This document shows, piece after piece, positions 1-64,000 of a DNA stretch of 64,000 bases; position 1 is the stretch's first letter, and each line of letters starts with the position of its first letter. Source of the DNA: Sedimentisphaerales bacterium (GTDB lineage: Bacteria > Planctomycetota > Phycisphaerae > Sedimentisphaerales > SM23-30). The stretch lies in NCBI GenBank assembly GCA_963666285.1, contig OY762711.1, one strand, 5' to 3'. The notes under the pieces are model-generated. The model was not told the DNA's origin and searched no databases. It was given only the letters and a program-made list of their open reading frames with translations. Both the position numbers and the translations under genes were made by a program.

Positions 1-2077
1 TATCTGCGATCTCATCTATCAGCTTGCTCGTTGGCTTGCCGCTGCCGTGACCGGCCTTGGTCTCAATTCGGATCAGCATCGGCTCTTCACCCTTATACAC
101 ATGCTGCAATCTCGCCGCAAACTTGAACGAATGGCCCGGCACAACCCTGTCATCTGTATCAGCTGTCATCACCATCGTCGCTGGATACGCCACTTCCGGC
201 CTCAGATTATGATACGGCGAATAACTCAGCAGATATTCAAACATCTCCTTACTCTCTTTTGCACTGCCGTACTCATCCACCCAGAACCGACCCGCGGTAA
301 AATTATCAAACCGCAGCATATCCATTACACCAACCTCCGGCACCGCCGCGCCATACAGCTCAGGCCTTTGAACCATAACAGCTCCTACCAGCAGCCCGCC
401 ATTGGAACCGCCCAAAATCGCGATCTTACCGGCACTGGTATACTTCTCCTTGATCATATACTCAGCCGCCCCGATAAAATCATCAAATACATTCTGCTTC
501 TTAAACCGCTTACCGGCCTCATGCCAATCCTCGCCATACTCACCGCCGCCCCGCAGATTAACAGTTGCCACCACAAAACCATTCTCCATCAACACCTGCC
601 TGCCCAAACTATACCCCGGCTGCAGTGATATACTGAAACCACCGTAACCGTACAGCATCGTCGGGTTACTGCCGTCCCTCTTCATACCCTTCATATAAGA
701 AACAAACATCGGAACCTTTGTACCGTCCTTCGATTCAAAAAATATCTGTTCGGTCACAAACTTATCCGGATCCATCTTCGCTTTACTCTTCTCCATCAGC
801 GTAGAAGTTCCTGTCTCCATATCATACCTGAAAATTGATGGCGGTATATCATATGACGAAAAAGCATAGAACGTCTCCTTATGATATCGCCTGCCGCCGA
901 ATCCGCTGCCGGTACCAACCCCCGGCATCTTAATATCCCGTACAAACTCACCTTCCTTACTATATACCTTCACCTGAGTCGTCACATCCTTCAGATACTT
1001 GCACAAAAACTGCTCGTTTACCATATTTACGCCGTCCAGCGTCTCCTTCTCCTCCGGCACAAGCTCTATCCAGTTCTCCGGCTCCGGATGATTTACATCC
1101 ATCGCTATCACCCGCCCCATCGGTGCATCCCGGTCAGTCTGAAAATAGAATATATTATCATCATTCTCCAGCAAATAATAACTGTTCTCAAACTCACTTA
1201 CCAGGTAAGTAAACTCGCTATCCGGATTCTGCAGATCCTTATACAACACCCTGTACTTATCATCCGTCCCCACACTAATAGTAATCAGTAAATAGCGACC
1301 GTCATTTGTCTCACCCGCCCAGAAATTCCATTTCGGATTCTCCGGGTTCTCATATACCTGCCTGTCAGCCGACCGCGGCTCGCCCAGCTTATGATACATT
1401 ATCTTCTCATTCGTATTCAACGATGTAAACTTCTCGCCCTCTGCCGGCGCCGGATACTCACCATAATAAAACCCCTCTCCCTTTTGATCCCACGAAGGGC
1501 TCGTAAACTTCAGATCCTCCATCACATCCGGCAGATCCTTGCCGCTGGCAACCTCGCGTATCTTCCATGTCCGCCAGTCAGAACCGGATTCCTGGATACC
1601 ATAAGCCACATATCTGCCGTCATCACTAAACGACATCCCCGCCAGCGCTACCGTACCATCATCCGACCAGGTATTAGGATTAAATAAAACTTCCTTCTCA
1701 CCATCCAGAGATTTCATTTTATATACAATCGAATGGTTATCCATACTATGACGCACCGACTGGATATAATAGTCGCCATGCCGGCTCGGCACACCAACCT
1801 TATCATAATCCCACAGCTCGGTCAGCCGCTCTTTTATCTGCTCACGTTCCGGGATACCATCCAGGTACGCACGAGTTATCTCGTTCTGATGCTCTACCCA
1901 TTCACTCACCCGCTCGCTCTCACGCACATCTTCTTCCAGCCAGCGATACGGATCCGACACCTTTACGCCAAAATATTCATCCACCTGGTCTACCCTCTCT
2001 GCCTTCGGATATTCTATCGAAGGCGAACATGAAACACATCCAACTATCAATAATAAATATAGACTCTTCTTCAACAC
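1..2077 (-). CDS. prolyl oligopeptidase (peptidase S9A); C-terminus runs off the window start
   Basis: From my own minus-strand translation; it is absent from the ORF track because there is no stop inside the window. N-terminus VLKKSLYLLLIVGCVSC is a lipoprotein-type signal. Further motifs: DPYRWLEE, MLYGYGGFSISL, the GGSNGGLL Ser-nucleophile motif and DDRVVPGHSFKF near the end. Start is GTG 2077 or TTG 2074, preceded by AAAGGAA. The + strand ORFs at 47-2032 are antisense artefacts. Confidence 0.85.
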   Translation of the reverse strand, partial: MLKKSLYLLLIVGCVSCSPSIEYPKAERVDQVDEYFGVKVSDPYRWLEEDVRESERVSEWVEHQNEITRAYLDGIPEREQIKERLTELWDYDKVGVPSRHGDYYIQSVRHSMDNHSIVYKMKSLDGEKEVLFNPNTWSDDGTVALAGMSFSDDGRYVAYGIQESGSDWRTWKIREVASGKDLPDVMEDLKFTSPSWDQKGEGFYYGEYPAPAEGEKFTSLNTNEKIMYHKLGEPRSADRQVYENPENPKWNFWAGETNDGRYLLITISVGTDDKYRVLYKDLQNPDSEFTYLVSEFENSYYLLENDDNIFYFQTDRDAPMGRVIAMDVNHPEPENWIELVPEEKETLDGVNMVNEQFLCKYLKDVTTQVKVYSKEGEFVRDIKMPGVGTGSGFGGRRYHKETFYAFSSYDIPPSIFRYDMETGTSTLMEKSKAKMDPDKFVTEQIFFESKDGTKVPMFVSYMKGMKRDGSNPTMLYGYGGFSISLQPGYSLGRQVLMENGFVVATVNLRGGGEYGEDWHEAGKRFKKQNVFDDFIGAAEYMIKEKYTSAGKIAILGGSNGGLLVGAVMVQRPELYGAAVPEVGVMDMLRFDNFTAGRFWVDEYGSAKESKEMFEYLLSYSPYHNLRPEVAYPATMVMTADTDDRVVPGHSFKFAARLQHVYKGEEPMLIRIETKAGHGSGKPTSKLIDEIAD

Positions 2078-2150
2078 TATCCTATATTCCTTTCGAAATT
2101 ATCTCATCAATATTCAATCTCGCGTCAGCGACACAAACAACTTCTTACTT

Positions 2151-3350
2151 CTAACCTCTAACTTCTAACTTTTTGATCTCTTCATCTGTCAGATAACACG
2201 CAGGGTCCGGCTCCCACAAATCGCCGTACTTCGCTTCTGCTCTCACCCGGAAATTCCCGTTACACACATCCTGGAACCGGCATACTCCGCAGCGACCCTT
2301 CAAAAACTTCTTACGATCTTTCAGCTTCGCCATCAGTTCATCATTGGTATCGGTCCATATCTCCGAAAATTTACGCTCCCTCACATTGCCAAAAGTATAA
2401 TGTCGCCAGAACTGGTCCGCATGTACGCTGCCATCCCAGCTAACACAGCCAATACCGATACCGGTACTATTGCCGCCGTTCATCTTCAGCAGCTCCATTA
2501 CCTGCTCCGCCCGCTCGGTCTTACCTTCCGCCAGCAGCCGCAAATAAATATACGGACCGTCTGTATGGTTATCTACCGTCAGCACTTCCTTCTTCAAACC
2601 ACGATTATGCAAATCTTCTGTCCGGTCGATTATCAGGTCAACAACTTTGCGACTCTCCTCCAAGCTCAAGTCTTCCTCCATCAGCTCACTGCCGCGCCCG
2701 GCATAAACCAGGTGATAAAAACACACTCGCGGAACATCCTCCTGCTCCAGCAAATCAAATATACCCGGAACATCATGCACATTTCGCTTATTAATAGTAA
2801 ACCGTAAACCAACCTTTACACCCGCCGCCTTACAGTTTCGCATACCCGCCAACGCCTTATCATAAGCACCGGCTATCCCGCGAAACTTATCATTCGTTTC
2901 ACGCAGCCCGTCCAGGCTCACACCCACATAGCTCAAACCCAGTTCAGCAAACTGCTCGGCCTTCTCCGGCGTTATCAGTGTACCATTTGTTGAGATCACA
3001 GCACGCAATCCATTCGCCTTCGCCCTCTTTATCAGCTCCGGCAAATCCTTCCTCGTCAGCGGCTCACCGCCACTAAACAACACCACCGGCACACCAAACT
3101 CCGCCAGGTCATCCAAAAGCTTAAAACCCTCTTCGGTCGTCAGCTCATTCTCGTAATCCATATCATGCGAATGCGAATAGCAATGCACACACTTCAAATT
3201 ACAACGCCTCGTTGTATTCCAAACCACAACCGGCCGCTTATCCTTAGAAAACTGTAATAAATGGCTGGGCAGCTTGCCTGAATGGCGATTATACCTCAGT
3301 GGATCAGAGGCCTCAACGGTTCCGCAATATAATTTTGATATTCCAATCAT
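2151..3350 (-). CDS. radical SAM / SPASM-domain enzyme (AhbD/NirJ-like by N-terminal similarity from memory)
   Basis: CNLKCVHCY is a CxxxCxxC radical-SAM cluster motif. GGEPL is present. The C-terminus is Cys-rich (GRCGVCRFQDVCNGNF...PDPACY), typical of a SPASM auxiliary-cluster domain. The N-terminal ISKLYCG...LRY...LPSHLLQF string recalls heme-pathway AhbD/NirJ proteins. Confidence 0.75.
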   Translation of the reverse strand: MIGISKLYCGTVEASDPLRYNRHSGKLPSHLLQFSKDKRPVVVWNTTRRCNLKCVHCYSHSHDMDYENELTTEEGFKLLDDLAEFGVPVVLFSGGEPLTRKDLPELIKRAKANGLRAVISTNGTLITPEKAEQFAELGLSYVGVSLDGLRETNDKFRGIAGAYDKALAGMRNCKAAGVKVGLRFTINKRNVHDVPGIFDLLEQEDVPRVCFYHLVYAGRGSELMEEDLSLEESRKVVDLIIDRTEDLHNRGLKKEVLTVDNHTDGPYIYLRLLAEGKTERAEQVMELLKMNGGNSTGIGIGCVSWDGSVHADQFWRHYTFGNVRERKFSEIWTDTNDELMAKLKDRKKFLKGRCGVCRFQDVCNGNFRVRAEAKYGDLWEPDPACYLTDEEIKKLEVRG

Positions 3351-4556
3351 TGTTCTATCTTTCTGGTAACAATACTCTGATTTCTCATGGCTGGTTCTAA
3401 GTAAAGTATAGTATTATAGTAATAATTCCGCTCCGGGACTAATAATAAAACGAGCTTATCTCTATATTATTCATCCATTTGCATCATTTACCCCACTTTA
3501 ACATCTCAAATTTACTATACCTCAACAATGATCCGAAAAATCCCAATAATACAAAAGCCTGACCCTTGACTATTTCTCCAGCCGCGGCCGAACCTACGAC
3601 GGCCTGCTCTTTGTGAAAGATTAATAAATCCCAAGCCGCAACATACAAAAAAACACTATAATTACTCTAAAAACAAAATAATTATGATTACCTCAAGTGA
3701 AAATAGGTAAAATATCTCTGCTATTTTAATCTTTATCTGATAGCAAATTCTCTTATAAAATCTAATGATGTCTAACCTGTTCTGAAACCATTATTTATAT
3801 CATCTGCATGAAAATTTAACCGTTACATGTTTATCATCATTTGCAGATTTTGTCTCAATCGCTATAAGATATTTACAATTGTTTGTATGGGACAAATACA
3901 TTACCTGCGACTATTCTACCCAAACTGCTTACCCTGTATACACATATAATTCCTTGACAAAATCGGATAATAAAGTAAAATACTTTCTTGCTTCAAGAGT
4001 CGACTTTACTGGATGAAATTGATTTAATTTCTTTGTATTTCTTATTTTTATCGTTTTTGTACTACTATTAAATCTTATTGCGAATTAGTTGAGAATGTTT
4101 TTTGCAATTATCCTGGCAAAGTATGACGCGATAGAGTGATTTTATAAGGATCGGTTGAAAAGAGAATTAGACCAGGATCAAGCCTGGTCTTTAAGTCCCT
4201 GGAACGCAGGAGGCGAGGGTTTGTTTGCTTTTATCTTTCTAACTTATTCATATTAATATATGGATTATATAGGAATTTGTATTCCTGTCGTTTTTTAAAA
4301 TTGGAACCAATAGTAACATTTTTTGTAAGCATTCACAGGTGCGTTATTTGAGTCAGATTCTGTGTTTGCGGAGATTTAAAATAGTTCGCGATAAGCGAAC
4401 CTTAGCTTATTTCTTTTTACTTATATTTTATTACTGTAACCGTGTGAACGGTTACCATTTTTTTACTTGAAAGATAACCTCTTAACAGATGTTGCCTGAA
4501 TAAGTAAATTCATTTTTTAGTGTTTGAGAAGATTATCGTTTTATAGGAGTTTTCAT

Positions 4557-4817
4557 GTGGAGAAAACCAAGTATTACAATATTATTGAAGATTTTATAAT
4601 TGAGCAGTTTCTATTTGGCAGTAAAGAAGACCTTCAGAGAGATTTTTCTCTTTTGGAACAGGGAATTATTGATTCCATGGGTGTTCTGGAAATCGCCACT
4701 TACCTGGAAGATACCTTCAACATCATTATTCTCGATGATGAAGTTATACCCGAAAATCTAGACACAATAGATAATATATGTAGATTTTTGGAGACAAAGG
4801 TTAAATGTGCGGGATAG
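4557..4817 (+). CDS. acyl/aminoacyl carrier protein
   Basis: GIIDSMGVLEI contains the DSxG phosphopantetheine-attachment serine motif. The preferred start is GTG 4557, 5 nt after AGGAG (4547-4551), rather than the track's TTG 4524. The stop overlaps the next gene by 13 nt. Confidence 0.75.
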   Translation: MEKTKYYNIIEDFIIEQFLFGSKEDLQRDFSLLEQGIIDSMGVLEIATYLEDTFNIIILDDEVIPENLDTIDNICRFLETKVKCAG

Positions 4818-6772
4818 CTGGTATTTGCTGTATAAATTCTTCCGACCGGTTTGATGCTGATACAATATGCTCGATGCTGTCATCTATTCGCCATAGAGGA
4901 CCGGACGAATCAGGTATATACCTTGACAACCACGCTGCTCTGGGGCACTGCCGACTTAGCATTATTGACTTGGCCGGCGGCATCCAGCCGCTGTCCAACG
5001 AAAACGAAGACCTGTGGATAACCTATAATGGCGAGATTTTTAATTTCCCTGAATTAAAACGCTGCCTCGACAAGCATAATTTTAAAACCAGAACTGATAC
5101 TGAGGTACTCCTGCACCTTTTCGAAGACCATGGAATAGAATGTCTCGATATGCTTAACGGGCAGTTCGCCTTCGCTATCTGGAACAGCAGCAAAAAAGAA
5201 CTATTCCTGGCAAGAGATCGACTCGGAATCAGACCACTTTTTTATACTATTCAAGATAACAAAATAATTTTTGCTTCTGAAATTAAAGCTGTTTTCCAAT
5301 ATCCCAGGATCGACAGGGAACTCGACTGTATCGCACTCGATCAGATTTTCACATTCTGGACTACCCTGCCTGGCTATACAGCGTTTAAAGGTATCAGGGA
5401 ACTGCCGCCGGGCCATTACCTGCATCTTAAAAATGGTATTATCACAATTAAACAATACTGGCAAACTCCTTTATGTCGGGAAGACTCATCTGAATACTCT
5501 GATCTGAAGGAAGCATCAGAAAAGCTAAGCTGTTTAATCACCGACTCTATCAATATACGGCTGAGAGCTGATGTGCCGGTTGGCAGCTACCTCAGTGGAG
5601 GACTGGACTCTTCCGGAATAACCGCTAAAATCGTTAACAAATTTAATAACCGGTTAACTACTTTTGGCATCCGGTTTGACGATCCGGATTTCGACGAAAC
5701 GGCCTACCAGAAACATATGGTTAACCATCTCAAAACTAACCATACCGAACTGTTAGCATCAAACAATCTCATTGCGGATAACTTCGACAGGGTAATTTAC
5801 CATAGCGAAAAACCTATGACCAGAACCGCCCCCGCCCCGCTCTTCCTGCTGTCTAAAGTTGTTAGAGACTCAAACTACAAGGTGGTACTTACCGGAGAAG
5901 GGGCTGATGAATTTTTCGGCGGATATAATATATTTCGTGAGGCAAAGATAAGATACTTCTGCGCCCGCCAACCTGAGGCAACCTGGCGAACGGAGCTTTT
6001 TGGCCGCATCTATCCATATATCTTTAATAACCCAAGGATGAAAAAATCTTTACAGGCTTTTTTCACCAGGGGTATGCTCGATTTTGAAAACCCGTACTAT
6101 TCGCATTGCTTGCGATGGGCTAATACCTGCCGGATTAAATCTTTCTGGGATAAACCTTTTCAGAAATCCGTCGGACAATACGATGCTATCGGCGAACTTG
6201 ACAGCTTCTTACCTGGCGGTTTCGGTAAATGGGATATCCTTTCCAGGGCTCAATTCCTGGAAAGCAGCCTGTTCATGAGCAATTACCTGCTCTCCAGCCA
6301 GGGAGACCGGGTGGCTATGGCTCACTCACTGGAAATCCGGCTCCCATTCCTGGACTACAGACTCCTGGAGGCTCTTGCCGCTTTACCAAGACGATGGAAA
6401 ATCTCAGGCATAAAAGAAAAATTTATTCTTAGAAAAATTTTTGAAAACGATCTGCCCGCTGACATACTAAACCGCACCAAACAACCTTACAGGGCGCCCG
6501 TTATCAATGCCTTAACTGCCGATAGCAGCAGCTATTCTTCAAATATGGTCAGCGAAGATATGGTCAAAAAATCCGGCATATTTGACTATAACAAAGTATC
6601 GCTTCTGTTGAAAAAAATCAAAAACAATCGACAGCCATCTGAAATTGACAATATGGCCTTGTGCCTGATTGTGTCAACCCAGATGCTCATAGACCAGTTT
6701 ATTTGCAACCCGGTTAAAATTCCTGAACCTTATCAGGTCGATATGGTTATCGATAAAAGAAACAAAAACTGA
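4805..6772 (+). CDS. asparagine synthase-type glutamine amidotransferase (AsnB/WbpS-like)
   Basis: MCGIAG provides the N-terminal Cys nucleophile of class II glutaminases. YLSGGLDSS is a PP-loop. The protein is 655 aa. Confidence 0.85.
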   Translation: MCGIAGICCINSSDRFDADTICSMLSSIRHRGPDESGIYLDNHAALGHCRLSIIDLAGGIQPLSNENEDLWITYNGEIFNFPELKRCLDKHNFKTRTDTEVLLHLFEDHGIECLDMLNGQFAFAIWNSSKKELFLARDRLGIRPLFYTIQDNKIIFASEIKAVFQYPRIDRELDCIALDQIFTFWTTLPGYTAFKGIRELPPGHYLHLKNGIITIKQYWQTPLCREDSSEYSDLKEASEKLSCLITDSINIRLRADVPVGSYLSGGLDSSGITAKIVNKFNNRLTTFGIRFDDPDFDETAYQKHMVNHLKTNHTELLASNNLIADNFDRVIYHSEKPMTRTAPAPLFLLSKVVRDSNYKVVLTGEGADEFFGGYNIFREAKIRYFCARQPEATWRTELFGRIYPYIFNNPRMKKSLQAFFTRGMLDFENPYYSHCLRWANTCRIKSFWDKPFQKSVGQYDAIGELDSFLPGGFGKWDILSRAQFLESSLFMSNYLLSSQGDRVAMAHSLEIRLPFLDYRLLEALAALPRRWKISGIKEKFILRKIFENDLPADILNRTKQPYRAPVINALTADSSSYSSNMVSEDMVKKSGIFDYNKVSLLLKKIKNNRQPSEIDNMALCLIVSTQMLIDQFICNPVKIPEPYQVDMVIDKRNKN

Positions 6773-6797
6773 CAAGATAAATAATTATGGAATTAGT

Positions 6798-8375
6798 ATG
6801 TATGATAAATATCCAATATTAGTACATCAATGGCTCGAAAAAACTGCGTCAGAATTTCCCGACAAAACCGCACTGGTATGCGGTAAAGAAAGCATTACTT
6901 ACCGGGAACTTAATGAAAAATCTGATAATATGGCCGCAGCACTCAGACTTAATGGAATCTCTCATCAGGACAGGGTGGTTATTTTTCTCGAAAATTCTAT
7001 CGAAACAGTTATATCTCTTTACGCTGTTGCAAAGGCCGGCGCCATCTTTGTTATTGTTAACGAACAGCTCAAGGCTGCCAAGCTGGCCTATATCATCAAT
7101 AACTCACAGGCGAAATTCCTGGTCTCTTCCGGCCCCAAAATCAAGACCGTCTCTCTCGCTGTAAATGAATGCCACGGCAAACCAAAACTTATTTTCACCC
7201 GGATAAATAAGAAAGTAACCGATCAGTTCAACGATAGCCTGGCATTCGAAGAACTTACATCATCCAAACCTGATACCGCCGGAATTTCTACTGTTGTCGA
7301 AATCATTGATCAGGATCTGGCCGCTCTTATCTACACCTCCGGGTCAACTGGTGAACCAAAAGGAGTTATGTCTTCTCATCTCAATATGATTTCAGCGGCA
7401 CGAAGCATCATTCAATATACCAAACAATGCTCCGGCGATATCATCCTGAACGTATTGCCGCTGTCTTTTGACTATGGACTGTACCAGGTGATTATGAGTG
7501 TTATGTTTGGCGGCACTGTTATTCTTGAAAAATCTTTTGCCTACTTCCACCAGGTACTGTTAAAAATCAGTGAATATAAAGTCACCGGTTTCCCCATTGT
7601 GCCTACTATTGTTGCTATGATGCTAAATTTGCAGGATCTTTCCAAATACGACTTCTCCTCTCTTCGTTTTATTACCAATACCGGTGCCGCACTGCCGGTC
7701 GAACATATCAGGCGGTTCAGAAAACTCTTTCCCCGCTTGGAAATATACTCGATGTACGGCCTGACTGAATGCAAGCGGGTCAGCTATCTTCCTGTAGAAC
7801 AAATTGATATCAGACCAGATTCCGTCGGAATAGCTATGCCCAACTGCAGGGTTCTTATCGTTGACAACGATGGCAAACCGGTGAATACCGGTGAGATCGG
7901 CGAACTCATTATACAAGGTTCCAATGTTATGCCCGGCTACTGGCAGGATCCGCAACTATCAGCTAAAGTATATAAAACCGGTTACCTCAACCTGCGATAT
8001 CTCTATTCCGGAGATTTCTTCAAACAGGATAAAGATGGATATCTCTATTTCCTCGGGAGAAAAGATGATATGATAAAGACCAGGGGAGAACGAGTCAGCC
8101 CAAAGGAAATTGAAAATATTATCAGCCAATACCCGGGTGTCGCTGAAGTCGCTGTGATTGGCATACCAGAACCGATTATGAGCCAGGTTCCCAAAGCGTT
8201 TATCGTTAAAGCAAATGGATATAATCTAAACACAGATGATATACTCAAATATTCTATCGAAAATATGGAAAGGTTCATGGTGCCTGGAGCCGTTGAATTC
8301 ATAGACGCTTTACCTAAAACACCAAATGGTAAAATTGACAAAAACAAGCTTAAAGAGCAGGAACTACAAATATGA
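6798..8375 (+). CDS. AMP-forming adenylating enzyme (acyl-CoA/acyl-carrier-protein ligase family)
   Basis: ANL-superfamily core motifs are present: YTSGSTGEPKGV, YGLTE, GDFFKQDKDGYLYFLGRKDDMIKTRGERV and PKTPNGKIDK. Confidence 0.85.
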   Translation: MYDKYPILVHQWLEKTASEFPDKTALVCGKESITYRELNEKSDNMAAALRLNGISHQDRVVIFLENSIETVISLYAVAKAGAIFVIVNEQLKAAKLAYIINNSQAKFLVSSGPKIKTVSLAVNECHGKPKLIFTRINKKVTDQFNDSLAFEELTSSKPDTAGISTVVEIIDQDLAALIYTSGSTGEPKGVMSSHLNMISAARSIIQYTKQCSGDIILNVLPLSFDYGLYQVIMSVMFGGTVILEKSFAYFHQVLLKISEYKVTGFPIVPTIVAMMLNLQDLSKYDFSSLRFITNTGAALPVEHIRRFRKLFPRLEIYSMYGLTECKRVSYLPVEQIDIRPDSVGIAMPNCRVLIVDNDGKPVNTGEIGELIIQGSNVMPGYWQDPQLSAKVYKTGYLNLRYLYSGDFFKQDKDGYLYFLGRKDDMIKTRGERVSPKEIENIISQYPGVAEVAVIGIPEPIMSQVPKAFIVKANGYNLNTDDILKYSIENMERFMVPGAVEFIDALPKTPNGKIDKNKLKEQELQI

Positions 8376-9370
8376 CAAATCAAAAACCATTTAGCCCGGA
8401 CGTACTGAATATTGATTATGACCGGGAAGTTGAAAAAATCTCGGAGTATATTCGTCATTCTCTTCAGAAAGTCTTAAAGAGAAAAGGGATCGTTCTAGGC
8501 GTATCCGGTGGTATTGACAGTAGTACAACCGCGGCACTTTGTGTAAATGCTATTGGAAAGGAACGGGTATTCGGCATACTTATGCCCGAACAGGATTCAG
8601 CCGAGGAGTCCGAACAGTTCGGCAAACTGCTATGCTGCCATTTAGGAATTAAATGGTCCGAAGAAATTATCACTCCTATGTTGGAAGCTTTCGGTTGCTA
8701 CAAACGCAGAAATGATGCCATTAGAAAAGTTATCCCGGAATTCGGTAATAATTGGAAATGCAAAATCACTCTGCCCAGCGTCCTGGAAAAAGGGGCCGCT
8801 TACCGAATCTTCTCGATTGTTGTCCAGTCTCCCGACGGAAAAGAAATCAAAACCAGGCTTAACCAGGAAGCATATCTTGGAATAGTAGCGGCTACTAATT
8901 TCAAACAGAGAACACGAAAAATTATGGAATACTATAACGCTGACAGGCTTCATTATGCTGTCGCCGGAACTCCAAACCGCCTCGAATATGATCAGGGATT
9001 CTTCGTTAAAAACGGCGATGGGGCTGCTGATATCAAACCTATCGCTCACCTTTACAAAACTCAGGTTTATAAGCTCGCCGAACATCTGGGGCTGCCTCAG
9101 GAAATTGTCAAACGACCACCCACCACCGATACTTATTCGCTGCCGCAGTCTCAGGAAGAATTTTTCTTCTCGCTGCCATACGATAAAATGGACCTCTGTT
9201 TGTATGGAAAAAATAACGGGTATTCGCCACAGCAGATAGCACCTGTCGTTGAGCTCTCCGCACAACAGGTACAGTGGGTATTTGATGACATTGACCAGAA
9301 GCGAAAAACCACCAGGTATCTGCAGCTGCCGCCTTTAGTAGTTGAAAAGGTAACTGAAATTGCTGAATAA
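8372..9370 (+). CDS. NAD synthetase-like PP-loop ATP pyrophosphatase
   Basis: GVSGGIDSS is an SGGxDS PP-loop. An ATGA start/stop overlap with the ligase gene indicates translational coupling. Confidence 0.7.
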   Translation: MTNQKPFSPDVLNIDYDREVEKISEYIRHSLQKVLKRKGIVLGVSGGIDSSTTAALCVNAIGKERVFGILMPEQDSAEESEQFGKLLCCHLGIKWSEEIITPMLEAFGCYKRRNDAIRKVIPEFGNNWKCKITLPSVLEKGAAYRIFSIVVQSPDGKEIKTRLNQEAYLGIVAATNFKQRTRKIMEYYNADRLHYAVAGTPNRLEYDQGFFVKNGDGAADIKPIAHLYKTQVYKLAEHLGLPQEIVKRPPTTDTYSLPQSQEEFFFSLPYDKMDLCLYGKNNGYSPQQIAPVVELSAQQVQWVFDDIDQKRKTTRYLQLPPLVVEKVTEIAE

Positions 9371-9478
9371 TAAATTTCTGAAATTCTTCGATAATTGATA
9401 TAATAGATTTTATCGAGGGGTGCAATCTTATTGACATTTATAGTTCTAGATGCGTAAACTTCTATAGATAATACAGAT

Positions 9479-10039
9479 ATGTTAGTTCTTATCAAAAAAA
9501 TATTAAAAAAAACTTTTCACCCGACCATACTGCGCATTACCTTCTCCAATTTCATTATAAACCTGCTGCCTGATATTGAAATATGCTCGTATTTACGGGT
9601 CTGTATCGCGCGACTCCTGGGACTGACAGCCGGTTCTAATACTTCCATTAGAAAAACTGTTTACCTGGGAAACCTCAAGAATATTAAGATGGGGGCAAAA
9701 GTCAAAATAAACAGGGATGTCTTCTTTGATGCCTTCGATAAAATTACAATTGGTTCCAATGTAGGAATTGCTTTCCAGGTTTCATTTGTTACCAGCACAC
9801 ATGAAATCGGCGAAACTAAAGCTAGAGTTGGCAACATTGTCGGTAAACCTATCACTATTGAAGATGGTTGTTGGATCGGGGCTAGAGCTATTATCGGACC
9901 AGGTGTAACAATTGGCAAAAGCAGCGTAATAGCAGCCGGAGCGGTTGTTCTGCGATCAATGCCGTCAAACTCTGTTATCGCCGGCAACCCGGCCAGGGTC
10001 ATCAACCGAATAACAAACAACAACACCATCGAAGCTTAA
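9479..10039 (+). CDS. hexapeptide-repeat (left-handed beta-helix) acyl/acetyltransferase
   Basis: Imperfect hexapeptide repeats are present (IGSNVGIAFQVSF, IEDGCWIGARAIIGPGVTIGKSSVIAAGAVV). The size is typical of WcaF/LacA-like O-acetyltransferases. Confidence 0.75.
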   Translation: MLVLIKKILKKTFHPTILRITFSNFIINLLPDIEICSYLRVCIARLLGLTAGSNTSIRKTVYLGNLKNIKMGAKVKINRDVFFDAFDKITIGSNVGIAFQVSFVTSTHEIGETKARVGNIVGKPITIEDGCWIGARAIIGPGVTIGKSSVIAAGAVVLRSMPSNSVIAGNPARVINRITNNNTIEA

Positions 10040-10296
10040 ATTCTCTGGTACCGGCAAACTCTATTACAAATCACTCTATCAGCAGTTATATATCTCAACA
10101 TAAAAATTATAGGACCCTTAATTCCTTCCGAAACACTCTTGTTAATCAAAAATCTAACTTAACACACAATTAACAAGGTAATAATGGCAAAATAAAACAT
10201 TTTTTTGTAAATTTTGAATAGAGACAAATATTTCACTCTGCCTATCCTGTTTATATTGCCGAAATAATAGAGAACAAACAAATATATAACTATAAA

Positions 10297-10457
10297 GGGT
10301 ACTTCTAGAAATTGCTTTTGTTGCGAAAGTGAGGAGTTTTGTTTGCTGGCAAGAAAGATAAAATCGTGCATATTGGGCTATATTCGCGGTTTTATCTGAC
10401 GCAGACCAGCAAGCAAAAGATCCATCTTTCGCTAAAAATGAATTTTTAGAGGTACCC
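10297..10457. repeat. 161-nt imperfect palindrome (long hairpin potential)
   Basis: The arms are GGGTACTTCTAGAAATT...GCGAAAGTGAGGAGTTTTGTTTGCTGG...AGATAAAATCG and their reverse complement CGGTTTTATCT...CCAGCAAGCAAAAGATCCATCTTTCGC...AATTTTTAGAGGTACCC. Confidence 0.7.
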
Positions 10458-10575
10458 TAAATACATAAAATATATCTTTTCTTTGTTACGCCCATTGACA
10501 TACACTGGGTTGCTTCTGTATCATAAAGGACTTTCTGTTCACTAAAAACATAATAAAGCATACAGAGAACTCTAA

Positions 10576-12393
10576 ATGAGCAAAATTAAAATACATTATT
10601 CAGAGTTGCCGGTTATGAAAAAACTGCAGAAGTTTTTTTCTAAGCTCGGCTTCAAAGAAGATTCCTTACTTATTGTAATTGCACTAGTTATAGGAATATT
10701 TACTGGTATTGGATCGATTGCCTTCACTTGGCTGATCGATATTGCGCATAACTTCTGCTACGGCGGCGAAGATTTCACCGGCATATACCAGGGAAAATGG
10801 TACTTCCTCATCCTGCTGCCCGCTGTCGGAGCTTTACTCGTTGGCATTATAACCTATAATTTTGCCAGAGAAGCTCGCGGACACGGCGTCCCCGAGGTTA
10901 TGGACGCTATTGCACGTAAAAACAGCATTATTCGCGGAAGAGTAGCTATTGCCAAAGCTATTTCATCTGCTCTTACTATTGGCTCTGGTGGCTCAGCCGG
11001 TACCGAAGGACCTATTATACAAATTGGCGCTGCTCTCGGTTCCAGTATTGGCCAAAAAATCAAACTCAAAAAACACTATATGTCGATTGCTGTTGGATGC
11101 GGGGCTGCCGCAGGTATATCTGCTATTTTCCATGCACCAATTGCCGGGGTACTCTTCGCTCTAGAAGTATTCCTCAGAAACATCAAATTCAAAACTTTCT
11201 CGCCGGTCCTTATCGCTTCTGTTATGAGCTCTGTTACTGTAAGTGCCATCCTTGGCGAAAATTCCGCTATCTTCCCTGTCGTTGACTCTGCTTTCTCCTT
11301 CACCTGGCAGGAAACTTTCACTTATTTACTTCTCGGACTAGTCTGCGCCTTCCCTTCCGTTGGCTTTATAAAAATGCTTTACTTCACCGAAGACCTGTTC
11401 GAGCAAAAAATCAAAATTCACTATATCCTGAAACCAGTTGTCGGTGCAATCGCTCTTGGAGCCGTCGGCATTATCATGATCAAATTCTTCGGCGACCAAA
11501 GTCCGCACGAACCGTCGGTTTTCGGCAACAGCTATCCTATGCTCGGGCTCTTCATCGGTTCCAGCAACCATGGCGATGAAGCGATCACTCTTACTATTAT
11601 CACATTGCTCGGGCTCATATTTATGAAATCGCTCGCTACTTGCTGCACTCTCGGTTCAGGCGGTAGCGGTGGCGTCTTTGCCCCTTCCCTGTTCGTTGGC
11701 GCCTCTACCGGATACCTGTTCGGGCTGATCCTGCAAAAAACTCAGCTTATCGCAGGTGTAGCACCCGAAAACTACGCTCTCGTAGGCATGGCATCCGCGG
11801 TCGCAGCTACCACTCACGCGCCTATGGCCGCTATTATGATCGTATTTGAGATGACCAGAAATTACCAGGTTATGCTGCCGCTTATGCTCGCGGTTACTAT
11901 ATCTCTTATGATCGCACAGCTGCTGTATAAAGAATCTATCTACACCCTAAAACTCACCAGACGCGGCGTCGATTATCAGGCTCTTTCCGACAAAGCTATA
12001 CTTAGAAGCGTTTCTGTCGGAGAGGTTATGCACACCGACCTGCTCAAAATCAAATACGATACCCCGCTTATGGATGTTATCAATATGGCTATCGGCCATG
12101 ACTATGCCGACTTCATTGTAACTTCAAACGATAAATATATCGGAACCCTGAACGAACACGACCTGCGAGAAGCACTTCTCCAACCGGAAGCGGTACCGCT
12201 GCTGGTCGCTGGAGAACTCGTCCGGGAAAACGTACCGCTTATCAGTACCGAAGAATCTATGGACAGGGTACTCGACCTGTTCGCTGAACTGGGTGTCAAT
12301 TCTCTGCCGGTCGCCGAAGATGATCAGTTCATCGGCATGGTCACCAGGTCTGACCTCATGAGAAAATACCAGCAGGCACTTAATCACCGCTGA
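10576..12393 (+). CDS. ClC-family voltage-gated chloride channel/antiporter with C-terminal CBS pair
   Basis: ClC selectivity-filter motifs are present: GHGVPEV, GSGGSAGTEGP and GGVFAPSLF. There are about 10 hydrophobic segments and a soluble C-terminal region of ~140 aa of CBS-pair type. Confidence 0.85.
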   Translation: MSKIKIHYSELPVMKKLQKFFSKLGFKEDSLLIVIALVIGIFTGIGSIAFTWLIDIAHNFCYGGEDFTGIYQGKWYFLILLPAVGALLVGIITYNFAREARGHGVPEVMDAIARKNSIIRGRVAIAKAISSALTIGSGGSAGTEGPIIQIGAALGSSIGQKIKLKKHYMSIAVGCGAAAGISAIFHAPIAGVLFALEVFLRNIKFKTFSPVLIASVMSSVTVSAILGENSAIFPVVDSAFSFTWQETFTYLLLGLVCAFPSVGFIKMLYFTEDLFEQKIKIHYILKPVVGAIALGAVGIIMIKFFGDQSPHEPSVFGNSYPMLGLFIGSSNHGDEAITLTIITLLGLIFMKSLATCCTLGSGGSGGVFAPSLFVGASTGYLFGLILQKTQLIAGVAPENYALVGMASAVAATTHAPMAAIMIVFEMTRNYQVMLPLMLAVTISLMIAQLLYKESIYTLKLTRRGVDYQALSDKAILRSVSVGEVMHTDLLKIKYDTPLMDVINMAIGHDYADFIVTSNDKYIGTLNEHDLREALLQPEAVPLLVAGELVRENVPLISTEESMDRVLDLFAELGVNSLPVAEDDQFIGMVTRSDLMRKYQQALNHR

Positions 12394-12467
12394 TAACACC
12401 GAAAACCCAAATTTCATCCCATACTGCCTTTACCGACCGGCTTTCGACCAACCTGACTACCGGTAAA

Positions 12468-13451
12468 TCATACTTGCCCAACTACCAGTTCGGTAAATCG
12501 CTTGCCTATAACGCCAATATCATATTTCTCGCTTACCTTGGCCCGAGCTGCTGCACCATAAGCTGCTCGCTTTCCAACATCATCTACCAGCTCCGAGATT
12601 CTCGCCAGCCAGCTTTCATCATCGCCCGGCATAAATCCTGTCACTCCCTCTTCAACAAACTCGGCATTCAATCCCACCGCGTCCGCCACCACCGGCAAAC
12701 CTGCCGCCATATACTGCAATATCTTGAAACCGCACTTGCCGCGGGTAAACCTGTCGTCTGGCGTCGGTGCCAGCCCGATATCACCGCCGCTCAATGCCTC
12801 ATACTGACCGGACTCGCTCCATTGAACCTTCTCAACCGCCATATTATCAAGCTCAAAATAACAGTCTGCTATTATCCGCAGCACAACATTATCATATCGC
12901 CGGCCTAGCTCTTCGAAAACTGCCTTCTTCTCCTCCATAAACGGCAGCGTCGAGCTGCTCCCGATCCATACCAGCCGCACTTTTCCATCATCCAACCGCC
13001 CGGCTCCCGGCACATACCTGTCAACCTCAACCGCTGTCGGCAGCACCTCCACCCGTTTGCAATATTCTCTCCCATGACCTGCCAGATACTCATTACCGGC
13101 TATCATCACTTCCGACACGCTCGCTATCCGACCAAAACCTTTCAACCGCTTAGTGTCCACCCGCTCCGGATCGTGCGGATCATACATTATCGCATCGTCA
13201 AAATCATACACCACCGGCGGTGAATATCTCTTCAGCATAGCCGCCACTATCGGGTTCGCTATCCGCTTATGCCAAAGCAGCTGATCATATCCCTTCAGAC
13301 CGCGAAAAAACTTCAACCTCGCCAGCTCTCCGCCCGGCAATACCCGCTCAACACATTCATGCCCCCCCGCTGCCAGCTCCGGAACATAACGCTTTATACG
13401 CAAACGATAGCTCGCACTGTCAGGATCACTTGTTACTATTATTATCTTCAC
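12468..13451 (-). CDS. glycosyltransferase, GT1/GT4-like
   Basis: A C-terminal GT-B signature is present (AAGLPVVADAVGLNAEFVEEGVTGFM). I prefer the GTG start giving VKIIIVTSDP (13451) over the track's upstream ATG (13490). Confidence 0.7.
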   Translation of the reverse strand: MKIIIVTSDPDSASYRLRIKRYVPELAAGGHECVERVLPGGELARLKFFRGLKGYDQLLWHKRIANPIVAAMLKRYSPPVVYDFDDAIMYDPHDPERVDTKRLKGFGRIASVSEVMIAGNEYLAGHGREYCKRVEVLPTAVEVDRYVPGAGRLDDGKVRLVWIGSSSTLPFMEEKKAVFEELGRRYDNVVLRIIADCYFELDNMAVEKVQWSESGQYEALSGGDIGLAPTPDDRFTRGKCGFKILQYMAAGLPVVADAVGLNAEFVEEGVTGFMPGDDESWLARISELVDDVGKRAAYGAAARAKVSEKYDIGVIGKRFTELVVGQV

Positions 13452-13585
13452 CCCGACATTATAAATCAAAATCAACCAAAAGTAAATCACATCCCACCAA
13501 ATACCAAATGCAGTTCAGAACAACCACCACGCGTCAGCTTCAGACAAATTATTAACCCACATCAAACAGGCAATACCGCATACTC

Positions 13586-14587
13586 CTACTCGCTCAGCTC
13601 TTCTTCCTTCTTTCCCTTCTTATCATATTCCTTCATTACTTCTATCAGCTGACGGCCTATCTCTACCGCCTCAAATTTATCCTTTACCTTCTCACGGCCC
13701 GCCGAGCCATATTGCGAACCAATCCCCAGGTTCTCCACCATCACCGACAGACTGTTCAGCCACTGATCCTTATTCTGCGCCAGCAGCCCGGTCTCCTCAT
13801 GCACCACTACCTCGGCATTCTCACCCACCGGGCTCGCTATCACCGGCAGACCGGCAGCATACATCTGGCATACTCGGTACCCATCCACCAGCTTGGAATA
13901 CCTCCCCTCACGCATCGGCATTATCCCGATATCGCAGTCACTCAAAGCATTATACATATACGCCAGCTTATTACGCACCGGCTCTACTTCCATCTTATGC
14001 AGCTTAAAATACTTATCAGAGATCACCCGCAGCACAACTTCGCTGTATCGTTCACCTATCTCCTCCAGCACCGGCGCTATATTAATCAGATAATGCAGCG
14101 AGTCATGGTCTCCGATCCACACCAGCCGTATCTTACTGTCATAAGCGCGGTTCACCATCCGCCTGTACCGGCTCACCTCCACTCCCGTCGGCAATATCAA
14201 AGCATCCTCACAATTCTTCAGCGCCAGCGATGCCAGAAAATCATGGCTCGCCACCACCAGGTCAGAAAACTTCATCTGAACATTAAACTTATCCTCACCG
14301 CCCGCCAGCAGCTCCTTGCCTATCGACCACCCTGAAACCTCAGACACCAGCTTCTTCGCACACTTCCTCAACGCCGTCAGCTCGATAGATCCCAGCAGCA
14401 CACCGGCTAATATTACCACATCGTATTTACGCGCCTGAACATACTGCTTCAGCCGACCGGTCTTCTTATCACTCAATTCGACAAAATCTAGCTCGATATC
14501 ACTCTTCGCAAACAGGGTCTTATACCGACCTATCCGAAGGTAAAATATCTCACTATCGACATCATCTGTAAACACTAATATCCGCAT
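13586..14587 (-). CDS. glycosyltransferase, GT1/GT4-like
   Basis: N-terminus MRILVFTDD and AAGLPVIASPVGENAEVVVHEETGLL are present. It is a paralogous fold to the neighbouring glycosyltransferase. Confidence 0.7.
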   Translation of the reverse strand: MRILVFTDDVDSEIFYLRIGRYKTLFAKSDIELDFVELSDKKTGRLKQYVQARKYDVVILAGVLLGSIELTALRKCAKKLVSEVSGWSIGKELLAGGEDKFNVQMKFSDLVVASHDFLASLALKNCEDALILPTGVEVSRYRRMVNRAYDSKIRLVWIGDHDSLHYLINIAPVLEEIGERYSEVVLRVISDKYFKLHKMEVEPVRNKLAYMYNALSDCDIGIMPMREGRYSKLVDGYRVCQMYAAGLPVIASPVGENAEVVVHEETGLLAQNKDQWLNSLSVMVENLGIGSQYGSAGREKVKDKFEAVEIGRQLIEVMKEYDKKGKKEEELSE

Positions 14588-14729
14588 AACTTACATTATA
14601 CGCATACCGCCCGCCCCCGCAACTAAATTCATCCTCCACCCTCAACCTGAGTTTTCTCGCTCTGTCCCCCTCTCACTTTCACCTCTTACCTCTCACTTCT
14701 CACTTCTCTCTTTTCACTTCTCCCGCACC

Positions 14730-15081
14730 AGCTTTAAAACAAGTCGTCCTTGCCAGCGAATTATTCCTGATGTCAACGTACATCAGGACACCTTAATTTT
14801 TCATTTTTCACTATTCATTTTTCATTTAATTGCGGCCTCTGCGAGAGACAAATCTTATCAAAATCACTCTGCTTAATATCTTCCAATCTCCATCCAAACC
14901 AACATCGTTAAGGGCATAGTAGCTCAGGCATCCCTGCCTGACAATAAACCAGCCCTCGCACAAGCGACAACCTCCTTTTCTTTTTTCATTTAGCGAAGCT
15001 TGCCTTCTTCCTCCTCGCTTATCTCTCCTAACTTTTCAACCTCAATTTCACATTTTTTTTTCATCCTTCATCCTTCATCCT
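14730..15081 (-). repeat. repeat copy A, distal part (paralogue of 19780-19921)
   Basis: Read on the minus strand it begins AGGATGAAGGATGAAGGATGAAAAAAAAATGTGAAATTGAGGTTGAAAAGTTAGGAGAG, matching the + strand at 19781-19840. It shares ...CTTGTTTTAAAGCT at the far end. An A-specific insertion of ~150 nt is present. Confidence 0.8.
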
Positions 15082-15800
15082 GTCGAGTAGGCATGTCGCC
15101 TCCTTTCATTAATTTAACAAATTCTGAGTTTCATTATATTTTGTGCAAGGAAACGCATGCCCCTCACAGAACCGGACTTGAAGATTTCCCTCATCCGGCT
15201 CTTCATTAATGCTCACTTTGACGGCTACATAAGGCAAAGTAATGTGCCTTGTAGAAGTCTCCGATAGAAGACGCTGTGGAACGTTCATGGTTTCTTCCAG
15301 TTCAGTGCCTGGCCAATATCCTGTTTCGCCTTTACACATTAATGCTGACCCCTTCGAGTGCCTCAAACTTCGAAACTCAACAGGCATTACCCTGTTTACT
15401 CCTCTACTATGAGTCAGTCCGACTACCAAAATGCCATACGGCCGCGTCACGGTTTCAGCTCCTTGGCCGCTTCCTTTCGGAGCACTTCGGTTCTCCCAAG
15501 TTCCAATGCAGTCAGTTCGTTTGCCCGCTACGGACTCAGACCCCGGCTCGTCGATATATGCTCGCCGTATTTCGCATATATCGATATTGGCTTCAGGCAT
15601 ATGAAAACCCTGGCCCGGATGCGATAAGGAATAATTTCGGGGCTCAACACCTTCACTTGCGTTGTGGCTGACAAACTCCTTTCCCGGGGCTTCGTACAGT
15701 TCGTTACCTCTCTGCACGCCCGGTGCTGTAATGGGCGGGTGGCTAGCCCTTACCCATGCCGGATTGGCCGGCTTGACTACATTAGCTTCGCTTGGCGCTC
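15082..15800 (-). mobile_element. ORF-less group II intron, copy 1 (in non-coding DNA)
   Basis: The 5' end is GAGCGCC. Domain V is GAGCCGGAUGAGGGAAAUCUUCAAGUCCGGUUC (15201..15169). The domain VI helix GAGGGGCAUG/CAUGCCU-A-CUC has a bulged A 7 nt from the 3' end, and the 3' end is ...CGAC. It is absent from the paralogous site at 19776/19777. It differs from copy 2 by 2 substitutions. Confidence 0.8.
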
Positions 15801-16064
15801 TCATACCTCATCCTTCAGGTGCCGTTTCACGGCACCTGTCTGGTCTGCCCACAAATTACCAATCTCAATTTCCAGGTTAACAAACGCCTTTTAATCTTTA
15901 TTTCATACCCCCTTCCGCGCCCTCTCCGCGCTCGTTCTCAGCCCGCCGTAAGCCTCCGCGCGGCCTCCGTTGCCCGCAATTGCCCGGCGTTTAACGCCGT
16001 AAAATCGACTTTGGTACCACCAAACCCAAAATCAGCCAAAATATTTCAACTTCTTGCACACAAT
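15801..16064 (-). repeat. repeat copy A, proximal part (inverted partner of 19516-19779)
   Basis: About 264 bp are nearly identical (~4 mismatches) to the reverse complement of 19516-19779. It contains the hairpin CAGGTGCCG-TGAAA-CGGCACCTG and a GC-rich core. Confidence 0.9.
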
Positions 16065-16527
16065 CTAACCCAAACAGATTAATATATGAACCGCCTCAGG
16101 CAAGATACCAAGACACAAAAATAAACAAACCAGAAGAGATACTCACAGATAAGGAACACCCAAAATTCTCGTCAGAAAATTTCGGTTAGAAATTTGAAGT
16201 CTAAAAAACAGATGGCATAATATGGCATAATATAGAAATAGATGATGGTTAAGTAGTCGCAACCTGAGAGGAAGTATGATGGTTAAGTAGTCGCGTAATC
16301 TGGGGAAGGTATATGGAAGCAGGCTCAATATCGAGTAAATGGATAGTGGATTTGATATCAGGTAAAAGATGGTAGTAAAAGTAGTTACAGTCTCAAACTG
16401 GAAATAGAAGCAGTTGTAATATCAGGATGGATCACGGCATAGCGAAGTCTATTTAGGGCTGTTTAGAGTCAGGCATATTTGATAATATTTTACCTTAACA
16501 TATTATACAGCAATATATTAAGATCGA

Positions 16528-17880
16528 TCAGTCAGCGGATAAATCATTACTTGCGATTGGCTGCAGACCGGGCTCGGTTTTGATAAGTTCCCGGCATTGA
16601 TCCACCGCGGCATTAAGCTGGTTGTCAAGCTGCAGCAACTGGCTGCAAAGCTCTGCGGTTGTTTCATTCTCATGCTGATGCTTTTTTTCTTCTGATTTCT
16701 CGCCGTTTTCGCGGCCATGCAAAAAGTTCATAAGTTCCGCCATTTTCTGGTAGTTATCAGCGTTGAACTCAACTTTTATATCCGGTTCCACACCCCAGGT
16801 CTCGGCTCCTTCCAGCCTGTGTACGCAGTTGCCGTTGGGCAGATAATAGTAATCCGTGGTAAGTTTAACTATGCCGCGGTTGCCCGGCAGCTTAAATGTT
16901 CTCTGGACCGATCCTTTGCCCCAACTTCGCACGCCAATAACCGTGGCACGTTTGTGGTCACGCAGAGCACCGGCAACAATTTCGGAGGCTGAAGCGCTGA
17001 TCTGATCGATGAGCACTACCATATGAAATTCAGGTAAGGTATTATCAGCTTTAGCGTTATGAACCTGTTCCGGGCTATTCTCACCGCGGGTTTTCAGTAT
17101 AACACCTTGCGGTATCAGCCGGTCGATTATGCCGGTCGCCGAGTACATCAGCCCGCCCGGATTACTGCGCAAATCTAATATAAGTGCTTTCATTTCAGTA
17201 TCTAACAGCTCGGCCATGATCTTATTGAAGTCGTCAAGAGTGCTGTCAATAAACTGGCTGATACGTAGATATCCGATGCCGTTGGCTTTGTCCAGATGAT
17301 AATCCCATTCGCCGTTTTCGTCTAGCCGCCAGCCGCGTACAGAGTGCATCTGAATCTTTTCGCGTTTGATATTAAATGTCTTTAGCTCGCCGGTGCTGCC
17401 GCGGTAAATTTGCAGCTTAAGTTCTGCTCCTTCAGGACCTTCCATCTCTTTGACCGCCCTGGCAACATTCCAATCCTGGGTACTTTTATCGTCAATTTCT
17501 ACGATTACATCGCCTGATTTTATGCCGGCTTTCCTGGCAGGTGACTGCTCCAGCGGCGTGATAATGACAATGGCATCGTCTTTCTGGTCGATGCTAATGC
17601 CTATGCCGGTGAAGTTTCCGCTGGTCTGCATGTTGAACTCTTTTTCGCGAGCAGGCGGAATGTATTCCGAATATGGGTCCAGCTCGCTGAGCATGCCGTT
17701 GATAGCGTCAGTTATGATCTTGCCTTCTTCGACCTGTTTGACATACCGTTTTTCTACCAGGTCGGTAACATCGACTAGCGGATCGAAGGCGTCGGGTGTG
17801 CTGGCATTGATGATGTTAATAGCTGTAAGTCCAGCGGTAACAATAAGAAACGAGATATAGAATTTGTGGTTTTTAATCAT
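16528..17880 (-). CDS. S41 C-terminal processing peptidase (Ctp/Prc-like) with PDZ domain
   Basis: NPGGLMYSA, the SASASEIVAGAL Ser motif and WGKGSVQ Lys motif are present, with a PDZ-like GIKSGDVIVEIDD segment. There is an N-terminal membrane anchor or signal. Confidence 0.85.
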   Translation of the reverse strand: MIKNHKFYISFLIVTAGLTAINIINASTPDAFDPLVDVTDLVEKRYVKQVEEGKIITDAINGMLSELDPYSEYIPPAREKEFNMQTSGNFTGIGISIDQKDDAIVIITPLEQSPARKAGIKSGDVIVEIDDKSTQDWNVARAVKEMEGPEGAELKLQIYRGSTGELKTFNIKREKIQMHSVRGWRLDENGEWDYHLDKANGIGYLRISQFIDSTLDDFNKIMAELLDTEMKALILDLRSNPGGLMYSATGIIDRLIPQGVILKTRGENSPEQVHNAKADNTLPEFHMVVLIDQISASASEIVAGALRDHKRATVIGVRSWGKGSVQRTFKLPGNRGIVKLTTDYYYLPNGNCVHRLEGAETWGVEPDIKVEFNADNYQKMAELMNFLHGRENGEKSEEKKHQHENETTAELCSQLLQLDNQLNAAVDQCRELIKTEPGLQPIASNDLSAD

Positions 17881-18088
17881 TCTTTATGAGCTACCTGTAA
17901 GAGGTATATTTGTTATCAGTAAACGATATCCGCCGGAGGCGGCAGACAATAATCTGATATTTCTCATTTATATGTATGCAGTGTATCCAATCGCTCGAAA
18001 GGTTAATGATAATGCAATCATTTATACCACGCTCAAACGGATACTCTTAACTGTTATGGGTATATATAACTTCTTTATACTATACAGC

Positions 18089-19249
18089 TTAACCGATATC
18101 GCGTTTTCTGAACAGCATAATAGCTATAGTTAGAGCGCCTAGCGTATATGCCATGGTATAGACAGCGGTCCTGACTATATATTTACTTCTCATACTGCGT
18201 TTTTGCAGCTCTTTTTCTTGTTTTTCGGCTGAAAGTTCATGAAGTGGTTTCGGCTCATCGTAAACACCATCGGTAACAACATAAAGATTTATCGACGGTA
18301 TAACTGCCAGTCCGCCCCAGGCACAGGTTGTAGGTAAAATCTGCTTAGGCTTTTCTGTAAAATACTTTACGTAATCGCCCAACGAGACATCGACAGATAA
18401 TTTACTGTCGTCAGTGGTCGGATCAGCCTGTTTGAGGGCAGCTGTTTTTTGCTCGGTTATCTCCTTATATGGCTTCATTGCGACTGGTCCGAGCTTGTAG
18501 TGGACCATTGTGCCAAGCAGAAAAGCGACGGCACAAATTATCAGGGTAGTTACCATATTGAACCGCATGGCAGCGGTAACCGAGATTGAGCAGAACATAA
18601 TCGAGGCCAGCATAACAAGTATGACCGGACCGATGAGGTGGGCTTTGAACTGGTTGTTGGCCGGGTTGTATTTCCAGTCTCGGTCGATAAAGCATAAGAT
18701 CAATATTGACAAGGAGTAAAGGATAGTCGAAAGAAATACCGTCGAGCTGCCAAACCGCCATTTATAGAAATAGTTGCCAAGCGCAGCCAGGGCAATGGCA
18801 ATAAACGAGGAGGCGAAGCTGAAGGTTATAACTGTATAGTCCGGCTCGTCAGAGGCTGACTCGAGCACGCCATGGCGGACAGTCATAAAGTATACCAGGA
18901 TAAGGAGATATTGTGCCAGCAGCACGGCACCGGTTACGCCGAGGAATTTGCCGAGTACGAATGCCGGTCGACTGACGGTCTTGGAGATAACGGTGAGCGC
19001 TGTCTTTCGGTCGATTTCGTCGGTAACGACGGTAGAGGCAGAGAAAACGGCGATGAACAGCCCGGCGACCAGCAGGTTAGATAAACCTATATCCCACATG
19101 AGTTTATTGTCTTCACGGATAGTGAACATTACCAGTGAAGGCGTGAACAGGAAAATGATCTGGGTTGCCAGGATGATAACGATATATATCGGCTGCCGCA
19201 GAGCTTCTGTAAATGTATTTTTACAAACGACTAATGTGTTTTTGATCAT
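18089..19249 (-). CDS. ABC-2/NosY-like multi-pass membrane permease
   Basis: The N-terminus FTEALRQPIYIVIIL...DEIDRKTALTVISKTVSRPAFVLGKFLG is typical of ABC-2 type permeases. There are at least 6 hydrophobic segments. No ATPase partner is in the window. Confidence 0.55.
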   Translation of the reverse strand: MIKNTLVVCKNTFTEALRQPIYIVIILATQIIFLFTPSLVMFTIREDNKLMWDIGLSNLLVAGLFIAVFSASTVVTDEIDRKTALTVISKTVSRPAFVLGKFLGVTGAVLLAQYLLILVYFMTVRHGVLESASDEPDYTVITFSFASSFIAIALAALGNYFYKWRFGSSTVFLSTILYSLSILILCFIDRDWKYNPANNQFKAHLIGPVILVMLASIMFCSISVTAAMRFNMVTTLIICAVAFLLGTMVHYKLGPVAMKPYKEITEQKTAALKQADPTTDDSKLSVDVSLGDYVKYFTEKPKQILPTTCAWGGLAVIPSINLYVVTDGVYDEPKPLHELSAEKQEKELQKRSMRSKYIVRTAVYTMAYTLGALTIAIMLFRKRDIG

Positions 19250-19258
19250 TGTTTATCA

Positions 19259-19314
19259 GGTATTTGATATTAGGTATTAGGTATTAGGTATTAGGTATTA
19301 GGTATTAGGTATTA
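19259..19314 (+). repeat. tandem heptamer array (GGTATTA)x8, 6 perfect units
   Basis: Seen directly: GGTATTT GATATTA followed by 6 x GGTATTA. The array ends 10 nt from the permease start codon and is followed by GGGGCGGTATCGCC, the anchor motif on the opposite strand. Confidence 0.95.
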
Positions 19315-19515
19315 GGGGCGGTATCGCCTATCGGCAAGACTAATCTGATATAGCCCCGCAAACTAATTATATTAGTACGCTTTTATGTATCGGTACGCTG
19401 CTAAAATTAAATCCAATTTGGGGTCAGAATGTGCCCGTGGCAGAATATATATCTTCTGACTGAGATTATACGATGGGTGGCCGGGTTGGTTCTGTATTAA
19501 TTAGAATGGAGTAAA

Positions 19516-19921
19516 ATTGTGTGCAAGAAGTTGAAATATTTTGGCTGATTTTGGATTTGGTGGTACCAAAGTCGATTTTACGGCGTTAAACGCCGGGCAA
19601 TTGCGGGCAACGGAGGCCGCGCGGAGGCTTACGGCGGGCTGAGAACGAGCGCGGAGGGGGCGCGGAAGGGGGTATGAAATAAAGATTAAAAGGCGTTTGT
19701 TAACCTGGAAATTGAGATTGGAAATTTGTGGGCAGACCAGACAGGTGCCGTGAAACGGCACCTAAAGGATGAGGTATGAAGGATGAAGGATGAAGGATGA
19801 AAAAAAAATGTGAAATTGAGGTTGAAAAGTTAGGAGAGAGAAGCTTCGCTAGATGAAAAATGAATAATAGAAGTGAAGAATTGAGGTGTTCGCCTGGCGG
19901 CTCACGGCTTGTTTTAAAGCT
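19516..19921 (+). repeat. repeat copy B, the uninterrupted paralogue ('empty site') of copy A
   Basis: It reads the GC-rich core, then the hairpin AGGTGCCGTGAAACGGCACCT, then AAAGGATGAGGTATGA-AGGATGAAGGATGAAGGATGAAAAAAAAATG without the 719-nt insertion. Confidence 0.9.
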
Positions 19922-20195
19922 AACGCGTAGGTAAAGTTCAATCAAAATGCGGCACCTGAAGTATGAGAAGAGTTAGGTTTCGTATTTCGATCAGGACATG
20001 AGTAACGGTTTACCTATCTTGACTCTATTTTCATCTTTATCGATCTGAATATTATTTCAGTTATCACTCCACAGAAACCTCCCATAAAAGCTGAATTGAA
20101 CAATAAAAAAAATAGAAAGGCGATGGAATTGTGTTTCATACTGTCATATGGTATAAACCAAGCAAGCGGATAGTTAAAAATAGAAAATCCTATTT

Positions 20196-20348
20196 CTAAT
20201 ATTGTATTAATGCGTTCTGGATGGTGTTAAGCGGTAAAAAAGATGTAATTAACGGAAAAATAAAACAAATAATTATTCCTATTATGCTACCAATATAACA
20301 TGAAGTTAAATCAATTTTTACTTTTATTGTAAAATAGCGTTTCTTCAT
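20196..20348 (-). CDS. possible 50-aa hydrophobic peptide (below the ORF-track cutoff)
   Basis: My own translation is MKKRYFTIKVKIDLTSCYIGSIIGIIICFIFPLITSFLPLNTIQNALIQY. GGAG lies 7 nt upstream of the ATG. The ORF sits in an AT-rich island. Confidence 0.3.
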   Translation of the reverse strand: MKKRYFTIKVKIDLTSCYIGSIIGIIICFIFPLITSFLPLNTIQNALIQY

Positions 20349-20699
20349 AAATTATCTCCAAAAACAGGTATAATATTTGTTAATATCATCTGCTAAGATT
20401 TATTGAATATATTAGAAAGTACTATTGATCTTTTTTACGTAAAAAATATTTTTTACATTTACAACAACCATACCAGATTTAATGTAATCATAAAATCAGT
20501 TAAAACTTCTATGGTTTTATCTTTATCAGGCGGTTTTCATAGTCATAGAAGTATTCGTATCCCCTATGATCTATAACCATGTTTTCAGCATTATCATAAA
20601 CACATTCAATTGTGCTTGAACTATTATTGGATAGATCGTATTAATTTGTTATCTGGACATCGGCTGATAATCTAAGCAGGCACATGAAAACAACGCATC

Positions 20700-22247
20700 C
20701 TATTTAATCTCTTCCATTTTTTCGATCTTGAAAAATGACTGTGTTACTTTATAGGCATCAAGCGGGTTGCCATCTATGACAGTAGAAGTAATATAAGCAG
20801 GACATTGGCTCTGGTGCGGCCTGGTAGCATCGATTGTATACCAATTATCATTTATCCATACCTGGGTCCAGGCATGGCCGTAAAAGGCATTCTTAACCGT
20901 AGCAAACTCGTCGACATAGAAATAACCAATCGCTACCCTGGCCGGTATCCCTGCAGACAGGCACATTCCCGCAGTTAAAACCGCATGCTCGGTGCAGTCA
21001 CCAGATTTGTTTTTAGCTATATCGAGAGCAGAAGCCCAACCTGTGCTGAGATTTTTATTGTTAATATATCCATGCACAAAGGCTTCGATTTTTTTAGCTG
21101 CTTTCCACGCATCTCTTTCATCTCCTACAGCTTCCAAGGAAAGTTTCCTGATGGCCGGATCATTATATTTGAGCCAGATATTATTAGGATTGAAACATTT
21201 TTCGGCCTGCAGATATTTATGCAAGGATGCATGAGTGTTATCATTAGATTTTTTAAATGCAAGTGATGGATCAATTTCAAAAATATCTGTCGGCAGCTGC
21301 TGACTGACCGGCGGCTGATAGGGCCTGACCTCAATGGTACATTCGTCATTTAATTGTTTGGCAATTACCTGATGATCGTCCTGATAGAAATCAACATCAG
21401 CTTTAGCAAATTTCAAATGGTAACGCATAGCTTTGGCCCTGGTCGGGTCTGGTGAATCAGCAGGGGCTTTGATCGAAACATCGGCGAGGATCTCAGCGAC
21501 ACCTTCATTGGCAAGAGCTTCTTCCATTTCGGCGACGATAAACTGGAACTTCAACCCCATCATTTCGATCGAAGATATCACATCATTACCATCTTCATCA
21601 ATATAGGAGACAGTCTCGATAGCTGTTCCTTTGAGGGTAAGAATAGTAGTACATTTGTACAGCGATTCATCGTAACCGGGCAGGTTAGTCTTATCACCGA
21701 TCACAACCTTGTAATCGACTTCCGACATATCGCCAGGCGAAAAAGCTGTGCCGGTAACGGTAACACCCGGAACAATACCATCCTTCATTGCTTCCTGCAT
21801 GAGCAGTTCTGCTGGCTGGACCTTGTCAGATATTTCCATCTCAAACTTGTTAGTACTGCCACTGATAGCCTGAAGAATATCATACTTGCCCTGCAGGTTG
21901 AGACTGCCATCAACCTTAACTACCGCCGGACCAAACTCCATAGATGAATTGAAACCGCTGAGTTTATATTTAGAAGCCTGGCTGTCCCATTTGAACTCGG
22001 TAGCTTCGGATACTGCTGCGGTAATCTTTGCACCGGCCCGACCGATATTGAGTTTGACGAATTCGCGAGACTTGACAAACTCCGGTGAAGTTTCGCTTAC
22101 GTGATGAATATAGCCGGCTTTCTGGTCGTTGAGCATAACCTTAAACCATTGATCGGCAGTTTCTTCCGGCAGCTGTTCAACAGCAGCAACCGCAGTTGCA
22201 AACATAACCAATATTAGAGATGATAATAATTTTTGTCGAGTAGGCAT
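20700..22247 (-). CDS. secreted transglutaminase-like cysteine protease-fold protein. Coordinates use the intron-internal ATG; the spliced form would be join(22957..22954,22234..20700).
   Basis: The Cys-His-Asp transglutaminase core is present (SGDCTEHAVLTAGMC...GHAWTQVW...IDAT). The N-terminal signal peptide is either MPTRQKLLSSLILVMFATAVAAV (unspliced) or MKKLLSSLILVMFATAVAAV (spliced). Confidence 0.8.
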   Translation of the reverse strand: MPTRQKLLSSLILVMFATAVAAVEQLPEETADQWFKVMLNDQKAGYIHHVSETSPEFVKSREFVKLNIGRAGAKITAAVSEATEFKWDSQASKYKLSGFNSSMEFGPAVVKVDGSLNLQGKYDILQAISGSTNKFEMEISDKVQPAELLMQEAMKDGIVPGVTVTGTAFSPGDMSEVDYKVVIGDKTNLPGYDESLYKCTTILTLKGTAIETVSYIDEDGNDVISSIEMMGLKFQFIVAEMEEALANEGVAEILADVSIKAPADSPDPTRAKAMRYHLKFAKADVDFYQDDHQVIAKQLNDECTIEVRPYQPPVSQQLPTDIFEIDPSLAFKKSNDNTHASLHKYLQAEKCFNPNNIWLKYNDPAIRKLSLEAVGDERDAWKAAKKIEAFVHGYINNKNLSTGWASALDIAKNKSGDCTEHAVLTAGMCLSAGIPARVAIGYFYVDEFATVKNAFYGHAWTQVWINDNWYTIDATRPHQSQCPAYITSTVIDGNPLDAYKVTQSFFKIEKMEEIK

Positions 22248-22953
22248 GTCGCCTCCTTTCATTAATTTAACAAATTCTGAGTTTCATTATATTTTGTGCA
22301 AGGAAACGCATGCCCCTCACTGAACCGGACTTGAAGATTTCCCTCATCCGGCTCTTCATTAATGCTCACTTTGACGGCTACATAAGGCAAAGTAATGTGC
22401 CTTGTAGAAGTCTCCGATAGAAGACGCTGTGGAACGTTCATGGTTTCTTCCAGTTCAGTGCCTGGCCAATATCCTGTTTCGCCTTTACACATTAATGCTG
22501 ACCCCTTCGAGTGCCTCAAACTTCGAAACTCAACAGGCATTACCCTGTTTACTCCTCTACTATGAGTCAGTCCGACTACCAAAATGCCATACGGCCGCGT
22601 CACGGTTTCAGCTCCTTGGCCGCTTCCTTTCGGAGCACTTCGGTTCTCCCAAGTTCCAATGCAGTCAGTTCGTTTGCCCGCTACGGACTCAGACCCCGGC
22701 TCGTCGATAGATGCTCGCCGTATTTCGCATATATCGATATTGGCTTCAGGCATATGAAAACCCTGGCCCGGATGCGATAAGGAATAATTTCGGGGCTCAA
22801 CACCTTCACTTGCGTTGTGGCTGACAAACTCCTTTCCCGGGGCTTCGTACAGTTCGTTACCTCTCTGCACGCCCGGTGCTGTAATGGGCGGGTGGCTAGC
22901 CCTTACCCATGCCGGATTGGCCGGCTTGACTACATTAGCTTCGCTTGGCGCTC
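22235..22953 (-). mobile_element. ORF-less group II intron, copy 2 (inside codon 2 of the transglutaminase-like gene)
   Basis: The same 719-nt element as 15082-15800, with domain V at 22354..22322. Both copies share the 5' exon flank TATGA and the first 3' exon base A. Confidence 0.8.
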
Positions 22954-23057
22954 TCATAATGATATACCTTTGGCTGTATTAGTAAACTTTTGCCGTTTTT
23001 AAGTTGCAAAAACAGCGAAAGTTAACGTGTATATTTCAGAGAGCAATACAGCATTTG

Positions 23058-23086
23058 ATTATATGCGATGAGATATGTTTCTGCAA
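23058..23086 (-). promoter_or_regulatory. sigma-70-like promoter TTGCAG-17 nt-TATAAT
   Basis: On the minus strand, TTGCAG is at 23086..23081 and TATAAT at 23063..23058, about 100 nt upstream of the exon-1 ATG (22957). Confidence 0.5.
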
Positions 23087-23121
23087 GATAAGAGATATAG
23101 GCTGGGCGGTCGGAAATGATT

Positions 23122-24210
23122 TTATTTTCTTCTAACTGAAGAAGCCAGTTTCCCGCAGAATTGCCTGAACTGCAACTCAACTTCACCGGTAGGTTCAGTA
23201 ATATACGATTGGAACAGTTCATACCCGGCCCTGGCACTCCAAAGCCTGGTCTGCGAATAGAGTTCATGTGCATCGCGCAGTTCGGCTGATAATTGCAGGT
23301 TACCGGAAACGGCATCGCTATAGATAGCGGTGTAACCCTTGCGATATATGCCGTATTCATATTCGAACATAAACCTGGCCAAAGCGTAGAGGTGGGCATA
23401 ATAAGAAGATATAATAAGCTCTTTTTGCTGGTCAGATATATTGGACATTGTATCTAAAATCGAACCGGGATCTGACCGGACCAGTTTAGATATCGGGAAT
23501 GATATACCTGCCTGCATGGTACGTTTCAGGTCCCAAAGCCTGTTGAGATTGTGGCGGGGAGAAAATTTTAGTCCGTCTGAATCCCAGATGAAAGATTCAA
23601 GATACACCGCCGACGATTCCGCGAGCCAGCTCGGCAATGTGTCGGCCATATTCAACCCGCAATACTGATGCCAGGCTTCATGGGTAAGAACGGAAAAATC
23701 TGCGGCACGATTGATCTGCCAGGCTACGCAGACATCCTGATAGCAATATGCCCCGGAATGAATTTTTTCGAAGGTAGATGCCTGCCGTCCGGAAAAATGT
23801 TTTGTAAAGGAGAGCCACTGGTCACGATTTTTAAAGTAATATATCGTACCGACCTGCTCATTTTTGACCGGGGCATACAGCTTAAAATTCTGATATGCAG
23901 ATTCCAGCAGCATAGGAAGCCGTCGAAGAATGAGGCGGTCGGTCGAAGTTGTATGGATGGTATAATGCGCAGTAACAATAGTCAGAGCGTCATAAGAAAT
24001 ATCATCAAAGGCGATATTCGACTTTTCAACTGAACGAACGGTAGGCAGCAAACGAATCATTTCCAAGCGATCGGTCGAATCGGGCCGGAGGGATTTTGTG
24101 GAAGGTAAGCAGCCGCAAATGATCATTAACGGCAGCAACAAAAAGAAAATGCCGAATTGCAGATATCCCATGATATTTGAGCATCTCATCAATTCACTAT
24201 TCTTCTTCAT
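23122..24210 (-). CDS. putative zinc metallopeptidase lipoprotein (HExxH)
   Basis: LTHEAWHQY contains the HExxH motif. The N-terminal signal ends in a lipobox-like LMIICGC. From memory it resembles planctomycete DUF1570-type proteins; that assignment is low confidence. Confidence 0.5.
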   Translation of the reverse strand: MKKNSELMRCSNIMGYLQFGIFFLLLPLMIICGCLPSTKSLRPDSTDRLEMIRLLPTVRSVEKSNIAFDDISYDALTIVTAHYTIHTTSTDRLILRRLPMLLESAYQNFKLYAPVKNEQVGTIYYFKNRDQWLSFTKHFSGRQASTFEKIHSGAYCYQDVCVAWQINRAADFSVLTHEAWHQYCGLNMADTLPSWLAESSAVYLESFIWDSDGLKFSPRHNLNRLWDLKRTMQAGISFPISKLVRSDPGSILDTMSNISDQQKELIISSYYAHLYALARFMFEYEYGIYRKGYTAIYSDAVSGNLQLSAELRDAHELYSQTRLWSARAGYELFQSYITEPTGEVELQFRQFCGKLASSVRRK

Positions 24211-24475
24211 CGTCCTGGTTATTCTGCCCGGCTTCTATAACAGGAATCATATCGAGCTTGAGTTTTTCTATCTTTTCACGTAACTGCTGCGGGCTGGTAA
24301 TCTGGGAATTGACCCTTATCTCCAGCTGGGCAATTTCCTTTTCCAGCCGCTTCTGTTCTTCCTGGAGAAGTATCATTTTGTTTACTGCCTGAATATGTAC
24401 AGTCTGCAGATGGACCATAAACAGGCCAATTGCAGTTGCCAGCAGTATCAGGTAGATTATTTTTCTGCTATCCAT
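24197..24475 (-). CDS. FtsL/DivIC-like small bitopic coiled-coil protein
   Basis: The 92-aa protein has one transmembrane segment (IIYLILLATAIGLFMV) followed by a coiled coil (LLQEEQKRLEKEIAQLEIRV). Its position is downstream of rsmH. Confidence 0.5.
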   Translation of the reverse strand: MDSRKIIYLILLATAIGLFMVHLQTVHIQAVNKMILLQEEQKRLEKEIAQLEIRVNSQITSPQQLREKIEKLKLDMIPVIEAGQNNQDDEEE

Positions 24476-24606
24476 CTTTCCTGGTTTGGTAATAACTCAA
24501 ACTGACCAATGGCCGTTTTGAGAAGACTTAAAAATTCAACAGGCATCCTTAAAAAAAGCCTGAAGAAAAGCTTCAGGCTGATTAAGAATTTGTTATGAAG
24601 TTTGTA

Positions 24607-25536
24607 TTAGTTTGGCAGTTTTATCTTCATGCCCGGCCTTAGAGTGTTTTCGTCACTAAGTATCCTGGCATTCAATTTTGTGATCTCATGATACCTGGCA
24701 CCATTGCCCAGCTCCTTAGCGGCAATCTTCCAGAGAGAATCATCTTCTTTAACAACATAGATTTTGTATTTTTCGCTGTTATTGCTCCTGGCAGCAGTAC
24801 CGGCCGCAGCTGAATATCCGGCAGGCTGACTGACTTCTACACCCGGCAATGACGGGATATTCAGTCTTTGACCAACTTTCAGGTCAGACATAGAAGAGAG
24901 TATATCTTTATTGGCTTCAAAGATCTTTTCGATATTGGCAAGCTTGTTGCCTTCGTTTTTGCCATAATATTTGATTGCTATTTTAGTAAGATTGTCACCC
25001 TTGGCAACGGTATGAATTACTTTTTTAGCCTTAACAGCAGGTTTAGTATTTTCTGCCGGTTTTGGAGTATTGATATTATTTTGAATTGCATTATTTTGAA
25101 CACGATCAGTATTCAAGGCATCATTCATTGAATTGATAGCCCTTTGAACCTGTCCGGTAGGAGGAGTTGTTCTGATACTGGTTCCAATGTCAGTACTGCC
25201 CGGCAAAGACTGGCGATACCGAATTGTGCCGGTTGCCCCCGGCGCCGATGAATGATCATTATTCACCTGGCTGACACTACCTGCCTGGCCGCCGGCATTT
25301 GCCGGAGCAGCAGATTGCGCCTGGTTTGGCTGACGGGCAGGCTGCGGACGATCGTCAGCAAGTGCCTGAACCGCAGAAGATAGGTTATTGTTGGTAATTG
25401 GAGATTCATCAACAACCATGATATCATCTGTAGCTGTGTTGTTACCGTCCTGGTGAACACTTCGCAAAATCACAGCGAGCGCTACGATAAATACCAGACT
25501 GAATAATAAACCGATTTTAGCTTCCTTGCTCATCAT
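24607..25536 (-). CDS. membrane-anchored protein with two LysM domains
   Basis: An N-terminal transmembrane segment is followed by a low-complexity linker. Two LysM-like modules are present (HTVAKGDNLTKIAIKYYG... and YVVKEDDSLWKIAAKELGNGARYHEITKLN...). Confidence 0.75.
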   Translation of the reverse strand: MMSKEAKIGLLFSLVFIVALAVILRSVHQDGNNTATDDIMVVDESPITNNNLSSAVQALADDRPQPARQPNQAQSAAPANAGGQAGSVSQVNNDHSSAPGATGTIRYRQSLPGSTDIGTSIRTTPPTGQVQRAINSMNDALNTDRVQNNAIQNNINTPKPAENTKPAVKAKKVIHTVAKGDNLTKIAIKYYGKNEGNKLANIEKIFEANKDILSSMSDLKVGQRLNIPSLPGVEVSQPAGYSAAAGTAARSNNSEKYKIYVVKEDDSLWKIAAKELGNGARYHEITKLNARILSDENTLRPGMKIKLPN

Positions 25537-25602
25537 ATCAAACTACCTTTGGTCCTGAAAACATTTGACCAACGGCCAAATACTACCTTAAAATAATTTT
25601 GC

Positions 25603-26616
25603 CTAAAGTTCCTGTTGCTTTCTCGCTACCCGCAATTTAGCACTGCGGCTGCGATCATTTAAAGCTATTTCAGCTTCATTAGCAGTTATCGGTTTTTTTG
25701 TTAAAATATCATAAATATTATTGGTTTTATTTTCGCGAAAATTATATTTCACGATTCTATCTTCCAAACTATGGAAACTTATGATTGCTATCATACCGCT
25801 GGGCGCGAGCAGCTCCGGCGCTGCATTGAGCAGTTTTTCCAGCTGGCCCAGCTCATCATTCACAGCGATCCGCAAAGCCTGGAATGTCCTGGTGGCCGGA
25901 TGAATAGGTTTACGCCTGTGATGCTTTGATCTGGGCGGAAACCCAATAGCCTTTACGATCAGTTCAGCGAGCTGACCGGTAGTTTCTATTTTTTTCTTTC
26001 TGCGGGCCTCTACAACAGCAGAAGCAATCCGGCGGCTCTTTCGCTCTTCGCCATACTGATAGATCAGATCTGCAAGTTCTTTTTCCCTGGTCTGATTGAT
26101 GATATCAGCGGCGGTAGTCTGAGATCCGGAATAAGGCAGCGAATCATCGCCGGCCAGCCGCATATCAAGTGGGCCATCCTTCATGAAACTTATGCCGCGG
26201 TCGGCATCGGCTATCTGGGCCGAGCAAAAGCCCAGGTCAGCCAGTATCACATTGGCCGATCCAAAATTTTCATCTTTTGAAAGAGCTGCTATATCCCCAA
26301 AGTTGCAGCGAAATGTGCGAGTTTTGCATTGCACAGATTTGAGATTCTCGCGTGCAACAGTAAGAGAATCGCTATCAACATCCAATCCAATAATTGTACC
26401 ATCAGGGCCAAGCCTTTGGCCGAGGGCAACGGAATGACCGGCCTGGCCAAGAGTACAATCAATAATTGTTCCATTTTCAGGAAACTGAAGAATATCCAGT
26501 ATAGGCTCCAGCAGGACAGGTATATGGCCGGCCTGGTAATTATCATTTTCTGAATCCGATCCTTGCGAACCAGATACCGAGTCCGGACTATATTCGTAAG
26601 GTGGATTTTTTGCCAC
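25603..26616 (-). CDS. rsmH: 16S rRNA (cytosine1402-N4)-methyltransferase
   Basis: HIPVLLEPILD, DCTLGQAGHS, ADLGFCSAQ, ISFHSLEDRIVK and the C-terminal NDRSRSAKLR are present, with synteny next to mraZ. Confidence 0.9.
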   Translation of the reverse strand: MAKNPPYEYSPDSVSGSQGSDSENDNYQAGHIPVLLEPILDILQFPENGTIIDCTLGQAGHSVALGQRLGPDGTIIGLDVDSDSLTVARENLKSVQCKTRTFRCNFGDIAALSKDENFGSANVILADLGFCSAQIADADRGISFMKDGPLDMRLAGDDSLPYSGSQTTAADIINQTREKELADLIYQYGEERKSRRIASAVVEARRKKKIETTGQLAELIVKAIGFPPRSKHHRRKPIHPATRTFQALRIAVNDELGQLEKLLNAAPELLAPSGMIAIISFHSLEDRIVKYNFRENKTNNIYDILTKKPITANEAEIALNDRSRSAKLRVARKQQEL

Positions 26617-26860
26617 GATCAGACCGCTGCTTTACTTCCTGAACTTCAGTTCCGGGGTGCGACGAACTGTTATCAATACTATTAATAACATCGTTCATAT
26701 ACGGTGAAAAATCAACTTCACGAAAATTACCGCCGAAACTTCGAACTTTTCTAAGTTTCTCCTGCAGCCTTGAAACGTATTCTTTTAATTCCTGGTTTAT
26801 AGTTTCGTTTTCAATTGCTTCCTGCAACTGATCAATTTTATTGATTTTTTTATCTTCCAT
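26588..26860 (-). CDS. hypothetical small coiled-coil protein
   Basis: A 90-aa ORF lies between mraZ and rsmH. It has heptad-like, charged sequence and overlaps the annotated rsmH start by 29 nt. Confidence 0.35.
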   Translation of the reverse strand: MEDKKINKIDQLQEAIENETINQELKEYVSRLQEKLRKVRSFGGNFREVDFSPYMNDVINSIDNSSSHPGTEVQEVKQRSDRGKKSTLRI

Positions 26861-26975
26861 GTCAAGCCTGCCGGTCGCTATTTGAATATCATTTAAACAT
26901 AAATAACAGCTGCAGGTTGGCCTCCCTGCCTTCCTGTTACTGTCTGTATGCTATTGTGTCCCCAGTAATCAAAGA

Positions 26976-27452
26976 TTACCTGGACTGCTCCTGCCGCAAT
27001 AGCTCTACTCTGGCGTCCATAAGCATTTTTTCGTGAGATGCCATATTTTGTTCCACAAAACGCTCCCACCGCTCAGGCTGCCATATTTCCAAATGATCCC
27101 TGGAACCAGTCAGCGTCACCCTTTCGGATTCGGATAGTCCGGCACGACTAAGTGCTTTTTCGGGAAGTAGCACTCGTCCCTGCCGATCCAGCTCAACCTT
27201 GCCGGCCAGAGCAAAATTGACACGCTCGAAGGCGATCAACTCGTCTGGGGCCGCCGTCCCTGGGGCCACGACAAGGGCGATGCGCTGATAATACTTCTCA
27301 GGGTATAAGCTTAATATCCTGTTAGCACCGGGCACCAGGTAGAAACCTGTACCCAGATCCTCATCAGGAATCTGATCGCGAACCTTGGCCGGTATAGCAA
27401 GACGGTTCTTGCTATCGAGAGAAAGTTCAAATTCTCCGGTCAATAGCATCAT
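26976..27452 (-). CDS. mraZ: transcriptional regulator MraZ
   Basis: Two SpoVT/AbrB-like repeats are present (LDSKNRLAIPAKVR and LDRQGRVLLPEKAL). The gene is first in the dcw cluster. Confidence 0.9.
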   Translation of the reverse strand: MMLLTGEFELSLDSKNRLAIPAKVRDQIPDEDLGTGFYLVPGANRILSLYPEKYYQRIALVVAPGTAAPDELIAFERVNFALAGKVELDRQGRVLLPEKALSRAGLSESERVTLTGSRDHLEIWQPERWERFVEQNMASHEKMLMDARVELLRQEQSR

Positions 27453-27597
27453 AATTCATCATTTTGGCATCTTATAAACGTTCAACAGCCAAAAATCCTT
27501 TTTCAGGCTATAAAACGCAGACATAACCAAATAATAATGCAGAAATTCGCAATTAATAAGCTTAGTTGAATTAACTAGTACTGATAGCGGCACCAGC

Positions 27598-27632
27598 CAC
27601 CACCAACACCCATAATCTACCACATTATCCCA
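27598..27632 (-). promoter_or_regulatory. candidate MraZ operator: four TGGNN boxes with exact 10-nt phasing
   Basis: The minus strand reads TGGGA-N5-TGGTA-N5-TGGGT-N5-TGGTG. The + strand complements are at 27628-32, 27618-22, 27608-12 and 27598-602. The array lies ~150-180 nt upstream of mraZ. Confidence 0.6.
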
Positions 27633-28065
27633 CACAAAACAAAAGAAAATTAAAGAATTTTTTCTATTCTAACGACAATCTTGCCGGGCTTCAATATATT
27701 GAATAAACCCATAAGTAAAAGCACAATATATAGAATGGGGCATTGTGGGGAATTTTTAACACTTATCAGACTTTTAGAAAATTATCGGTCTGTTTTATGT
27801 TAATTATTAACAACCTGATTTTCTATAAATCCTGAAATTGGGGCTTTTAATACTGTTAACTGGTTTTATACTATTACTTTACCAGCTTTTCCACAAGTTT
27901 TCCACAGATGTAATTTTTTATTAACAGTCTGGGCAGTCCCAGAGCACCACTCCGCCACACCACCGCCCCACAAGCTAAGAAAAAAGACAAAGCCCAATTG
28001 TAGTCCGCCAACCAAGTTGGCCAACTTCGCCAAAAGATGGCCAACACCATCCGCGCGTACATTAA

Positions 28066-28155
28066 CCGCAAAAAGTTGATTTCAGACTTTTTTGCGGTCT
28101 TTTCAAATTTCTCTCAATTTTCTTATTAAAATCTCAAAAATAAAAGATTTTGAGA
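28066..28155 (-). terminator. two stem-loops downstream of the last gene of the prophage minus-strand arm
   Basis: The stem UCUCAAAA/UUUUGAGA (28132-28155) is followed by UUUUAAU on the minus strand. A second stem, CCGCAAAAA/UUUUUGCGG (28066-28097), could terminate in both directions. Confidence 0.6.
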
Positions 28156-28164
28156 AATATCCAA

Positions 28165-30252
28165 TTATTTCACTGACAGCCTAACATCTCTGGTCATAAC
28201 TTGCAGCTGCTGGGTGTCGCCCTGGAAAGTTACCTTAGCAACTTCCGGGTACTTGGTAGTACCATCAGAATCAACTCCCAACTCAAAAGTTCTGCCAGTT
28301 ATTCGCTCAAGAAGATCACCAGGCTTTATCATGACGCCGCCACTGTCCCACCACAGGAAGTCCAGGACGAACCGGCCAGAGGTGGCCTTGTCCTGATTCG
28401 CCTTACGGATCTGCGAGATGTGGCTATCCAGAGCTGTCTGCAAATTAAGATCGTCTGATGGGTAGCTATCACTGTAGACACTAATTTGTCGAAGCTGAAA
28501 AGGATACCTGTCTGATAAGTCATATACAGATTGATGTTTAAAAAGACTTCCTCCACCATTAGCTGATGGATTACTGATAAGGCGTTGATCCATCTCAACT
28601 GTACAGGTGATCCTACATCTAGTGTGCCAGCCCGCAGTCCAGTCTATTCCTATCAGCTTATCTCTACATAATGACGTCCAATAGTTAAGAGCTATGCCGT
28701 CAAGAGTTCCGCCTGAAATAGTGTCATTGTCAGAAATATAGATATCTGACAGATTTGGCTGTGTGATTAAGATGCCAAGTTCATCCGGCAATGCTTCGAC
28801 GAGTCCATCTAGTTTATGCCAGGTAGCGCCGCCATCAAAAGAGAATTCTAGTTTAACTGGAAGCCTATTACCTTTTGTTGAAAACTCGTTAACATAGCTT
28901 AAACATTGCTTTAAACGCCTAGTAAATGGAGCATAATTCGGCTGTCCGCTAGAGGTAACATAGCTACTACCGATCACAGTAGAAAAATCAAACACATCTC
29001 CACGATTGGCAGCACCTGAATATTTGCCAGATTCGTTCAGGGCCCAACGTCTACCAACAAATGGCCTAAATCTGTCTCCTCTTGAATGATACAGCTGGTA
29101 GAACGTATAAGCATTTGGATCAGTCGCTTGCTTAAGTTCCTTTTCAGTAAAAAATAAATTGCTAATATCCGGAACCAGGTTACTATCTAGCCAGCCTGGC
29201 ACCAACTCTAGTGTAACCTCAAATTTATGTACGCCGCCAAGACCAACCGGCTGGTTGATCACGGGTGTAATATCTTCTGTCATTTCCATTGCGGCTAGAA
29301 TCTTATCGCCACGAGTGATAGCATCAAGGATTGACTCAGAAGCATTAGCCGCATAAAACTCGTGTGAAGTTGAATGCGTACAGGAACTGCCTCTTTTGAA
29401 GAATACTAATTTGTCCCCTCCGGTTGTTTGATCCCAGTCAATTCTGAATGACCAGCCGAGTTGCCTACATATCGTGTCTATTGCTTCCAGCATGTTCATA
29501 CCATCGACGCTAACAGAAGCAAGCTCGGTATCAAAGTCAGAGTGATCTAATCCCATATCAGCAAATGAAGCTGTTAATAAATAAGGAAAATACGAATATG
29601 AGAGGCTAGAACTCTTCAGAATATAATCTATCATCCTGCGTGCAGTCCAATACTCCGCCTGAGACTCAATTGCTGTAAATACCGGCATATGGATGTAATT
29701 ACTATTGTATGTAAATATTTGTGCCGTGTTGACATCTTTATTCGGCCTGCCGCCATCATTAAAAATACACCGCCTCCCAAGTAACCAGGCTGCAGGTGTC
29801 GGTGTAGTTGTTACGGTAGCTAAAGGTACTGTTTTCATATCATTTTGATACGCAGAAGCAAGCCTGGCGTATTGTCCAAAGACAACTTGCGAAACTGCCA
29901 TCAGCCAGCGAATGTCCTGAATATCAGTTGAGAGATGCTGTTTGCAAGAATCCTGGTTGCCGCTGAAACCTCTATCCATCTTAGCAGAGATGCCGGAGAA
30001 TAGAATCGTATTACCAGCTTTGACTCTCACCTTATCACACCTTCCTACAGGTGAGATATGCCAGTCTATCGCCGGAAAGCTTATAACGGCTCTTGACGGC
30101 ATTATACCCATATCATAGACAATAGAGTCTACCTTGCAGCCTGCGATAGGTGTCCACTCTCCCCAGGTAACAGGGCTGCCGGCAACAGCGGTTGCAACCT
30201 CAACTGTCAATGTTGTTGCTATGCGTTCTAAATTATAGCGTTGTGTTGTCAT
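28165..30252 (-). CDS. large virion structural protein (tail/host-interaction candidate)
   Basis: The ORF is 695 aa from ATG 30252, 8 nt after the previous stop; the track's upstream start overlaps. It is the last gene of the structural arm. No motif was recognised. Confidence 0.5.
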   Translation of the reverse strand: MTTQRYNLERIATTLTVEVATAVAGSPVTWGEWTPIAGCKVDSIVYDMGIMPSRAVISFPAIDWHISPVGRCDKVRVKAGNTILFSGISAKMDRGFSGNQDSCKQHLSTDIQDIRWLMAVSQVVFGQYARLASAYQNDMKTVPLATVTTTPTPAAWLLGRRCIFNDGGRPNKDVNTAQIFTYNSNYIHMPVFTAIESQAEYWTARRMIDYILKSSSLSYSYFPYLLTASFADMGLDHSDFDTELASVSVDGMNMLEAIDTICRQLGWSFRIDWDQTTGGDKLVFFKRGSSCTHSTSHEFYAANASESILDAITRGDKILAAMEMTEDITPVINQPVGLGGVHKFEVTLELVPGWLDSNLVPDISNLFFTEKELKQATDPNAYTFYQLYHSRGDRFRPFVGRRWALNESGKYSGAANRGDVFDFSTVIGSSYVTSSGQPNYAPFTRRLKQCLSYVNEFSTKGNRLPVKLEFSFDGGATWHKLDGLVEALPDELGILITQPNLSDIYISDNDTISGGTLDGIALNYWTSLCRDKLIGIDWTAGWHTRCRITCTVEMDQRLISNPSANGGGSLFKHQSVYDLSDRYPFQLRQISVYSDSYPSDDLNLQTALDSHISQIRKANQDKATSGRFVLDFLWWDSGGVMIKPGDLLERITGRTFELGVDSDGTTKYPEVAKVTFQGDTQQLQVMTRDVRLSVK

Positions 30253-30260
30253 AATTAAAT

Positions 30261-33200
30261 CTAAACCGTATTGGATATTATTGTGGCAGAAGACCACGTG
30301 CCAGGATAATTGCCTATGTCACTCCAATATCTAACCCTATAACTAATAGATTGAGTTTCATCTTTAAATGTTGCCGACGCATATGAGGCTGAGGGTAAGC
30401 TTACTACCGATGTTCCGGCAGAGTCTGTAATTTCCAGCTCATATGTTAGCGAATCTTGATACCACGGCACCTTAAATGTAAGCATATCCTGAAAATTAAT
30501 ACTGTCCGATGTAATCCTGGCAGCGGTTGCTATCACCGCCTGGTGCGGGAAAAACATCGTCTCTTCAGATAACGCCAGGTTGTCGGAATTAACCACATCG
30601 CTGTAATTATCCGGATATGCTCCACCCGAAACAGAACCGTAATTATCATGCGCCACGCAGGTCATATATATCGCAGAATAATCATGGAACGCTTCTACCT
30701 GCCATAGCGTCTGGCTGCCGTCCAGGGACTTATCATAAAGATAAGTCTCATCATCTTCATCCATCGCCGTTAGCCAGGCAGACAGACCGGTCACACCGGT
30801 TTCATCGACAACCGTTTCCAAAGTAAAATCATACAGGGTCCCATGTCCGGCCTCATCCTGGACCAGAGTTACCCAGGCCCTGATTCTCCAATCAGGTTCA
30901 TAATTCTCATCCTCATAGTCACTATGTCCCATTCCTGCATATACAAGATTAGCATCACACAGCTCAGGACCTCTCACAAATTTAAGATCAGGGACAGGCG
31001 GTTCTGAATCTATTAGGTCTCCAAAAACTAAATCACATCTCTCATATAATCTTTTAAAAGAGCAATTGTTATATAAAGACCAGTCCACCTCGGCATATAA
31101 AGGCTGATTGACAACTTCTAGCTCCATATGCCATATACAAACAGGGACATCATCAATCCCGTTAACTCCTGACTGAGGACCTAACTGATTAGGATTCCCC
31201 CAGGGAGGAAGGAATTCAATTACATTACAAGTCTCTCCACTTATCTCAACTGTCCCTGTTATATTTGAAGCTTGCAAAGGAACTGATACATATTCTGTAG
31301 GTCTTTCTATAATTCCATTTGTTCCACCTTCAAGGTGTTCATATAAATATTCAGTTCCATAACTTGAACCATCTCTGAAGAGAAAAACAGGGTCATGTGC
31401 CTGCTGTTCAAAGTTACTATATATCCCTGTCCCAGTATCATAGTCTGAAGTTACTGAGATTAGTCCGGCGTTATTAGCAGTTAGAGCCAGTAAAACATAA
31501 GTTGTATAACCAGCCTCAAAGGGACTAATCCCTAATACATCTTGGTAAGTGTTGACATCAACAACCATACCTGCTCTCTCTATACAGACTCCTCCTTTCC
31601 AGTAACCACTATAACTATCAATGTAAGCTTTCCATCCTTGCCCTACTCCCTCTATCGATCCGGTGGTTATCCAGTCTTCCATACCATCAGGATAATTTGT
31701 CGCATACCAGCTCTGTTGATTAGCAAACATAATTGCTAGAGCCTCTTCTTTTGTTGCAGAGGTTGGTATGCTCGTCCACACCCAGCTATAGGCATCTCCG
31801 AAACTGCTCTTATCAAGACTAGCCTGAATGCTGCGAATTAATTTATGATAAGTAAATTCGCATTGGGCGCAAGTTAACAGGTTAAGAATTTCTCTGCAAT
31901 GATTCAGGATCCTGTAAACTCTATCGTAATATGCAGGAGTCGCGAAGTCTCCAAAGTGCCGTTCATTTATCTGTGTATCACAATATAGCGTGCCGGTCGG
32001 CACTGCATCAAGTAAAACAAAAGTTTTCCCAGCCGTAGAATCATATCTCCTAGTCTTGACGGTATAGACCGTTGTAACCGCATCGATTGCATGATCTGAA
32101 CCTGTGAAGCTCCATATCTTATAGCCCGGTCTGGGTGTTGCCTGCTCGCCACTGAACGATATCAAAGCCCCGCTTTCAACGGTATAAGAGGGCAACGCCG
32201 TTCCAAAATCTGTAATCGCCGGTATACTCATTGCCTCCGCCGATGTATCCTGTTGTGGTGCGTTTGATCTCGATGTGTCTAAAATACTCCTGCCCGGCAT
32301 GCGAACATCGCGACTATTAGAATCGAACCAGTAAGTTTGCATTCCGCAAGGATCTGCACTGCTTCCATCTATTCTGATATCTTCATAATGTCCCAAGGTA
32401 TATTTCCATGTTCTCCGCCAGGTGCCTTCAACAACAGGATAGCATGCTTCCGCAAAATCTGTCCAATTATCTAAACCTGTTACACTATTACAACTAGATG
32501 ACTCATTATATGTCCCTGTGTCCTGTTTTATCTCCCAGCGTTCATCCATAATCTGCTTCCAGGTCCATTTAGTATCTGACTTATCGAATACCCAATCATA
32601 GTAGTCAGAGCCTAATTTTTTTAATAGCAATTCAATTGCAGATTCATTCTCTCCCCAAAAAACATCATCAAGAGCAGCCCACTGTTTTTGAGAAGGATTC
32701 AGTTTAGGGAGCCATGCTTTTGAAGTTCCTCCCCAATCTAAAATATCCCCATAGGTAGTGTAGGAACTAGGCATAGAATACTTGGATTCCAGATACCCTC
32801 TGTGAGCAACTGGAGCAGTTGTGTTCTCATGATACCAAAGCCAGTTGTCTATATAGTCTTCATCAGGCTTCATAACCCAGGTCCTGCCTGAGAAACCTGA
32901 AGAAAAATCATAACCAGAAACACCATCAAAACTCATAGTTGTTACTTGTTTCTGGGCTATGAGTTCAATCATATTTTGAACAGCTCCGTTAAACTTTCCT
33001 TGGCTCCATTTGTCCTCCCATTTTGATGTATAGTGTTGAGATGGAAACCAGCCAGCCTCTCCGTGATATCCCATGGAGCCTATCTCAACTTGATGTATTT
33101 CTTGATACTGTTTAGACCAGCTTGCTCCATGGTGGTCTGAATCACCTGTCCCAGTTGAATAGCCTGTCTCCATACAACTATCATAAGGACCTAGTGAATC

Positions 33201-34385
33201 AGGGTCTGTAATCTGTAGCGGGTCTATTTGAACCTTACTCTTATATTTCCACTTAGACCCCAAATCTCCTAAATAAAACTTAGGTTCAATGATCTCTTTT
33301 GGGTCAGTTGGGAATGGGAGGTAATCAGAAACAGGAAAGACTGCTGTATAAAAATCATACTCCCCCAGTGTCCTGCTCCCGGCAAAATCTCCATAGGTCA
33401 TAAACCTATGAGAGTTAGTATCAAAACAATGATATACAGAAGCATTAAACCCTCTCACCCAGTCCCCATTATAATCAACTGCTAATATTCCTCCTGTTGG
33501 AGGTCTTCCATCATTAGGACCTCTTAGAACATCAGGACCATCAAGAGGATACCTGTGATACATATCTTTGTTGCTCCACCATCTTCCTGTCCTGTATGAG
33601 TCATATCCTAAATCAGAAATATTAGCCAAGTCAGCATGTAAATCTCCATTAGTTCCATTATACGCACTTCCTGATGAACCGTGGTTACCCCTGAATATCC
33701 ACCAGTCTCCCCCAAAGTCACATATAGCATCAACTTCTGAGAATCCTGAACATGATGTTAATTGAACACTGTTTCCCTCTAAATCAGTTGGAGTTATATA
33801 TAAATAACTTCCTGAGACCCTTAATGAACCAACTCTGTAAAAACCATTGTTGACTTGTTCCCAATTAGAAGAAGTTGAATTAATTTTAAATGGAGTCCCT
33901 ATTCTGAAATCATCTTGAACAGCATACCATTGCTCTGTTCCTGATGTAGGAGAAATAGTTGAACCTGTTTGAGTGAATAACCCATAAGAGCTTATTTGGG
34001 AACCTAATGAAAATTTAAATTCTCCCAAGGGATTAGTAGAAGTATCTACTTCTAATACTTCATAACTGAAATTATATTCATACCAGCATGAAATTGAGCC
34101 AGGTTTAATACTCGCCCAATCAATATTATGAAGCTTATCAGTTGTGTCATAAACAATATCAGAAGTTGGATAAGGAAGAAGCATATCTTCCCAATTATTT
34201 AAATAATTCTGGGAAGTTATATAAGGATTTCCTGAAAAAGAGCTATGAATGGCTGGCTTGCCAAAGCCAATAGAAGCAAGATAAATAAACCTTCTTATGT
34301 CTTCGTGATTCAGATGATGGATTACATCACCAGGCACGATTGGCCATTGACCTAATTTCCAGATTGCTTCAGATTGATTAGACAT
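30261..34385 (-). CDS. giant (1374-aa) virion structural protein, function unknown
   Basis: The ORF is uninterrupted and its start directly abuts the upstream stop. It is rich in W/Y/G/S/T, as in fibre or adhesin proteins. No catalytic motif was recognised. Confidence 0.55.
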   Translation of the reverse strand: MSNQSEAIWKLGQWPIVPGDVIHHLNHEDIRRFIYLASIGFGKPAIHSSFSGNPYITSQNYLNNWEDMLLPYPTSDIVYDTTDKLHNIDWASIKPGSISCWYEYNFSYEVLEVDTSTNPLGEFKFSLGSQISSYGLFTQTGSTISPTSGTEQWYAVQDDFRIGTPFKINSTSSNWEQVNNGFYRVGSLRVSGSYLYITPTDLEGNSVQLTSCSGFSEVDAICDFGGDWWIFRGNHGSSGSAYNGTNGDLHADLANISDLGYDSYRTGRWWSNKDMYHRYPLDGPDVLRGPNDGRPPTGGILAVDYNGDWVRGFNASVYHCFDTNSHRFMTYGDFAGSRTLGEYDFYTAVFPVSDYLPFPTDPKEIIEPKFYLGDLGSKWKYKSKVQIDPLQITDPDSLGPYDSCMETGYSTGTGDSDHHGASWSKQYQEIHQVEIGSMGYHGEAGWFPSQHYTSKWEDKWSQGKFNGAVQNMIELIAQKQVTTMSFDGVSGYDFSSGFSGRTWVMKPDEDYIDNWLWYHENTTAPVAHRGYLESKYSMPSSYTTYGDILDWGGTSKAWLPKLNPSQKQWAALDDVFWGENESAIELLLKKLGSDYYDWVFDKSDTKWTWKQIMDERWEIKQDTGTYNESSSCNSVTGLDNWTDFAEACYPVVEGTWRRTWKYTLGHYEDIRIDGSSADPCGMQTYWFDSNSRDVRMPGRSILDTSRSNAPQQDTSAEAMSIPAITDFGTALPSYTVESGALISFSGEQATPRPGYKIWSFTGSDHAIDAVTTVYTVKTRRYDSTAGKTFVLLDAVPTGTLYCDTQINERHFGDFATPAYYDRVYRILNHCREILNLLTCAQCEFTYHKLIRSIQASLDKSSFGDAYSWVWTSIPTSATKEEALAIMFANQQSWYATNYPDGMEDWITTGSIEGVGQGWKAYIDSYSGYWKGGVCIERAGMVVDVNTYQDVLGISPFEAGYTTYVLLALTANNAGLISVTSDYDTGTGIYSNFEQQAHDPVFLFRDGSSYGTEYLYEHLEGGTNGIIERPTEYVSVPLQASNITGTVEISGETCNVIEFLPPWGNPNQLGPQSGVNGIDDVPVCIWHMELEVVNQPLYAEVDWSLYNNCSFKRLYERCDLVFGDLIDSEPPVPDLKFVRGPELCDANLVYAGMGHSDYEDENYEPDWRIRAWVTLVQDEAGHGTLYDFTLETVVDETGVTGLSAWLTAMDEDDETYLYDKSLDGSQTLWQVEAFHDYSAIYMTCVAHDNYGSVSGGAYPDNYSDVVNSDNLALSEETMFFPHQAVIATAARITSDSINFQDMLTFKVPWYQDSLTYELEITDSAGTSVVSLPSASYASATFKDETQSISYRVRYWSDIGNYPGTWSSATIISNTV

Positions 34386-34865
34386 CTATACCCACACCGC
34401 CACTATATGACCTGTTTCGCTGTTATGCCTGAACGATGATGTACTTTCTCCGCCGACATATTTTAACGGCTCATCCAGATACCATATCGTATCAGCTTCA
34501 GCCGCATCCCATCTTGATACTATTCTGACAATTGATCCAACTTTAAACCAGGGCAGCCAATTTCTGATATCGGTTGCATTAGCGTCATACCCCTCGTATC
34601 CCAATGCTCGGTCGATAGTAATATTAGTTCCATCACCAACCCAGGCACCGGAAGTATTAACCGACGCCTTCTGCACGGTATAATGATCGGCGGTCGCCGA
34701 ATCGTATTCCGGGATCTCGGTTACAATTGCCCATTGGAGAGAAGCCGCCCCTCCGCCTTCAGGACGCACCGCCTGCTCCGCCTGGATCATGATCGCTCCG
34801 TCCGGAGTGCCTGTTCGTTCCAGCGATGCTTTACGTGCTATATTGTCTCGTAGTAATTGACTCAT
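34386..34865 (-). CDS. hypothetical phage structural protein
   Basis: A 159-aa ORF with a 4-nt overlap with the upstream gene, in the structural arm. Confidence 0.5.
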   Translation of the reverse strand: MSQLLRDNIARKASLERTGTPDGAIMIQAEQAVRPEGGGAASLQWAIVTEIPEYDSATADHYTVQKASVNTSGAWVGDGTNITIDRALGYEGYDANATDIRNWLPWFKVGSIVRIVSRWDAAEADTIWYLDEPLKYVGGESTSSFRHNSETGHIVAVWV

Positions 34866-35473
34866 TCGCTCTTCAATACTCCGTTAATCTTATCTTGGAT
34901 CAGAGCTGTAACATCATCAACCTTTTCGAGTGCTGCATCTATCAAGGCTCCGCTGCCGTGAATCGTAACACTCTTGGCAAAAGCAAACAACAATCTAAAC
35001 TTACCTCGTTTCCCATTCCTTCGTCCAAATAATAACTGCCCGCCGCTACGAACAAAAAAACCATCTTCCACCTGGCGAGGTGAGGTAAAGCGAGGTACTC
35101 CGCTCGGCGTAAAATTTTCGCCTGCTGGAATTGCCAGGTATTTACTTTTTTTAGGTGTGATAGTGACAGTCTCATCGCCAAGCAGCCATTTATATTGATC
35201 AACATTACTGCCGTCAGGTATTCCGATTGACACACTGTTAGCATTCTGCTGCCAGCTCATCACAGCTGCCGACAGCATACCTGTCCGCCGTTTGAGATAT
35301 TGACCGCTTAGATATTCAGTTACCAGGTGACCGGCGATCATCTGGCCGCCTTCGGCCAGGCCTTCGCTAGCAGCATCAAAAATAGACCTGCCTCGCCCGA
35401 TCATATCCTGCTCGAACGTCCGCCAGCCACTACCAAGTTCTATCATCAACTGCATCGAAAACCTTAAATACAA
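34862..35473 (-). CDS. neck/tail-completion protein candidate (HK97 gp10 / virion-morphogenesis-like)
   Basis: It lies after the head-tail connector. The ...VSIGIP...ITPKKSKYLAIP... pattern recalls gp10-like proteins; this is weak similarity from memory. Confidence 0.35.
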   Translation of the reverse strand: MYLRFSMQLMIELGSGWRTFEQDMIGRGRSIFDAASEGLAEGGQMIAGHLVTEYLSGQYLKRRTGMLSAAVMSWQQNANSVSIGIPDGSNVDQYKWLLGDETVTITPKKSKYLAIPAGENFTPSGVPRFTSPRQVEDGFFVRSGGQLLFGRRNGKRGKFRLLFAFAKSVTIHGSGALIDAALEKVDDVTALIQDKINGVLKSE

Positions 35474-36063
35474 AAACCTGCGGGGTTCCTAAATAATTCC
35501 AACACTTTCAACACTTCCGGCAAAAACGGCTTCAGCGTATGCAGCTGACTATCGCCACCGTCAAAGCTCTCGCCTTTACTACCGGGATTATTCCGCCTGG
35601 TCAGCTCACAGATGCATTGCTTGATCGCCGCACCACGCAGCGACTCCGGCACCACCTTCTCTCCATCGCCAGGCGTATCACCAGCCGCCGTATACCCGCC
35701 GCGATAGATCACCTGTACGCTATCAGCCTGTTTCGGCCAGTCACAATCAAGTCGCTGTAAAACGCCGTTTAACCCGGCTTTAACAATACGATAATCCGAA
35801 TTTGCCGTAAGGGCAGCAGCACTATCGAAATCATAGGCACAGGACTCCTTAACGCTAACAACAGACACTATCGGCCAGGCATTCACGTGCAGCACATTCC
35901 CCGGCCCCTGGTGATACTCCGTATAATCGCCAACAATAAATTTACGCTGACAATATTCCTCGAACTGTGCCGTCACGCTCTTGGCAATTTCCAGTAGCAC
36001 AGCATCATCGCCGCTGCCGGTTTCGCCCATAATTGTTTTAATTTGTGCTACAGTACAAAGCAT
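35464..36063 (-). CDS. head-tail connector (gp6-like / DNA-packaging QLRG-type) protein
   Basis: The N-terminus MLCTVAQIKTIMGETGSGDDAVLLEIAKSVTAQFEEYCQRKF is typical of gp6-like connector proteins. Confidence 0.55.
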   Translation of the reverse strand: MLCTVAQIKTIMGETGSGDDAVLLEIAKSVTAQFEEYCQRKFIVGDYTEYHQGPGNVLHVNAWPIVSVVSVKESCAYDFDSAAALTANSDYRIVKAGLNGVLQRLDCDWPKQADSVQVIYRGGYTAAGDTPGDGEKVVPESLRGAAIKQCICELTRRNNPGSKGESFDGGDSQLHTLKPFLPEVLKVLELFRNPAGFCI

Positions 36064-36071
36064 ATCTTCAC

Positions 36072-38225
36072 CTATGGATAAACTGTCTTGACATTAGATT
36101 TATTAAGCTCTGTATTCCCATAATGTGTCACTGAATCCGGATACAAACTTTCTATGTCGTTTGCCGTTAAGCTACCAACGTATAACTGAGGGTCTGCAAT
36201 ATACACTTCGACGTCTTCATTGTCGTACGAACTATTGGAATCAGGGTAGAAGAATATGTCGTCATCTGTTGGGCTGGCTGCACAAAATCCTGTTGCGATA
36301 AATGGAATCCACTGCCCTTTCTTTAGAGCGTAGTAATCACTTCGCTGTGTACGTGATTCGTTGCCTGGTATAAACTGAAGGTGGAAATATGGCGATAGCA
36401 TATCTGGATTAGTATTGGTATCTTCACCTATATAAACCATATAGACAACCGTTACCACTTGTCCTGCATACTCGGCCACTTGTCCTGCTGTTAACTTAAG
36501 CTGGAACCCTGAAGGAAGTATGCCAGATACGCCTGCTTTCTTGCAAGAATTGTATCTTATAGCCTCAGTATATTTATCTTCAGGTATTCCCGAAGTAACT
36601 ATATTCCAGATGGCATAACCATCTAATGTGAAAGTAATATCTTTCCCATCAACAGATATTGTTTCACCCTTTTGGAAAACTCCAGAAAGGGCATCGATAC
36701 GGAATCTACCAACCAAATCACCTCCTGCAAGAGAACCGCTTACAGTCGTGACAGTACCATCGAGAGTCAATGTTGCTCCTGAAGTCTGTCCGGTCATAGT
36801 GTCATTATCTGCAAAGCTATCCGTTCCAGAACCACTAGTAAATGTCATCGTCTGTTCAGAATTATACCCGGAAGTTACAATTTGATCTGCAATCGCGGTA
36901 GCAGTTATTATATTCCGCTTATGTGGGTAATGCCCGCAAATATGACTTGTGATATTGACCCAAACATCACCAGTCTCATCTATGCAACGATCCCCATAAG
37001 GGGGTCGGAGCATGGCAATACATTCTCCATTCCATTCGATGAACGGAGAATATAATGTGTGACTACTGTTGTCCGAATAACGAACGACATCAGTACCTAC
37101 CCGCAAGGCTAAATTGATTTCATCTGTTGCCGGGTCAACGGCATATATCTCAAATACACCATCATTATCCTCTAACCAAGCAGAAGTTCCTGAATAACTG
37201 GCAGTGGACACATAAATTAACCCATTACCGCCAAGAGCAGGGTCAGAATAATGCCCATAAAAACCTGTATTCTTAATATTCTCATCCTTTAGTAGAGTTA
37301 TTGTTCCACCCGGCGAATCAGCAGTATCGCCCATATCAAGCTTATATATCTTCTGAGAATCTCCTCCGCCAAGTAATTGATAAGGTGGAGAATCACTCAT
37401 AAAATAAGCTACAGAGCCATTAGTTGGCAGGTCAACGATTCTCCAATCCTGAGCATTACCGGCAACTATATAATCGGAAATAACTTTGTCACTGGTCCAT
37501 GCGCTTCTTGCTCCTGAACCCAAGGCCCATCGAGTGAACCATGTTGAAGGGGAATCAATCAGACTAGGTATGTCTGCCTCTGCACAGAACAGAATAGAAC
37601 TGGCCTCATCAGTATCACCGGTGTACACATACAGACCTTTGCCCTCAACGTAGGTAGCTCCATGTACATGCGTAACAGCAGCAAGATCAACGCCGAATAG
37701 ATCATCCCAATTACCATTATCACCACAAGCAGCATCGGTCGCAACTGAACTAACGTAAACCCTGTCATGGAAAGCTCCGCCTACATCACCGGGGACAGAA
37801 CGAGCGAAATACAATAGAATCCTACGCTCCGCAGAACCACCTGCACCACCAGTTGTATCTAGGGTTACTGTATGTCTACCTAGATCGACTAAAGACCTGC
37901 CAAGAGAGTTTTTAGCGTCTGGGATGTCCGCAAGTTTCGTAAACGCAGTAGTGCCGTCAGGAGATTTCATAAGACATGAATTGTCTGATGTGTCACCATA
38001 GTTAATGAATAAACCTACTCCGTTAATACCCCATGCTCTGGCTATGTAGTTGTTAGCAACCAGACTTCCACACAAAGTGCCTGTGCCTTCATAGTCTATC
38101 ATCACCAGAGAATTGTTGGAATCTCCTGCATCCCATTTTTCGCCGCAAACTATTGAATCGCCAAACCTGCACCAGGGAGCGTAAATTTTAGAAGCTACAG
38201 TGTCATTAAATGTCCATTGTTTCAT
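36072..38225 (-). CDS. 717-aa structural protein of unknown function, between capsid accessories and connector
   Basis: The ORF is uninterrupted and Gly/Asp/Thr-rich, with a repetitive strand-like pattern that could fit a beta-propeller or fibre. Confidence 0.5.
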   Translation of the reverse strand: MKQWTFNDTVASKIYAPWCRFGDSIVCGEKWDAGDSNNSLVMIDYEGTGTLCGSLVANNYIARAWGINGVGLFINYGDTSDNSCLMKSPDGTTAFTKLADIPDAKNSLGRSLVDLGRHTVTLDTTGGAGGSAERRILLYFARSVPGDVGGAFHDRVYVSSVATDAACGDNGNWDDLFGVDLAAVTHVHGATYVEGKGLYVYTGDTDEASSILFCAEADIPSLIDSPSTWFTRWALGSGARSAWTSDKVISDYIVAGNAQDWRIVDLPTNGSVAYFMSDSPPYQLLGGGDSQKIYKLDMGDTADSPGGTITLLKDENIKNTGFYGHYSDPALGGNGLIYVSTASYSGTSAWLEDNDGVFEIYAVDPATDEINLALRVGTDVVRYSDNSSHTLYSPFIEWNGECIAMLRPPYGDRCIDETGDVWVNITSHICGHYPHKRNIITATAIADQIVTSGYNSEQTMTFTSGSGTDSFADNDTMTGQTSGATLTLDGTVTTVSGSLAGGDLVGRFRIDALSGVFQKGETISVDGKDITFTLDGYAIWNIVTSGIPEDKYTEAIRYNSCKKAGVSGILPSGFQLKLTAGQVAEYAGQVVTVVYMVYIGEDTNTNPDMLSPYFHLQFIPGNESRTQRSDYYALKKGQWIPFIATGFCAASPTDDDIFFYPDSNSSYDNEDVEVYIADPQLYVGSLTANDIESLYPDSVTHYGNTELNKSNVKTVYP

Positions 38226-38226
38226 C

Positions 38227-38616
38227 TTAATACCCCTTCACAACAGTTATTGTTTTAGCACCAGATACTACTTCAACAGAAAGATATCGATTCGTTATTG
38301 TCACAGAGCCACTAGCAGTATTAGCTTCGACCAGCAGCCAAACATCATTGTCTGCCGTTGGAATCTGAACACCTGCCGTCCCTGCCTCTATTGACTCAAT
38401 AGCAGTTTGTATATCTGCCAAACTAGCACCTTCTAACCTTAAAACATTATTTTGAATCAGTCCTTTTGTGCTTTCAGTAGTAATAACTGTACAATAACTA
38501 TCAGTCATCTCCGCAACGTAAACATCGTCAATATGATAGAACTCTCCCTCATTATAAACTCTACCATCGCTTGTCTTGTAAGTTCGCTTCATATATACAA
38601 ATTTAAACATGAGCAC
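38227..38616 (-). CDS. hypothetical phage protein
   Basis: A 129-aa ORF abutting its neighbours. Confidence 0.45.
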   Translation of the reverse strand: MLMFKFVYMKRTYKTSDGRVYNEGEFYHIDDVYVAEMTDSYCTVITTESTKGLIQNNVLRLEGASLADIQTAIESIEAGTAGVQIPTADNDVWLLVEANTASGSVTITNRYLSVEVVSGAKTITVVKGY

Positions 38617-38994
38617 CTACGCTTTCTTTTCCGGTTCGACAGTGTGATACGTACCTGGAGCAAGTTTTTCAGCATTATAGCAATGCTGCCACTTGCCCTT
38701 GCCGTTCTGGTATGCATAGCCAACCTGACCTCGCTTAGTAACTAGCCGCTGGATTTCCTTCAGCTTAGCTTCTGGTAGCGGATCCAGTTTACCATCACCA
38801 CTATTATTTTTAGGCTCAGCTTTTTTGTTTTTATCGCTGCGTTCCTTCAGCGGTTTGCCCGCTACGTCAAGTACTCTATAGCTGTTTTTTGGTAGCTGCT
38901 TGACCATAGATTGACCAAGCTCATAGGTCATATTACGATAATATTGGCCCATGATACCTGCCAGCCTTACTGTTCGTTTCATTTGAATTTTCAT
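38617..38994 (-). CDS. hypothetical basic phage protein
   Basis: A 125-aa Lys-rich ORF abutting its neighbours. Confidence 0.45.
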   Translation of the reverse strand: MKIQMKRTVRLAGIMGQYYRNMTYELGQSMVKQLPKNSYRVLDVAGKPLKERSDKNKKAEPKNNSGDGKLDPLPEAKLKEIQRLVTKRGQVGYAYQNGKGKWQHCYNAEKLAPGTYHTVEPEKKA

Positions 38995-39077
38995 TTTATT
39001 ATCCTCAAAGTTGCGGAGCTCTCCAAAGAGAGCCCCGCCTCAGAAATAACATTTGGCCTATCGCCGTTGTTTTTACT

Positions 39078-39533
39078 TTACGCCTTGACCAGCTCTTCCA
39101 GGCCCATAGCCGCTGCAGTTTCTTCAAGCACACCTTCGCCCTTTGATAGGACGGCATAGGCACACATATTTGCACCTGTTGCGCCGTCACCGGCTGTTGG
39201 CGCATTGAATCTTACGTAACGCTTACCGGCATGACGCATATTCAGATGGATCGCAAACAGCTTATTATCTTCGGTAGCTGCAATCGCATCAGCCAGAGCG
39301 GCACCATCGATATCAGTGTATACACCATCGACTGTATCACATTCTTCCAGCTTCAGAGCTGCAGACGCCGTCGTCGAGCCGATAGTAGTATCAAGAGCTC
39401 CTACACCAAAAACAAACAAACCTTCACGAAAACCAGCGGTATCAGCCGCACCATTATTAGCAAAGGCACCATTATCTTTAAGTTGAGGTGGCACCAGACT
39501 AACTACTTTTATTTTTCCAAGTAAATCGTGCAT
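39078..39533 (-). CDS. capsid-associated protein candidate (decoration/cement?)
   Basis: A 151-aa Ala/Gly-rich ORF immediately downstream of the major capsid gene. Confidence 0.4.
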   Translation of the reverse strand: MHDLLGKIKVVSLVPPQLKDNGAFANNGAADTAGFREGLFVFGVGALDTTIGSTTASAALKLEECDTVDGVYTDIDGAALADAIAATEDNKLFAIHLNMRHAGKRYVRFNAPTAGDGATGANMCAYAVLSKGEGVLEETAAAMGLEELVKA

Positions 39534-39634
39534 TTTTTATATCTCCGTTAAAAGAGTTTTAATCATATATTAAAGAGTGTTTTCTCCCTGCCGGGATAGT
39601 TTCAAAACAATCACCAAATTTAAGCCGCTGTCAA

Positions 39635-41002
39635 CTATCCAATATCGCCCAGCAGACCGACATAAGCACCGGCAGCTAACGTATCAGTATCTTCGATAGA
39701 CTTCTGACCATGAATCGTAATAGTTGACCTTTGAGTCCCAAGCAGAGTTACCTGGCCAATAGTAAACTTAACATGATCACTGCGAGCAATACCACGTTTA
39801 CGCAGCTCGCCAAGTTTGGCAGCCTGTTTCAAATCGCCCAGGATAACCGGTATATGATCAGCTGCAGGCTTAACCTTTGGCATAACATGAGTCGTCTGCA
39901 CTGGATAACCATGGAACATCTTCTGGCGGCCACGCAGGCCTTCTATCATTTCTGTCAGAGTTGTGCCGCCCATATTAGAGGCAATATTCAACATCACACT
40001 ATAATAGAAATTACGATGACAGAAATACTTGGTATCGCCAGTATCAGCAAAGTCAGGCAAACGACCTTCAATACCAAGAAAATCTTTTTCAACCATCGCA
40101 GTCCAGTCACCAGCAGTCTTCTGGATCTGAATACCAGGATTATCAGAAGGGCTTTCTGTAACTCCCAGCAGCGACGGGATCAAACCCATAATATTGAAAT
40201 AGCTCAAGGTGCCATCACCCATAAAACCGATCTGATCTTCTTTCTTCGCAAACGCCCTGGCAAACTGCTGCATAATAATTGGAGCCAGTGCAATTGCTGA
40301 ATCTTCCATCAGATCTTTACCAACAAACATCAGCGACATCCAGGTCAAAGCCTGCAGCCCTATACTGGCAGCCTTCAAATCAGCATCAGCCGGCTCAATG
40401 CCAAGAGCCGGACAATACACCGGCAGATCGCCCATCAGCGACGGTGCAGACCCTTCCGGAGAACTCATCGGCCAGACAGTCGTATTAGCACGAAACGCAC
40501 CGTAACTTTCCTGTAAGGCGATCAGTGTATTTATAAACTGGTCCGGCACAAAATATCCGCCGGTAATATTATCGCCGCCATCCATAGCCTTAAGCTCAAC
40601 ACCACGACTATCAAGAGTTTTGATAATACTATCTCTTCTTGACATCTGACCCATAGCTTCCTTGGCAATTGCCAGGACAGACAAACCAAATGCTTCAGCA
40701 GCATCAGTTGAGCCAAACATCTTACAAGAACTGACAAGATGACTTGAACTGCTCATCAGATGTTTAATCTGCTTACGCATAACACCGAGAGCCTCTTCAG
40801 CTTCTTTAACCTGCATTTCGGTTTCGGTCAGTTTCTTATTAAGTTCATTCTCACTATCAGCCATCAGCTCCTGCAGGAACTTTTCAGAAAACTCCTTCAG
40901 GCCATCCTGCATTTCATTTTTGGTAACATGGCCTTTAGAATACTGTTCCATAATCAGTTCAATTTTTTCTTCAATATCTAATTCATCAAACTTCTTTGAC
41001 AT
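39635..41002 (-). CDS. major capsid protein, HK97 fold, with N-terminal coiled-coil (delta/scaffold-like) region
   Basis: GGYFVPDQFINTLIALQESYGAFRANTTVWPMSS is typical of the HK97 MCP family. I prefer ATG 41002, preceded by AGGAG, over the track start 41056. Confidence 0.8.
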   Translation of the reverse strand: MSKKFDELDIEEKIELIMEQYSKGHVTKNEMQDGLKEFSEKFLQELMADSENELNKKLTETEMQVKEAEEALGVMRKQIKHLMSSSSHLVSSCKMFGSTDAAEAFGLSVLAIAKEAMGQMSRRDSIIKTLDSRGVELKAMDGGDNITGGYFVPDQFINTLIALQESYGAFRANTTVWPMSSPEGSAPSLMGDLPVYCPALGIEPADADLKAASIGLQALTWMSLMFVGKDLMEDSAIALAPIIMQQFARAFAKKEDQIGFMGDGTLSYFNIMGLIPSLLGVTESPSDNPGIQIQKTAGDWTAMVEKDFLGIEGRLPDFADTGDTKYFCHRNFYYSVMLNIASNMGGTTLTEMIEGLRGRQKMFHGYPVQTTHVMPKVKPAADHIPVILGDLKQAAKLGELRKRGIARSDHVKFTIGQVTLLGTQRSTITIHGQKSIEDTDTLAAGAYVGLLGDIG

Positions 41003-41042
41003 AATATAACTCCTGTTATTTAATTTACTATTCAAGCTGTTG

Positions 41043-41828
41043 TTAATCAGCAGCACGCTGTTTGGCTATAATACTATCAATAGCCGAAATATAATCATTC
41101 ACACCGCCTTTACCATTTGTGCCATCAGAATCATCAGCTTCGAATTCGTCGTCGGTGTCATCGTCGCCTTCGACCAGTGAATCTGGATCACAAATCAACA
41201 TCTTCAATTCTTCAAATTTCTCTTCAAATCTCTGCTCAAGTTTACTCACCCTCTCATCTATCAGCTGACTAATACTACCTTCATTCTCCTGGGCATCCAG
41301 TGCCTTCTGCAATGCCTGGCGATTGGCCGGGACCGCTACACAGCTGATCTCTACCAGCTCTATCTCGGTAATAACATAAACCTTAACACCTCTGACAGTT
41401 TCCACGACAGCATCTCTAACATAAAATCCAATCGATACTGCCCGCATATGCTTCTGGCTATAAAGTTTGAAATACTCCTCAGCCAGCTCAACATCTTTTG
41501 CAAATATCAAATCCATTTCTGAGTAGGTTTTATAACGCTTATAACTGTCAGTATCCCAGCTGCCAACAACCGTAGATCTCCCGGTCGAACTGCTATGCAG
41601 ATGCACCGCCAGGCTAACCGGATTAGCTGAAAAATCTTTAATAGACTTCTCGACGGCATCCTGCTTAACAATCTCGCCATGACGGTCAACCTTCTCTGAA
41701 GATATAACAAATCTGATACGACGTTCATCTTCAGATTCCGGCTGCTCTTTCGCCAAATAGCCAGCTGTATAAATCTTACTATTGATCAGCTCTTCAACGC
41801 TTTTGAATTTTTCTGTAGCTAAAACCAT
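41043..41828 (-). CDS. prohead protease (S78/HK97-type) with acidic C-terminal tail
   Basis: SSEKVDRHGEIVKQDAVEKSIKDFSANPVSLAVHLH matches the N-terminal pattern of caudoviral prohead proteases. The gene lies between portal and capsid. Confidence 0.6.
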   Translation of the reverse strand: MVLATEKFKSVEELINSKIYTAGYLAKEQPESEDERRIRFVISSEKVDRHGEIVKQDAVEKSIKDFSANPVSLAVHLHSSSTGRSTVVGSWDTDSYKRYKTYSEMDLIFAKDVELAEEYFKLYSQKHMRAVSIGFYVRDAVVETVRGVKVYVITEIELVEISCVAVPANRQALQKALDAQENEGSISQLIDERVSKLEQRFEEKFEELKMLICDPDSLVEGDDDTDDEFEADDSDGTNGKGGVNDYISAIDSIIAKQRAAD

Positions 41829-44233
41829 TATGCAGCCTTTCTTTCCATCGAATCAGCCAGTTGCTTAATACTTATCATCTTACCTTGCCTGTTAACATGC
41901 GGCACCGCCACACACCTGCAGTGGATAACATTCCCGGCAGATCCAGATGGATCGCCAGGATACATTAGTTTCTCACCGCCAACTACAAAAGCTTCGCCAA
42001 CCTTAACTATTTGATTATTCGCCTTATGATGTGCATCACGCACAACGGTATCACCACTAGTCAGCCATCGTTTCTCTTTCACCCCAGACACCTTCATCGC
42101 CTGCTGACGGCCACTGGAAACAGCTCCGGAAGTTTGTGTCCTGGCAATACTCAAAGCTCGCTTGCGATTATCACCCAACTTATCTGAAATCTTATCAGCT
42201 ATCTGCTGGACAGAATTACCGGCACGAATAGAATCTGTCAGAGTCTTCTCGATAACTTTTTTCGTGTGCTGGTTGATCTTGCCGATTTTAGTATTACTGA
42301 CAACGAGTTTACTTTGAATATATTTAGATCCGGTAACTTTATCAGCCAGCTCTTTAGCGACCTCACTCTCACCTATCTCGTTTGCGATCTGCCTGGCACC
42401 CAGCTCCGCACCCTGAACAAAGAAAGTTCGGTTTATAACTCGCAGCTTATCGTTCTCAACTTTCAGATCAAAAACAATCCTCATCACCACATCATCTGCC
42501 ACATCTTTAGTCAGGCACTTTTGTTTAGGATCATATTGATAATCCTTCAGCAGCTTCTTAACCTGCTTAATAACACTGTTAGATTGACCTACCATATAAC
42601 CACGAATTTTATTCTTATAGGCTTTCTCCAAACCAGCCCAGCTCTTTACCCAGCCATTCCAGTATCTTACTGCCTGCTGATCTTCCTCTTTTTTACGACG
42701 GCCCAAAATGTCATCTGCGATAGATTTTATCAATTCCTTCCTTTGCTCTATTTCTTCTTTACGCTCTGAATATATCCTTTGAGATTCAGCCACAGAATGT
42801 TTATATAGTTTCTCGCCCTCATCTTCACCATCTTCATCATCTGGCTCCTGCCCTTCAGGGAGCTGCTCCTCAGCGGGACCGCCATTAGCCTCATCTTCCA
42901 TAAGCTGCTTATAGCTAACCTTTAGCCCATTAGCCCACGCATCATCACCCCATTTAACATGTTCAAACGGCAGATCATAAGCATCGATCAACTGGTTAAG
43001 AGGCACACCAGAATCAGAAAACTTCAGAACCTTTTCCGCCGTCTCCTGCATAAGCTGCTGCATAGTCGGATGCTCTTCAGCTGCAAACCAGACATACATC
43101 TGATTACCGTCATTTACCGCATCTCTCTTAGCTGCCTTATAGCTTCTAAGATCAACCATCTTCTTAAGGCCAACTTTTGTATCAACTACCTTACTGCGAA
43201 CATGCCTGGTTGATACCGACGCCAACCTGGCAACCGGCCCATGAGTCAAAGACATACCGATAGTATTCAAAATCGGCAACACCGTATTAGCTATCAGTCT
43301 CTGCTGAGCCGGGCCATGGGCATATTGAGCCTCAGAGCTAAGCCCCACACATTCAGGCGGCACATTAAATAACGCACATATCCCTTTAGCTGTGAAGTTA
43401 CTGAGATTGATCATATCAAGTTCGACCATCGTTTGTGCTATAGCCGATATCTTAGCACCGCCAGATAATACCGCTGTCTTACCGGCATTATTAGCACCGG
43501 CATGATATGCATCAAACTGATTGCGTAAATACAGCTTCTGGTCATTAGTCATACTACCAGGTACTTCAACGACATTACCAACCTTACCGCCATTACGCAG
43601 TGCCGCTTCATTTAGCTGTTCTGCCTGGCGTGCCGTTGAGATCAGCAGCTCACCAGCTTTAACAGCCGGTACCGAAATCCAGGGCTGCAGCATATTAGGA
43701 TTGAACCGACATTGAACATGAATCTCTTCCGGGCTATATTGCTGCTGCTGTCCATAATCATCAGTCAACACCCAATAGCCTATCTCATTACCAACAAACT
43801 CAGGCCGCAGATGCAGCGGCGAAGCAACTATAAATGATTTAGGCCTCATCCCGACCATATCGGTATATACCAGGTAGTAACAGCGAAACAAAGCCAGATA
43901 CCCAGCCATCTCTTCAAGCTTCTGAACCCACTTCATCTTGTCACGATATAGTAGATCTATAACCGGCCCAGCTTCGACAACTTCATCGTTAGCCGTACTG
44001 ACCATCATCGGAATAGAATTACAAGCATCCAGAATAGCATTAATACAAATAAACACCCAGTCACTTTGCGAATACGGATCACTCACCAGATTAGCTTCAC
44101 TACCGCCAGACTGAGCTGCCTGAATAACCCTCTGCAATGATTCATTACTCTTTATCTCAAGCGAGCCGTCACCGGCAGCTTGAATGTCACTTGTAATTAT
44201 TGTCGATGTATAATCGTTCATTATTAAATGCAT
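41828..44233 (-). CDS. portal protein fused to a Mu F / SPP1 gp7-like head-morphogenesis domain
   Basis: The N-terminal two thirds look like a portal (NGGKVGNVVEVPGSMTNDQK...NAGKTAVLSGGAKISA...FNVPPECVG). The C-terminus is MuF-like (RTQTSGAVSSGRQQA...WLTSGDTVVRDAHH...GNVIHCRCV). Confidence 0.75.
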   Translation of the reverse strand: MHLIMNDYTSTIITSDIQAAGDGSLEIKSNESLQRVIQAAQSGGSEANLVSDPYSQSDWVFICINAILDACNSIPMMVSTANDEVVEAGPVIDLLYRDKMKWVQKLEEMAGYLALFRCYYLVYTDMVGMRPKSFIVASPLHLRPEFVGNEIGYWVLTDDYGQQQQYSPEEIHVQCRFNPNMLQPWISVPAVKAGELLISTARQAEQLNEAALRNGGKVGNVVEVPGSMTNDQKLYLRNQFDAYHAGANNAGKTAVLSGGAKISAIAQTMVELDMINLSNFTAKGICALFNVPPECVGLSSEAQYAHGPAQQRLIANTVLPILNTIGMSLTHGPVARLASVSTRHVRSKVVDTKVGLKKMVDLRSYKAAKRDAVNDGNQMYVWFAAEEHPTMQQLMQETAEKVLKFSDSGVPLNQLIDAYDLPFEHVKWGDDAWANGLKVSYKQLMEDEANGGPAEEQLPEGQEPDDEDGEDEGEKLYKHSVAESQRIYSERKEEIEQRKELIKSIADDILGRRKKEEDQQAVRYWNGWVKSWAGLEKAYKNKIRGYMVGQSNSVIKQVKKLLKDYQYDPKQKCLTKDVADDVVMRIVFDLKVENDKLRVINRTFFVQGAELGARQIANEIGESEVAKELADKVTGSKYIQSKLVVSNTKIGKINQHTKKVIEKTLTDSIRAGNSVQQIADKISDKLGDNRKRALSIARTQTSGAVSSGRQQAMKVSGVKEKRWLTSGDTVVRDAHHKANNQIVKVGEAFVVGGEKLMYPGDPSGSAGNVIHCRCVAVPHVNRQGKMISIKQLADSMERKAA

Positions 44234-44240
44234 CCTTGCA

Positions 44241-45569
44241 TTAACCGCACATTAAAAGCTCTACCTCGCAGCCGCAATCGCTGGCCATCAGAGCCAGGGC
44301 ACCTGCCCAGAATCTATCGGCATGACCATCCTTGGTCCGCTCAGCATCAAACCGCACATTATTAGCGGCGGTCACTAATTTCTTAACACTATGTAAATCA
44401 TCTCTCAAAACTCTGTCATTCGGAATCCTTACAAGCCTGTCCTCAAACTTGCGTTTCATCCTGCCAGCCAAATCCTGCTTGGACGGATTAGTAAACTTGA
44501 CACCTTCAGCTCGGCTCTCACCCAAAAAGTCAACAACATCTTCTGCCAGGTTATCGCCAAGTCCGGTGCTATCGATACAGATCCTTTCAATATTCCATTT
44601 CTTCATGACCTGGAATATCACCGCCTTCTGGTCTTTATACTTAACCTTAGGCAGCGTCAGGATCAGCCTGGTCCAGAACACATCACCGATTTGTTCCATA
44701 ACCCACAAGACTGCTCTATCTCGAACACGGCCAACATCGTAACCAGCATAAAGCGGACCGTGCGGAGTGAAGTTATAAAGATCAATATCAAAATCTTCAT
44801 ATTCGATCTCGTGAGGCAGCTGTATATCGTAACAATGTTCGATCAGGTCATAAGTCAGCCAGGCAGAGGCATCATCAATAAACAGACATTCAAACTCCTG
44901 CTGCCAGGCATCGGCATCGTCGATACCTTTTTTAAGCTCATCAATGTTATGCTCAACGCCATCTTTAACAGCCTGGTAAATGTCAACGAAATGCTTACTC
45001 CATCCGTTATCATTATTCCATAGGCTGGCAAACTTATTACCCTTGCCCTGCGGTGTTGACACAACCCTAACCTTGTAACCCTTGGAGACGGTCGGAAACA
45101 TCGCACGCCAGATCGCATCAGAATCCTTGTGGAACGCAAACTCGTCCAGAATAACATTAGCGGTAAAGCCACGAGCTGTATCCGGATTCGCTGGCAGGCC
45201 AATAATCCTGGCACCATTCGGCAGCCACGCTGTCAGCATAGTGAGCTTGGTATCCTCGAAGTAATCGATCTCCATGCTTTCAGCCGCCATGCCGCACGCC
45301 TTTAAATGAGCGTTGACCTTTGCCATCAGCTCTTTGCTCTGACGCTCACCGGCACTGAGCAGCACCCAGTCATTTCCAGTTTCAATCGCATCCAGTACAG
45401 CCTCAAGCGAAACCGCAAAGCTCTTACCGATCTGACGACACATCAGCCCGATCTTAAACCTGCTATCATCAGCCAGCCATCGCTCCTGATAGCCGTACAA
45501 GCCAACCGCACCTTTTTTCTTTCTCAAAGGTTTTACAGGCTCGCTAAGATCTCCGGCAGGTACAATCAT
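44241..45569 (-). CDS. terminase large subunit
   Basis: YQERWLADDSRFKIGLMCRQIGKSF is Walker A-like and VILDEFAF is Walker B. The C-terminal half is nuclease-like. Confidence 0.85.
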   Translation of the reverse strand: MIVPAGDLSEPVKPLRKKKGAVGLYGYQERWLADDSRFKIGLMCRQIGKSFAVSLEAVLDAIETGNDWVLLSAGERQSKELMAKVNAHLKACGMAAESMEIDYFEDTKLTMLTAWLPNGARIIGLPANPDTARGFTANVILDEFAFHKDSDAIWRAMFPTVSKGYKVRVVSTPQGKGNKFASLWNNDNGWSKHFVDIYQAVKDGVEHNIDELKKGIDDADAWQQEFECLFIDDASAWLTYDLIEHCYDIQLPHEIEYEDFDIDLYNFTPHGPLYAGYDVGRVRDRAVLWVMEQIGDVFWTRLILTLPKVKYKDQKAVIFQVMKKWNIERICIDSTGLGDNLAEDVVDFLGESRAEGVKFTNPSKQDLAGRMKRKFEDRLVRIPNDRVLRDDLHSVKKLVTAANNVRFDAERTKDGHADRFWAGALALMASDCGCEVELLMCG

Positions 45570-45599
45570 TAAGGTGTCAATCCTCTATTCACTTGTTAA

Positions 45600-45872
45600 T
45601 TATGCCGGGTAAAATTCCAAAAACTTGTCATCTAAAACACTGTGTTTTGGTATTTCCACCGAACGTTCTTCTATCTTATTTTCAAATAGATTCCAGTCGC
45701 TAGCTAAATATTGACGACGAAACTCATCCATATCCAAGTTCTCTCTAATCTCTTCTGCAATACTTTTCCCATTACCAACAGGCTTAATAAATATCGCATC
45801 AGCAGGCGCAGCTGCAATTGCTCTGGCAGTTTTACCGACTGATCTTGATTCAACTTTAATCAACGATGCCAT
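45600..45872 (-). CDS. hypothetical phage protein
   Basis: A 90-aa ORF between the gp27-like gene and TerL. Confidence 0.4.
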   Translation of the reverse strand: MASLIKVESRSVGKTARAIAAAPADAIFIKPVGNGKSIAEEIRENLDMDEFRRQYLASDWNLFENKIEERSVEIPKHSVLDDKFLEFYPA

Positions 45873-46419
45873 AGATCTGCTCCTTAATAGCCTTCAATAC
45901 TTCAGGACTGATTTCTTTCTTATATGTTTTTTCAATCTTCTCTGCCGCCGCCTTCGCCTTCTCCTCCACCTGCTGCCTGACATACTTATCAGAAGCAATC
46001 GCAACCTGCGTGCATTCTTTGGCACACCTGGCAATATCTTTCAGCTCCAGGGCACTAAAGCTATCAGCATCGCTCACCAGCTCAATCAGGTGAGCTGTTA
46101 TCATCTCAGCTGCCGCCTTTTGTGTCTGGCTGGCCTTCTCACCGTCCATCCCCTTCATCGTCTCACGAGCGATCAGCCCGGCGTTCCTCATCCTGGTCAA
46201 AGCTTTAACCCGCTGACCGTACCTGCCCATCGCAGATTCTGAGATCTTATGCCCTTTAAGCTCGCAATAATTTACGCAATCGATATAGCGAGGCTTACCG
46301 ATCCAGTCATCATCCGGACAGAACCCATCCGGCCAGACACCATCAATCAGCATATCATCGATAGTTGTCTTAACCTCAACTGGCAGCTTTTCAATTGTAG
46401 AATGTGTTCTTCTGCTCAT
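45856..46419 (-). CDS. Mu gp27-like (DUF3486) protein, probable small terminase/DNA-recognition subunit
   Basis: The N-terminus RRTHSTIEKLPVEVKTTIDDML and a coiled-coil C-terminus are present. Its position directly upstream of TerL matches Mu-like phages. Confidence 0.6.
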   Translation of the reverse strand: MSRRTHSTIEKLPVEVKTTIDDMLIDGVWPDGFCPDDDWIGKPRYIDCVNYCELKGHKISESAMGRYGQRVKALTRMRNAGLIARETMKGMDGEKASQTQKAAAEMITAHLIELVSDADSFSALELKDIARCAKECTQVAIASDKYVRQQVEEKAKAAAEKIEKTYKKEISPEVLKAIKEQIYGIVD

Positions 46420-46425
46420 GGGTGC

Positions 46426-46683
46426 TTATATCTCCAACGCCGGATCATCGATCAAGTCATCTGCAATTTCCTTCCCTTTAGCGGTCAGGATATACAGCTT
46501 CTCACCGTAAACATCGATCTCCCTTACATACCCCTTATCGACCAGGTACGCCAGGTCGCGGTTAAGCAAGTCATGGCTATAACCGTGCGGGTCAAGCTCG
46601 ATCATAGTCCTATAGATTATGTTCTTCTTCACCCTCGCCGGGTAAGCATCGTTAAGTGCCGCCAGTAGATCGTTTCGGGCCAT
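46426..46683 (-). CDS. small winged-helix-like protein
   Basis: The sequence is MARNDLLAALNDAYPARVKK...LAYLVDKGYVREIDVYGEKLYILTAKG. I prefer ATG 46683 (TAAGATG junction with the upstream stop). Confidence 0.45.
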   Translation of the reverse strand: MARNDLLAALNDAYPARVKKNIIYRTMIELDPHGYSHDLLNRDLAYLVDKGYVREIDVYGEKLYILTAKGKEIADDLIDDPALEI

Positions 46684-46684
46684 C

Positions 46685-47038
46685 TTAATTTTTTTTCGAT
46701 TGTCCATTCCAGTCCTTAACCTCATCTAAGACGTTCTTGGTTATCTCACCAACCATCCGAGGCAGCTTCTCGAATAGTCCAACACTTGTTTTAATTTCTG
46801 TTAGAGTCTCCTGCAGCTTCTGCATCGCCTGTCGGTTAATCGCCGCCTCGCGCAGATACTGTTCAATGCCGACGAAATTCTCGTTACAGTTCAGACGACA
46901 TTGAGCCTGAGCTTTATCCAGCTCATTGGTTCTATCTTCAACTCGTGTTATCCTGGCATCCATTTTCTTAATCTGCCAGATAATCACTCCGCCGACAACG
47001 CCGGATATTATCGATGGTAACAACGTCACAAAATCCAT
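46685..47038 (-). CDS. bitopic membrane coiled-coil protein (DUF2730-like / i-spanin-like candidate)
   Basis: An N-terminal transmembrane segment (LLPSIISGVVGGVIIWQI) is followed by a long coiled coil. Confidence 0.45.
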   Translation of the reverse strand: MDFVTLLPSIISGVVGGVIIWQIKKMDARITRVEDRTNELDKAQAQCRLNCNENFVGIEQYLREAAINRQAMQKLQETLTEIKTSVGLFEKLPRMVGEITKNVLDEVKDWNGQSKKN

Positions 47039-47040
47039 AC

Positions 47041-47100
47041 ATTCGTGCCTATTCGTGTGAACCCTGCACTGTACGGTGCAAGGGGATTCGTGGTTAAAAT
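47041..47100 (+). repeat. 60-nt 'TTCGTG-hairpin-TTCGTGGT' element, copy 1
   Basis: The sequence is ATTCGTGCCTATTCGTGTGAACCCTGCACTGTACGGTGCAAGGGGATTCGTGGTTAAAA. It has the same architecture as 52838-52900 and 53680-53742. Confidence 0.85.
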
Positions 47101-47178
47101 TTCTTGCCGTTCAAACAAAATTTGGCGGAGCAGCAACAAGCTACCCCGCCTCGAAAGGATCTTCAACAGAAAAAGATA

Positions 47179-47862
47179 TTATGCTGTATTGGGAGTAGCC
47201 GTCGATAGCTTAACCGCCTGGACCTTATTCTCTCTCACCAGTGCCTCGGTACCCGCCGTCTGGTTCGCTTTCTGGTAATCCTTGAACCGATCGACCAACG
47301 CCGAATATCCGCTCTGTTCCAGCTCTGCAATAAACCCGTCATTAGCCTGCACAACTTCCTTAACCGCCGTCGCCGCCTGGCCGGCTTTCTTAACTGCTGT
47401 AACTATCCCACTGCTGCCCTTGAGCACCCCGGCTCCGACAAGAGCCATCGCCAGTGATCCGACCACACCTAGTCCCTGCTCAACCTGTTCGACAACCTCT
47501 TGCGTCTTTGGTCGCTGTGCAGCATCAAATTCCGCCTGTGCCGTTACCGTTTCATTCGTTAAAATATCTATATTTGATGTGTCGGGAATCGTCTCCGGCG
47601 GCCCGTAATACGTGACAATCGCATCAGCCTGTCTTTCCGCATTATCAGCCAGCCTTCCTGATATTGGAGGCAGCTTTTCTCCTGCAACCAGCTTGCCGAT
47701 CTGTCCGGCCAAAGCTTCAACAGTTTTCTTGTGAATTACCGCTGATTCCTTTTGAGCCTCGGTTGGTGCCAGACGCAATTTGTCACCGCAACCGCTAAGA
47801 AATACCAGGGAAATAATGCATACCAGCATCAATAGAAATGAGCCAAAACCCGTTTTAATCAT
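47179..47862 (-). CDS. phage lipoprotein, function unknown
   Basis: A signal peptide with lipobox (LVFLSGCG) is present and AAAAGGAG is a likely RBS. It is the first gene after the candidate late promoter. Confidence 0.55.
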   Translation of the reverse strand: MIKTGFGSFLLMLVCIISLVFLSGCGDKLRLAPTEAQKESAVIHKKTVEALAGQIGKLVAGEKLPPISGRLADNAERQADAIVTYYGPPETIPDTSNIDILTNETVTAQAEFDAAQRPKTQEVVEQVEQGLGVVGSLAMALVGAGVLKGSSGIVTAVKKAGQAATAVKEVVQANDGFIAELEQSGYSALVDRFKDYQKANQTAGTEALVRENKVQAVKLSTATPNTA

Positions 47863-47928
47863 AGCTTAAACTCCTTTTTAAGCAATGTTAAAGCAGCATC
47901 ATGCCGCCGTTTAACGGGCTGTAAACAT

Positions 47929-47977
47929 AAAAAAAAGCCCGTATGCTAAAGTTAATATCAACTCAGTCACACGGGCT
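47929..47977 (-). terminator. terminator-like hairpin plus U8 inside the 5' leader of the structural operon
   Basis: On the minus strand, AGCCCGU...ACGGGCU (47977..47936) is followed by UUUUUUUU (47936..47929). Confidence 0.4.
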
Positions 47978-48041
47978 GTATTGCCGTAAAAAATTAAATT
48001 GTTTTGAGCTAGGCCGTCACGCCATCATCGCTCGACATATA

Positions 48042-48071
48042 CCATTATCGGCTATCCCACCGAATTGTCAA
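48042..48071 (-). promoter_or_regulatory. sigma-70-like promoter TTGACA-18 nt-TAATGG
   Basis: On the minus strand, TTGACA is at 48071..48066 and TAATGG at 48047..48042. The promoter is immediately preceded by TCCGTGGTTAAG-A9. Confidence 0.45.
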
Positions 48072-48288
48072 CACCTTTTTTTTTCTTAACCACGGATGAA
48101 CGCAGACTCACACTGACACACAGAGGATCCAGCAGAAGTAGTGCATTACTAAGCATTATATCACTGCCGGCCAGGAACCGACTGATAATTGACCGATTAA
48201 CCCCGGATAACTTCTCAAGCTCTCTATAGCTGACCTCGTGCACTTCAAGCTGCTCTTTAACTAATTGCCTGATCTCTTCTATATCCAT
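48052..48288 (-). CDS. XRE-type helix-turn-helix protein
   Basis: The sequence is MDIEEIRQLVKEQLEVHEVSYRELEKLSGVNRSIISRFLAG. I prefer ATG 48288. The upstream extension in the track covers a terminator hairpin and a TTCGTGGT motif. Confidence 0.55.
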   Translation of the reverse strand: MDIEEIRQLVKEQLEVHEVSYRELEKLSGVNRSIISRFLAGSDIMLSNALLLLDPLCVSVSLRSSVVKKKKGVDNSVG

Positions 48289-48368
48289 TTTTTTCACCAC
48301 GAATAAAAACGCCCCGGCACCGTCGCGCCAGGGCAAAAAAACCTGTACCGCATGGCACAAGGGAAAGG

Positions 48369-48710
48369 TCACTTTTTTTCTCGCTCGAGCTGAAACAGCA
48401 CGTTACTGTACATTGCTCTTGTCTGCGGAGTGTTAGCCAGCTCCACTCTCTCTAGCCACCGGAAGTAGATTTCCGCTGTTCCAGTGCATATATACGGCAT
48501 CTGCCCGGCTTCTGATAATAGTTCGGCGATTCGGTCGAACATCTGGCAATGTATCTCATAGGGCATCTCGTCAGCATCGCTGTAAACAGCGTTATAATCG
48601 TTCTCGCTCTGCCAGTGGACAATTGGAATAACGGTAGGACTGCCGCCTTGTTTGGCGACAACCCCCATAATATAATCAAATCGCTCTTGAGCTAACTGTT
48701 CAATGTTCAT
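48369..48710 (-). CDS. hypothetical phage protein
   Basis: A 113-aa ORF packed against its neighbours. Confidence 0.45.
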   Translation of the reverse strand: MNIEQLAQERFDYIMGVVAKQGGSPTVIPIVHWQSENDYNAVYSDADEMPYEIHCQMFDRIAELLSEAGQMPYICTGTAEIYFRWLERVELANTPQTRAMYSNVLFQLEREKK

Positions 48711-48711
48711 A

Positions 48712-49023
48712 TCACTCTCCTGTCATCTTATTCCATAAGCCTCGTTTGGCGGTATTCTCTTTGTTTGTCACGCCATCTTTCCAGGCATCATAATCGCAGC
48801 CGCAATCGATGAAGCTTGCCAGCTCAGCTTTAAGTCTATCTTTTTTGTTTTGTTCGTTAGGGTAAGAGAAGCCGCCATTTACGAATAAGTCGAAGTATAT
48901 ATTAATTCTGCGATCATCTAGTTCTGGGCCGCCAATTAATAAGTTGTTATCGGCTTCTACGGTTTTAACAAAATTTAATTCTTCGCTATATCTTTTTTGG
49001 AACTCGTTCATTTTTATCTCCAT
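48712..49023 (-). CDS. hypothetical phage protein
   Basis: A 103-aa ORF whose stop lies 1 nt from the next start. Confidence 0.45.
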   Translation of the reverse strand: MEIKMNEFQKRYSEELNFVKTVEADNNLLIGGPELDDRRINIYFDLFVNGGFSYPNEQNKKDRLKAELASFIDCGCDYDAWKDGVTNKENTAKRGLWNKMTGE

Positions 49024-49068
49024 TATTTCAAAAAAAAATTATGCCCCGGCTAACCAGGGCTTGAATTG

Positions 49069-49362
49069 TTAGTTAATAATTCTACCTTGCTCACCTGACC
49101 ATGCAAACCTGTCACTGTTGGCTTTTGCAGCTTCAATAACGGCAACAGGAATAGCTTCGACGACGAAGTCAGGACAAACTGCCATATTAACACCGTTGTG
49201 CACCATAGGCCTGTCATTAGCATCAAGCATGACTTTATTGCGTTTACCAGCTTTAAATTCTTCTGCGATTCTGTTCCATGTTCTTGTCTTGGTTGTTTTT
49301 TTCATTTTCTTACCTTTCCGGCCCGTCGGCCATTTTGTTTTTTCTGAGGCCCCTTGCCTCAT
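49069..49362 (-). CDS. hypothetical phage protein (start uncertain; internal MKKTTKT start at 49305 is possible)
   Basis: The ORF comes from the track and has a basic N-terminus. Confidence 0.4.
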   Translation of the reverse strand: MRQGASEKTKWPTGRKGKKMKKTTKTRTWNRIAEEFKAGKRNKVMLDANDRPMVHNGVNMAVCPDFVVEAIPVAVIEAAKANSDRFAWSGEQGRIIN

Positions 49363-49540
49363 CTACCTATAATATACCACAGTGGTTGTGTCAATGCAAC
49401 CATAAAAGCAAAAAATATTTTCCCCATTCGTGCATATTCGTGTTAATTCGTGGTTAAATAAAGACTTACACTGCAAAACTTTTTCGTAAAATTTCGTGGC
49501 TTCTGTTTCTTAACCACGGATGAACGCAGATTCACACTGA

Positions 49541-50347
49541 TCAAAAATCTACAGAAGACTCCAACGCCTTTTTATGATCTAGTTCTACCCAGAGCTTAGC
49601 CCCAGCAAAATCATATCGAAAAAAATAACTTGATCGCTTATATCTTACGCTATTGTGAGGGTAAGACCTATCATTCCATCTTTTTGTGCTTTCGACCCAT
49701 AAATTATATTCATTCGGAAAGATATCCAATGCAACTCTTGCTGCATCTTCCGTTTTACAATTAGCCCACATGAATCCCATGTGATCTAAAACAAGCCCCA
49801 TTCCAGTGCCGTCCATCTTCCAAAAGCTAAAGACTTTGCAGCCATTATCGGCCTCGAAATCGAGCCTAACAGTGCCGATACAATCTTTGTTAACATTATA
49901 ACCCTTTGATTCAACATGCCGCTTGAACTCATTGTAACTCATGTAAACAGGTTCGGTCGATGGCAAAGCTGTCCAGCCAACATCATAAATAGAAATACTG
50001 CCATTATAGATGCTTTGTCGCAATTCATCATAGCTTAATTTCAACAGATCAACCTTACTGGTTGTCGATTCTAGTATCACTCTATTGCTTGATTCAACAA
50101 GTTCCTGGTTTATCTCTTGCAAGGCCTTTACTTGCTTCATGCGGTGTTTATCCCCAAATTGAAACCCGGCAATACTGCCAACCAGAAGAGTAATTATAGC
50201 AATGATAACAACCATACCCGAATTGCTCTTTTTGCCTCCTGGAACAATATTTTCAATCTCGCAAACCGGGCATTTCAGAGACTGCCCAACCAAAGATTCA
50301 GGTGCTTCCATCTGCTCTTTACAGCGTTTACACTTAAAATATACCAT
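49541..50347 (-). CDS. zinc-ribbon, single-pass membrane protein with a C-terminal domain of unknown function
   Basis: MVYFKCKRCKEQMEAPESLVGQSLKCPVCE has two CxxC pairs. A transmembrane segment (VVIIAIITLLVGSIAGF) follows, then a domain of ~180 aa. Confidence 0.55.
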   Translation of the reverse strand: MVYFKCKRCKEQMEAPESLVGQSLKCPVCEIENIVPGGKKSNSGMVVIIAIITLLVGSIAGFQFGDKHRMKQVKALQEINQELVESSNRVILESTTSKVDLLKLSYDELRQSIYNGSISIYDVGWTALPSTEPVYMSYNEFKRHVESKGYNVNKDCIGTVRLDFEADNGCKVFSFWKMDGTGMGLVLDHMGFMWANCKTEDAARVALDIFPNEYNLWVESTKRWNDRSYPHNSVRYKRSSYFFRYDFAGAKLWVELDHKKALESSVDF

Positions 50348-50663
50348 AACTCACACCTCATTTTCTGTTAAAATCTATATAATTTAATAACTCAGAAATA
50401 TTTTTTAGAAATTTTCTGCCTTATTATATATCGGCAGTATCTTTATCAATACTGATATCAAAATTATTATCAGACCTGCAAGCACTCACATAATAAATTG
50501 TAAAATATATACTTGTGTTGCATTAAAAAAACATTAAAGTTTTTATATCTGGACTAAAATGATTCACTCATGAAAAGTTGGGGGTTTGCTATGGAAAAAA
50601 TTGAAACTAATACAGACGTAAAAAAACATAAACATTACGATCTAGTAAAAGAGCTAATCAAAC

Positions 50664-50912
50664 CTATAGCTCTCCAGATTCTTTTAGATCTAAAATCACC
50701 TGCCGTACTAAAGGCACAAGAGAATTCGAGTCATCAAAACCGCCAGCCATAAGTGCTGTCTGAACCTCAGCAGGTAATTTAATCCAAAACTTTGCAGCTC
50801 CCTCAACAGCTCTTTTTTTTATATAGCCACGTTCTTCAACCTGGAGATCAAACGCTTTTATCACCTCAACGTCAATATCTCCACCAAAGTTTTTCTTTTT
50901 TTTTCCTGTCAT
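50664..50912 (-). CDS. ribbon-helix-helix-like DNA-binding protein (prophage repressor candidate)
   Basis: A basic N-terminus is followed by a beta-strand/two-helix pattern (GGDIDVEVIKAFDLQVEERGYIKKRAVEGAAKFWIKL). The gene is divergent from the early operon. Confidence 0.4.
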   Translation of the reverse strand: MTGKKKKNFGGDIDVEVIKAFDLQVEERGYIKKRAVEGAAKFWIKLPAEVQTALMAGGFDDSNSLVPLVRQVILDLKESGEL

Positions 50913-51069
50913 ATCTTAATTATTCTCAAGTTCTTATGAGTTTTCAACGCATTTATCCTTGAGTTTTCTTGATTTTTCTTGATGTTTACGTTTGACACAT
51001 TCCGATAAGGGTGTTAATATTCACTCAAGATTACTCAAGATTTCTTGATAATTAAATATAGAGATCAAT
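50913..51069. promoter_or_regulatory. divergent switch region with phased TCTTGA/TCAAGA operator-like repeats
   Basis: TCCTTGAG, TTCTTGAT and TTCTTGAT start at 50956, 50966 and 50976 (10-bp phase). ACTCAAGA x2 is at 51023-30 and 51033-40, followed by an inverted TTTCTTGAT at 51041-49. Confidence 0.6.
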
Positions 51070-51267
51070 ATGGCAAGAGCAAAAACAGTAAAAGCTATCA
51101 CATTATCAAGCAACGTCTATCCAGAATTGATAGAACTGGCTAACGAAGCTGCCAGGGCTGAAGAGCGTTCCGTTCACGATCTTGCAAATCGTATTCTCAC
51201 GGCAGAATTTCAGAATATTATCAACGCCCATCGTCAATCTATCACTAACAAGAAATCAGCGAGTTAA
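51070..51267 (+). CDS. ribbon-helix-helix (CopG/Arc-like) protein
   Basis: KAITLSSNVYPELIELANEAARAEERSVHDLANRIL shows the RHH strand-helix-helix pattern. Confidence 0.5.
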   Translation: MARAKTVKAITLSSNVYPELIELANEAARAEERSVHDLANRILTAEFQNIINAHRQSITNKKSAS

Positions 51268-51270
51268 TTT

Positions 51271-51450
51271 ATGTCAGACGAATATGTAAAATCCGTCAGC
51301 TTCAACCACGATACAGACCCCGGCATCATCGCCCTGGCCAACGAAGGTGCCAGGTCCGCCGGTTGCAGTGTCGCTGAATTCGTCCGCCGCGTCCTGACAG
51401 CCGAGCTGCCTCGCTACGCACCAAATAGTAATATCAACTCAGTCCTATAG
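51271..51450 (+). CDS. second ribbon-helix-helix paralogue (59 aa, below the ORF-track cutoff)
   Basis: My own translation is MSDEYVKSVSFNHDTDPGIIALANEGARSAGCSVAEFVRRVLTAELPRYAPNSNINSVL. It has the same pattern as the preceding gene. Confidence 0.45.
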   Translation: MSDEYVKSVSFNHDTDPGIIALANEGARSAGCSVAEFVRRVLTAELPRYAPNSNINSVL

Positions 51451-51956
51451 CGGCTGAGTAAAAAACACCAGGCAGCGTCACCTGCCTGGCATAAATATAA
51501 CCGGGCACGGATAGCCCGCAAAAATAATTACGGAAGGACTTGTTATGACCGCAAAAAACTTAAAACGCATCGGCATCGCCGAAACCATAACTCTTCACTC
51601 TTCACTCTTAGTTCTTCACCCAGCAAGGTTTCATCCTTCATAATTCATAATTCATTCGAATCTGCCTCCCCCGGTTCTTGCCGGAACGATTTAAAGCAGG
51701 CAGGGCAACTGGCGAGCTTGCCACATCCGTTCGCCACATATAGTAACTAACTTTGACAAGTAAATATAGACAGGTTCCAGTAGCCAGGTTTCAGGTTCCA
51801 GTGAAGACATAAAATCAGCTTCGCCGAAGGCGAGACCTTCCCTAACACCTAATACCCAATACCTAACACCTGTTAAATCGACCTCCTTTTTCAAAGCGGC
51901 GAGCTCAACGCACTCGCCGGTAAACGTGGGGCCGGGGCGGCAGGGACGCTGCTCAA

Positions 51957-52412
51957 ATGGTTAAGGACGACCGCCCGGCCAATTTTATTATCCTGGCAGC
52001 TGACAGCTCATCGCTCGAAGCTAATCAAAACTTAAAACAGATTTTCAAAGAACAATACAACTATAGCACCGGCAGTTTATGCCGGGTAGATAAAAATAGA
52101 ATGAATTTTATACCGTACATGATAATCACAATTATTACAACAGACCAAATCGGAGCGGTAGCCTTCGAGCTAGTCGAAAGACAGACCATGTCGGCTGCAG
52201 ATGCTATACAGCAAATCCAGGCAGTCGCCCTCGTAGGCAGCTCCGATTCTTTAGATCTCGACTCAATCGAGGCGATGTTGGCAGAGACTTACTCCGGTCA
52301 ACGGGCAAACAACGATCACTCCTCAGGCCAACCGCCTCACTTTGTTAATAACGTGACAATGCACACATTTTTGGATATCACAACTCAATGGCTCAAGCTC
52401 GCTCCGGATTAG
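51957..52412 (+). CDS. hypothetical phage early protein
   Basis: A 151-aa ORF from the track, with no recognised motif. Confidence 0.4.
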   Translation: MVKDDRPANFIILAADSSSLEANQNLKQIFKEQYNYSTGSLCRVDKNRMNFIPYMIITIITTDQIGAVAFELVERQTMSAADAIQQIQAVALVGSSDSLDLDSIEAMLAETYSGQRANNDHSSGQPPHFVNNVTMHTFLDITTQWLKLAPD

Positions 52413-52600
52413 CTGCCTGCCAGTAACCTTATGACGATCAAATTAAGATGAGCGATAGCGACAACCGGCCCTTATGCCTTATCCCTTATCCCTCATCCCT
52501 GAATTCATTAACCATGTTACTATTGTTAAACATTAAGTATAAGCCGCTGTCGGCGGCGTAGCCGACAGCTTTTTTCAAAAACACTAAACCACAGATAAAC

Positions 52601-52831
52601 ATGCCAGAAATAAAAAATGGACAACCGATCAGAATCGACGATCTATCAGAAGTATTATCTGTATATCTTGCGATCAACGTAGGTTTAACAAGCAGAGGCG
52701 AACCAATGTGTAACACTTGCGGAGCAATAGCCAAAAGAAAAAAAGGCAATCATTTCAAAGATGTCTCACATGCCAAAGGTTGTTCCGCTATCAAGGCGGT
52801 AGAAATCGCAAAGATCCTTGACGAATTATAA
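52601..52831 (+). CDS. hypothetical small Cys/His-containing protein
   Basis: A 76-aa ORF containing CNTCG...H...H..C, a possible zinc site. Confidence 0.4.
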   Translation: MPEIKNGQPIRIDDLSEVLSVYLAINVGLTSRGEPMCNTCGAIAKRKKGNHFKDVSHAKGCSAIKAVEIAKILDEL

Positions 52832-52837
52832 ATTAAT

Positions 52838-52900
52838 AATCCGTGTTAATCCGTGTGAACCCTGCACCGGATGGTGCAAGGGGATTCGTGGTCCAAAAAA
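52838..52900 (+). repeat. 60-nt TCCGTG-hairpin-TTCGTGGT element, copy 2
   Basis: The sequence is AATCCGTGTTAATCCGTGTGAACCCTGCACCGGATGGTGCAAGGGGATTCGTGGTCCAAAAAAAC. Confidence 0.85.
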
Positions 52901-52932
52901 ACAATCATCAAAGAACAGGAAACTTAAAACAA

Positions 52933-53205
52933 ATGTTACACGCAAGCGACAAATATAATGGCCGCATTATCGACAAGGAAGGATTGATCCCGGCTGATGA
53001 ACCGGTGTTCTTGTTACGAGCGCAGGACCCATTATCGATCGATCTACTCGAAGACTATATCGAGAAACTGGAACAGGAACTGGACGAGCGGGTACCTAAC
53101 ATTACAGATGACAACGTACAGAAGCTGGACGATCTCAGACCTCACCTTGACCGTTTTCGAGATTGGCAAGCATTGCACCCTGATAAGGTAAAACTTCCAG
53201 ACTAA
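52933..53205 (+). CDS. hypothetical phage early protein
   Basis: I prefer ATG 52933 (MLHASDKYNG...). The track's N-terminal extension is a translation of the repeat element. Confidence 0.45.
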   Translation: MLHASDKYNGRIIDKEGLIPADEPVFLLRAQDPLSIDLLEDYIEKLEQELDERVPNITDDNVQKLDDLRPHLDRFRDWQALHPDKVKLPD

Positions 53206-53209
53206 TATT

Positions 53210-53473
53210 ATGAGCAAATTCAACAAAATGAAATCAGATTTTCAAAACTGGATGGACAACAAACTAGAATCCAGGCAGCTGAAAAACCTTAACCGGCATA
53301 CTTCTATCTGCCTCGACCTGGAACGCAAGGAACCGTTCAAGATCAAACAGATAAAGCCTGATTCGATTTGCAGCTCTGAAACCAGTATCAGTTTCAACGA
53401 AGCAACCGCTAAACAGCTTTACGATTTCCTGGAAGAGCTATTCAGAGAAGAGGAGGTCAGCAATGGCAAATGA
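53210..53473 (+). CDS. hypothetical phage early protein
   Basis: An 87-aa ORF from the track. Confidence 0.4.
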   Translation: MSKFNKMKSDFQNWMDNKLESRQLKNLNRHTSICLDLERKEPFKIKQIKPDSICSSETSISFNEATAKQLYDFLEELFREEEVSNGK

Positions 53474-53687
53474 TATTATTTCAGATGACGCTTGGCTATA
53501 TTTTATCGATAGATGGTTGCATCCGAGTAGGCCAACGACTGCCCTGGTGTACAGAATGATGATCCTTGAAAATAAAACATATAAACATGATTGGAAAATC
53601 CCATCATTGTCAACCATGTACAGGTTAATCGAAAATCGTATTTCAAAAAAAACTCAGAAATATTTCCGTAAAGGAATTTATTCGTGA
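53463..53687 (+). CDS. hypothetical phage early protein
   Basis: A 74-aa ORF with an 11-nt overlap with the previous gene. Confidence 0.4.
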   Translation: MANDIISDDAWLYFIDRWLHPSRPTTALVYRMMILENKTYKHDWKIPSLSTMYRLIENRISKKTQKYFRKGIYS

Positions 53688-53742
53688 CCATTCGCGTGAA
53701 CCCTGCACCGGATGGTGCAAGAGAATTCGTGGTCCAAAAAAA
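53680..53742 (+). repeat. 60-nt TTCGTG-hairpin-TTCGTGGT element, copy 3
   Basis: The sequence is ATTCGTGACCATTCGCGTGAACCCTGCACCGGATGGTGCAAGAGAATTCGTGGTCCAAAAAAAC. The following 35 nt up to the ATG are also conserved with copy 2. Confidence 0.85.
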
Positions 53743-53769
53743 CAATCATTAAAGAACAGGAAACTCAAA

Positions 53770-53961
53770 ATGAAAGGACTATTAACAATAACAATATGTA
53801 TCGCACTCGCCTGGCTGCTGGCAGCTATCGGGGTATGGCTGAACATATGTAAAAGAGACTTTACCGTAACCGGCATGATAGTAATCTTATGCCTCATCGG
53901 CATCGCCTGGGACCTGACATGCAGCAAGAGCAGCGACAACCAAGAGACTACTGGCCGATAA
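53770..53961 (+). CDS. small two-TM membrane protein
   Basis: The sequence is MKGLLTITICIALAWLLAAIGVWLN...GMIVILCLIGIAW. It has the same leader as the gene at 52933. Confidence 0.45.
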   Translation: MKGLLTITICIALAWLLAAIGVWLNICKRDFTVTGMIVILCLIGIAWDLTCSKSSDNQETTGR

Positions 53962-54167
53962 TCAACCGGCTCTACGCTGCCGGTAAGCAACTGACCTGGC
54001 CGGAGCAATGCTTCATCAGCCAGTGCAATATAGCCCGCCAGACATACGGTCATGCCATGCAGCTCAGCGATAAGCAGTTTGACTGGCTCGACAGATTAAA
54101 AGAAAAATACGAACACTTAATAAAGGATCATCATGATAAACCTGGAACTAACAAACGATCAGTTTAA
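53919..54167 (+). CDS. hypothetical protein (start uncertain)
   Basis: The track ORF is 53889-54167 and overlaps the preceding ORF. No motif was recognised. Confidence 0.3.
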   Translation: MQQEQRQPRDYWPIINRLYAAGKQLTWPEQCFISQCNIARQTYGHAMQLSDKQFDWLDRLKEKYEHLIKDHHDKPGTNKRSV

Positions 54168-54309
54168 CACAATCATGCTCGCCTTAAAGAGCGAGCTGAA
54201 TCAGCACATGCGGTCAGGCAATATGCCGAAATCCGAGCAGGTTGTAGTAGATGTAATAGACACAATCGAGCAACAGGTAAAAGCTCAGGTAGAAGCAGCC
54301 GCAGCTTAA
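54133..54309 (+). CDS. possible 58-aa protein (below the ORF-track cutoff)
   Basis: My own translation is MINLELTNDQFNTIMLALKSELNQHMRSGNMPKSEQVVVDVIDTIEQQVKAQVEAAAA. Confidence 0.3.
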   Translation: MINLELTNDQFNTIMLALKSELNQHMRSGNMPKSEQVVVDVIDTIEQQVKAQVEAAAA

Positions 54310-54379
54310 TTCGTGACCATTCGTGGTCAAAAATATTCCCAGCAAGGACGCTGGCATAACTAATAGGAACGGACGCCTT

Positions 54380-54868
54380 ATGTTAGATAAGGACACAATT
54401 GAAGTGAGTGACGATCATCTACTACTGAGCAATAAGCTGGAAGAACATAATATCACAGTCCAGCAGCTTTCAAACATGACAGGGCGTGCCTGCTCAACCT
54501 TATATAGATATTTGATGGGCGGGCAAACTATTCCGTCAATCGTCTGGCGTGTTATATACCAGAAAACCAAAGACCAGGAGATCTTAAAACTTATCACTGG
54601 CGATCTGCCATTAGTAATAGCTGACATGTCGGAGATCCTGGACCCGAATTTCGGTATCCCGGAGCTCCGCAAGATCATGGAGATGCGACAGGCCCAGCTC
54701 GACAGTGAACAGAACATCGTTAACATTCTAGCCGATGGTAAGATAGACGCCAGCGACCGGAAAGAGATCGAGGAATATCGCAAAAACATCAAACAGCAGC
54801 TCCGCACCGAATACCAGATATATCTAACCATCGACCGTTTATACGAAAAGGCTATAAGAAATGCTTGA
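54380..54868 (+). CDS. helix-turn-helix DNA-binding protein upstream of the transposase (Ner/Cro-position)
   Basis: ITVQQLSNMTGRACSTLYRYLMGGQTIP is an HTH. I prefer ATG 54380. The track extension covers TTCGTG repeats. Confidence 0.5.
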   Translation: MLDKDTIEVSDDHLLLSNKLEEHNITVQQLSNMTGRACSTLYRYLMGGQTIPSIVWRVIYQKTKDQEILKLITGDLPLVIADMSEILDPNFGIPELRKIMEMRQAQLDSEQNIVNILADGKIDASDRKEIEEYRKNIKQQLRTEYQIYLTIDRLYEKAIRNA

Positions 54869-55283
54869 ACAATATAATGACATTAACATACCTTGTCCAG
54901 TGGAAGATTGCGACGGGCACCTGACAGAGCCGCTCATCTGGAACAATGAAATAATTACAGGCACCGCCCCAACCCGCCGGGTTTTCGGCTCTTGTAATTG
55001 TTGCGGCTGCGACATCAACCTGGAGCAATATCAGGCCCACCACCGCTGGTTCATCAGCCGCTATTATATCAGCGGCGAGATGGACGGCACCGGTCAGATG
55101 CCAAGCGACACTACCTGGCATGATATTCAGCCGGTCCCGAAGACCGCTGTGCTGATCCCGGTCGAAGCTTTCGAGCGGGTAGAACGTCAGCGTGAGCTTA
55201 CCAAAGACCAGATCACAAATCTTTTGGACACCTTTAAACAGACATTAACAGACATTCAAAGACTAATCAAAAATAATTTATAA
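54861..55283 (+). CDS. Cys-rich hypothetical protein
   Basis: CPVEDCDGH...CNCCGC suggests possible zinc binding, followed by a C-terminal coiled coil. Confidence 0.4.
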   Translation: MLEQYNDINIPCPVEDCDGHLTEPLIWNNEIITGTAPTRRVFGSCNCCGCDINLEQYQAHHRWFISRYYISGEMDGTGQMPSDTTWHDIQPVPKTAVLIPVEAFERVERQRELTKDQITNLLDTFKQTLTDIQRLIKNNL

Positions 55284-55381
55284 CGGAGATAAAATGAGCC
55301 ATCAGCGAAATATCAAATCAGCCCCGCCCCAGGCGGCACCTTCCCTGATGCCTTATCCCTTATCCCTTATCCCTGTATAAC

Positions 55382-57376
55382 ATGAAATACTTAACCGTAA
55401 AACAAGCAGCCGAAAAGCTGAAATTGAACGAAGGCCACATACGCAGGCTATGTGCGTCCGGCGACCTCCTGGGAGCAGCACGCAAGGGTAAAAGCTGGCA
55501 GATCCCGGTATCTGCTCATCCGGATCTGCGCGGAGCCCTGGCACCGGCAGTCAAAGACGATCCAGAAGAACTGCTCAAGGTACCGCTGCCGAAACGTCAG
55601 CAGGCAACAGAGCGGCTCGGCCTGTTAAAACAGATGGAGAAATATATCGGCGGCTATCTAAACCACGGCGGCAACCGTACAGACGCTATCGCCTGTTTCG
55701 CTGACATGCAAGGCTGCTCGGTCCGGTCGCTTACCAGATGGTCCAAGCGATATCGAGAGCAGGGCATACTTGGCCTTGTTGATGCCAGGGGCGGCAGAAC
55801 CGACGACGATTCAATTAGTCCGGAAGCCTGGGATATATTCAAGGACATGTGGCTCGACCAGCGTCGACTGAGCGTACCGACCTGCTATAAGAATTTGGTA
55901 TATCTTAACCACTCGCAGCAGCAAAACTGGCAGCTCCCATCCGAGCGAAACATGTATCGTCTCATCCATGAGCGGATCCCGATGCCGGCCCAGGTATTGC
56001 ATCGGGAGGGCATGGAAGCCTACAACGCCAAGTGTGCCCCTTACATAATAACAGACAGAGAGGCGATCGAACCGGGCAGCGTCTGGATCGGCGACCATCA
56101 TCAATGTAACTGCTGGGTGCGAAATCAGGGCCGATGGATAAGGCCATGGCTAACAGCTTGGGAAGATATGCGTAGCCGTGCATTGGTCGGCTATTGCGTT
56201 ACAGCCAGCCCTAACCAATCAACCATCATGCTCGCCTTCAGGAAAGGCTGCCAGGACTACGGCCCGCCCGAATCGGTAAAGATCGATAACGGTAAAGATT
56301 ACGATTCCCAGATGTGGACCGGCACCACAAAAAAACAACGCCAGAAAAAACGCGGCAAGGTTTTGGACGACCAGCAATGCCAGGCGATCATCGGTTTGTA
56401 CGCTATGATGAATATCGACGTAAGCTTCTCGATTCCTTACCACCCTCAGAGCAAGGCAATCGAGCGGTTCTTCGACAGCTTCGACCGTCAGCTCATCAAG
56501 TCATTTGACACTTATTGCGGCAAAGGCACCCACGCCAAACCGGACACTCTCAACGACTACCTGAAAACGGACAAGGCCATCGCCGCCGCCGACGATCTCG
56601 AGAGCTTCGCCGCCAAGGTCGACCGATATCTAAAGGTATATAACTCTCAGCCGCACTCCGCGAACAAAGGCCAAACCCCGGCATCTGTCATGTCAACCCG
56701 TCAGAGCCGCCGTGTTATAGCCGACGGAACAATGGACCTTCTCTTACAGGTCTGGTCTGGCGAACTGACAATTGGCAAAAACGGCGTCAAGTTCGAAGGC
56801 AACTGGTACGGCCAGTTCAACCCTGAACTATTAAGACGTCAAGGCCAGAAAGTTCGGGTAAGCTACGATCCAGACGACATCACAGAGGTCCGGGTCTTCA
56901 CCAAGGATTTCGAATTTATCACAACCGCAACCCAGCACGAACTGGAGCAGTATGGCAAAGTACACCAGTCAAGCTTGCGAGAAGCTATGAAGCAGAAACG
57001 CAAAGCTGCTAAGGATATGAAGTCATATCGCAAGACAACCAGGATCGCCAACATGCGGCTATCAGATCTGACAATCGAAGCAGCAGAGCACGCCGCTCAA
57101 CTAACAGAGCAAGATCAGCAGCAGCGAACACCACAGCCGCCAACTATCAAGCCGGTCCAGACCCCGCTCGACAACGCGGTAACAGATGTTAAACGTAAAG
57201 AACAACAACAGCAGCTACGGAAAGCTGTCGGAGCAGACACCGTCTCGGCTATCGATCTGGATTTAGATAGCCTGACCCAGCCGGTCAGCTCCTCGGAAAA
57301 CTCGTTTAGCTTTAACCTATCGGCTTTAGAGCCGAACGAAGAGCCGACCATAAGGCTTTTCGAAAATGGACAATAA
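55382..57376 (+). CDS. Mu A-like DDE transposase
   Basis: An N-terminal MerR/excisionase-type HTH is present (LTVKQAAEKLKLNEGHIRRLCASG). The rve-type DDE core is WIGDHHQCN (D), KIDNGKDY (D), HPQSKAIERFF (E). A C-terminal Mu-transposase-like beta-barrel region follows. Confidence 0.85.
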   Translation: MKYLTVKQAAEKLKLNEGHIRRLCASGDLLGAARKGKSWQIPVSAHPDLRGALAPAVKDDPEELLKVPLPKRQQATERLGLLKQMEKYIGGYLNHGGNRTDAIACFADMQGCSVRSLTRWSKRYREQGILGLVDARGGRTDDDSISPEAWDIFKDMWLDQRRLSVPTCYKNLVYLNHSQQQNWQLPSERNMYRLIHERIPMPAQVLHREGMEAYNAKCAPYIITDREAIEPGSVWIGDHHQCNCWVRNQGRWIRPWLTAWEDMRSRALVGYCVTASPNQSTIMLAFRKGCQDYGPPESVKIDNGKDYDSQMWTGTTKKQRQKKRGKVLDDQQCQAIIGLYAMMNIDVSFSIPYHPQSKAIERFFDSFDRQLIKSFDTYCGKGTHAKPDTLNDYLKTDKAIAAADDLESFAAKVDRYLKVYNSQPHSANKGQTPASVMSTRQSRRVIADGTMDLLLQVWSGELTIGKNGVKFEGNWYGQFNPELLRRQGQKVRVSYDPDDITEVRVFTKDFEFITTATQHELEQYGKVHQSSLREAMKQKRKAAKDMKSYRKTTRIANMRLSDLTIEAAEHAAQLTEQDQQQRTPQPPTIKPVQTPLDNAVTDVKRKEQQQQLRKAVGADTVSAIDLDLDSLTQPVSSSENSFSFNLSALEPNEEPTIRLFENGQ

Positions 57377-58526
57377 CAACAACAACGACAATGAGCTTGA
57401 ATATCTAAAAAAAGGATTGTCATTAGAGCAGAATCTAATTTTGGAAAGGATTCCAAAAGTGTTCACAGAAGAAAACACAGCAAAAGCAATAGCCAACATA
57501 AGATCGTTTATGAAGGACCATTCCTTCACCAACAAGCAGCTCGCCGACCGTTGCGGCTTCAGCCAGACAACAGTCAGCCAACTAATCAACGGCAAATATC
57601 CAGGCGACACACCAAAAGCGTTAACAACTATTATTAAGTTCATGAACGCTCACTGTCGCAATAAGCTGCACCACAACGAAATGCCCGAATATGTCGAGAC
57701 CTCAGTCGCTCGTGAGATCGGAGCACTCATCACCAACACCACATCCTTCAGCCAGAGCGAAGGCAAAATCGGCCTGGTTATTGGAGATGGCGGCCACGGC
57801 AAAACCCACTGCCTGCAAGCCTGGTGCAAAGTCAACCCGCACAACTATTATATCAGGCTGCATTCCTGCATGACCAACAAGGATATCATGGTAGCGATCG
57901 CTAAAACAGTCGGCAGCGATTATTCCGGCAGCATCGCTTACATAATAGATAAGCTCGCAGCGGAACTGGCCGACCGGTTTGCTGTCATAATTATTGATGA
58001 GGCCAGCAACCTCAAGGTCAAAACTCTTGACCTGCTCCGCCAGGCTATATGCCTGGAATGCGGCTGCCCGATGATTCTGTCAGGCAACGCCGCTCTAATA
58101 AAAACAATCCACAAAGATTCAGCTCGCAGCGGCTACGAATCAATCGATCAGTTTAACAGCAGAGTTATGCGAACCTTGAACCTTGACCTGGCCGCCTCAA
58201 CCAGCACAGACCCGAACACAGGTCTCTATACCGAAAAGGATATTATCGATTTATATCAATATCAGGGTATCGGACTGGCCAAAGATGCCGTCGATACCCT
58301 GCGTAAGATCTGCCAGACCCCACACTCCGGCAGATTGCGTGTCTGTGCCGATATCATCAAAGCCCTGCACACCAGCCCAGACATATACAAAGCTCAACTG
58401 ATCACAGGCCAAAACATAATCACAGCTATTCGCATGCTGCAGCTTCCATTCGCCGACCGGCTGCCGGTCACAGTTGTCAAACCAAAACATCAAACATCCA
58501 GCCAGCAGGCCAAAGCCACAGCATAA
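57366..58526 (+). CDS. Mu B / TniB-like AAA+ transposition ATPase with N-terminal HTH
   Basis: FTNKQLADRCGFSQTTVSQLINGKY is an HTH. Walker A is GDGGHGKT and Walker B is VIIIDEAS. The gene overlaps the transposase by 11 nt. Confidence 0.8.
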   Translation: MDNNNNNDNELEYLKKGLSLEQNLILERIPKVFTEENTAKAIANIRSFMKDHSFTNKQLADRCGFSQTTVSQLINGKYPGDTPKALTTIIKFMNAHCRNKLHHNEMPEYVETSVAREIGALITNTTSFSQSEGKIGLVIGDGGHGKTHCLQAWCKVNPHNYYIRLHSCMTNKDIMVAIAKTVGSDYSGSIAYIIDKLAAELADRFAVIIIDEASNLKVKTLDLLRQAICLECGCPMILSGNAALIKTIHKDSARSGYESIDQFNSRVMRTLNLDLAASTSTDPNTGLYTEKDIIDLYQYQGIGLAKDAVDTLRKICQTPHSGRLRVCADIIKALHTSPDIYKAQLITGQNIITAIRMLQLPFADRLPVTVVKPKHQTSSQQAKATA

Positions 58527-58538
58527 CAGAGGTTTAAC

Positions 58539-59033
58539 ATGCCATTAAACTATAAAAAAGTACAGCTCTTACAAATCGCTATGAAAGCAGCCGGCCTGCG
58601 TAAACCGGAACGTACCGAAGCGAGCGAAGCTCAGTACCTGTTCTACCTGGCCCAGTTCAAAGACAGTAAGGGCAGCCCCATCACCAGCAGCAAATATCTG
58701 TCGAACGCCCAGATGGACACCATCCTGGAAACATGCGAGGAGCTCGGCTGGCGAAATCCAAACAAGAGCCGCCGCAACTACCACGGCGAGATCAGCCAGG
58801 CAATGATAGATGGTATCAATGCCCTGGCCGGAGATCTCGGCTGGCAGCCTCACCAGCTATCAGGCATGGTCCGGAGGATGACCAGGCAAACCCAATCAGA
58901 TCCCAGCGAGCTGACAGTTGCCGAAGGCCGCAAGGTAATCGAAGCAATGAAAGCTATGCTCAAGAGACACAACCCGGACATCACCGGCAATAACTTAACC
59001 GACATTCAACAGAAATTTGAATTTAATTCATAA
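58539..59033 (+). CDS. GemA / Mu gp16-like (DUF1018) protein
   Basis: KKVQLLQIAMKAAGL...SSKYLSNAQMDTILETCEELGW matches the gp16 family pattern as I remember it. The gene lies after the B-like gene. Confidence 0.55.
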   Translation: MPLNYKKVQLLQIAMKAAGLRKPERTEASEAQYLFYLAQFKDSKGSPITSSKYLSNAQMDTILETCEELGWRNPNKSRRNYHGEISQAMIDGINALAGDLGWQPHQLSGMVRRMTRQTQSDPSELTVAEGRKVIEAMKAMLKRHNPDITGNNLTDIQQKFEFNS

Positions 59034-59047
59034 CGAAAGGAAGTATT

Positions 59048-59797
59048 ATGGGCATAAATGAACGCAGAAAAACAAAATATACGCCATCACCTTGGCTAAT
59101 AGCTGAAGATGTATTCGATAAAGAAAAGTTTTTAGATTTTTGTGAGAGCGTTTGGGATGCTACTCAATCTAACGGGAACCTTTCAGATACATTTAAGGTG
59201 ATACAAACTTCTGAAGAGACAGGTTCTCTTACTATAGCTGTGATTGGAAATGGACCTCAATCAGAAGGAAACTCAAAGCTAATTGCTTCAGCTCCGGAAC
59301 TTCTAAGAATGCTAGATAAAACATCTGCCTACATTGCAAGAGGTAGTGATCCTGCATCGCTTCTTGATGAGATTGCAAAAGTCATGAGTAAAGCAACTGG
59401 CGTAACTATCACACTTCATCGTAATGCACCATCTGGTCAGGTCGATTTAGATTCATTAGAATGCTTTCTGGATGAGCTGGGTCGCGGACTGTTAAACACT
59501 ATTTGCAATGTTATCAATTCCCTCGTTAACAGTGCAGCAAATAATAAAATACACCACGCTGTCAAAGTTGCCGACAACTGGGAAAGTCCAGATATTAAAG
59601 CAATCATCAACTACAACCGAGAGAGCGACATCGAAAAGAATCTAAGCGAAATCAGCCAGAATATCAGAATCCACTGGAAAAATTATTTCGAACACAACTA
59701 TAAAAACATAATCAGTAAATATCCCGGCCTGACAGACAAATCGGTAGCGTCAGACCAGACATTAGATACTGGCTCTAGTAACTGTCCGGATGAATAA
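59048..59797 (+). CDS. hypothetical phage protein
   Basis: A 249-aa ORF with no recognised motif. Confidence 0.45.
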   Translation: MGINERRKTKYTPSPWLIAEDVFDKEKFLDFCESVWDATQSNGNLSDTFKVIQTSEETGSLTIAVIGNGPQSEGNSKLIASAPELLRMLDKTSAYIARGSDPASLLDEIAKVMSKATGVTITLHRNAPSGQVDLDSLECFLDELGRGLLNTICNVINSLVNSAANNKIHHAVKVADNWESPDIKAIINYNRESDIEKNLSEISQNIRIHWKNYFEHNYKNIISKYPGLTDKSVASDQTLDTGSSNCPDE

Positions 59798-59873
59798 ATC
59801 CGTGGTTCAAAGATTAAATTATTCGTGTCTATTTGTGTCCATCCGTGGTTCAAACAGACAAGGAGTAAATGAA

Positions 59874-60011
59874 ATGATAACCTCAAAAGACTATCATATA
59901 AAACCGGCCACCGCCGACCAGACCAAAAACACCCAGCAAGCCGCCGCTCGCCGGGTATTACTCGAACATAACCGCCAGAAGCAACAGCGTAAAACTGGCC
60001 GTGAGCGATAG
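59874..60011 (+). CDS. possible 45-aa basic protein
   Basis: ATG 59874 lies after AAGGAG. The upstream part of the track ORF is made of TCCGTGGT repeats. Confidence 0.3.
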   Translation: MITSKDYHIKPATADQTKNTQQAAARRVLLEHNRQKQQRKTGRER

Positions 60012-60099
60012 CGAACACCTTAACTATTAGTTTTTAGTTATTAACTATTAACTTGCCAGGCGTGATGGACCACGCCGCAGCATAGAACGGAGTCTTATT

Positions 60100-60603
60100 A
60101 TGGCAAAACGCACCAAATCTAAAACCGACCTGATCCAGATCGAAACCTTCGATCAGGCTGACAAGCTATTAAAAAGAGCTAGCGAACTACAAGCCTCTAT
60201 CGATCAGGCAAACAACGAACTGACCGCCATGATCGACCAGCTAAAATCCCATACCAAAGATACAGTCGGGCCTCTCCAGCTTGAGATCGACAAGATTACT
60301 AAATCCCTTCAGGCATACTGCACCGCCAACAAACAAGAATTTGGTAACGCCCAGAGCAAAAAACTAAACCACGGAAAGTTAGGTTGGCGCAGATCTTCCA
60401 GTATCACCGTCAGAAATGACACTTTAGACCTCATTAAACAGCTATTCAAACCTGCCTTAAAAAAGGTTTGTATCGTTGTTAAAGAGACCGTCAGCAAAGA
60501 TGCCCTGGCAGATCTAACCGATGACCAGCTCACCGACATCAACGCCAGGCGTAACCACAAAAACATATTTTTCATCGAACCGGAAAAGGTTGAGATTAAA
60601 TAA
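60100..60603 (+). CDS. gam: Gam-like host-nuclease inhibitor
   Basis: An N-terminal coiled coil (ADKLLKRASELQASIDQANNELTAMIDQLK) is present, with ...KLNHGKLGWRRSSSITV... and a Mu Gam family-like length and layout. Confidence 0.65.
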   Translation: MAKRTKSKTDLIQIETFDQADKLLKRASELQASIDQANNELTAMIDQLKSHTKDTVGPLQLEIDKITKSLQAYCTANKQEFGNAQSKKLNHGKLGWRRSSSITVRNDTLDLIKQLFKPALKKVCIVVKETVSKDALADLTDDQLTDINARRNHKNIFFIEPEKVEIK

Positions 60604-60872
60604 TGGACAAACACGAAATAGCAGCAAAACTATTTCCCCAGCTCGAAGAGTTGCGAGAAATCATCGAAACCAGAATCGCGGTAGTATCGGACAATTATCC
60701 ATGCGAGCCGACCTGTTTTTGGATGGTCATCCGCAACAAAGAGCTTATCTGTGTCTGGTCCAGGAATCTGGCAAAAGATGATAAAAAGATAATCAGACTC
60801 TGGGACCCGGCCAAAGGATTGACCTGGCACCAATGGTACCAGCTATGGCTGGCCTGCCATGAATATTTATAA
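60603..60872 (+). CDS. hypothetical phage protein
   Basis: An 89-aa ORF with an ATAATG junction with gam. Confidence 0.4.
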   Translation: MDKHEIAAKLFPQLEELREIIETRIAVVSDNYPCEPTCFWMVIRNKELICVWSRNLAKDDKKIIRLWDPAKGLTWHQWYQLWLACHEYL

Positions 60873-60955
60873 TTAAGCGTGAGCGGAGCGAACACCGCCC
60901 CTAACACCTAACACCTAATACCAAATACCTTTTATAGCGACAAAGGATTGAAGCT

Positions 60956-61336
60956 ATGAAACACTCAAAACCAATCACAACCCCATCACAGCAATCCGAA
61001 CTGCTGCACATCCTGCAGGCAGCCGCCGAGCCTGCGCCCGCAATCGACCTGGCCAACACCGCAGGTCTGTCCGGATCCCACGAATCCAAACGCCGCAAGG
61101 TACGTGATCTCATCAAAAAACTCCGAGACAATGGCCACTGGATAGTTGCGACGATCCAGGGCGGCTACTGGCTCACTAAAGACAAATATTTATGGCAGCA
61201 ATACAACGAGCATAGATCAATCGACGCCAAGGTTATCCTGGCTGATATCTCCCGCCGCAAACAGGCTCAGCGTGACCAGCCTCAGGGCATGCTCTTCGAC
61301 GTAACTAATTTAAACGCTATAGCAGGAGGATTTTAA
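60956..61336 (+). CDS. winged-helix-like DNA-binding protein (middle/late regulator candidate)
   Basis: SKRRKVRDLIKKLRDNGHWIVATIQGGYWL shows a wHTH-like pattern. The gene lies just before the tail genes. Confidence 0.35.
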   Translation: MKHSKPITTPSQQSELLHILQAAAEPAPAIDLANTAGLSGSHESKRRKVRDLIKKLRDNGHWIVATIQGGYWLTKDKYLWQQYNEHRSIDAKVILADISRRKQAQRDQPQGMLFDVTNLNAIAGGF

Positions 61337-61551
61337 TGGCAGGTCATATCCAAACAGATTACATGCACATTGATGGTACCCCGATCATTCTATCACAAGG
61401 CTTAAATCCAAATAGCGGCGAATGGCGTGCATACAAAAAGAACAACCTTACAAAGATCGCGGCCATCAAGCCCGGCACAGTTGATTTCTGTAATCGGCAG
61501 ATGGCAGAAGGCAAAAGCAGAGTCATTATCCCTAAAGGAGCGAAGAAATGA
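61336..61551 (+). CDS. hypothetical phage protein
   Basis: A 71-aa ORF with start/stop overlaps on both sides. Confidence 0.35.
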   Translation: MAGHIQTDYMHIDGTPIILSQGLNPNSGEWRAYKKNNLTKIAAIKPGTVDFCNRQMAEGKSRVIIPKGAKK

Positions 61552-62042
61552 GTAATATATATACTGATTGTGCCAACGCCGCCATCGCCGCCGCAACAGC
61601 CCTGGAATTCACCGAAGGCGTTGCACTCTTTAAGACCGTCGAATTCTGGAACTCACAGTTTGACGCTTCTGTCGGCGGCATGAGCAGCTTCGACCGACTC
61701 GCTCCGTTTTTCTTTATCGAACCGGCAGCAGACGGCGGCAGGCGTGCCGGTGACGGAGATCTGAACGCGCCGGTAAACTTAAATATTATGATCGGCCAGA
61801 GCATGACCGGCAGAAGCGATAACGTCAAGGTCGGTGATGCCTATAACCCCGGCATCTTTGACATGCTCGAAAAGGTTATGCAAACCTTCGACATTTGGCA
61901 TCCAAACAGCGTCGATGGCTTCAGCGGTATTACTGTAGATGAATTCCGCTATCAGGCATCCTACGAACAGGCCGACGAAAAATGTAAACGGGCATTATAC
62001 CAGATAACTTTCACTAGTAACTACATAGTACCAAGGAGTTAA
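61548..62042 (+). CDS. tail-completion/terminator candidate
   Basis: A 164-aa ORF directly upstream of the tube-like gene. The call rests on position only. Confidence 0.3.
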   Translation: MSNIYTDCANAAIAAATALEFTEGVALFKTVEFWNSQFDASVGGMSSFDRLAPFFFIEPAADGGRRAGDGDLNAPVNLNIMIGQSMTGRSDNVKVGDAYNPGIFDMLEKVMQTFDIWHPNSVDGFSGITVDEFRYQASYEQADEKCKRALYQITFTSNYIVPRS

Positions 62043-62047
62043 ATTAA

Positions 62048-62941
62048 ATGGCTAACCAAAGAACCCACAAGGCCCAGGCCGCTACTATCAACGGAGTTTC
62101 GGCAGGCGGCCTTACCACCGTTAACATAACTAAAGGATACGACAACGTTATCTCGTCCGAAGCTGACGGACTTGAGATCCCGCTCGTCGATAAAGAGATC
62201 CAGTTCTGTCGCGGCAGCGTTACCACCCAGGACATCACCCAGGCAATCAATCTTTTAACCGGCGAAGTAGGCACCTTCGTCTTTTATGAAATGGAATCAG
62301 GTGTAGCTACTTATGTCAAGCATACCATCACCAACCCGGTCATCCACCAGGTAAGTTTTAATATCGCCAAGGGCGGCTACGCTACCTGCAGCTTTAATTT
62401 CGAATGCAAAGCCGCCGACGCCACCAAAGGTTTCGCCGACATGCATACTGTCCTACGCGAACAGGCATCCCCGGATTATGTCGCAGCTAATCGCGGCGGC
62501 CACCGTGTCAAAACTCTGGCCTTATCTACTGTCAACATCCTGCATGTTACCGGCATTTCATTCTCACTGGCTCTGGAACTCAGCCGGGCCTGTAACGATA
62601 GCGATATTGGTTACACCGTTGTCGATGCTATCCTGCAGGGCTATCAGCCGGGCGGTAGTATCGCTTTCGAAGATTCCGGCCCAACCGCCGCCCAGGACTT
62701 ATCAGCCGACATCCTGTCAGCTGCTCGCGGCAGCCTGGTAGCTACAATCGCAATGGCCCAGGGAGCCACTGACAAAGTTATCACAATCGCCGGCGTCGAG
62801 TCCACCCAATGCAGCCAAAGCTCCTCTTCGTCCGGCGGCTTTACTACTTATGAAGGTAGTTATATAGTAACAAACAACACCATGACGCCGTTAACCCTGG
62901 CAGGTACCAACAAGATCATCACTATCGCTAACGCGGCATAA
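62048..62941 (+). CDS. major tail (tube) protein candidate
   Basis: A 297-aa Thr/Ala/Gly-rich ORF with two similar halves, immediately upstream of the tape measure gene. Confidence 0.4.
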   Translation: MANQRTHKAQAATINGVSAGGLTTVNITKGYDNVISSEADGLEIPLVDKEIQFCRGSVTTQDITQAINLLTGEVGTFVFYEMESGVATYVKHTITNPVIHQVSFNIAKGGYATCSFNFECKAADATKGFADMHTVLREQASPDYVAANRGGHRVKTLALSTVNILHVTGISFSLALELSRACNDSDIGYTVVDAILQGYQPGGSIAFEDSGPTAAQDLSADILSAARGSLVATIAMAQGATDKVITIAGVESTQCSQSSSSSGGFTTYEGSYIVTNNTMTPLTLAGTNKIITIANAA

Positions 62942-62953
62942 TAAGGTAATATT

Positions 62954-64000
62954 ATGGGCAAAGACCTAAACATTGAAATAACCGCAACCGGCGTTAATGT
63001 CACCAACGAAAAATTAAAAGGGCTCGGCAAGACCGGCAAGAAGGTCGGCGAAGAAATCCAGCAAGGCAGCCAAAAAGGCAAAGAAGGTTTAGAAGGACTT
63101 GACCAGCAAAGCAAAAAAACAGAGAGAGGTCTAGGTTCATTTGTCAAATCTATAGGAGACTTTAAGACCAAAATCTTTTCTGCAGTTGGTATCATTACCA
63201 CCCTGATCGGCATACTCAAAATATGGCTTGACTATCTTAACAAAATCGCCGCCGCCCAGCGTGAAATCGCCGAACAGGCTAAAAGCCTGGATTCCGCTGC
63301 CAAAGCTCTTGCCTCCCAGGCCGGTATCATGAGCACCGAAGGGGGGATCGCCGCTTCCAGGGAACAAATAATTAAAATAATGCAGGGCGGCAACCTTTCA
63401 GACGTCGGGCTCGCCGAAGGCATCGCCGTTTCCACCCATTCAGCTTTTGGCACAAAAGGCCAGGCTTTGACCGACTCGCAGGTTGGTATCGCTTCAACTG
63501 TAGCTGACTTTGCTCAGCGTAAAGGCATCAGTGCCTCCGGAGCTGACCAGCTCTTCAAAGTCTTAGCCGCTATGGATGTCTCCGACCAGGCGTCAGCTCA
63601 ATCGGCTATCCAAAAGATATCCTCCGTCCAGCAAGCATCCAAAGCCAAAACTTTCGAGCAGTTCATTACCGGCGGTGTAAAATCTCTAATCCCGGCCATG
63701 GCAATGGGAGCCTCCCCGGAGCGAGCCCTGGCAGATTTTGCAACTACCCTTAACGCTTCATCCTCCGCCGAAGAAGGTGCCACAACGGCCAGCCAGCTCT
63801 CCAGGTTATTACAAAGCCCTGACGCGATCGCCGGTATGACAGCAGGCACCGGCCTCTCTGAAGTACAATTCCGCAACCTGCCCTACGATCAAAAGATGGG
63901 CATGCTCGACCAATTTCTTAAAGGAAACTCTTCTACCGGTGAAGGGCAGATGTACCTGCAAAGTTTAGGCCTGACCGAAGAGCAAATGAAGGCAGCCGTA
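62954..64000 (+). CDS. tail tape measure protein, N-terminal part (runs off the window end)
   Basis: My own translation from ATG 62954 is MGKDLNIEITATGVNVTNEKLKGLGKTGKK...IITTLIGILKIWLDYLNKIAAAQREIAEQAKSLDSAAKALASQAG... It is Ala/Gln-rich and helical, with a TP901-type core feel. There is no stop before 64000. Confidence 0.7.
   Translation, partial: MGKDLNIEITATGVNVTNEKLKGLGKTGKKVGEEIQQGSQKGKEGLEGLDQQSKKTERGLGSFVKSIGDFKTKIFSAVGIITTLIGILKIWLDYLNKIAAAQREIAEQAKSLDSAAKALASQAGIMSTEGGIAASREQIIKIMQGGNLSDVGLAEGIAVSTHSAFGTKGQALTDSQVGIASTVADFAQRKGISASGADQLFKVLAAMDVSDQASAQSAIQKISSVQQASKAKTFEQFITGGVKSLIPAMAMGASPERALADFATTLNASSSAEEGATTASQLSRLLQSPDAIAGMTAGTGLSEVQFRNLPYDQKMGMLDQFLKGNSSTGEGQMYLQSLGLTEEQMKAAV

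Follow-up and report, generated by a model that had tools for sequence, protein, structure and literature searches.

Heptamers are reported to be the commonest class of long simple sequence repeats (SSRs) in bacteria and are explained by polymerase slippage (Mrazek 2007). The STRR sequences of cyanobacteria are tandem repeats of 7 bp, dispersed over many intergenic sites, for which a part in translation or in the stability of transcripts has been suggested. TAACTGA repeats are found in marine Beggiatoaceae, Cyanobacteria and Bacteroidetes as intergenic arrays of 2 to 6 or more units (MacGregor 2015, PMC4679880). These arrays are mostly in forward orientation a few nucleotides from a start codon, and a ribosome-binding site is usually absent. 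They are predicted to be unstructured and are distributed patchily across phyla, and a translational role via S1, Csp or CsrA was proposed (PMC4679880). In Haemophilus influenzae, the 5′ UTR of hmw1A and hmw2A carries G-free (ATCTTTC)n, whose unit number sets expression and whose slippage is the basis of phase variation (PMC12721329). The hmw repeats pair with a G-rich partner into a long hairpin, of which they make up one arm and which RNase III cuts (PMC12721329).

The window, a 64-kb stretch of DNA of a Sedimentisphaerales-like planctomycete with a Mu-like prophage, harbors 12–15 imperfect tandem heptamer arrays, where about 0.05 would be expected. At a strict threshold the count of period-7 arrays was 12, block shuffles yielded 0.05, and for other periods the count was 0–2. 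The arrays have 2.7–9 units each and occur in the host chromosome and the prophage alike. Nearly all contain 0–3 G on one strand, and many are about 43% C and 0% G. They are intergenic, save overlaps of a few codons at 2139–2171 and 51590–51611. The first-pass annotation had described them as non-coding, of period 7, G-poor and common to host and prophage, and all four properties are borne out. Every array that it listed was located by TRF and sequence reading at, or a few bases off, the position given, the weakest being nt 60020–60053 (4.9 units, 77% matches in TRF). TRF delimits four others at 14796–14827, 52469–52500, 55342–55374 and 60900–60930. Two arrays lie beyond its list, at 2139–2171 (AACTTCT, 4.7 units) and 19765–19801 (AAGGATG, 5.3 units).

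At least five unrelated unit families are present within the window; CCTAAYA recurs at three sites, CCCTTAT at two, and TTCATCC/TTCATAA/TTCATTT at five. RNA folds predict that the arrays are unpaired and that the GC-rich elements beside them ("anchors") form small hairpins. Rfam, searched over the whole window at gathering thresholds, returned group II intron models only. In repeat structure, dispersal and unit variation the arrays agree with the bacterial heptanucleotide long SSR or STRR-like class. They are members of this known, widespread and fast-evolving class and not a new kind of element.

Comparison with the individual systems shows where the window arrays differ. The forward, start-abutting arrangement without a ribosome-binding site, typical of TAACTGA, is found at the ABC-2 permease (ATG 19249) and at MuA (ATG 55382). 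However, the TAACTGA system has one dominant unit per genome, whereas the window has at least five families; TAACTGA itself does not occur as a unit, and the closest is TTAACTA/TTAGTTA at 60020–60058. The TAACTGA system also has no described hairpin and was not reported in Planctomycetota or prophages. The hmw repeats are likewise G-free heptamers beside an RNA hairpin element, but they form a single locus of at least 11 units, while the window has a dispersed family of 3–9 units with no G-rich same-strand partner in any of the leaders inspected. STRR sensu stricto differs in its units (STRR1–3), in its heterocystous cyanobacterial hosts, where the window has a Phycisphaerae-type planctomycete, and in having no described anchor. 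The first-pass annotation knew of no description of the anchor-plus-array module, and this is half right: sense-strand G-poor heptamers before start codons are already represented by TAACTGA (PMC4679880) and by the hmw ATCTTTC repeats (PMC12721329). For the hairpin anchor no description was found in the literature, and a search with the anchor sequence gave primers only.

Related arrays are widespread. Among the matches listed for three CCTAAYA units, more than 120 species of many phyla are represented, with Symploca, Caldora, Trichodesmium and Chamaesiphon rich in such arrays. These listed loci contain 262 period-7 arrays against at most 21 for any other period; 73% are strongly G-poor, and dozens of unit families occur in them.

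In the host DNA, the first cassette (2120–2171, plus strand) comprises the hairpin TCGC-GTCA-GCGA (2120–2131) and the AACTTCT array (2139–2171). It is located between convergent gene 3′ ends, and the array overlaps the last codons and stop of a radical-SAM ORF; its counterpart in the related genome L001 also lies at gene 3′ ends. The CTCACTT/TCTCACT-type array on the plus strand (14671–14726; TRF 14671–14722, 7.6 units) has no adjoining hairpin and lies 84 nt upstream of the start codon of a glycosyltransferase gene. It is followed by a plus-strand cassette (14729–14827) with the box AGCTTTAAAACAAG, the 9-bp hairpin TCCTGATGT-CAACGT-ACATCAGGA (14765–14788), CACC and 4.6 units of TTCATTT (14793–14827). 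Both arrays of 14671–14827 are on the strand antisense to the glycosyltransferase gene. On the minus strand, the hairpin GGCG-ATAC-CGCC (19317–19328), CC and nine units of CCTAATA (19254–19316) form the cassette 19254–19328. Also on the minus strand, 19885–19930 holds the box AGCTTTAAAACAAG, a GA-type anchor GTGAGCCGCCAGGCGAACACC (19885–19905) and a pyrimidine-rich, partly periodic tract; its box and array tail are common to the 14729–14827 cassette.

All prophage cassettes are on the plus strand. The cassette 51570–51657 contains TTAAAAC, the hairpin TCGGC-ATC-GCCGA (51570–51582) and AACCATA, then ACTCTTC units (51590–51618) and TTCATCC/TTCATAA units (51630–51657). TRF reports 2.9 units at 51590–51609, to which degenerate units are added, and a second stretch at 51637–51655; the part 51590–51611 overlaps a mini-ORF of 22 codons. 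At 51821–51871, the hairpin TCGCC-GAA-GGCGA (51821–51833) and GACCTTC precede 4.4 units of CCTAACA (51841–51871). The CCCTTAT arrays are preceded by a GA-type anchor, ATGAGCGATAGCGACAACC (52448–52466), in 52448–52503 (4.6 units, 52469–52503), and by the hairpin CCGCC-CCA-GGCGG (55324–55336) with CACCTT in 55324–55377 (4.7 units, 55343–55377). Two further GA-type anchors are GTGAGCGATAGCGAACACC (60001–60019), followed by 4.9 units of the TTAACTA/TTAGTTA type (60020–60058; cassette 60001–60058), and GTGAGCGGAGCGAACACC (60879–60896), followed by GC and 4.4 units of CCTAACA (60899–60935; cassette 60879–60935).

Part of the host region is duplicated. Nt 14960–16069 and 19511–19910 are the arms of a 98% inverted repeat, and therefore the anchors and arrays of both arms are copies and not independent cases. 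The left arm (14956–15081, plus strand) carries the hairpin TCGC-ACAA-GCGA with CAACC (14956–14972), a pyrimidine-rich tract with GCGAAGC (14993–14999) and 3.1 units of TTCATCC (15060–15081). The right arm carries the TCATCCT array uninterrupted (minus strand, 19765–19801, 5.3 units) in the long leader of an ABC-2/S41 operon. Units at 15061–15081 and 15801–15814 had been noted, and both are present; they are one array, not two, split by an ORF-less group II intron of 719 nt (15082–15800, minus strand; Rfam RF02005 and RF00029), with the last two TCATCCT units on its far side (15801–15814, plus strand). Removal of the intron in silico restores the left-arm array exactly as in the right arm. The group II intron thus sits inside a heptamer array, splits the cassette and is not a part of it.

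The association between hairpins and arrays was examined beyond the window. Of 18 arrays of this lineage, 10 have a GC hairpin within 14 nt on their upstream side, to which two GA-type anchors can be added, and 4 have one on their downstream side; the background is 6.7%. The explicit hairpin search revealed no such association around 232 arrays from other phyla, and in the samples examined the link is seen in this lineage alone. In an energy-based folding comparison the upstream and downstream sides of arrays were alike. The difference between the two sides emerged in the explicit search, unlike the energy comparison, and in this lineage alone. A test of unit-decay polarity was biased by window choice and is given little weight.

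The first-pass annotation had proposed an anchor-plus-array module. Its anchor strings are present in the sequence, and a GC-rich element 5′ of arrays does hold for this lineage, but neither one common anchor sequence nor a general module does. The anchors are several different small hairpins, and one subtype only carries GAGCG..AGCGAAC. The motif GCGAMMACC occurs eight times in the window against 1.46 expected, a count reached in 0 of 100 shuffles, and five of the eight copies abut an array or pyrimidine tract. Across the window and L001, 17 cassettes keep one order of parts: A/T-rich box, hairpin, ACC and array. Boxes, flanks and arrays of such cassettes are homologous while the hairpins are swapped.

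An intrinsic terminator, read on the complementary strand, would be a GC-rich stem with a T run directly after it. The scan gave two weak terminator-like matches, at 51833–51821 and 51827–51815; in this reading the window cassettes have a T-rich box 3–6 nt past the stem, and a canonical form (7-bp stem and T8) is found only in the L001 cassette at 6186–6247. A frameshift signal composed of the TTTAAAAC box and hairpin, a lac-operator likeness of GTGAGCGG and a CRISPR-repeat likeness of the anchor complement were each rejected on inspection.

The distances from arrays to start codons reported earlier hold. From array to start codon there are about 4 nt at the ABC-2 permease (ATG 19249), about 4–7 nt at MuA (ATG 55382), about 20 nt at the 60956 gene and about 41 nt at gam (60100). 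Array 19254–19316 leaves no room for a Shine-Dalgarno (SD) sequence before the permease ATG, and array 55343–55377 reaches the MuA transposase ATG without an SD. The spacing is looser (20–86 nt) at gam, the 60956 gene and the 51957 gene, where array 51841–51871 lies 86 nt upstream; all three have an SD. The arrays at 2139, 14671 and 14796 are not start-proximal in forward orientation, and both cassettes of the genome L279 are antisense to the operon. In viral contigs, arrays of the CTCACTT/TTCACTC type precede genes in the purine-rich orientation. Of the 17 host genes examined in the window, 1 is preceded by an SD-like motif, as are 21 of 50 genes in relatives.

Comparison between genomes indicates how quickly the arrays change. 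The ABC-2 leader of the window has GGCG-ATAC-CGCC and 8–9 CCTAATA units; that of L001, whose CLC protein is 93% identical, has CGCC-GTCA-GGCG and about three degenerate units; and that of L277 has TCGCC-GAA-GGCGA-AACCTTC and four units of CCTACTG. Unit number therefore differs between genomes. The 51821 hairpin with ACCTTC recurs before the CCTACTG array of L277. Arrays are absent from the more distant relatives L278 and L280 and from MuA relatives at 44–50% identity: none was found upstream of MuA in one IMG/VR phage (44% MuA identity) or in nine metagenome phages (44–50%). The arrays are thus dispensable. Taken together, these sequences show that an array can quickly gain units, lose them or adopt another unit while its site stays the same.

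The arrays are also shared between loci. The 52469 and 55343 arrays are 94% identical over 33 nt. Cassette 60879–60935 matches the host array 19254–19328 both at the start (ACCGCCCC) and at the end, 60888 corresponding to 19254; the 51590 array block is common to the L001 host leader and viral contigs, and an 18-nt block of the 2139 array is found at a non-orthologous L001 site. A 19-mer from the CCCTTAT array had no viral match. The same imperfect array blocks thus recur at unlinked loci and in unrelated phages. From the fast turnover and the identical arrays at unlinked loci, host against prophage included, it follows that arrays spread by slipped-strand mispairing together with recombination or conversion.

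The explanation that we favor, with middling confidence, is that these are slippage-generated cassettes in which a hairpin is joined to a structure-free, G-free mRNA leader whose function we infer. In order, the hairpin is short, GC-rich and of several sequence types; next come a few bases, in most cases including ACC; and the array has practically no G on the hairpin strand. A stable same-strand hairpin may stall replication and so fix the end of the array, after which slippage would act; fixing of the end by the hairpin would therefore give a sharp hairpin-proximal boundary and one-sided polarity. The sense transcript would have a 5′ or intercistronic hairpin and then a G-free stretch up to the start codon, which could neither fold nor carry an SD. 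The sense orientation is that of most prophage cases, the ABC-2 permease and MuA. With fewer than half of the genes in the lineage having an SD, the stretch might serve as an open landing pad, and initiation independent of SD could proceed via OB-fold proteins (S1 or cold-shock domains, site size of about 7 nt). Unit number would then tune expression, as measured for (ATCTTTC)n at hmw1A. The TMV omega leader and T7 epsilon UUAACUUUA are unstructured, G-poor enhancers bound by S1, with initiation that does not need SD pairing. The 60020 array (TTAACTATTAAC) resembles T7 epsilon, but omega and epsilon are single evolved leaders and not slippage-prone array families as here. Counted against slippage-generated cassettes are the non-uniform orientation, the purine-rich viral arrays, the SD at gam and the 60956 gene, the absence in distant relatives and the null result of the energy-based folding test.

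The arrays could instead be neutral slippage debris with 7 nt as a favored unit, tolerated in intergenic DNA, the strand bias reflecting purifying selection against leaders that are G-rich, form structure or mimic an SD, and not a positive function. Fast turnover of copy number and unit, the absence from distant relatives and related Mu-like phages, the diversity of unit sequences, the positions at gene 3′ ends and in antisense, and the slippage explanation reported for the commonest long SSR class (Mrazek 2007) would all suit such an origin. Yet among the listed CCTAAYA loci, 40 of 98 have the start of an ORF (80 aa or more) no farther than 90 nt downstream on the G-poor strand, and 14 of 98 have one on the other strand, a sense to antisense bias of 40:14 near start codons. 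Arrays also replace the whole SD region of two genes, function has an experimental precedent in hmw, and pure local slippage does not predict imperfect array blocks at unlinked loci and in unrelated phages. We consider neutral debris rather unlikely.

The GA-type anchor deserves separate consideration. Its consensus is GTGAGCG-N(N)-AGCGAAC-ACC, that is N2 N1 GA GC (GNA/GNNA) GC GA N1′ N2′ (DNA/RNA form, GTGAGCGAAGCGAACACC), and the loop is GNA or GNNA with any N among anchor copies. The two outer pairs covary, being Watson-Crick in 31 of 38 and 26 of 38 copies, which 0 of 2000 shuffles reach. On this covariation, the anchor is a predicted mini-hairpin. GCGNAGC and GCGNNAGC are extraordinarily stable DNA mini-hairpins (Hirao; reviewed in PMC13037366). 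The microviruses G4, St-1 and alpha3 have such hairpins at their primase-dependent origins, and phage N4 has them in its hairpin promoters (PMC13037366). In the core, a sheared G.A closes the GNA or GNNA loop on two G-C pairs. Their exact core is found inside the GA-type anchor, at 52452, 60005 and 60883; the core alone is not enriched in the window. Beyond what these mini-hairpins have, the anchor possesses a conserved tandem G.A step, an ACC tail and two Watson-Crick pairs that covary. Viral contigs are enriched in it at least 24-fold; several Microviridae records have it in their large non-coding region, and it is also found in dsDNA phages and a bacterial chromosome. About 8% of the viral copies carry an array, and therefore anchor and array are not an obligate module. 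Four anchor-bearing viral loci had no Rfam match at E ≤ 1, and a megablast search of annotated phages with the viral context that most often bears the anchor gave no match. Tentatively, and with a doubtful prospect of being right in full, the GA-type anchor might be an undescribed, widespread structured element of Microviridae, T4-like and other phages and bacterial chromosomes; its hairpin would be formable on one strand only and could seed repeats on its 3′ side, for example by a replication stall or at an Okazaki-fragment junction, giving 5′-leader cassettes exchangeable between host and prophage here.

A further proposal makes the A/T-rich box (TAAAAY, TATAAT), hairpin, ACC and array a mobile regulatory cassette, a portable promoter or processing site with a 5′ UTR that would be moved by host-phage recombination. 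The promoter-early stem-loop (PeSL) cassettes of T4-type phages would be a parallel. The single part order of the 17 cassettes and the homologous boxes and arrays with exchanged hairpins would be expected of such a cassette, and the anchor begins 6 nt after TATAAT in Aeromonas phage AP1 and 5 nt after TATAAT at 60879. However, none of the anchors was assigned a promoter in the sigma-70 consensus scan of both array regions, C is the last base in half of the −10-like boxes, and a consistent −35 element is absent. In viral contigs the anchor is sense to ORFs in 13 cases and antisense in 15; this absence of an orientation bias weakens both the promoter reading and the ops reading considered below. 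A mobile promoter or processing cassette is accordingly improbable in our estimate.

Control of elongation would assign two tasks: the GA-type anchor would be an ops-like recruiter of a NusG paralog and the C-rich arrays would be Rho (rut) sites, so that leaders are ended unless the factor is loaded. The ops/JUMPStart element is a small non-template-strand hairpin with the core GCGGTAGCG, found in leaders of horizontally acquired operons without SD. This same mini-hairpin makes up the core of the anchor, GCG-N(N)-AGCG, and the L001 copy is exactly GAGCGGTAGCGAG; RfaH targets are also SD-less and in leaders. Rut sites are C-rich, G-poor and unstructured, and many arrays, as noted, have about 43% C and no G. 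The 12-nt ops consensus GGCGGTAGnnTG is nevertheless not matched: the flipped-out loop bases read by RfaH, conserved in ops, vary freely here (GNA/GNNA), the downstream bases are AAC and not TG, and the pause positions T11 and G12 are absent. Moreover, the arrays are short (20–63 nt), several are A/T-rich rather than C-rich, the phage anchors have no orientation bias relative to genes, and the 64-kb window encodes no specialised NusG paralog. We regard this mechanism as very unlikely.

The annotation had also likened the arrays to telomeric repeats and to CsrA sites. Support for the telomere likeness is lacking, as GGG runs occur only in the complement of CCCTTAT. The CsrA reading fails because the GGA motifs, carried by AAGGATG, are on the strand antisense to the downstream genes of the ABC-2 operon; no GGA is found on either strand of the other array types, and GGA motifs on the mRNA strand near an SD, which characterize CsrA sites and often lie in hairpin loops, were not found. 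Thus, even though the AAGGATG units contain GGA and the CCCTTAT complement has four GGG runs, it is most improbable that the arrays are sites of one sequence-specific regulator (CsrA on GGA, or a phage repressor on iterons) or telomere-like or G-quadruplex DNA, since the unrelated unit families, at least five in the window and dozens elsewhere, do not all suit any one sequence-specific binder, only one family has G runs, and the arrays are spread over chromosome, phage and many phyla.

Heptamer arrays before bacterial genes have been known for 35 years, as STRR and TAACTGA, without agreement on how they arise or what they do. Only hmw has been dissected, and it demonstrates that arrays can set expression and need RNA structure. 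With the same imperfect array blocks and anchor present in the host, the prophage and unrelated phages, it may be asked by what route elements this short travel. The GA-type anchor, with its covariation, its viral over-representation of at least 24-fold and no Rfam match, may merit a study of its own. In many phyla the arrays lack G on the mRNA strand, which points to the inability to fold as the property that may be selected, and their physical tie to hairpins with fixed polarity in this lineage offers a handle on how arrays are seeded.

The heptamer arrays that the first-pass annotation listed in intergenic DNA of the host chromosome and the prophage were all recovered by TRF, which adds two more at 2139–2171 and 19765–19801. 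Our own period scan finds 12 period-7 arrays in the window against 0.05 in block shuffles at the same threshold, and 0–2 arrays for each other period from 4 to 12. The arrays are G-poor as described, nearly all containing 0–3 G on the strand with fewer G. The proposed anchor motif, searched as GCGAMMACC, occurs 8 times in the window versus 1.46 expected, and five of the eight occurrences adjoin an array or a pyrimidine tract.

Heptamer repeats like those of the window form a known and widespread class. A search for three CCTAAYA units, with one genome per species, returned at least 120 matches where about two are expected by chance (our estimate); those listed include Cyanobacteria, Bacteroidota, Chloroflexota, Acidobacteriota, Armatimonadota, Planctomycetia and others. 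The 820 kb around the listed matches contain 262 period-7 arrays, against at most 21 for any other period. Their unit sequences number in the dozens, some being the same as in the window (TTCATAA, CCTACCA, CCCAACA), and in 73% of the arrays G makes up under 8% of one strand. Of 98 arrays in this sample, 40 are followed within 90 nt by the start of an ORF of 80 aa or more on the G-poor strand, and 14 on the opposite strand. Published accounts match the arrays of the window and of other phyla. TAACTGA repeats are 'forward' and predicted to be unstructured; they often stand 1 nt away from the start codon and mostly lack a ribosome-binding site (PMC4679880). STRR heptamers are described in cyanobacteria, and heptamers are reportedly the commonest long simple sequence repeats in bacteria (Mrazek 2007). 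The length of the G-free (ATCTTTC)n in the Haemophilus hmw1A 5′ UTR sets the expression level, acting jointly with an RNA hairpin (PMC12721329).

The window (G+C 44.9%) carries in its left part chromosomal genes for a radical SAM enzyme, asparagine synthase, a CLC channel, glycosyltransferases, an ABC-2 permease and S41 peptidase pair, and a transglutaminase-like protein. The nearest named homologues of the CLC protein come from Sedimentisphaerales/Phycisphaerae MAGs; judging by these names, the host is a Phycisphaerae-type planctomycete. The Mu-like prophage runs from about 28 kb to the window end, with MuA at 55382–57376, MuB at 57366–58526 and Gam at 60100–60603. A stretch of 1.4 kb (3351–4804) upstream of the asparagine-synthase cluster lacks any ORF of at least 80 aa and includes a period-14 (2 × 7) repeat at 4406–4435. 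In L001, a relative's locus, the gene block 4805–10039 was not found in the interval from the radical SAM gene to the CLC gene.

The TCATCCT pieces at 15061–15081 and 15801–15814 are present as reported, but they form one interrupted array, not two. A 719-nt ORF-less group II intron (15082–15800, minus strand; RF02005 and RF00029 in Rfam) splits it between 15081 and 15801, and in-silico removal of 15082–15800 yields a base-for-base copy of the uninterrupted array 19765–19801. The latter is the second copy of the split array, because both lie in arms (14960–16069 and 19511–19910) of a 98% inverted repeat bracketing the ABC-2 permease and S41 peptidase genes. The repeat is about 340–400 bp long, intron not counted, and both arms have anchors and arrays; these anchors and arrays are therefore duplicates and not independent cases. 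Its outer ends have diverged, with the order of parts kept. A near-identical 719-nt intron at 22235–22953 (minus strand; RF02005 and RF00029) lies directly after ATGA of the transglutaminase-like start codon; both copies lack a reverse-transcriptase ORF, and the 5′ exons of both end in TATGA. Predicted splicing of the second copy gives the transglutaminase-like gene (20700–22262) the start ATG AAA AAA TTA... and a clean signal peptide, MKKLLSSLILVMFATAVAA.

The arrays of this lineage are built into cassettes. On the G-poor strand an A/T-rich box (TAAAAY, TCAAAT or TATAAT) is followed after 3–6 nt by a small GC-rich hairpin, (A)ACC and the array, an order found 17 times in the window and L001, with hairpins that vary in sequence and length. 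A perfect stem (4 bp or longer, 3 or more G-C pairs), ending within 14 nt of the array, lies upstream of 10 of the 18 arrays in the lineage set and downstream of 4, against a background of 6.7%; two GA-type anchors missed by the stem criterion come on top of the upstream ten. The anchor-array link claimed earlier thus stands in the lineage set but not around 232 arrays of other phyla, where hairpins lie upstream of 11 and downstream of 17 (background 10.8%). It is therefore seen only in the lineage set, and is not a general property of heptamer arrays.

Shared sequence shows that the cassettes are related to one another. Arrays 52469 and 55343 have 33 nt in common at 94% identity, including the odd GCCTTAT unit, with differing hairpins. 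The array start (ACCGCCCC) and array end are common to 60888–60935 and 19254–19328, and the box AGCTTTAAAACAAG and array tail to 19885–19930 and 14729–14827. The prophage segment 51590–51618 has 23 nt in common with the L001 host leader. An imperfect array block, TCACTCTTAGTTCTTCAC, with its odd TTAGTTC unit, is common to the prophage (51590–51618), the relative's chromosomal leader (L001 18890–18930, minus strand) and 16 viral contigs (L261–L276) in at least 3 distinct contexts, where about 2 viral matches are expected by chance (our estimate). In the viral contigs it apparently takes the purine-rich orientation, just upstream of a Shine-Dalgarno (SD) motif and ATG. Period-10/11 direct repeats (CTTGATTTTT three times, ACTCAAGATT twice) sit close to the divergent early region at the prophage end, and TTATTCGTG-type repeats occur both in the prophage and in the host leader of L001. 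The sites of both (window 50958–50987, 51023–51042, 49436–49457 and 59820–59847; L001 19134–19163) may be operators or protein-binding repeats.

The GA-type anchor is a distinct hairpin of 17–18 nt with a wide distribution. GTGAGCG-N1-2-AGCGAACACC has at least 123 matches in viral contigs (L125–L244), with 45 distinct contexts among the matches listed; a control with the same bases in reverse order has 5. Examples are L254 1501–1519 and L255 3501–3524. With the pattern relaxed to GAGCG-N1-2-AGCGA and the seeded variant left out, the two flanking positions are Watson-Crick in 31 and 26 of 38 distinct instances (shuffle means 13.5 and 11.0), counts that none of 2000 shuffles reaches. In the architecture, N2 N1 G A G C [G N(N) A] G C G A N1′ N2′, a tandem G.A step and two Watson-Crick pairs extend the mini-hairpin core GCGNAGC/GCGNNAGC (PMC13037366). 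Four anchor-bearing viral loci gave no Rfam match at E ≤ 1, and the anchor sequence was not found in the literature search. The sites are intergenic and unannotated, in Microviridae, in T4-like phages of Aeromonas and enterobacteria and in others, with several copies per genome in T4-like Aeromonas phages. In Aeromonas phage AP1 the anchor begins 6 nt after TATAAT, and in one microvirus three 9-nt repeats follow it. Within 64 nt of the anchor, 5 of 66 viral contexts have a short-period tandem array on the 3′ side and 1 of 66 on the 5′ side, against 0.57% of random windows; the association is real but a minority one. Orientation relative to ORFs in viral contigs has no bias (13 against 15). A longer relative, TGTCAT-CCTGAGCG-N(N)-AGCGAAGG-ATCT, has a 5-bp Watson-Crick extension (CCT..AGG). 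Its recurrence in loci of several different genomes (L004 5597, L098 48, L114 4339, L120 2811, L080 3430) looks like that of a dispersed repeat family.

The arrays are quickly changing, slippage-type repeats. Before the ATG of the ABC-2 permease the window has the hairpin GGCG-ATAC-CGCC, then CC and 8–9 CCTAATA units. L001 (CLC protein 93% identical) has CGCC-GTCA-GGCG and about three degenerate units in the same place, and a further relative, L277, has TCGCC-GAA-GGCGA-AACCTTC and four CCTACTG units before ATG. L278 and L280 have neither hairpin nor array, and the two cassettes of L279 are oriented the other way. The permease itself (18089–19249, minus strand) has 386 aa versus 320–336 aa in listed homologues, and is only 64% identical to its L001 orthologue despite 93% for the nearby CLC channel. 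Other 22-kb samples of relatives hold 0–2 arrays each. No array precedes MuA in ten Mu-like relatives (44–50% MuA identity), in which MuA abuts or overlaps the upstream neighbour gene. By these comparisons the arrays are fast-evolving and dispensable.

Arrays are G-free on one strand, and in the lineage set they begin beside the hairpin on that same strand. Predicted RNA folds leave the arrays single-stranded and the anchors paired. At two genes the array fills the entire space where an SD would lie. Of 17 host genes in the window only 1 is preceded by an SD-like motif, and of 50 genes in relatives 21 are. Sense transcription of a cassette would give a hairpin and then an unfoldable leader, which could support SD-independent initiation and whose length might tune expression; the hairpin could stall synthesis on its template and so fix one array end. 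We regard this leader function as evenly balanced between right and wrong. A uniform function is opposed by cassettes that are antisense or at gene 3′ ends (2139, 14671, 14796, L279, L001 6216), by the SD that genes downstream of prophage arrays have of their own, and by more distant relatives without arrays. That the arrays are neutral debris is rather unlikely. A promoter or processing cassette, an ops-plus-rut element and the site of a specific binder all rank below both leader function and debris.

The first-pass annotation knew of no description of such modules. Heptamer arrays have been described before, but the hairpin-anchored architecture, its sharing between host and phage, and the generalisation 'G-free on the mRNA strand' were not found in the literature searched. 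The window arrays extend a known kind of repeat to a new phylum and to a prophage, and the anchor hairpin may itself be a new motif.

Follow-up and report, generated by a model that had tools for sequence, protein, structure and literature searches.

A short group II intron from a lineage found after start codons carries a candidate in-frame translation start in domain 6

The window analysed here (the whole 64-kb stretch of DNA) contains two near-identical copies, A and C, of a 719-nt insert that is an ORF-less group II intron, both sitting directly behind an ATGA tetramer (Table 1). The explanation that we favour, with a probability of roughly 0.6, is that this element is a non-autonomous member of a large intron lineage that reverse splices into translation initiation regions and provides the interrupted frame with an in-frame replacement start.

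Table 1. Intron copies, exons and RNA elements located in the window (coordinates are window positions)
Feature	Coordinates	Strand	Details
Copy A	15082..15800	-	719-nt ORF-less group II intron from the filled/empty comparison; 5' GAGCG, CGAC 3'
Copy A 5' exon target AAGGATGAGGTATGA	15801..15815	-	IBS1 GTATGA 15806-15801; ATGA 15804-15801; SD-like AAGGATGAGG 15815-15806
Copy A 3' exon	15060..15081	-	heptamer array (AGGATGA)x3, opening with the conserved +1 A
Hairpin CAGGTGCCG-TGAAA-CGGCACCTG	15816..15838	-	15 nt upstream of the junction; not family-wide at insertion sites
Empty paralogous site (B)	19765..19801	+	uninterrupted heptamer array (AAGGATG)x5.3; junction between 19779 and 19780
EBS1 UCAUAU	15599..15604	-	domain 1 terminal loop GGGUUUUCAUAUGCCU; covariation with exon -5 to -7
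Candidate anti-SD-like EBS2 UCCUU	15626..15630	-	single-stranded stretch after GAGCCCCGAAA; complementary to exon AAGGA at -15..-11
Domain 5	15169..15201	-	GAGCCGGAUGAGGGAAAUCUUCAAGUCCGGUUC; compensatory pairs at columns 7/27 and 11/21
Extended domain 6	15082..15166	-	basal helix GAGGGGCAU/AUGCCU(A)CUC; bulged branch-point A at 15088
Intron SD and ATG	15092..15106	-	SD AAAGGAGG 15106-15099, spacer CGAC 15098-15095, ATG 15094-15092
Copy C	22235..22953	-	same intron; 2 mismatches in 719 to copy A
ATGA of the copy C host gene	22954..22957	-	start codon and first base of codon 2
Copy C 3' exon	20700..22234	-	remainder of a 515-codon transglutaminase-like gene (PF01841), signal peptide

Boundaries and identity of the intron

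On the minus strand, the order at copy A is CAGGTGCCGTGAAACGGCACCTG (the hairpin), AAGGATGAGGTATGA, the junction, an insert running from GAGCGCC to CCTACTCGAC, and the 3' exon AGGATGAAGGATGAAGGATGAAAAAAAAATG. At the paralogous plus-strand locus B, CACCTAAAGGATGAGGTATGA runs straight into AGGATGAAGG. The flanks of A and B form a 334-nt inverted repeat (15801-16069 with 19511-19779, and 15017-15081 with 19780-19844, each 98%). An earlier sequence-only reading had claimed an exact 719-nt insertion relative to an empty paralogue, without target-site duplication, and direct reading of both loci agrees. Because a shift of one base in either direction loses the match to B, the boundaries are unambiguous and no target is duplicated, with zero duplicated bases at the junctions. 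This pattern fits reverse splicing (retrohoming or retrotransposition), as had been argued, over DDE transposition; a DDE transposon or insertion sequence was rejected on these junctions and on an empty Pfam scan of the ORF that reads through the insert. The alignment of the two loci proposed in that reading was run and identifies B as a true empty site and not a scarred deletion derivative: the flanks have diverged by about 2% (98% complementary) versus 2 in 719 (0.3%) for the intron copies, so that the insertion is younger than the duplication. TRF recovered the reported heptamer array on both sides of the comparison (15060-15081 and 19765-19801).

That the insert is an intron, as had also been claimed, is confirmed by Rfam, which assigns it to group II. 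The best model for domains 1-4 after clan competition was RF02005 (115.9 bits, E=4e-32, gathering score 49; positions 15531-15767 over the full-length model, 1-225), and RF00029 (domains 5-6) matched 15082-15203 with 55.5 bits. Group II introns are recognised by a domain 5 of about 34 nt with an AGC triad and by a branch-point A that bulges out of domain 6 close to the 3' end. Here, domain 5 reads GAGCCGG...CCGGUUC with compensatory pairs, and domain 6 has an unpaired A 6 nt from the intron 3' end; in its distal helix CGUUUCCUU (15155-15147) pairs with AAAGGAGGCG, and the loop is A/U-rich. Canonical termini are 5' GUGYG and 3' AY. The window intron ends in AC, as expected, but begins with GAGCG and not GUGYG; GAGYG is found too in the RT-carrying relatives L030 and L039 and in metagenome copies, and most relatives begin with GUGCG or GUGUG.

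The 719-nt copies do not have the RT/maturase ORF in domain 4 that marks an autonomous intron. Copy A is an internal-deletion derivative: its positions 1-567 and 596-719 align to L039, and positions 1-554 and 582-641 to L030, about 1.25 kb of the RT ORF having been deleted and a remnant of about 85 nt being left from the 5' end of the ORF region. Relatives of approximately 1.9-2.0 kb encode a 445-aa RT/maturase (TIGR04416, 348 bits, residues 39-409) that stops directly after the maturase region, with no room for an endonuclease domain, and whose similarity to solved RTs is generic (LtrA 9e-49, IIC RTs about 1e-44). One Sulfurimonas MAG holds at least 11 near-identical RT-carrying copies, each after the ATGA of a different gene. 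The family survey was a genome scan over species representatives, a set outside which the source genome lies. Exact-protein look-ups gave a single extra site, L001, on a metagenome contig, and a metagenome DNA scan recovered the GAGYG sub-lineage and no additional copy of the 719-nt element. No RT-carrying copy was seen in the 64-kb window, and the element would probably be mobilised in trans by the RT of a relative.

Target sites and their recognition

The insertion sites of the family, distributed over many phyla, have a largely uniform junction. ATGA closes the 5' exon at 55 of 64 unique sites, ATG occurs within it at 58, and the first base of the 3' exon (+1) is A in 43 of 46. Further upstream there is an SD-like (Shine-Dalgarno) G-rich block, with G peaking at -15..-12, and a strict SD motif is present at 53% of the sites versus 8% of 1129 control ATGA tetramers taken from the same flanks. 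In metagenomes, scanned independently for the GAGYG sub-lineage, the junction was once more ATGA, with TTGA and GTGA in addition; these last cases look like one shared site, given their similar upstream flanks. Downstream, splicing would give a long frame, or one still open at the end of the locus, in 22 of 46 unique sites (about half), the other two frames mostly closing within 1-40 codons. In several spliced products a Pfam domain starts as early as residues 4-13 (the N-domain of Lon protease, PglD_N, radical SAM), and the genes interrupted also include those for citrate synthase, a sulfatase and an HMA lipoprotein.

Copy C separates the ATG from the remainder of a gene of 515 codons for a secreted protein, with AAGG at -17..-14 upstream of its junction and no hairpin nearby. 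Copy A belongs to the roughly one fifth to one quarter of sites that precede very short reading frames only; its spliced frame has just 5 codons (MKDEG and a stop). Judged from its sequence, the target of copy A is a pseudo translation-initiation site: the heptamer array appears to have been hit because a variant unit, AAGGATGAGGTATGA followed by A, mimics an SD and then ATGA, and this site gives a 6-bp match to EBS1 UCAUAU. Between the sites of copies A and C, the common sequence is limited to TATGA before the junction and A after it. This shared motif had been noticed before and it stands, but it is not incidental, being a start codon plus one base.

How the intron would find such sites is suggested in part by its EBS1 loop. 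Across the relatives, this loop consists of a fixed UCAU core and 2-3 variable nucleotides that covary with the exon, for an EBS1-IBS1 pairing of 5-7 bp; UCAUAU of the window intron pairs with GUAUGA (copy A, L001) or UAUGA (copy C). Sites departing from the common pattern covary too (exon GUUCGA with UCGAAC, GGAUAA with UUAUCC, AAAUGU with ACAUUU, ACCAUGA with UCAUGGU), and EBS1-IBS1 pairing, a mark of group II introns, is found at non-ATGA sites as well. The U at 15605, just before EBS1, is a possible partner of the +1 A in the 3' exon. As to the manner in which a target SD would be sensed, the candidate EBS2, found in many members, forms more stable duplexes with its own exons than with those of other members (-5.85 vs -5.15 kcal/mol, permutation p=0.011), a weak pointer to EBS2 as the means of SD recognition. 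The Sulfurimonas lineage, the most prolific one, lacks the motif.

These observations bear on another explanation, in which the intron reads nothing but the EBS1 match (NNAUGA) and the +1 A and the association with start sites comes from later selection, insertions within genes or antisense to them being lost and those at start codons surviving through splicing or through the SD-ATG of the intron. It would agree with the EBS1 covariation being the one clearly demonstrated interaction, with the weak and patchy EBS2 signal and with those sites that are not gene starts. However, by a rough estimate, context-blind integration should leave neutral SD-less intergenic ATGA sites outnumbering start codons. 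Yet even the non-genic sites of copy A, L001 and L057 carry SD-like purine blocks, and the SD enrichment over control tetramers (53% versus 8%) also speaks against this explanation. We regard selection alone as an unlikely account of the pattern.

The sequence-only reading had also remarked on the stem-loop upstream of copy A, whose 15-nt spacing to the junction is correct, and had seen in it a reminder of class C introns. IIC introns, including IIC-attC, recognise a DNA stem-loop (terminator or attC) that directly precedes the site, integrate outside genes and have no EBS2-IBS2 pairing; on the last trait the present family gives a mixed picture, with a weakly supported candidate EBS2 in many members and none in others. 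The present family resembles IIC introns in its generic motif target, short IBS1 core, many copies per genome and RT without endonuclease domain. If this stem-loop were the main target determinant, then the strong 9-10 bp hairpin of copy A, the 7-bp stem of L001, whose end lies 31 nt before the junction, and the shortness of the conserved IBS1 core would find a common explanation. The suggested kinship nevertheless fails, since a perfect stem of at least 7 bp within 60 nt of the junction exists in only 7 of 61 unique sites of relatives, at variable distances (3-42 nt), the mean folding z-score over the sites is -0.47, and most relatives lack such a hairpin. There is thus no hairpin rule, and insertion takes place inside the second codon. 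Besides, the EBS1 pairing extends over 5-7 bp and covaries with the exon, the best domain 1-4 model is RF02005 (116 bits) and domain 6 is long, as opposed to the compact class C form, all of which makes a class-C-like intron a very improbable description.

The Shine-Dalgarno motif and ATG of domain 6

All 33 unique domain-6 sequences from relatives in which the 3' end was found contain an AGGAG-like motif, 5-10 variable nucleotides and ATG YCT ACT CKA N, the last base of which is the last of the intron. As the intron ATG starts 13 nt before the 3' splice site, it is in frame with the host gene and with the exon ATGA. This in-frame SD-ATG is conserved across the family, and in predicted minimum free energy folds it is paired (the ATG in 30 of 33, the SD at least partly in 31 of 33); an RNAalifold consensus has compensatory changes at 5 of 6 distal domain-6 pairs. 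Translation from the intron ATG would put MPTRQ (window) or MSTRQ (most relatives) at the N-terminus instead of MK and change the first exon codon from A+NN to C+NN. For copy C, the predicted spliced product starts MKKLLSSLILVMFATAVAAVEQ, and from the intron ATG it would start MPTRQKLLSS.

We infer from this arrangement that the intron SD-ATG serves as a replacement translation start, with which even housekeeping genes could tolerate an insertion at their start codon. Under this preferred explanation, the window element is an ORF-less, internally deleted member of a lineage whose RT has no endonuclease domain. The intron RNA would read a start codon plus one base, the UCAU core of EBS1 pairing with AUGA and 2-3 variable pairs being added, in front of a first 3' exon base that is almost always A. 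Copy A would have entered an SD-ATGA mimic and copy C the true start codon of the gene for the secreted transglutaminase-like protein. Splicing would rebuild SD, ATG and ORF exactly, and thanks to the SD-ATG of domain 6, unspliced or unfolded RNA could also yield the host protein.

It could be objected that AGGAG...AUG is purely structural, or that ribosome binding there protects the intron RNA, the frame being coincidental. Both motifs are base-paired in 30 of 33 predicted folds, so that in the predicted native fold they may rarely be reachable by ribosomes; the SD-like strand is one half of a conserved helix, and its conservation is therefore partly structural. The relation between the two frames (13 vs 4 nt) is a single trait that all members have in the same form, which, taken by itself, leaves a 1-in-3 chance of coincidence. 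Long structured D6 stems that promote branching have been noted for IIF introns (PMC3753933), and ribosome association protects the Ll.LtrB intron, according to work cited in PMC12584367. On the other hand, the purine-rich GGAG core is found on the 3' strand throughout and its distance to an invariant AUG (5-10 nt) is SD-like, whereas the pairs and loop flanking GGAG...AUG differ in both sequence and length (52-126 nt). The frame matches, and it is the same lineage that interrupts start codons. We therefore hold a purely structural or protective role to be improbable, more so than selection acting alone on the target sites.

Relation to known introns and implications

The usual view of bacterial group II introns is that they keep out of genes or home to single sites. 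A 2015 review (PMC4424553) lists three target specificities only, i.e. homing sites, terminators and attC. The family, which would be very abundant and mostly of uncultured lineages, could represent a fourth, active integration into the RBS-plus-ATGA of arbitrary genes (housekeeping ones among them) with the damage neutralised by the structured, in-frame SD-AUG of domain 6, a proposal that we put forward tentatively and at slightly less than even odds. No description of start-codon specificity was found in the full-text papers searched, and an earlier one may exist.

A close parallel is with the codon-associated introns summarised in PMC12584367, which sit at initiation or termination codons (in groEL, the UAA stop becomes UAG). 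Like these IIB1 introns of the Avi.groEL type, as they are outlined there, the present family is codon-associated (ATGA) and preserves a translation signal. Following the same summary, the Avi.groEL type has a subdomain Ia of 300-700 nt near the 5' end and occurs in proteobacteria at one conserved gene site; the window intron measures only 719 nt in total and its family interrupts many unrelated genes in many phyla. It has no such subdomain, the domain 1-4 match starting at intron nt 34 and the relatives aligning from nt 1-5. The Avi.groEL type is also of the CL1 lineage, with an RT of about 600 aa that includes an endonuclease domain, in contrast to 445 aa without one here, and the signal preserved in the present family is different, an SD plus ATG inside domain 6.

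The family is similar to the IIB-like introns of classes E and F in having an RT of about 420-450 aa without endonuclease and a decisive EBS1-IBS1 pairing (PMC3753933, PMC3552965), and to IIF introns in its long, structured D6 stem (PMC3753933). The characterised members Cl.be.I2, Pe.th.I2 and Ge.ur.I1 were selected because their EBS1 and EBS2 pairings are adjacent, and PMC3753933 makes no mention of AUG, start codons or Shine-Dalgarno in these classes. ORF-less derivatives mobilised or spliced in trans are known from Thermosynechococcus elongatus (PMC2882425) and, as described in PMC12584367, from the Trichodesmium dnaN/RIR introns. The window element resembles them in the loss of the RT ORF by internal deletion, the intact ribozyme, the several near-identical copies and a presumed dependence on the protein of a related intron, and differs in its target type and in that an RT partner was not found for it.

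Should the preferred explanation be correct, the lineage would have a new way for a retroelement to inhabit essential genes, carrying its own in-frame start to many start codons, and would be a natural case of splicing wired to translation initiation. If the family does have a fourth specificity, host proteins could be produced whether or not splicing occurs, perhaps in two N-terminal forms with a ratio that reflects the folding or splicing state of the intron. Such an intron might also be programmed to tag genes, or to control them, at the first codon.

A more immediate consequence concerns annotation. Gene callers will misplace N-termini at such loci: they may start the host gene inside the intron, as in the mechanical ORF 20700-22262 at copy C, or call long spurious ORFs through the ribozyme. 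A 231-codon ORF running from the exon ATG across copy A (15109-15804) was rejected as a gene: its Pfam scan was empty, the frame is cut short by a stop at codon 30 in most relatives, and in the sub-clade with long open frames codon periodicity is missing (diversity 0.144, 0.151 and 0.181 at codon positions 1, 2 and 3). This ORF has 254 matches in protein databases, which are best explained as gene-calling artefacts on copies of the intron.

The insert, its boundaries and its empty site

Both 719-nt copies in the window (copies A and C) matched the Rfam models of group II intron domains 1–4 (RF02005, full length, 115.9 bits, E=4e-32) and domains 5–6 (RF00029, 55.5 bits). Reading the minus strand over 14900–16000 and the plus strand over 19600–19950 bore out base for base the filled-site/empty-site pair described from sequence alone: copy A is preceded by a hairpin and AAGGATGAGGTATGA and followed by AGGATGAAGGATGAAGGATGAAAAAAAAATG, and paralogue B carries identical flanks fused without the insert. 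Moving either boundary by one base loses the match to B, and therefore the junctions have neither shared bases nor a target-site duplication, as had been claimed. The flanks of A and B are the two arms of an inverted repeat, and beyond the insert copies A and C share just TATGA to the left and A to the right. Given that the intron copies have diverged by ~0.3% and the flanking repeat by ~2%, the insertion is later than the duplication of the flanks, so that B is a genuine empty site and not a deletion derivative. The core of the sequence-only reading, retro-insertion of a group II intron whose boundaries are exact, is correct.

Coordinates of the intron copies and neighbouring features in the window
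Feature	Position	Strand	Remark
Hairpin upstream of copy A	15838-15816	-	
AAGGATGAGGTATGA, 5' exon of copy A	15815-15801	-	
Intron copy A	15800-15082	-	719 nt
Intron copy C	22235-22953	-	2/719 mismatches to copy A
Paralogue B, empty junction	19779|19780	+	
Inverted repeat	15017-16069 / 19511-19844		334 nt, 98% identity; flanks a 3.4-kb segment
S41/PDZ C-terminal processing peptidase	16528-17880		inside the 3.4-kb segment
ABC-2-type permease	18089-19249		inside the 3.4-kb segment
231-codon mechanical ORF	15109-15804, 22262-22957	-	
Longest mechanical ORF for the host gene of copy C	20700-22262	-	starts at an ATG inside the intron (22262)
Heptamer arrays	2139-2171, 14671-14722, 14796-14827, 19254-19316, 19765-19801		
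Heptamer arrays (further)	51590-51871, 52469-52500, 55342-55374, 60020-60053, 60900-60930		
91-nt direct repeats	47041-47131, 52839-52929, 53680-53770		unrelated to the intron

Neither the insert nor any of the ten ORFs scanned around it encodes a reverse transcriptase (RT). Insert positions 1–567 and 596–719 align to the two ends of one RT-carrying relative (L039), and positions 1–554 and 582–641 align to another (L030); in both, the intron is ~2.0 kb long and the RT ORF begins near position 480. Since its two parts match both ends of these longer relatives, the window element is an internal-deletion derivative that has kept ~85 nt of the 5' region of the ORF. The protein of the relatives is a 445-aa RT/maturase (TIGR04416, 348 bits), too short for an endonuclease domain. 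This RT family is highly abundant in metagenomes, with more than 7500 clusters below E=1e-60, the best 120 of which show at least 64% identity and come mostly from roughly 2-kb contigs. The canonical 5' end of group II introns is GUGYG; the window intron departs from it with GAGCG, a type of 5' end also present in L030, L039 and metagenome copies.

Insertion at translation starts

Relatives were sought with a protein query, the mechanical ORF that begins at the exon ATG, crosses the whole ribozyme and closes at a TAA shortly ahead of the intron's own Shine-Dalgarno (SD) motif. As a gene this ORF was rejected, having no codon-position signature and a frame that is not conserved family-wide; for the same reasons the "hypothetical proteins" in public databases that stem from related intron copies, at least 254, are regarded as annotation artefacts. 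Alignment of the 254 retrieved led to 78 loci in species-representative genomes of many phyla (Planctomycetota/Phycisphaerae, Lentisphaerota, Spirochaetota, Campylobacterota, Gammaproteobacteria, Omnitrophota and others).

Nearly all of these introns are preceded by a GGAG-like motif, N6–9 and ATGA|. The 5' exon ends in ATGA at 55 of 64 unique sites and has ATG at -4 to -2 at 58; a strict SD motif lies at -18 to -6 in 53% of the 64 sites, against 8% of 1129 control ATGA tetramers from the same flanks, and G prevails at -15 to -12. ATGA| also came up when metagenome contigs were scanned separately, by exact pattern, for the GAGYG sub-lineage. Two metagenome contigs (L094 and L101), with similar upstream flanks and apparently one shared site, have the intron after TTGA in one and GTGA in the other. 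TTG and GTG are alternative bacterial start codons, and these sites support a start-codon logic over plain ATGA. In the Sulfurimonas sp. MAG JAUZSC01 there are at least 11 near-identical copies with an RT (L048-L055, L062, L070-L075), no two of them behind the ATGA of the same gene; the genes for Lon protease and citrate synthase are among those hit. Such a pattern suggests retrotransposition to a motif and not homing to one gene, and the MAG would offer a good natural system for study of the family. We have high confidence in the anatomy and the target pattern: the window element is a member of a widespread lineage inserting at translation starts, with an in-frame SD-ATG in domain 6 (D6).

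At 22 of 46 unique sites the spliced frame (ATGA plus 3' exon) is long or still open where the locus ends, the two other frames being mostly closed within 1–40 codons; many of the sites are real gene starts. Pfam domains (Lon protease N-domain, PglD_N, radical SAM) start within the first 4–13 residues of spliced products; other interrupted genes encode citrate synthase, an HMA lipoprotein and a sulfatase that has a signal peptide. The gene that copy C splits, with ATG-A parted from AA AAA TTA..., spans 515 codons and encodes a transglutaminase-like protein (PF01841) that has a classical signal peptide. The longest mechanical ORF of this gene starts at an ATG inside the intron (22262) that lies 5' of the intron's SD. 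At such loci, automatic annotation will probably misplace the N-termini.

Roughly 20–25% of the sites, among them copy A and L001, another locus of the family, are not gene starts, yet have SD-like purine blocks; the spliced frame is MKDEG* at copy A and 22 codons at L001. The insertion of copy A into a heptamer array, noted earlier, is real, and is accounted for by its site, AAGGATGAGGTATGA|A, which is an SD-plus-ATGA look-alike made by a variant unit of the array. Intergenic regions across the window hold many short tandem heptamer arrays with diverse units (AACTTCT, TCTCACT, ATTTTTC, TATTAGG x9, AAGGATG, CCTAACA, CCCTTAT and others), reminiscent of cyanobacterial heptamer repeats; the array hit by the intron is the only one whose unit resembles SD plus ATGA.

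Recognition of the target

The hairpin beside copy A had suggested targeting like that of class C introns. A stem of at least 7 bp lies near only 7 of 61 sites, at distances of 3–42 nt, and upstream folding has a mean z-score of -0.47 over the 61 sites; hairpins being this rare and scattered, the class C analogy is ruled out. The TATGA|A shared by both insertion sites is real, and it is this start-codon pattern of the family, not the hairpin, that is informative. The domain-1 terminal loop at the expected EBS1 place always reads UCAU followed by 2–3 variable bases, which pair with exon positions -5 to -7: UCAUAU with GUAUGA in the window, UCAUGGU with ACCAUGA and UCAUUUC with GAAAUGA in two relatives (L013 and L006). 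Sites without ATGA have matching loops (GUUCGA|/UCGAAC, GGAUAA|/UUAUCC, AAAUGU|/ACAUUU). Site reading is thus EBS1-IBS1 recognition of the canonical kind, its AUGA core being conserved, and this match explains why the intron lies after GGTATGA and not after a GGATGA unit of the array. At 43 of 46 sites the 3' exon opens with A.

Many members have UCCUU or CUCC in a single-stranded stretch at the expected EBS2 place, a motif absent from the prolific Sulfurimonas intron. Candidate EBS2 duplexes have energies of -5.85 kcal/mol with their own site vs -5.15 across sites (permutation p=0.011), a slight gap; the spacing is variable, and our confidence in any specific mechanism of SD recognition is low.

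Both filled sites are on the G-rich strand and point the way most genes do, and the empty site is on the opposite strand; GC skew of the plus strand is negative over the whole window (1–64000, down to -0.24). As a remark on three sites, this placement would agree with a strand bias that has been reported for introns with an RT that has no endonuclease domain (PMC8919778).

Domain 6 and known systems

In all relatives with a 3' end, domain 5 is followed by UGUGAGGGGCAU, a variable insertion, an AGGAG-like motif, a spacer of 5–10 nt and the segment AUG YCU ACU CKA N| that abuts the 3' splice site, D6 totalling 52–126 nt. The intron AUG begins 13 nt before the splice site and the exon ATGA adds 4 nt, which puts both AUGs in one frame of the host gene. 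The same architecture recurs in 30 of 33 minimum-free-energy folds of unique sequences, with a predicted basal helix in which CAU pairs with AUG and an A bulges out 6 nt before the 3' end, and a predicted distal helix between the SD and a CUCCU-like strand. An RNAalifold consensus of 22 sequences regains this fold, and 5 of its 6 distal pairs show compensatory changes; the GGAG core is always on the 3' strand at SD-like spacing, and its neighbours and the loop vary. We infer with moderate confidence that the D6 SD-AUG is a replacement translation start, brought by the intron and hidden while the ribozyme is folded. A protein made from unspliced RNA would start MPTRQ in the window or MSTRQ in most relatives, and would retain the positive n-region of signal peptides.

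A 2015 review of group II intron evolution names homing sites, terminators and attC as the three target specificities (PMC4424553). The start/stop-codon lineage of a 2007 study, as summarised in PMC12584367, is defined by a 300–700-nt 5' insertion and is CL1, proteobacterial and single-gene-specific; CL1-lineage RTs carry an endonuclease domain. The window family, in contrast, has none of the 5' insertion, the CL1 endonuclease RT, the proteobacterial range or the one-gene specificity. Class F introns are noted for long D6 stems (PMC3753933). The full texts that were searched describe neither generic start-codon targeting nor a D6 SD-AUG, and we think it rather unlikely that the pattern has already been noted somewhere in the literature.

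One D6 sub-clade (L018, L019, L021, L030, L031, L033, L036, L046, L080) has a conserved ~55-nt module (..UUGAAUAUUGUGACACUCCGCAAACCGAAAGGGCGGAGAAACAGGGAAUACAAA..) inside the domain, which includes a GAAA-capped hairpin. The 91-nt direct repeats of the window hold a GC-rich hairpin (CCCTGCACCGGATGGTGCAAGGGG) between ATTCGTG-like short repeats.

Follow-up and report, generated by a model that had tools for sequence, protein, structure and literature searches.

We found that the two 719-nt elements on the minus strand of the window (the whole 64,000-nt stretch of Sedimentisphaerales bacterium DNA that was analyzed) are genuine group II introns without a reverse transcriptase (RT) of their own. 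They belong to a lineage that is widespread and apparently undescribed, and that inserts exactly on the start codons of genes. The explanation that best accounts for all of the data, and that we regard as probable, is that these are ORF-less introns of a start-codon-targeting family that carry a replacement Shine-Dalgarno sequence (SD) and AUG, together with a reading frame that relays ribosomes through the intron. Sequence comparisons establish the identity and boundaries of the introns, the pattern of their targets, the covariation of EBS1 with the exon, and the conservation and phase of the intron-borne SD and AUG. The events on the RNA that we propose are predictions from these comparisons.

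The original prediction had claimed two near-identical group II introns of 719 nt. Both elements are exactly 719 nt long, lie on the minus strand and match group II covariance models. The two introns, the empty site and the gene interrupted by copy 2 are:

15082..15800, minus strand: intron copy 1, a 719-nt ORF-less group II intron (Rfam RF02005 and RF00029, empty site); junctions ...GAAGGAUGAGGUAUGA/intron/AGGAUGAAGG..., in an intergenic repeat that is an SD and ATGA look-alike
22235..22953, minus strand: intron copy 2, a 719-nt ORF-less group II intron (Rfam RF02005 and RF00029); junctions ...AAAGGUAUAUCAUUAUGA/intron/AAAAAUUAUUA..., after the ATG-A that starts the gene at 20700-22247
19511..19844, plus strand, opposite to copy 1: empty paralogue of the copy 1 site (inverted repeats I1/I2, ungapped alignment)
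20700..22247, minus strand: transglutaminase-like host gene of copy 2 (Pfam PF01841), 515 codons from the AUG in domain VI (D6)

At Rfam gathering thresholds the whole window gave four matches, all on the two introns. The group-II-D1D4-6 model (RF02005) scored 115.9 and 112.2 bits in the two copies (threshold 49; E = 4e-32 and 6e-31), and the D5-D6 model (RF00029) scored 55.5 and 52.3 bits (threshold 40). RF02005 was covered from position 1 to 225 of 225, with the match beginning at intron nt 34, and the conserved D1-D4 core is present. As had been claimed, the copies differ by two substitutions, which are at intron positions 244 (A/C) and 633 (U/A). Near-identical copies also occur at other sites of the same 6.15-Mb genome, giving at least five such copies at different sites. 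The predicted lack of an RT in the element and in the window was borne out by a tblastn search with an intron-encoded protein (IEP) of the cognate family, which gave no match in either element and, across the whole window, a best match of E = 3.6. Scanning for promoters and terminators around both copies gave matches at chance level only.

The ends of the introns were fixed by the empty site. The sequences flanking copy 1 (15017-15081 and 15801-16069) recur at 19511-19844, where they are contiguous, inverted and 98% identical, and the empty-site junction is at 19779/19780 (...GGTATGA/AGGATG...). Because deletion of exactly 15082-15800 recreates the empty-site sequence, and shifting the boundary by one base fails to do so, the ends 5'-GAGCG...CUCGAC-3' are exact. 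Both predicted termini, GAGCG as a variant of GUGYG and ...CGAC conforming to the AY rule, are therefore those fixed by the empty site. The 5' end departs from the GUGYG consensus at one base (U2 to A): the window copies and the relatives at loci L112, L018 and L035 begin with GAGCG, and most relatives begin with GUGCG.

All of the sequence strings on which the original prediction relied were located, including domain V (GAGCCGGAUGAGGGAAAUCUUCAAGUCCGGUUC), the D6 helix whose bulged A is at position -7, and the loop GUUUUCAUAUG. The structural parts, all on the minus strand, are:

15169..15201 (intron nt 600-632; copy 2, 22322-22354): domain V, from the RF00029 alignment
15085..15165 (intron nt 636-716; copy 2, 22238-22318): enlarged domain VI, from the fold and from pairing among relatives
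D6 basal helix: GAGGGGCAUG/CAUGCCU-A-CUC
D6 extension helix: CGUUUCCUU (15147-15155) paired with AAGGAGGCG
15599..15604 (intron nt 197-202; copy 2, 22752-22757): EBS1, UCAUAU, in the hairpin loop 15591-15613
15801..15804 (copy 2, 22954-22957): 3'-terminal 4 nt of the 5' exon, ATGA (IBS1 core); ATGA precedes 79 of 97 insertions
15623..15637 (intron nt 164-178; copy 2, 22776-22790): internal loop of D1, AAAUUAUUCCUUAUC

Domain V has the AGC triad and 2-nt bulge that had been described, with a GAAAU loop, in keeping with the ~34-nt hairpin and GNRA-type loop expected of this domain. Its 13 pairs are 100% paired among relatives, and four of them carry compensatory double changes. The branch-site A, placed by the original prediction 7 nt from the 3' end, is bulged at that distance (intron nt 713; position 15088 in copy 1 and 22241 in copy 2). 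The minimum free energy fold of domain VI (-29.6 kcal/mol, z = -5.1) contains the extension helix, which sequesters the SD. This extension is 95.8% paired among relatives, with only one double-sided change and three one-sided changes. The relative L076, which is not of the start-codon type, has a minimal D6 of 33 nt.

We identified insertion targets with an exon-free sequence pattern, which gave 97 unique, independent insertion sites in many phyla. Loci that matched the 5' pattern but had no D5/D6 were left out as truncated copies or mis-joins in MAGs. The 5' exon ended with a start codon plus one base at 90% of the 97 sites (ATGA at 79, GTGA at 4 and ATGG at 4), and base +1 of exon 2 was A in 41 of 49 junctions. 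A second pattern, built from the 3' end only and applied to metagenome sequence, gave ATGA or GTGA in all nine of the visible 5' exons. There was a GGAG, GAGG or AGGA motif 3-10 nt upstream at 65 of 87 start-type sites, compared to 14% of 2232 background ATGAA sites. One single MAG had about 26-40 sites of one lineage, in dozens of unrelated genes. In a Cytophagia MAG, an SD was present at 96% of intron sites and at 48% of crude gene starts. This MAG had been considered as an "SD-poor" test of targeting versus selection; it does use SDs, and the comparison is suggestive only. No description of such start-codon behavior was found in the literature searched, a search whose scope did not extend to Michel et al. 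2007 and Simon et al. 2008.

The candidate EBS1/IBS1 pairing put forward in the original prediction gained support from covariation: the EBS1 loop changes together with the 5' exon across four target classes (EBS1-exon pairs UCAU-AUGA, UCCCUA-UAGGGA, ACCAAU-AUUGGU and ACAUUU-AAAUGU). In the window, the exon partner of EBS1 UCAUAU is (G/A/U)UAUGA, and EBS1 matches the exon of each copy. Because EBS1 pairs with AUGA and the next base is usually A, the intron sits between ATG-A and the remainder of codon 2, and the typical hosts would be genes beginning with Met-Lys. The UUCCUU in the D1 internal loop is complementary to AAGGAA, making the loop a candidate EBS2/anti-SD. A test of this complementarity fell short of significance: P was 0.33 when loops were permuted among sites and 0.04 when they were shuffled. 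We retain the loop as an anti-SD EBS2 only as a candidate.

At approximately 40% of junctions there were fewer than 50 in-frame codons downstream, and copy 1 has only 8 codons after its D6 AUG. Because copy 1 is on no real gene and so many junctions are short, the niche comprises start-site-like sequence, and not true starts alone. These sites bear on the possibility that the window elements are ordinary ORF-less introns with a short, low-specificity target (AUGA/A), the link to start codons being a product of survivorship and the SD, AUG and open frame being incidental. The short junctions are consistent with that possibility, as are the non-significant EBS2-SD test, the small number of exon bases (4-6) that demonstrably pair with EBS1, and the lower frequency of strict SD motifs at non-gene sites (about 4 of 10, by our own tally). 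The enrichment of SDs could reflect the survival of harmless insertions instead of recognition. However, insertion at an intergenic ATGAA without an SD should do just as little harm, and few of the occupied sites are of this kind. Survivorship also leaves unexplained three features of the introns themselves: an SD-like motif together with an AUG at a constant distance of 13 nt in every start-codon-type lineage, which relatives with other targets do not have; the location of the SD within a covarying helix; and a frame that has stayed free of stops through 130-205 substitutions. We therefore consider this possibility quite unlikely.

The translation signals carried by the intron, and the frame that leads to them, are on the minus strand:

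15099..15105 (intron nt 696-702; copy 2, 22252-22258): SD, AAGGAGG
15092..15094 (intron nt 707-709; copy 2, 22245-22247): D6 AUG, within the 3' strand of D6
15109..15804 (copy 2, 22262-22957): read-through frame of 231 codons, evaluated with dinucleotide shuffles
15106..15111 (copy 2, 22259-22264): tandem stops UAA UGA, closing the read-through frame 14 nt upstream of the D6 AUG
15107-15109: extra in-frame AUG overlapping the stop (UAAUG)

The D6 AUG is 13 nt from the 3' end of the intron and reads in frame into exon 2 wherever the target is ATG-A/NN. A purine SD-like motif was found 4-9 nt before this AUG in all 16 of the distinct start-codon-type relatives examined, and the spacing in the window subfamily is only 4 nt. 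Among relatives that are not at ATGA, L076 has neither the SD nor the AUG, and L089 has no SD. In 19 loci the frame of the D6 AUG continues for 100 codons or more without a stop; the other frames do so in 2 and 6 loci. In the folded model of D6, both the SD and the AUG are base-paired inside the extended domain. Since a ribosome-binding site and an AUG come with the intron, the interrupted gene is probably translatable without splicing, and translation of the host would then begin at the D6 AUG. Remnants of the intron that are truncated from the 5' end to 31-88 nt still precede long host ORFs. The start codon inside UAUGA, the SD and in-frame AUG in D6, and the stop-free frame spanning the ribozyme were all absent from the original prediction.

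The gene interrupted by copy 2 illustrates the two predicted products. In its native form it starts at the exon ATG (22955-22957), and its N-terminus resembles a signal peptide. The ligated exons are predicted to read MKKLLSSLILVMFATAVAAV..., with the junction ...CAUUAUGA/AAAAAUUA..., and the predicted N-termini are MKKLLSS... from spliced mRNA and MPTRQKLLSS... from unspliced mRNA. Hosts in relatives include a sulfatase with a Tat signal (MKIRRREFLK..., at L114) and a cupin-like gene (at L112).

The read-through frame runs from the exon ATG through D1-D5 to the D6 loop, crossing the 5' strand of D6. None of 20,000 dinucleotide shuffles matched it in that frame, and the other sense frames contain 14 and 20 stops. 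In seven ORF-less lineages (69-89% identity) the frame has 182-229 open codons in each, and the other frames have 14-22 stops. Random placement of the observed substitutions (130-205) produced 4-8 stops, with a probability of zero stops of 0.0002-0.016. Several of the ORF-less relatives were found via their ORFs, which is an ascertainment bias, and the key P-values come from three lineages that were found by nucleotide pattern alone. Among unbiased elements from metagenomes the frame was open in seven of nine and lost in two. At the level of sequence, these comparisons demonstrate that the open frame has been maintained across lineages. The position of the stop relative to the D6 AUG is identical in L112, L114 and L115. 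The frame is entered from the host exon ATG in the window lineage, and from an internal SD and AUG at nt ~104 in most relatives. The "MRS..." starts of database ORFs of ~195 and 131 aa had been considered as exon start codons; Rfam coordinates place them ~104 nt inside the intron.

A frame that is statistically exceptional and maintained, and to which 254 database "proteins" align, might encode a real protein, that is, a new intron-encoded factor overlapping the ribozyme. However, the variable columns are distributed evenly across codon positions (0.42, 0.48 and 0.45), with no codon-position bias, and the product has no match in Pfam or NCBIfam. The starts vary by lineage, lying at the exon ATG in the window and, elsewhere, at nt ~104 on an internal AUG or GUG. 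The blocks of "conserved" peptide fall where the RNA itself is conserved, as in D5, and both differences between the window copies alter an amino acid. A functional protein is thus very improbable.

Full-length relatives encode an IEP (RT/maturase) of ~445 aa without an endonuclease domain, which matches TIGR04416 at 337 bits. These relatives are tiled with consecutive ORFs, and some relatives retain the first ~63 codons of the IEP. A 1.36-kb insertion in D4 of L140 was considered as an RT and is not one. The window introns would be ORF-less derivatives of the family with the ~445-aa RT/maturase. Both copies occupy the G-rich strand, opposite to that of the empty site, an arrangement that fits retrohoming without an endonuclease; mobilization would be by an IEP acting in trans with lagging-strand priming.

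We consider it unlikely that the window copies are instead immobile, non-splicing relics that are kept as translated leaders, with the SD and AUG of D6 driving the downstream gene. The 5' end is GAGCG and not GUGCG, the window contains no RT, and targets have been left without an intron, namely one identical site 4 kb away and 41 NTATGAA heptamers across the window; in addition, the truncated remnants elsewhere show that a host gene can be served by no more than the 3' end. Against this, the presence of at least five near-identical copies at different sites, with only 2 of 719 nt differing between the window pair, indicates recent transposition. Domain V, the branch site in D6 and EBS1 are intact, and EBS1 fits the exon of each copy. 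GAGCG is found in at least three lineages (the window, L112, and L018/L035) and is therefore apparently tolerated, and the empty site is in the orientation that is disfavored by endonuclease-less introns. We infer that the window introns splice and, in agreement with the original prediction, that their mobility is supported in trans.

The explanation that we favor takes the translation start site as the niche of the intron family. The terminal loop of D6 would have expanded to house the SD and AUG, offsetting the insertion. Unspliced mRNA would yield a host protein in which M(P/S)TRQ replaces MK, and spliced mRNA would yield the native protein. Ribosomes on the read-through frame may melt D6, uncover its SD and AUG and re-initiate, a form of translational coupling, and translation of this frame would also avoid a long untranslated stretch. 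We give roughly even chances to a broader proposal, in which the translation initiation region is a fourth generic target, recognized as AUGA/A via EBS1/EBS3 and possibly also at the SD, by an anti-SD-like loop in D1. In this proposal relay ORFs tile the intron and would carry ribosomes from the host start across the ribozyme (and, where a copy is full-length, across its IEP) as far as the host gene, and splicing and translation from the intron AUG would be mutually exclusive on each transcript.

Other introns are known that share some of these properties. As summarized by Gomes et al. 2025 (PMC12584367), introns of the IIB1 start/stop-codon lineage (Michel 2007; Avi.groEL, EcKTE56.groEL) lie on translation signals, the end of the groEL introns regenerates the disrupted signal (stop UAA to UAG), every member has a 300-700-nt 5'-subterminal insertion in domain I, and each intron has a particular housekeeping gene as its homing site. 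Compared with the lineage as described there, the window family is similar in being at the initiation codon (after ATG-A in 90% of sites). It differs in that the window introns are 719 nt in total, match RF02005 and have no 5'-subterminal insertion, and in that one lineage of the window family occupies dozens of unrelated genes and the relatives have an IEP of ~445 aa without En.

Class C (IIC) introns insert after intrinsic terminators, and IIC-attC introns insert at attC. Like these, the window family has a generic, genome-wide target, a very short IBS1 and IBS3, an IEP without En and a strand bias, and it spreads widely at little cost to the host. In contrast to IIC introns, it recognizes a translation start (SD...AUGA/A) and not a DNA hairpin, and a terminator is unnecessary: the 5' exons are SD-N-ATGA, there is no hairpin and U-tract at the sites, and neither window copy adjoins a terminator-like site. 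It also differs from IIC introns in lying inside the transcription and translation unit and in carrying replacement translation signals.

ORF-less introns that are mobilized or spliced in trans include the TeI3 family of Thermosynechococcus elongatus (Mohr et al. 2010, PMC2882425) and the dnaN introns of Trichodesmium (cited in PMC12584367). So far as they are described, these resemble the window introns in being short IEP-less derivatives with multiple near-identical copies and ORF-containing kin, and differ in using conventional homing sites. We know of no report of a built-in SD and AUG, or of an open frame spanning the ribozyme, in TeI3 or the Trichodesmium dnaN introns. In the fungal mitochondrial introns aI1 and aI2 of yeast cox1, the frame of the upstream exon runs through domains I-III and encodes an RT/maturase fusion. 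A reading frame likewise enters the window intron from the upstream exon; unlike that of cox1, it encodes nothing conserved and ends at the restart site of the host gene. In an alternatively spliced intron in a surface-layer gene of Clostridium tetani, alternative splice sites are used (McNeil and Zimmerly, PMC3919590). Spliced and unspliced transcripts of the window introns are similarly predicted to yield different host isoforms, but these would differ in their first residues only (MK versus MPTRQ), through the intron-borne start.

Bacterial group II introns are thought to persist either outside genes or through efficient splicing. Here, an intron apparently occupies the single most sensitive position in a gene and is made harmless by replacement translation signals. 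There are consequences for annotation: gene callers annotate the read-through frame as coding for a hypothetical protein, with 254 such entries in the database, and host genes called from the intron AUG are given false MPTRQ or MSTRQ N-termini. If our interpretation is correct, targetrons could be designed to integrate at gene starts while leaving the gene expressed. The number of known targeting strategies would also rise to four, a standard review (PMC4424553) having listed three (specific homing sites, terminators and attC sites). Ribosome traffic and ribozyme folding would be in natural competition on one RNA. Finally, the finding would explain why near-identical RT genes of this intron family are present in many phyla, because every genome would offer hundreds of SD-ATG-A sites.

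Two elements of the window were compared with each other and with the Rfam models:

15082-15800, minus strand: intron copy 1, an ORF-less group II intron of 719 nt
22235-22953, minus strand: intron copy 2, an ORF-less group II intron of 719 nt

The copies were near-identical, as originally described, with mismatches only at intron positions 244 and 633. We scanned the entire 64-kb window at gathering thresholds and obtained four matches in all, two to the group II D1-D4 core RF02005 (type 6; 115.9 and 112.2 bits, threshold 49, full model covered) and two to the D5-D6 covariance model RF00029 (55.5 and 52.3 bits, threshold 40). No other Rfam family was matched at threshold in the window. The D6 fold recovered the predicted bulged branch A at position -7, and the window was indeed without a reverse transcriptase, the best tblastn match to an intron-encoded protein (IEP) of the family having E = 3.6. 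The original observation is real and its group II interpretation is right.

The window also contains its own empty site. A repeat finder located the flanks of copy 1 adjacent to each other, inverted and 98% identical, at 19511-19844. In an ungapped comparison, excising exactly 15082-15800 yielded the sequence of this twin site (...GGTATGA/AGGATG..., the slash marking the junction), and a one-base shift either way failed; the intron ends, 5'-GAGCG and CUCGAC-3', are therefore exact. The introns lie among ordinary chromosomal genes (CLC channel, glycosyltransferases, S41 peptidase, RsmH). The repeat itself is a 334-nt non-coding segment present twice, inverted, with 98% identity, at 15017-16069 (split by intron copy 1) and 19511-19844. 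Between its copies lie the S41 peptidase (16528-17880) and ABC-2-type (18089-19249) genes, and candidates for its nature are mobile element ends, a regulatory RNA or a duplicated intergenic region.

The 5' exon of copy 2 ends in ...AAAGGTATATCATTATGA and exon 2 starts with AAAAATTATTATCA.... Ligated, the exons read ATG AAA AAA TTA TTA TCA (MKKLLSSLILVMFATAVAAV...), a signal-peptide-like start of a transglutaminase-like protein of 515 codons, so that the intron lies between ATG-A and the remainder of codon 2. The intron's 3'-terminal 13 nt are AUG CCU ACU CGA C, preceded by AAGGAGG, and translation from this D6 AUG into exon 2 would read MPTRQKLLSS..., in frame with the native protein. Copy 1 occupies a look-alike target, GAAGGATGAGGTATGA/A, in the intergenic repeat, with only 8 codons downstream. 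Short arrays of the heptamer (A/G)GGAT(G/A)A (AGGATGAAGGATGAAGGATGA, complement CCTTATCCCTTATCCCT) occur in intergenic regions at 15055-15081, 19780-19806, 52464-52504 and 55338-55378; they resemble sites with a Shine-Dalgarno (SD) motif and ATGA, and may multiply intron pseudo-targets in this genome. A separate 91-nt intergenic repeat family (47041-47131, 52839-52929 and 53680-53770; also 48077-48116 and 49501-49540) combines tandem ATYCGTG motifs with a downstream hairpin (CCCTGCACC...GGTGCAAGGG), with no Rfam family at threshold.

We identified relatives using 20 intron-internal bases of the 5' end (GWGCGCCAAGCRAAGCTAAT), with no exon bases, in one genome per bacterial species. There were 100 matches, in MAGs labeled Cytophagia, Desulfobacteraceae, Spirochaetes, Victivallaceae/Lentisphaeria, Omnitrophota, KSB1, Planctomycetota, Fibrobacterota, Actinomycetota, Neomarinimicrobiota and others. 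Among 97 unique 5' exon ends, 79 were ATGA, 4 GTGA and 4 ATGG. GGAG, GAGG or AGGA was present 3-10 nt upstream (mode 6) in 65 of 87 start-type sites; for the other 2232 ATGAA pentamers of these loci the figure was only 14%. Metagenomes were scanned independently with a pattern from the intron 3' end only; of the 33 loci obtained, nine had a visible 5' exon, which ended in ATGA or GTGA in every case. The first base of exon 2 was A in 41 of 49 unique 3' junctions, making the native second residue Lys in 35. Of the loci with at least 300 nt of exon 2, 19 had the D6-AUG frame open over 100 codons or more, versus 2 and 6 for the other frames. Hosts include a sulfatase with a twin-arginine signal (MKIRRREFLKQLASAGFG; locus L114) and a cupin-like gene (L112), and several further junctions have lipoprotein- or signal-peptide-like starts. 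About 40% of junctions had fewer than 50 codons downstream; the family therefore occupies sequences that resemble start sites, and not just functional starts. SD motifs were more frequent at occupied sites than at crude gene starts of the same genomes (96% vs 48% in one MAG, 64% vs 35% elsewhere). The SD may be recognized, or may merely mark sites where insertions survive.

The loop proposed as EBS1 (intron nt 197-202) varies together with the 5' exon, and this covariation demonstrates the EBS1-IBS1 pairing.

EBS1 loops and 5' exons of related introns (L-numbers are loci from the genome and metagenome scans)
EBS1 UCAU; 5' exon AUGA; main start-codon lineages
EBS1 UCCCUA; 5' exon UAGGGA; L076/L098
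EBS1 ACCAAU; 5' exon AUUGGU; L089
EBS1 ACAUUU; 5' exon AAAUGU; L055
EBS1 UCAUAU; 5' exons GUAUGA, UUAUGA, GUAUGA, AUAUGA; window lineage (both copies, L001, L112)

Most lineages show no constraint at bases -5 and -6, so that the effective IBS1 is often only AUGA. Just upstream of EBS1, a single-stranded D1 segment (UCCUU or CUCCUU; UUCCUU in the window) is SD-complementary; its complementarity to its own exon was not above that of loops permuted among sites (P = 0.33). A Victivallaceae/Lentisphaeria subgroup (L016, L037, L044, L055, L099) lies after repeated ...gctcaacgacactccaaagtat or ...aaaatgt, not SD-ATGA, with EBS1 altered to match (ACAUUU) and the D6 SD and AUG still present.

All 16 distinct start-codon-type relatives examined had a purine SD-like motif 4-9 nt upstream of the D6 AUG, and in all 16 this AUG was 13 nt from the intron 3' end. 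Of the introns with other targets, L076 has a minimal D6 of 33 nt with neither SD nor AUG, and L089 has no SD in D6. The window D6 folded as a single long helix (-29.6 kcal/mol, z = -5.1), with the AUG in the basal stem and AAGGAGGCG paired with CGUUUCCUU. Among 16 window-type sequences, the D6 extension helix was 95.8% paired, with one double-sided change (U-A to A-U; CUCC/GGAG to CACC/GGUG) and three one-sided G·U/G-C changes, and D5 was 100% paired with four double-sided changes. Other subfamilies have a similar D6 helix of different sequence, e.g. ACUCCU/AGGAGU. On four metagenome contigs (L118, L127, L138, L143) only the terminal 31-88 nt of the intron are left (SD, AUG, CUACUCGAC), fused to long host ORFs (e.g. 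318+ codons in L127). These dead 5'-truncated insertions appear to be kept as the gene's translation start region, and are natural evidence of D6 SD/AUG use.

Beginning at the exon ATG, 229 intron codons can be read without a stop, up to UAA UGA, which lies 14 nt upstream of the D6 AUG. This openness was not matched in the same frame by any of 20,000 dinucleotide shuffles, and the two remaining sense frames have 14 and 20 stops. Frames of this type have been called as genes 254 times in databases. A protein-coding function was ruled out, with variable columns spread evenly over codon positions 1, 2 and 3 (0.42, 0.48, 0.45); no Pfam or NCBIfam family was matched by the frame. Each of seven ORF-less lineages (69-89% nucleotide identity) keeps 182-229 open codons, a 30-nt insertion in L114 is in frame, and the frame was open in 7 of 9 complete elements of the unbiased metagenome set. 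Restricting a random-substitution test to three lineages found by nucleotide pattern alone (window, L029, L059), random placement of the 130-205 observed substitutions gave a mean of 4-8 stops (P of none = 0.0002-0.016 per pair). The long upstream frame is absent from the non-ATGA relatives L076 and L089. A second AUG, at 15107-15109 and 22260-22262, overlaps the read-through stop (UAAUG) and shares the frame of the D6 AUG and exon 2; because of it a mechanical ORF list places the host start at 22262 (520 aa). Translation could alternatively restart at this codon, which is replaced by UUG or UGA in relatives.

In most lineages the exon-ATG frame is closed at nt 81-90, and the read-through frame is entered at an internal start codon (AUG or GUG, nt ~104) preceded by GAGGAGG. 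This internal start has been lost in the window and L112 lineages, where the read-through frame is fused to the host ATG instead. In full-length introns the end of the read-through frame (~123-131 codons) overlaps the IEP start codon, and the IEP ends ~10 nt before D5, followed by the D6 SD-AUG. In five of these (L072, L075, L082, L109, L022) the exon-ATG frame is closed by a UGA at nt ~87 that abuts GGAGG, and the next frame, of ~131 codons from an AUG at nt 104, runs through D1-D3. Coupled translation beginning at the host start codon may be needed for IEP expression. The simplest reading would be a relay of translationally coupled ORFs across the intron, in which ribosomes would pass through the intron, melt D6 and re-initiate on the host gene. 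Long untranslated gaps in bacteria invite Rho-dependent polarity, and from this general knowledge we infer that the relay would also prevent such a gap inside the intron.

Full-length relatives are 1.89-1.99 kb and encode an IEP of ~445 aa (RVT_1, YADD, TIGR04416 at 337 bits) that lacks an endonuclease domain. IEP codons 2-63 are retained in some ORF-less relatives, indicating that ORF-less forms arise by deletion. The IEPs are mutually 87-100% identical, with more than 100 database clusters among the matches listed and names from Deltaproteobacteria to Patescibacteria, which suggests either very recent cross-phylum spread or binning contamination by a multi-copy element. The source genome has at least 5 near-identical ORF-less copies, one inside an RHS-like ORF. 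Both window copies are oriented along the G-rich (leading) strand, opposite to the unoccupied twin site. Strand bias is established for RmInt1 and IIC introns, endonuclease-less introns using lagging-strand primers; the window placement matches it, as a consistency check only. The sole relative found from a cultured, annotated record (L149; NC_005915.1, 39.0-41.1 kb, Caedibacter taeniospiralis pKAP298) carries no annotation beyond that of an RT-domain protein. Its IEP is 64% identical and its 3' architecture is that of the family (AGGAG-N8-AUGUCUACUCGAC/A); its 5' part no longer matched RF02005, and its short D6-AUG frame overlaps the following annotated gene through a terminal AUGA. Elsewhere, a Planctomycetota MAG contig (L051, 4402-4536) has a different group II core (RF02003, D1D4-4; 52.5 bits) ~1.6 kb downstream of a family member, and a window-type intron (L140; metagenome contig Ga0315295_10052055) is interrupted precisely within D4 by ~1.36 kb of sequence that shows no similarity to RTs and may be a nested, unrelated insertion element.

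The review by Zimmerly and Semper 2015 (PMC4424553) recognizes three kinds of target: homing sites, terminators and attC. According to Gomes et al. (PMC12584367), all members of a IIB1 start/stop-codon lineage have a 300-700-nt 5' insertion, and the mechanism is called unknown. The present elements differ from that lineage, as described there, in size, core type and IEP type, and on those grounds cannot belong to it. Generic start-codon homing with an intron-borne SD and AUG was not found in the full-text literature searched; subscription papers fell outside it, and an earlier description is possible. We infer all functional steps for the start-codon lineage from sequence. ORF-less group II introns were already known as such. 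What appears to be new here, judging by sequence comparison, is a lineage that is resident on start codons, with putative built-in replacement translation signals of its own and a maintained, non-coding read-through frame.
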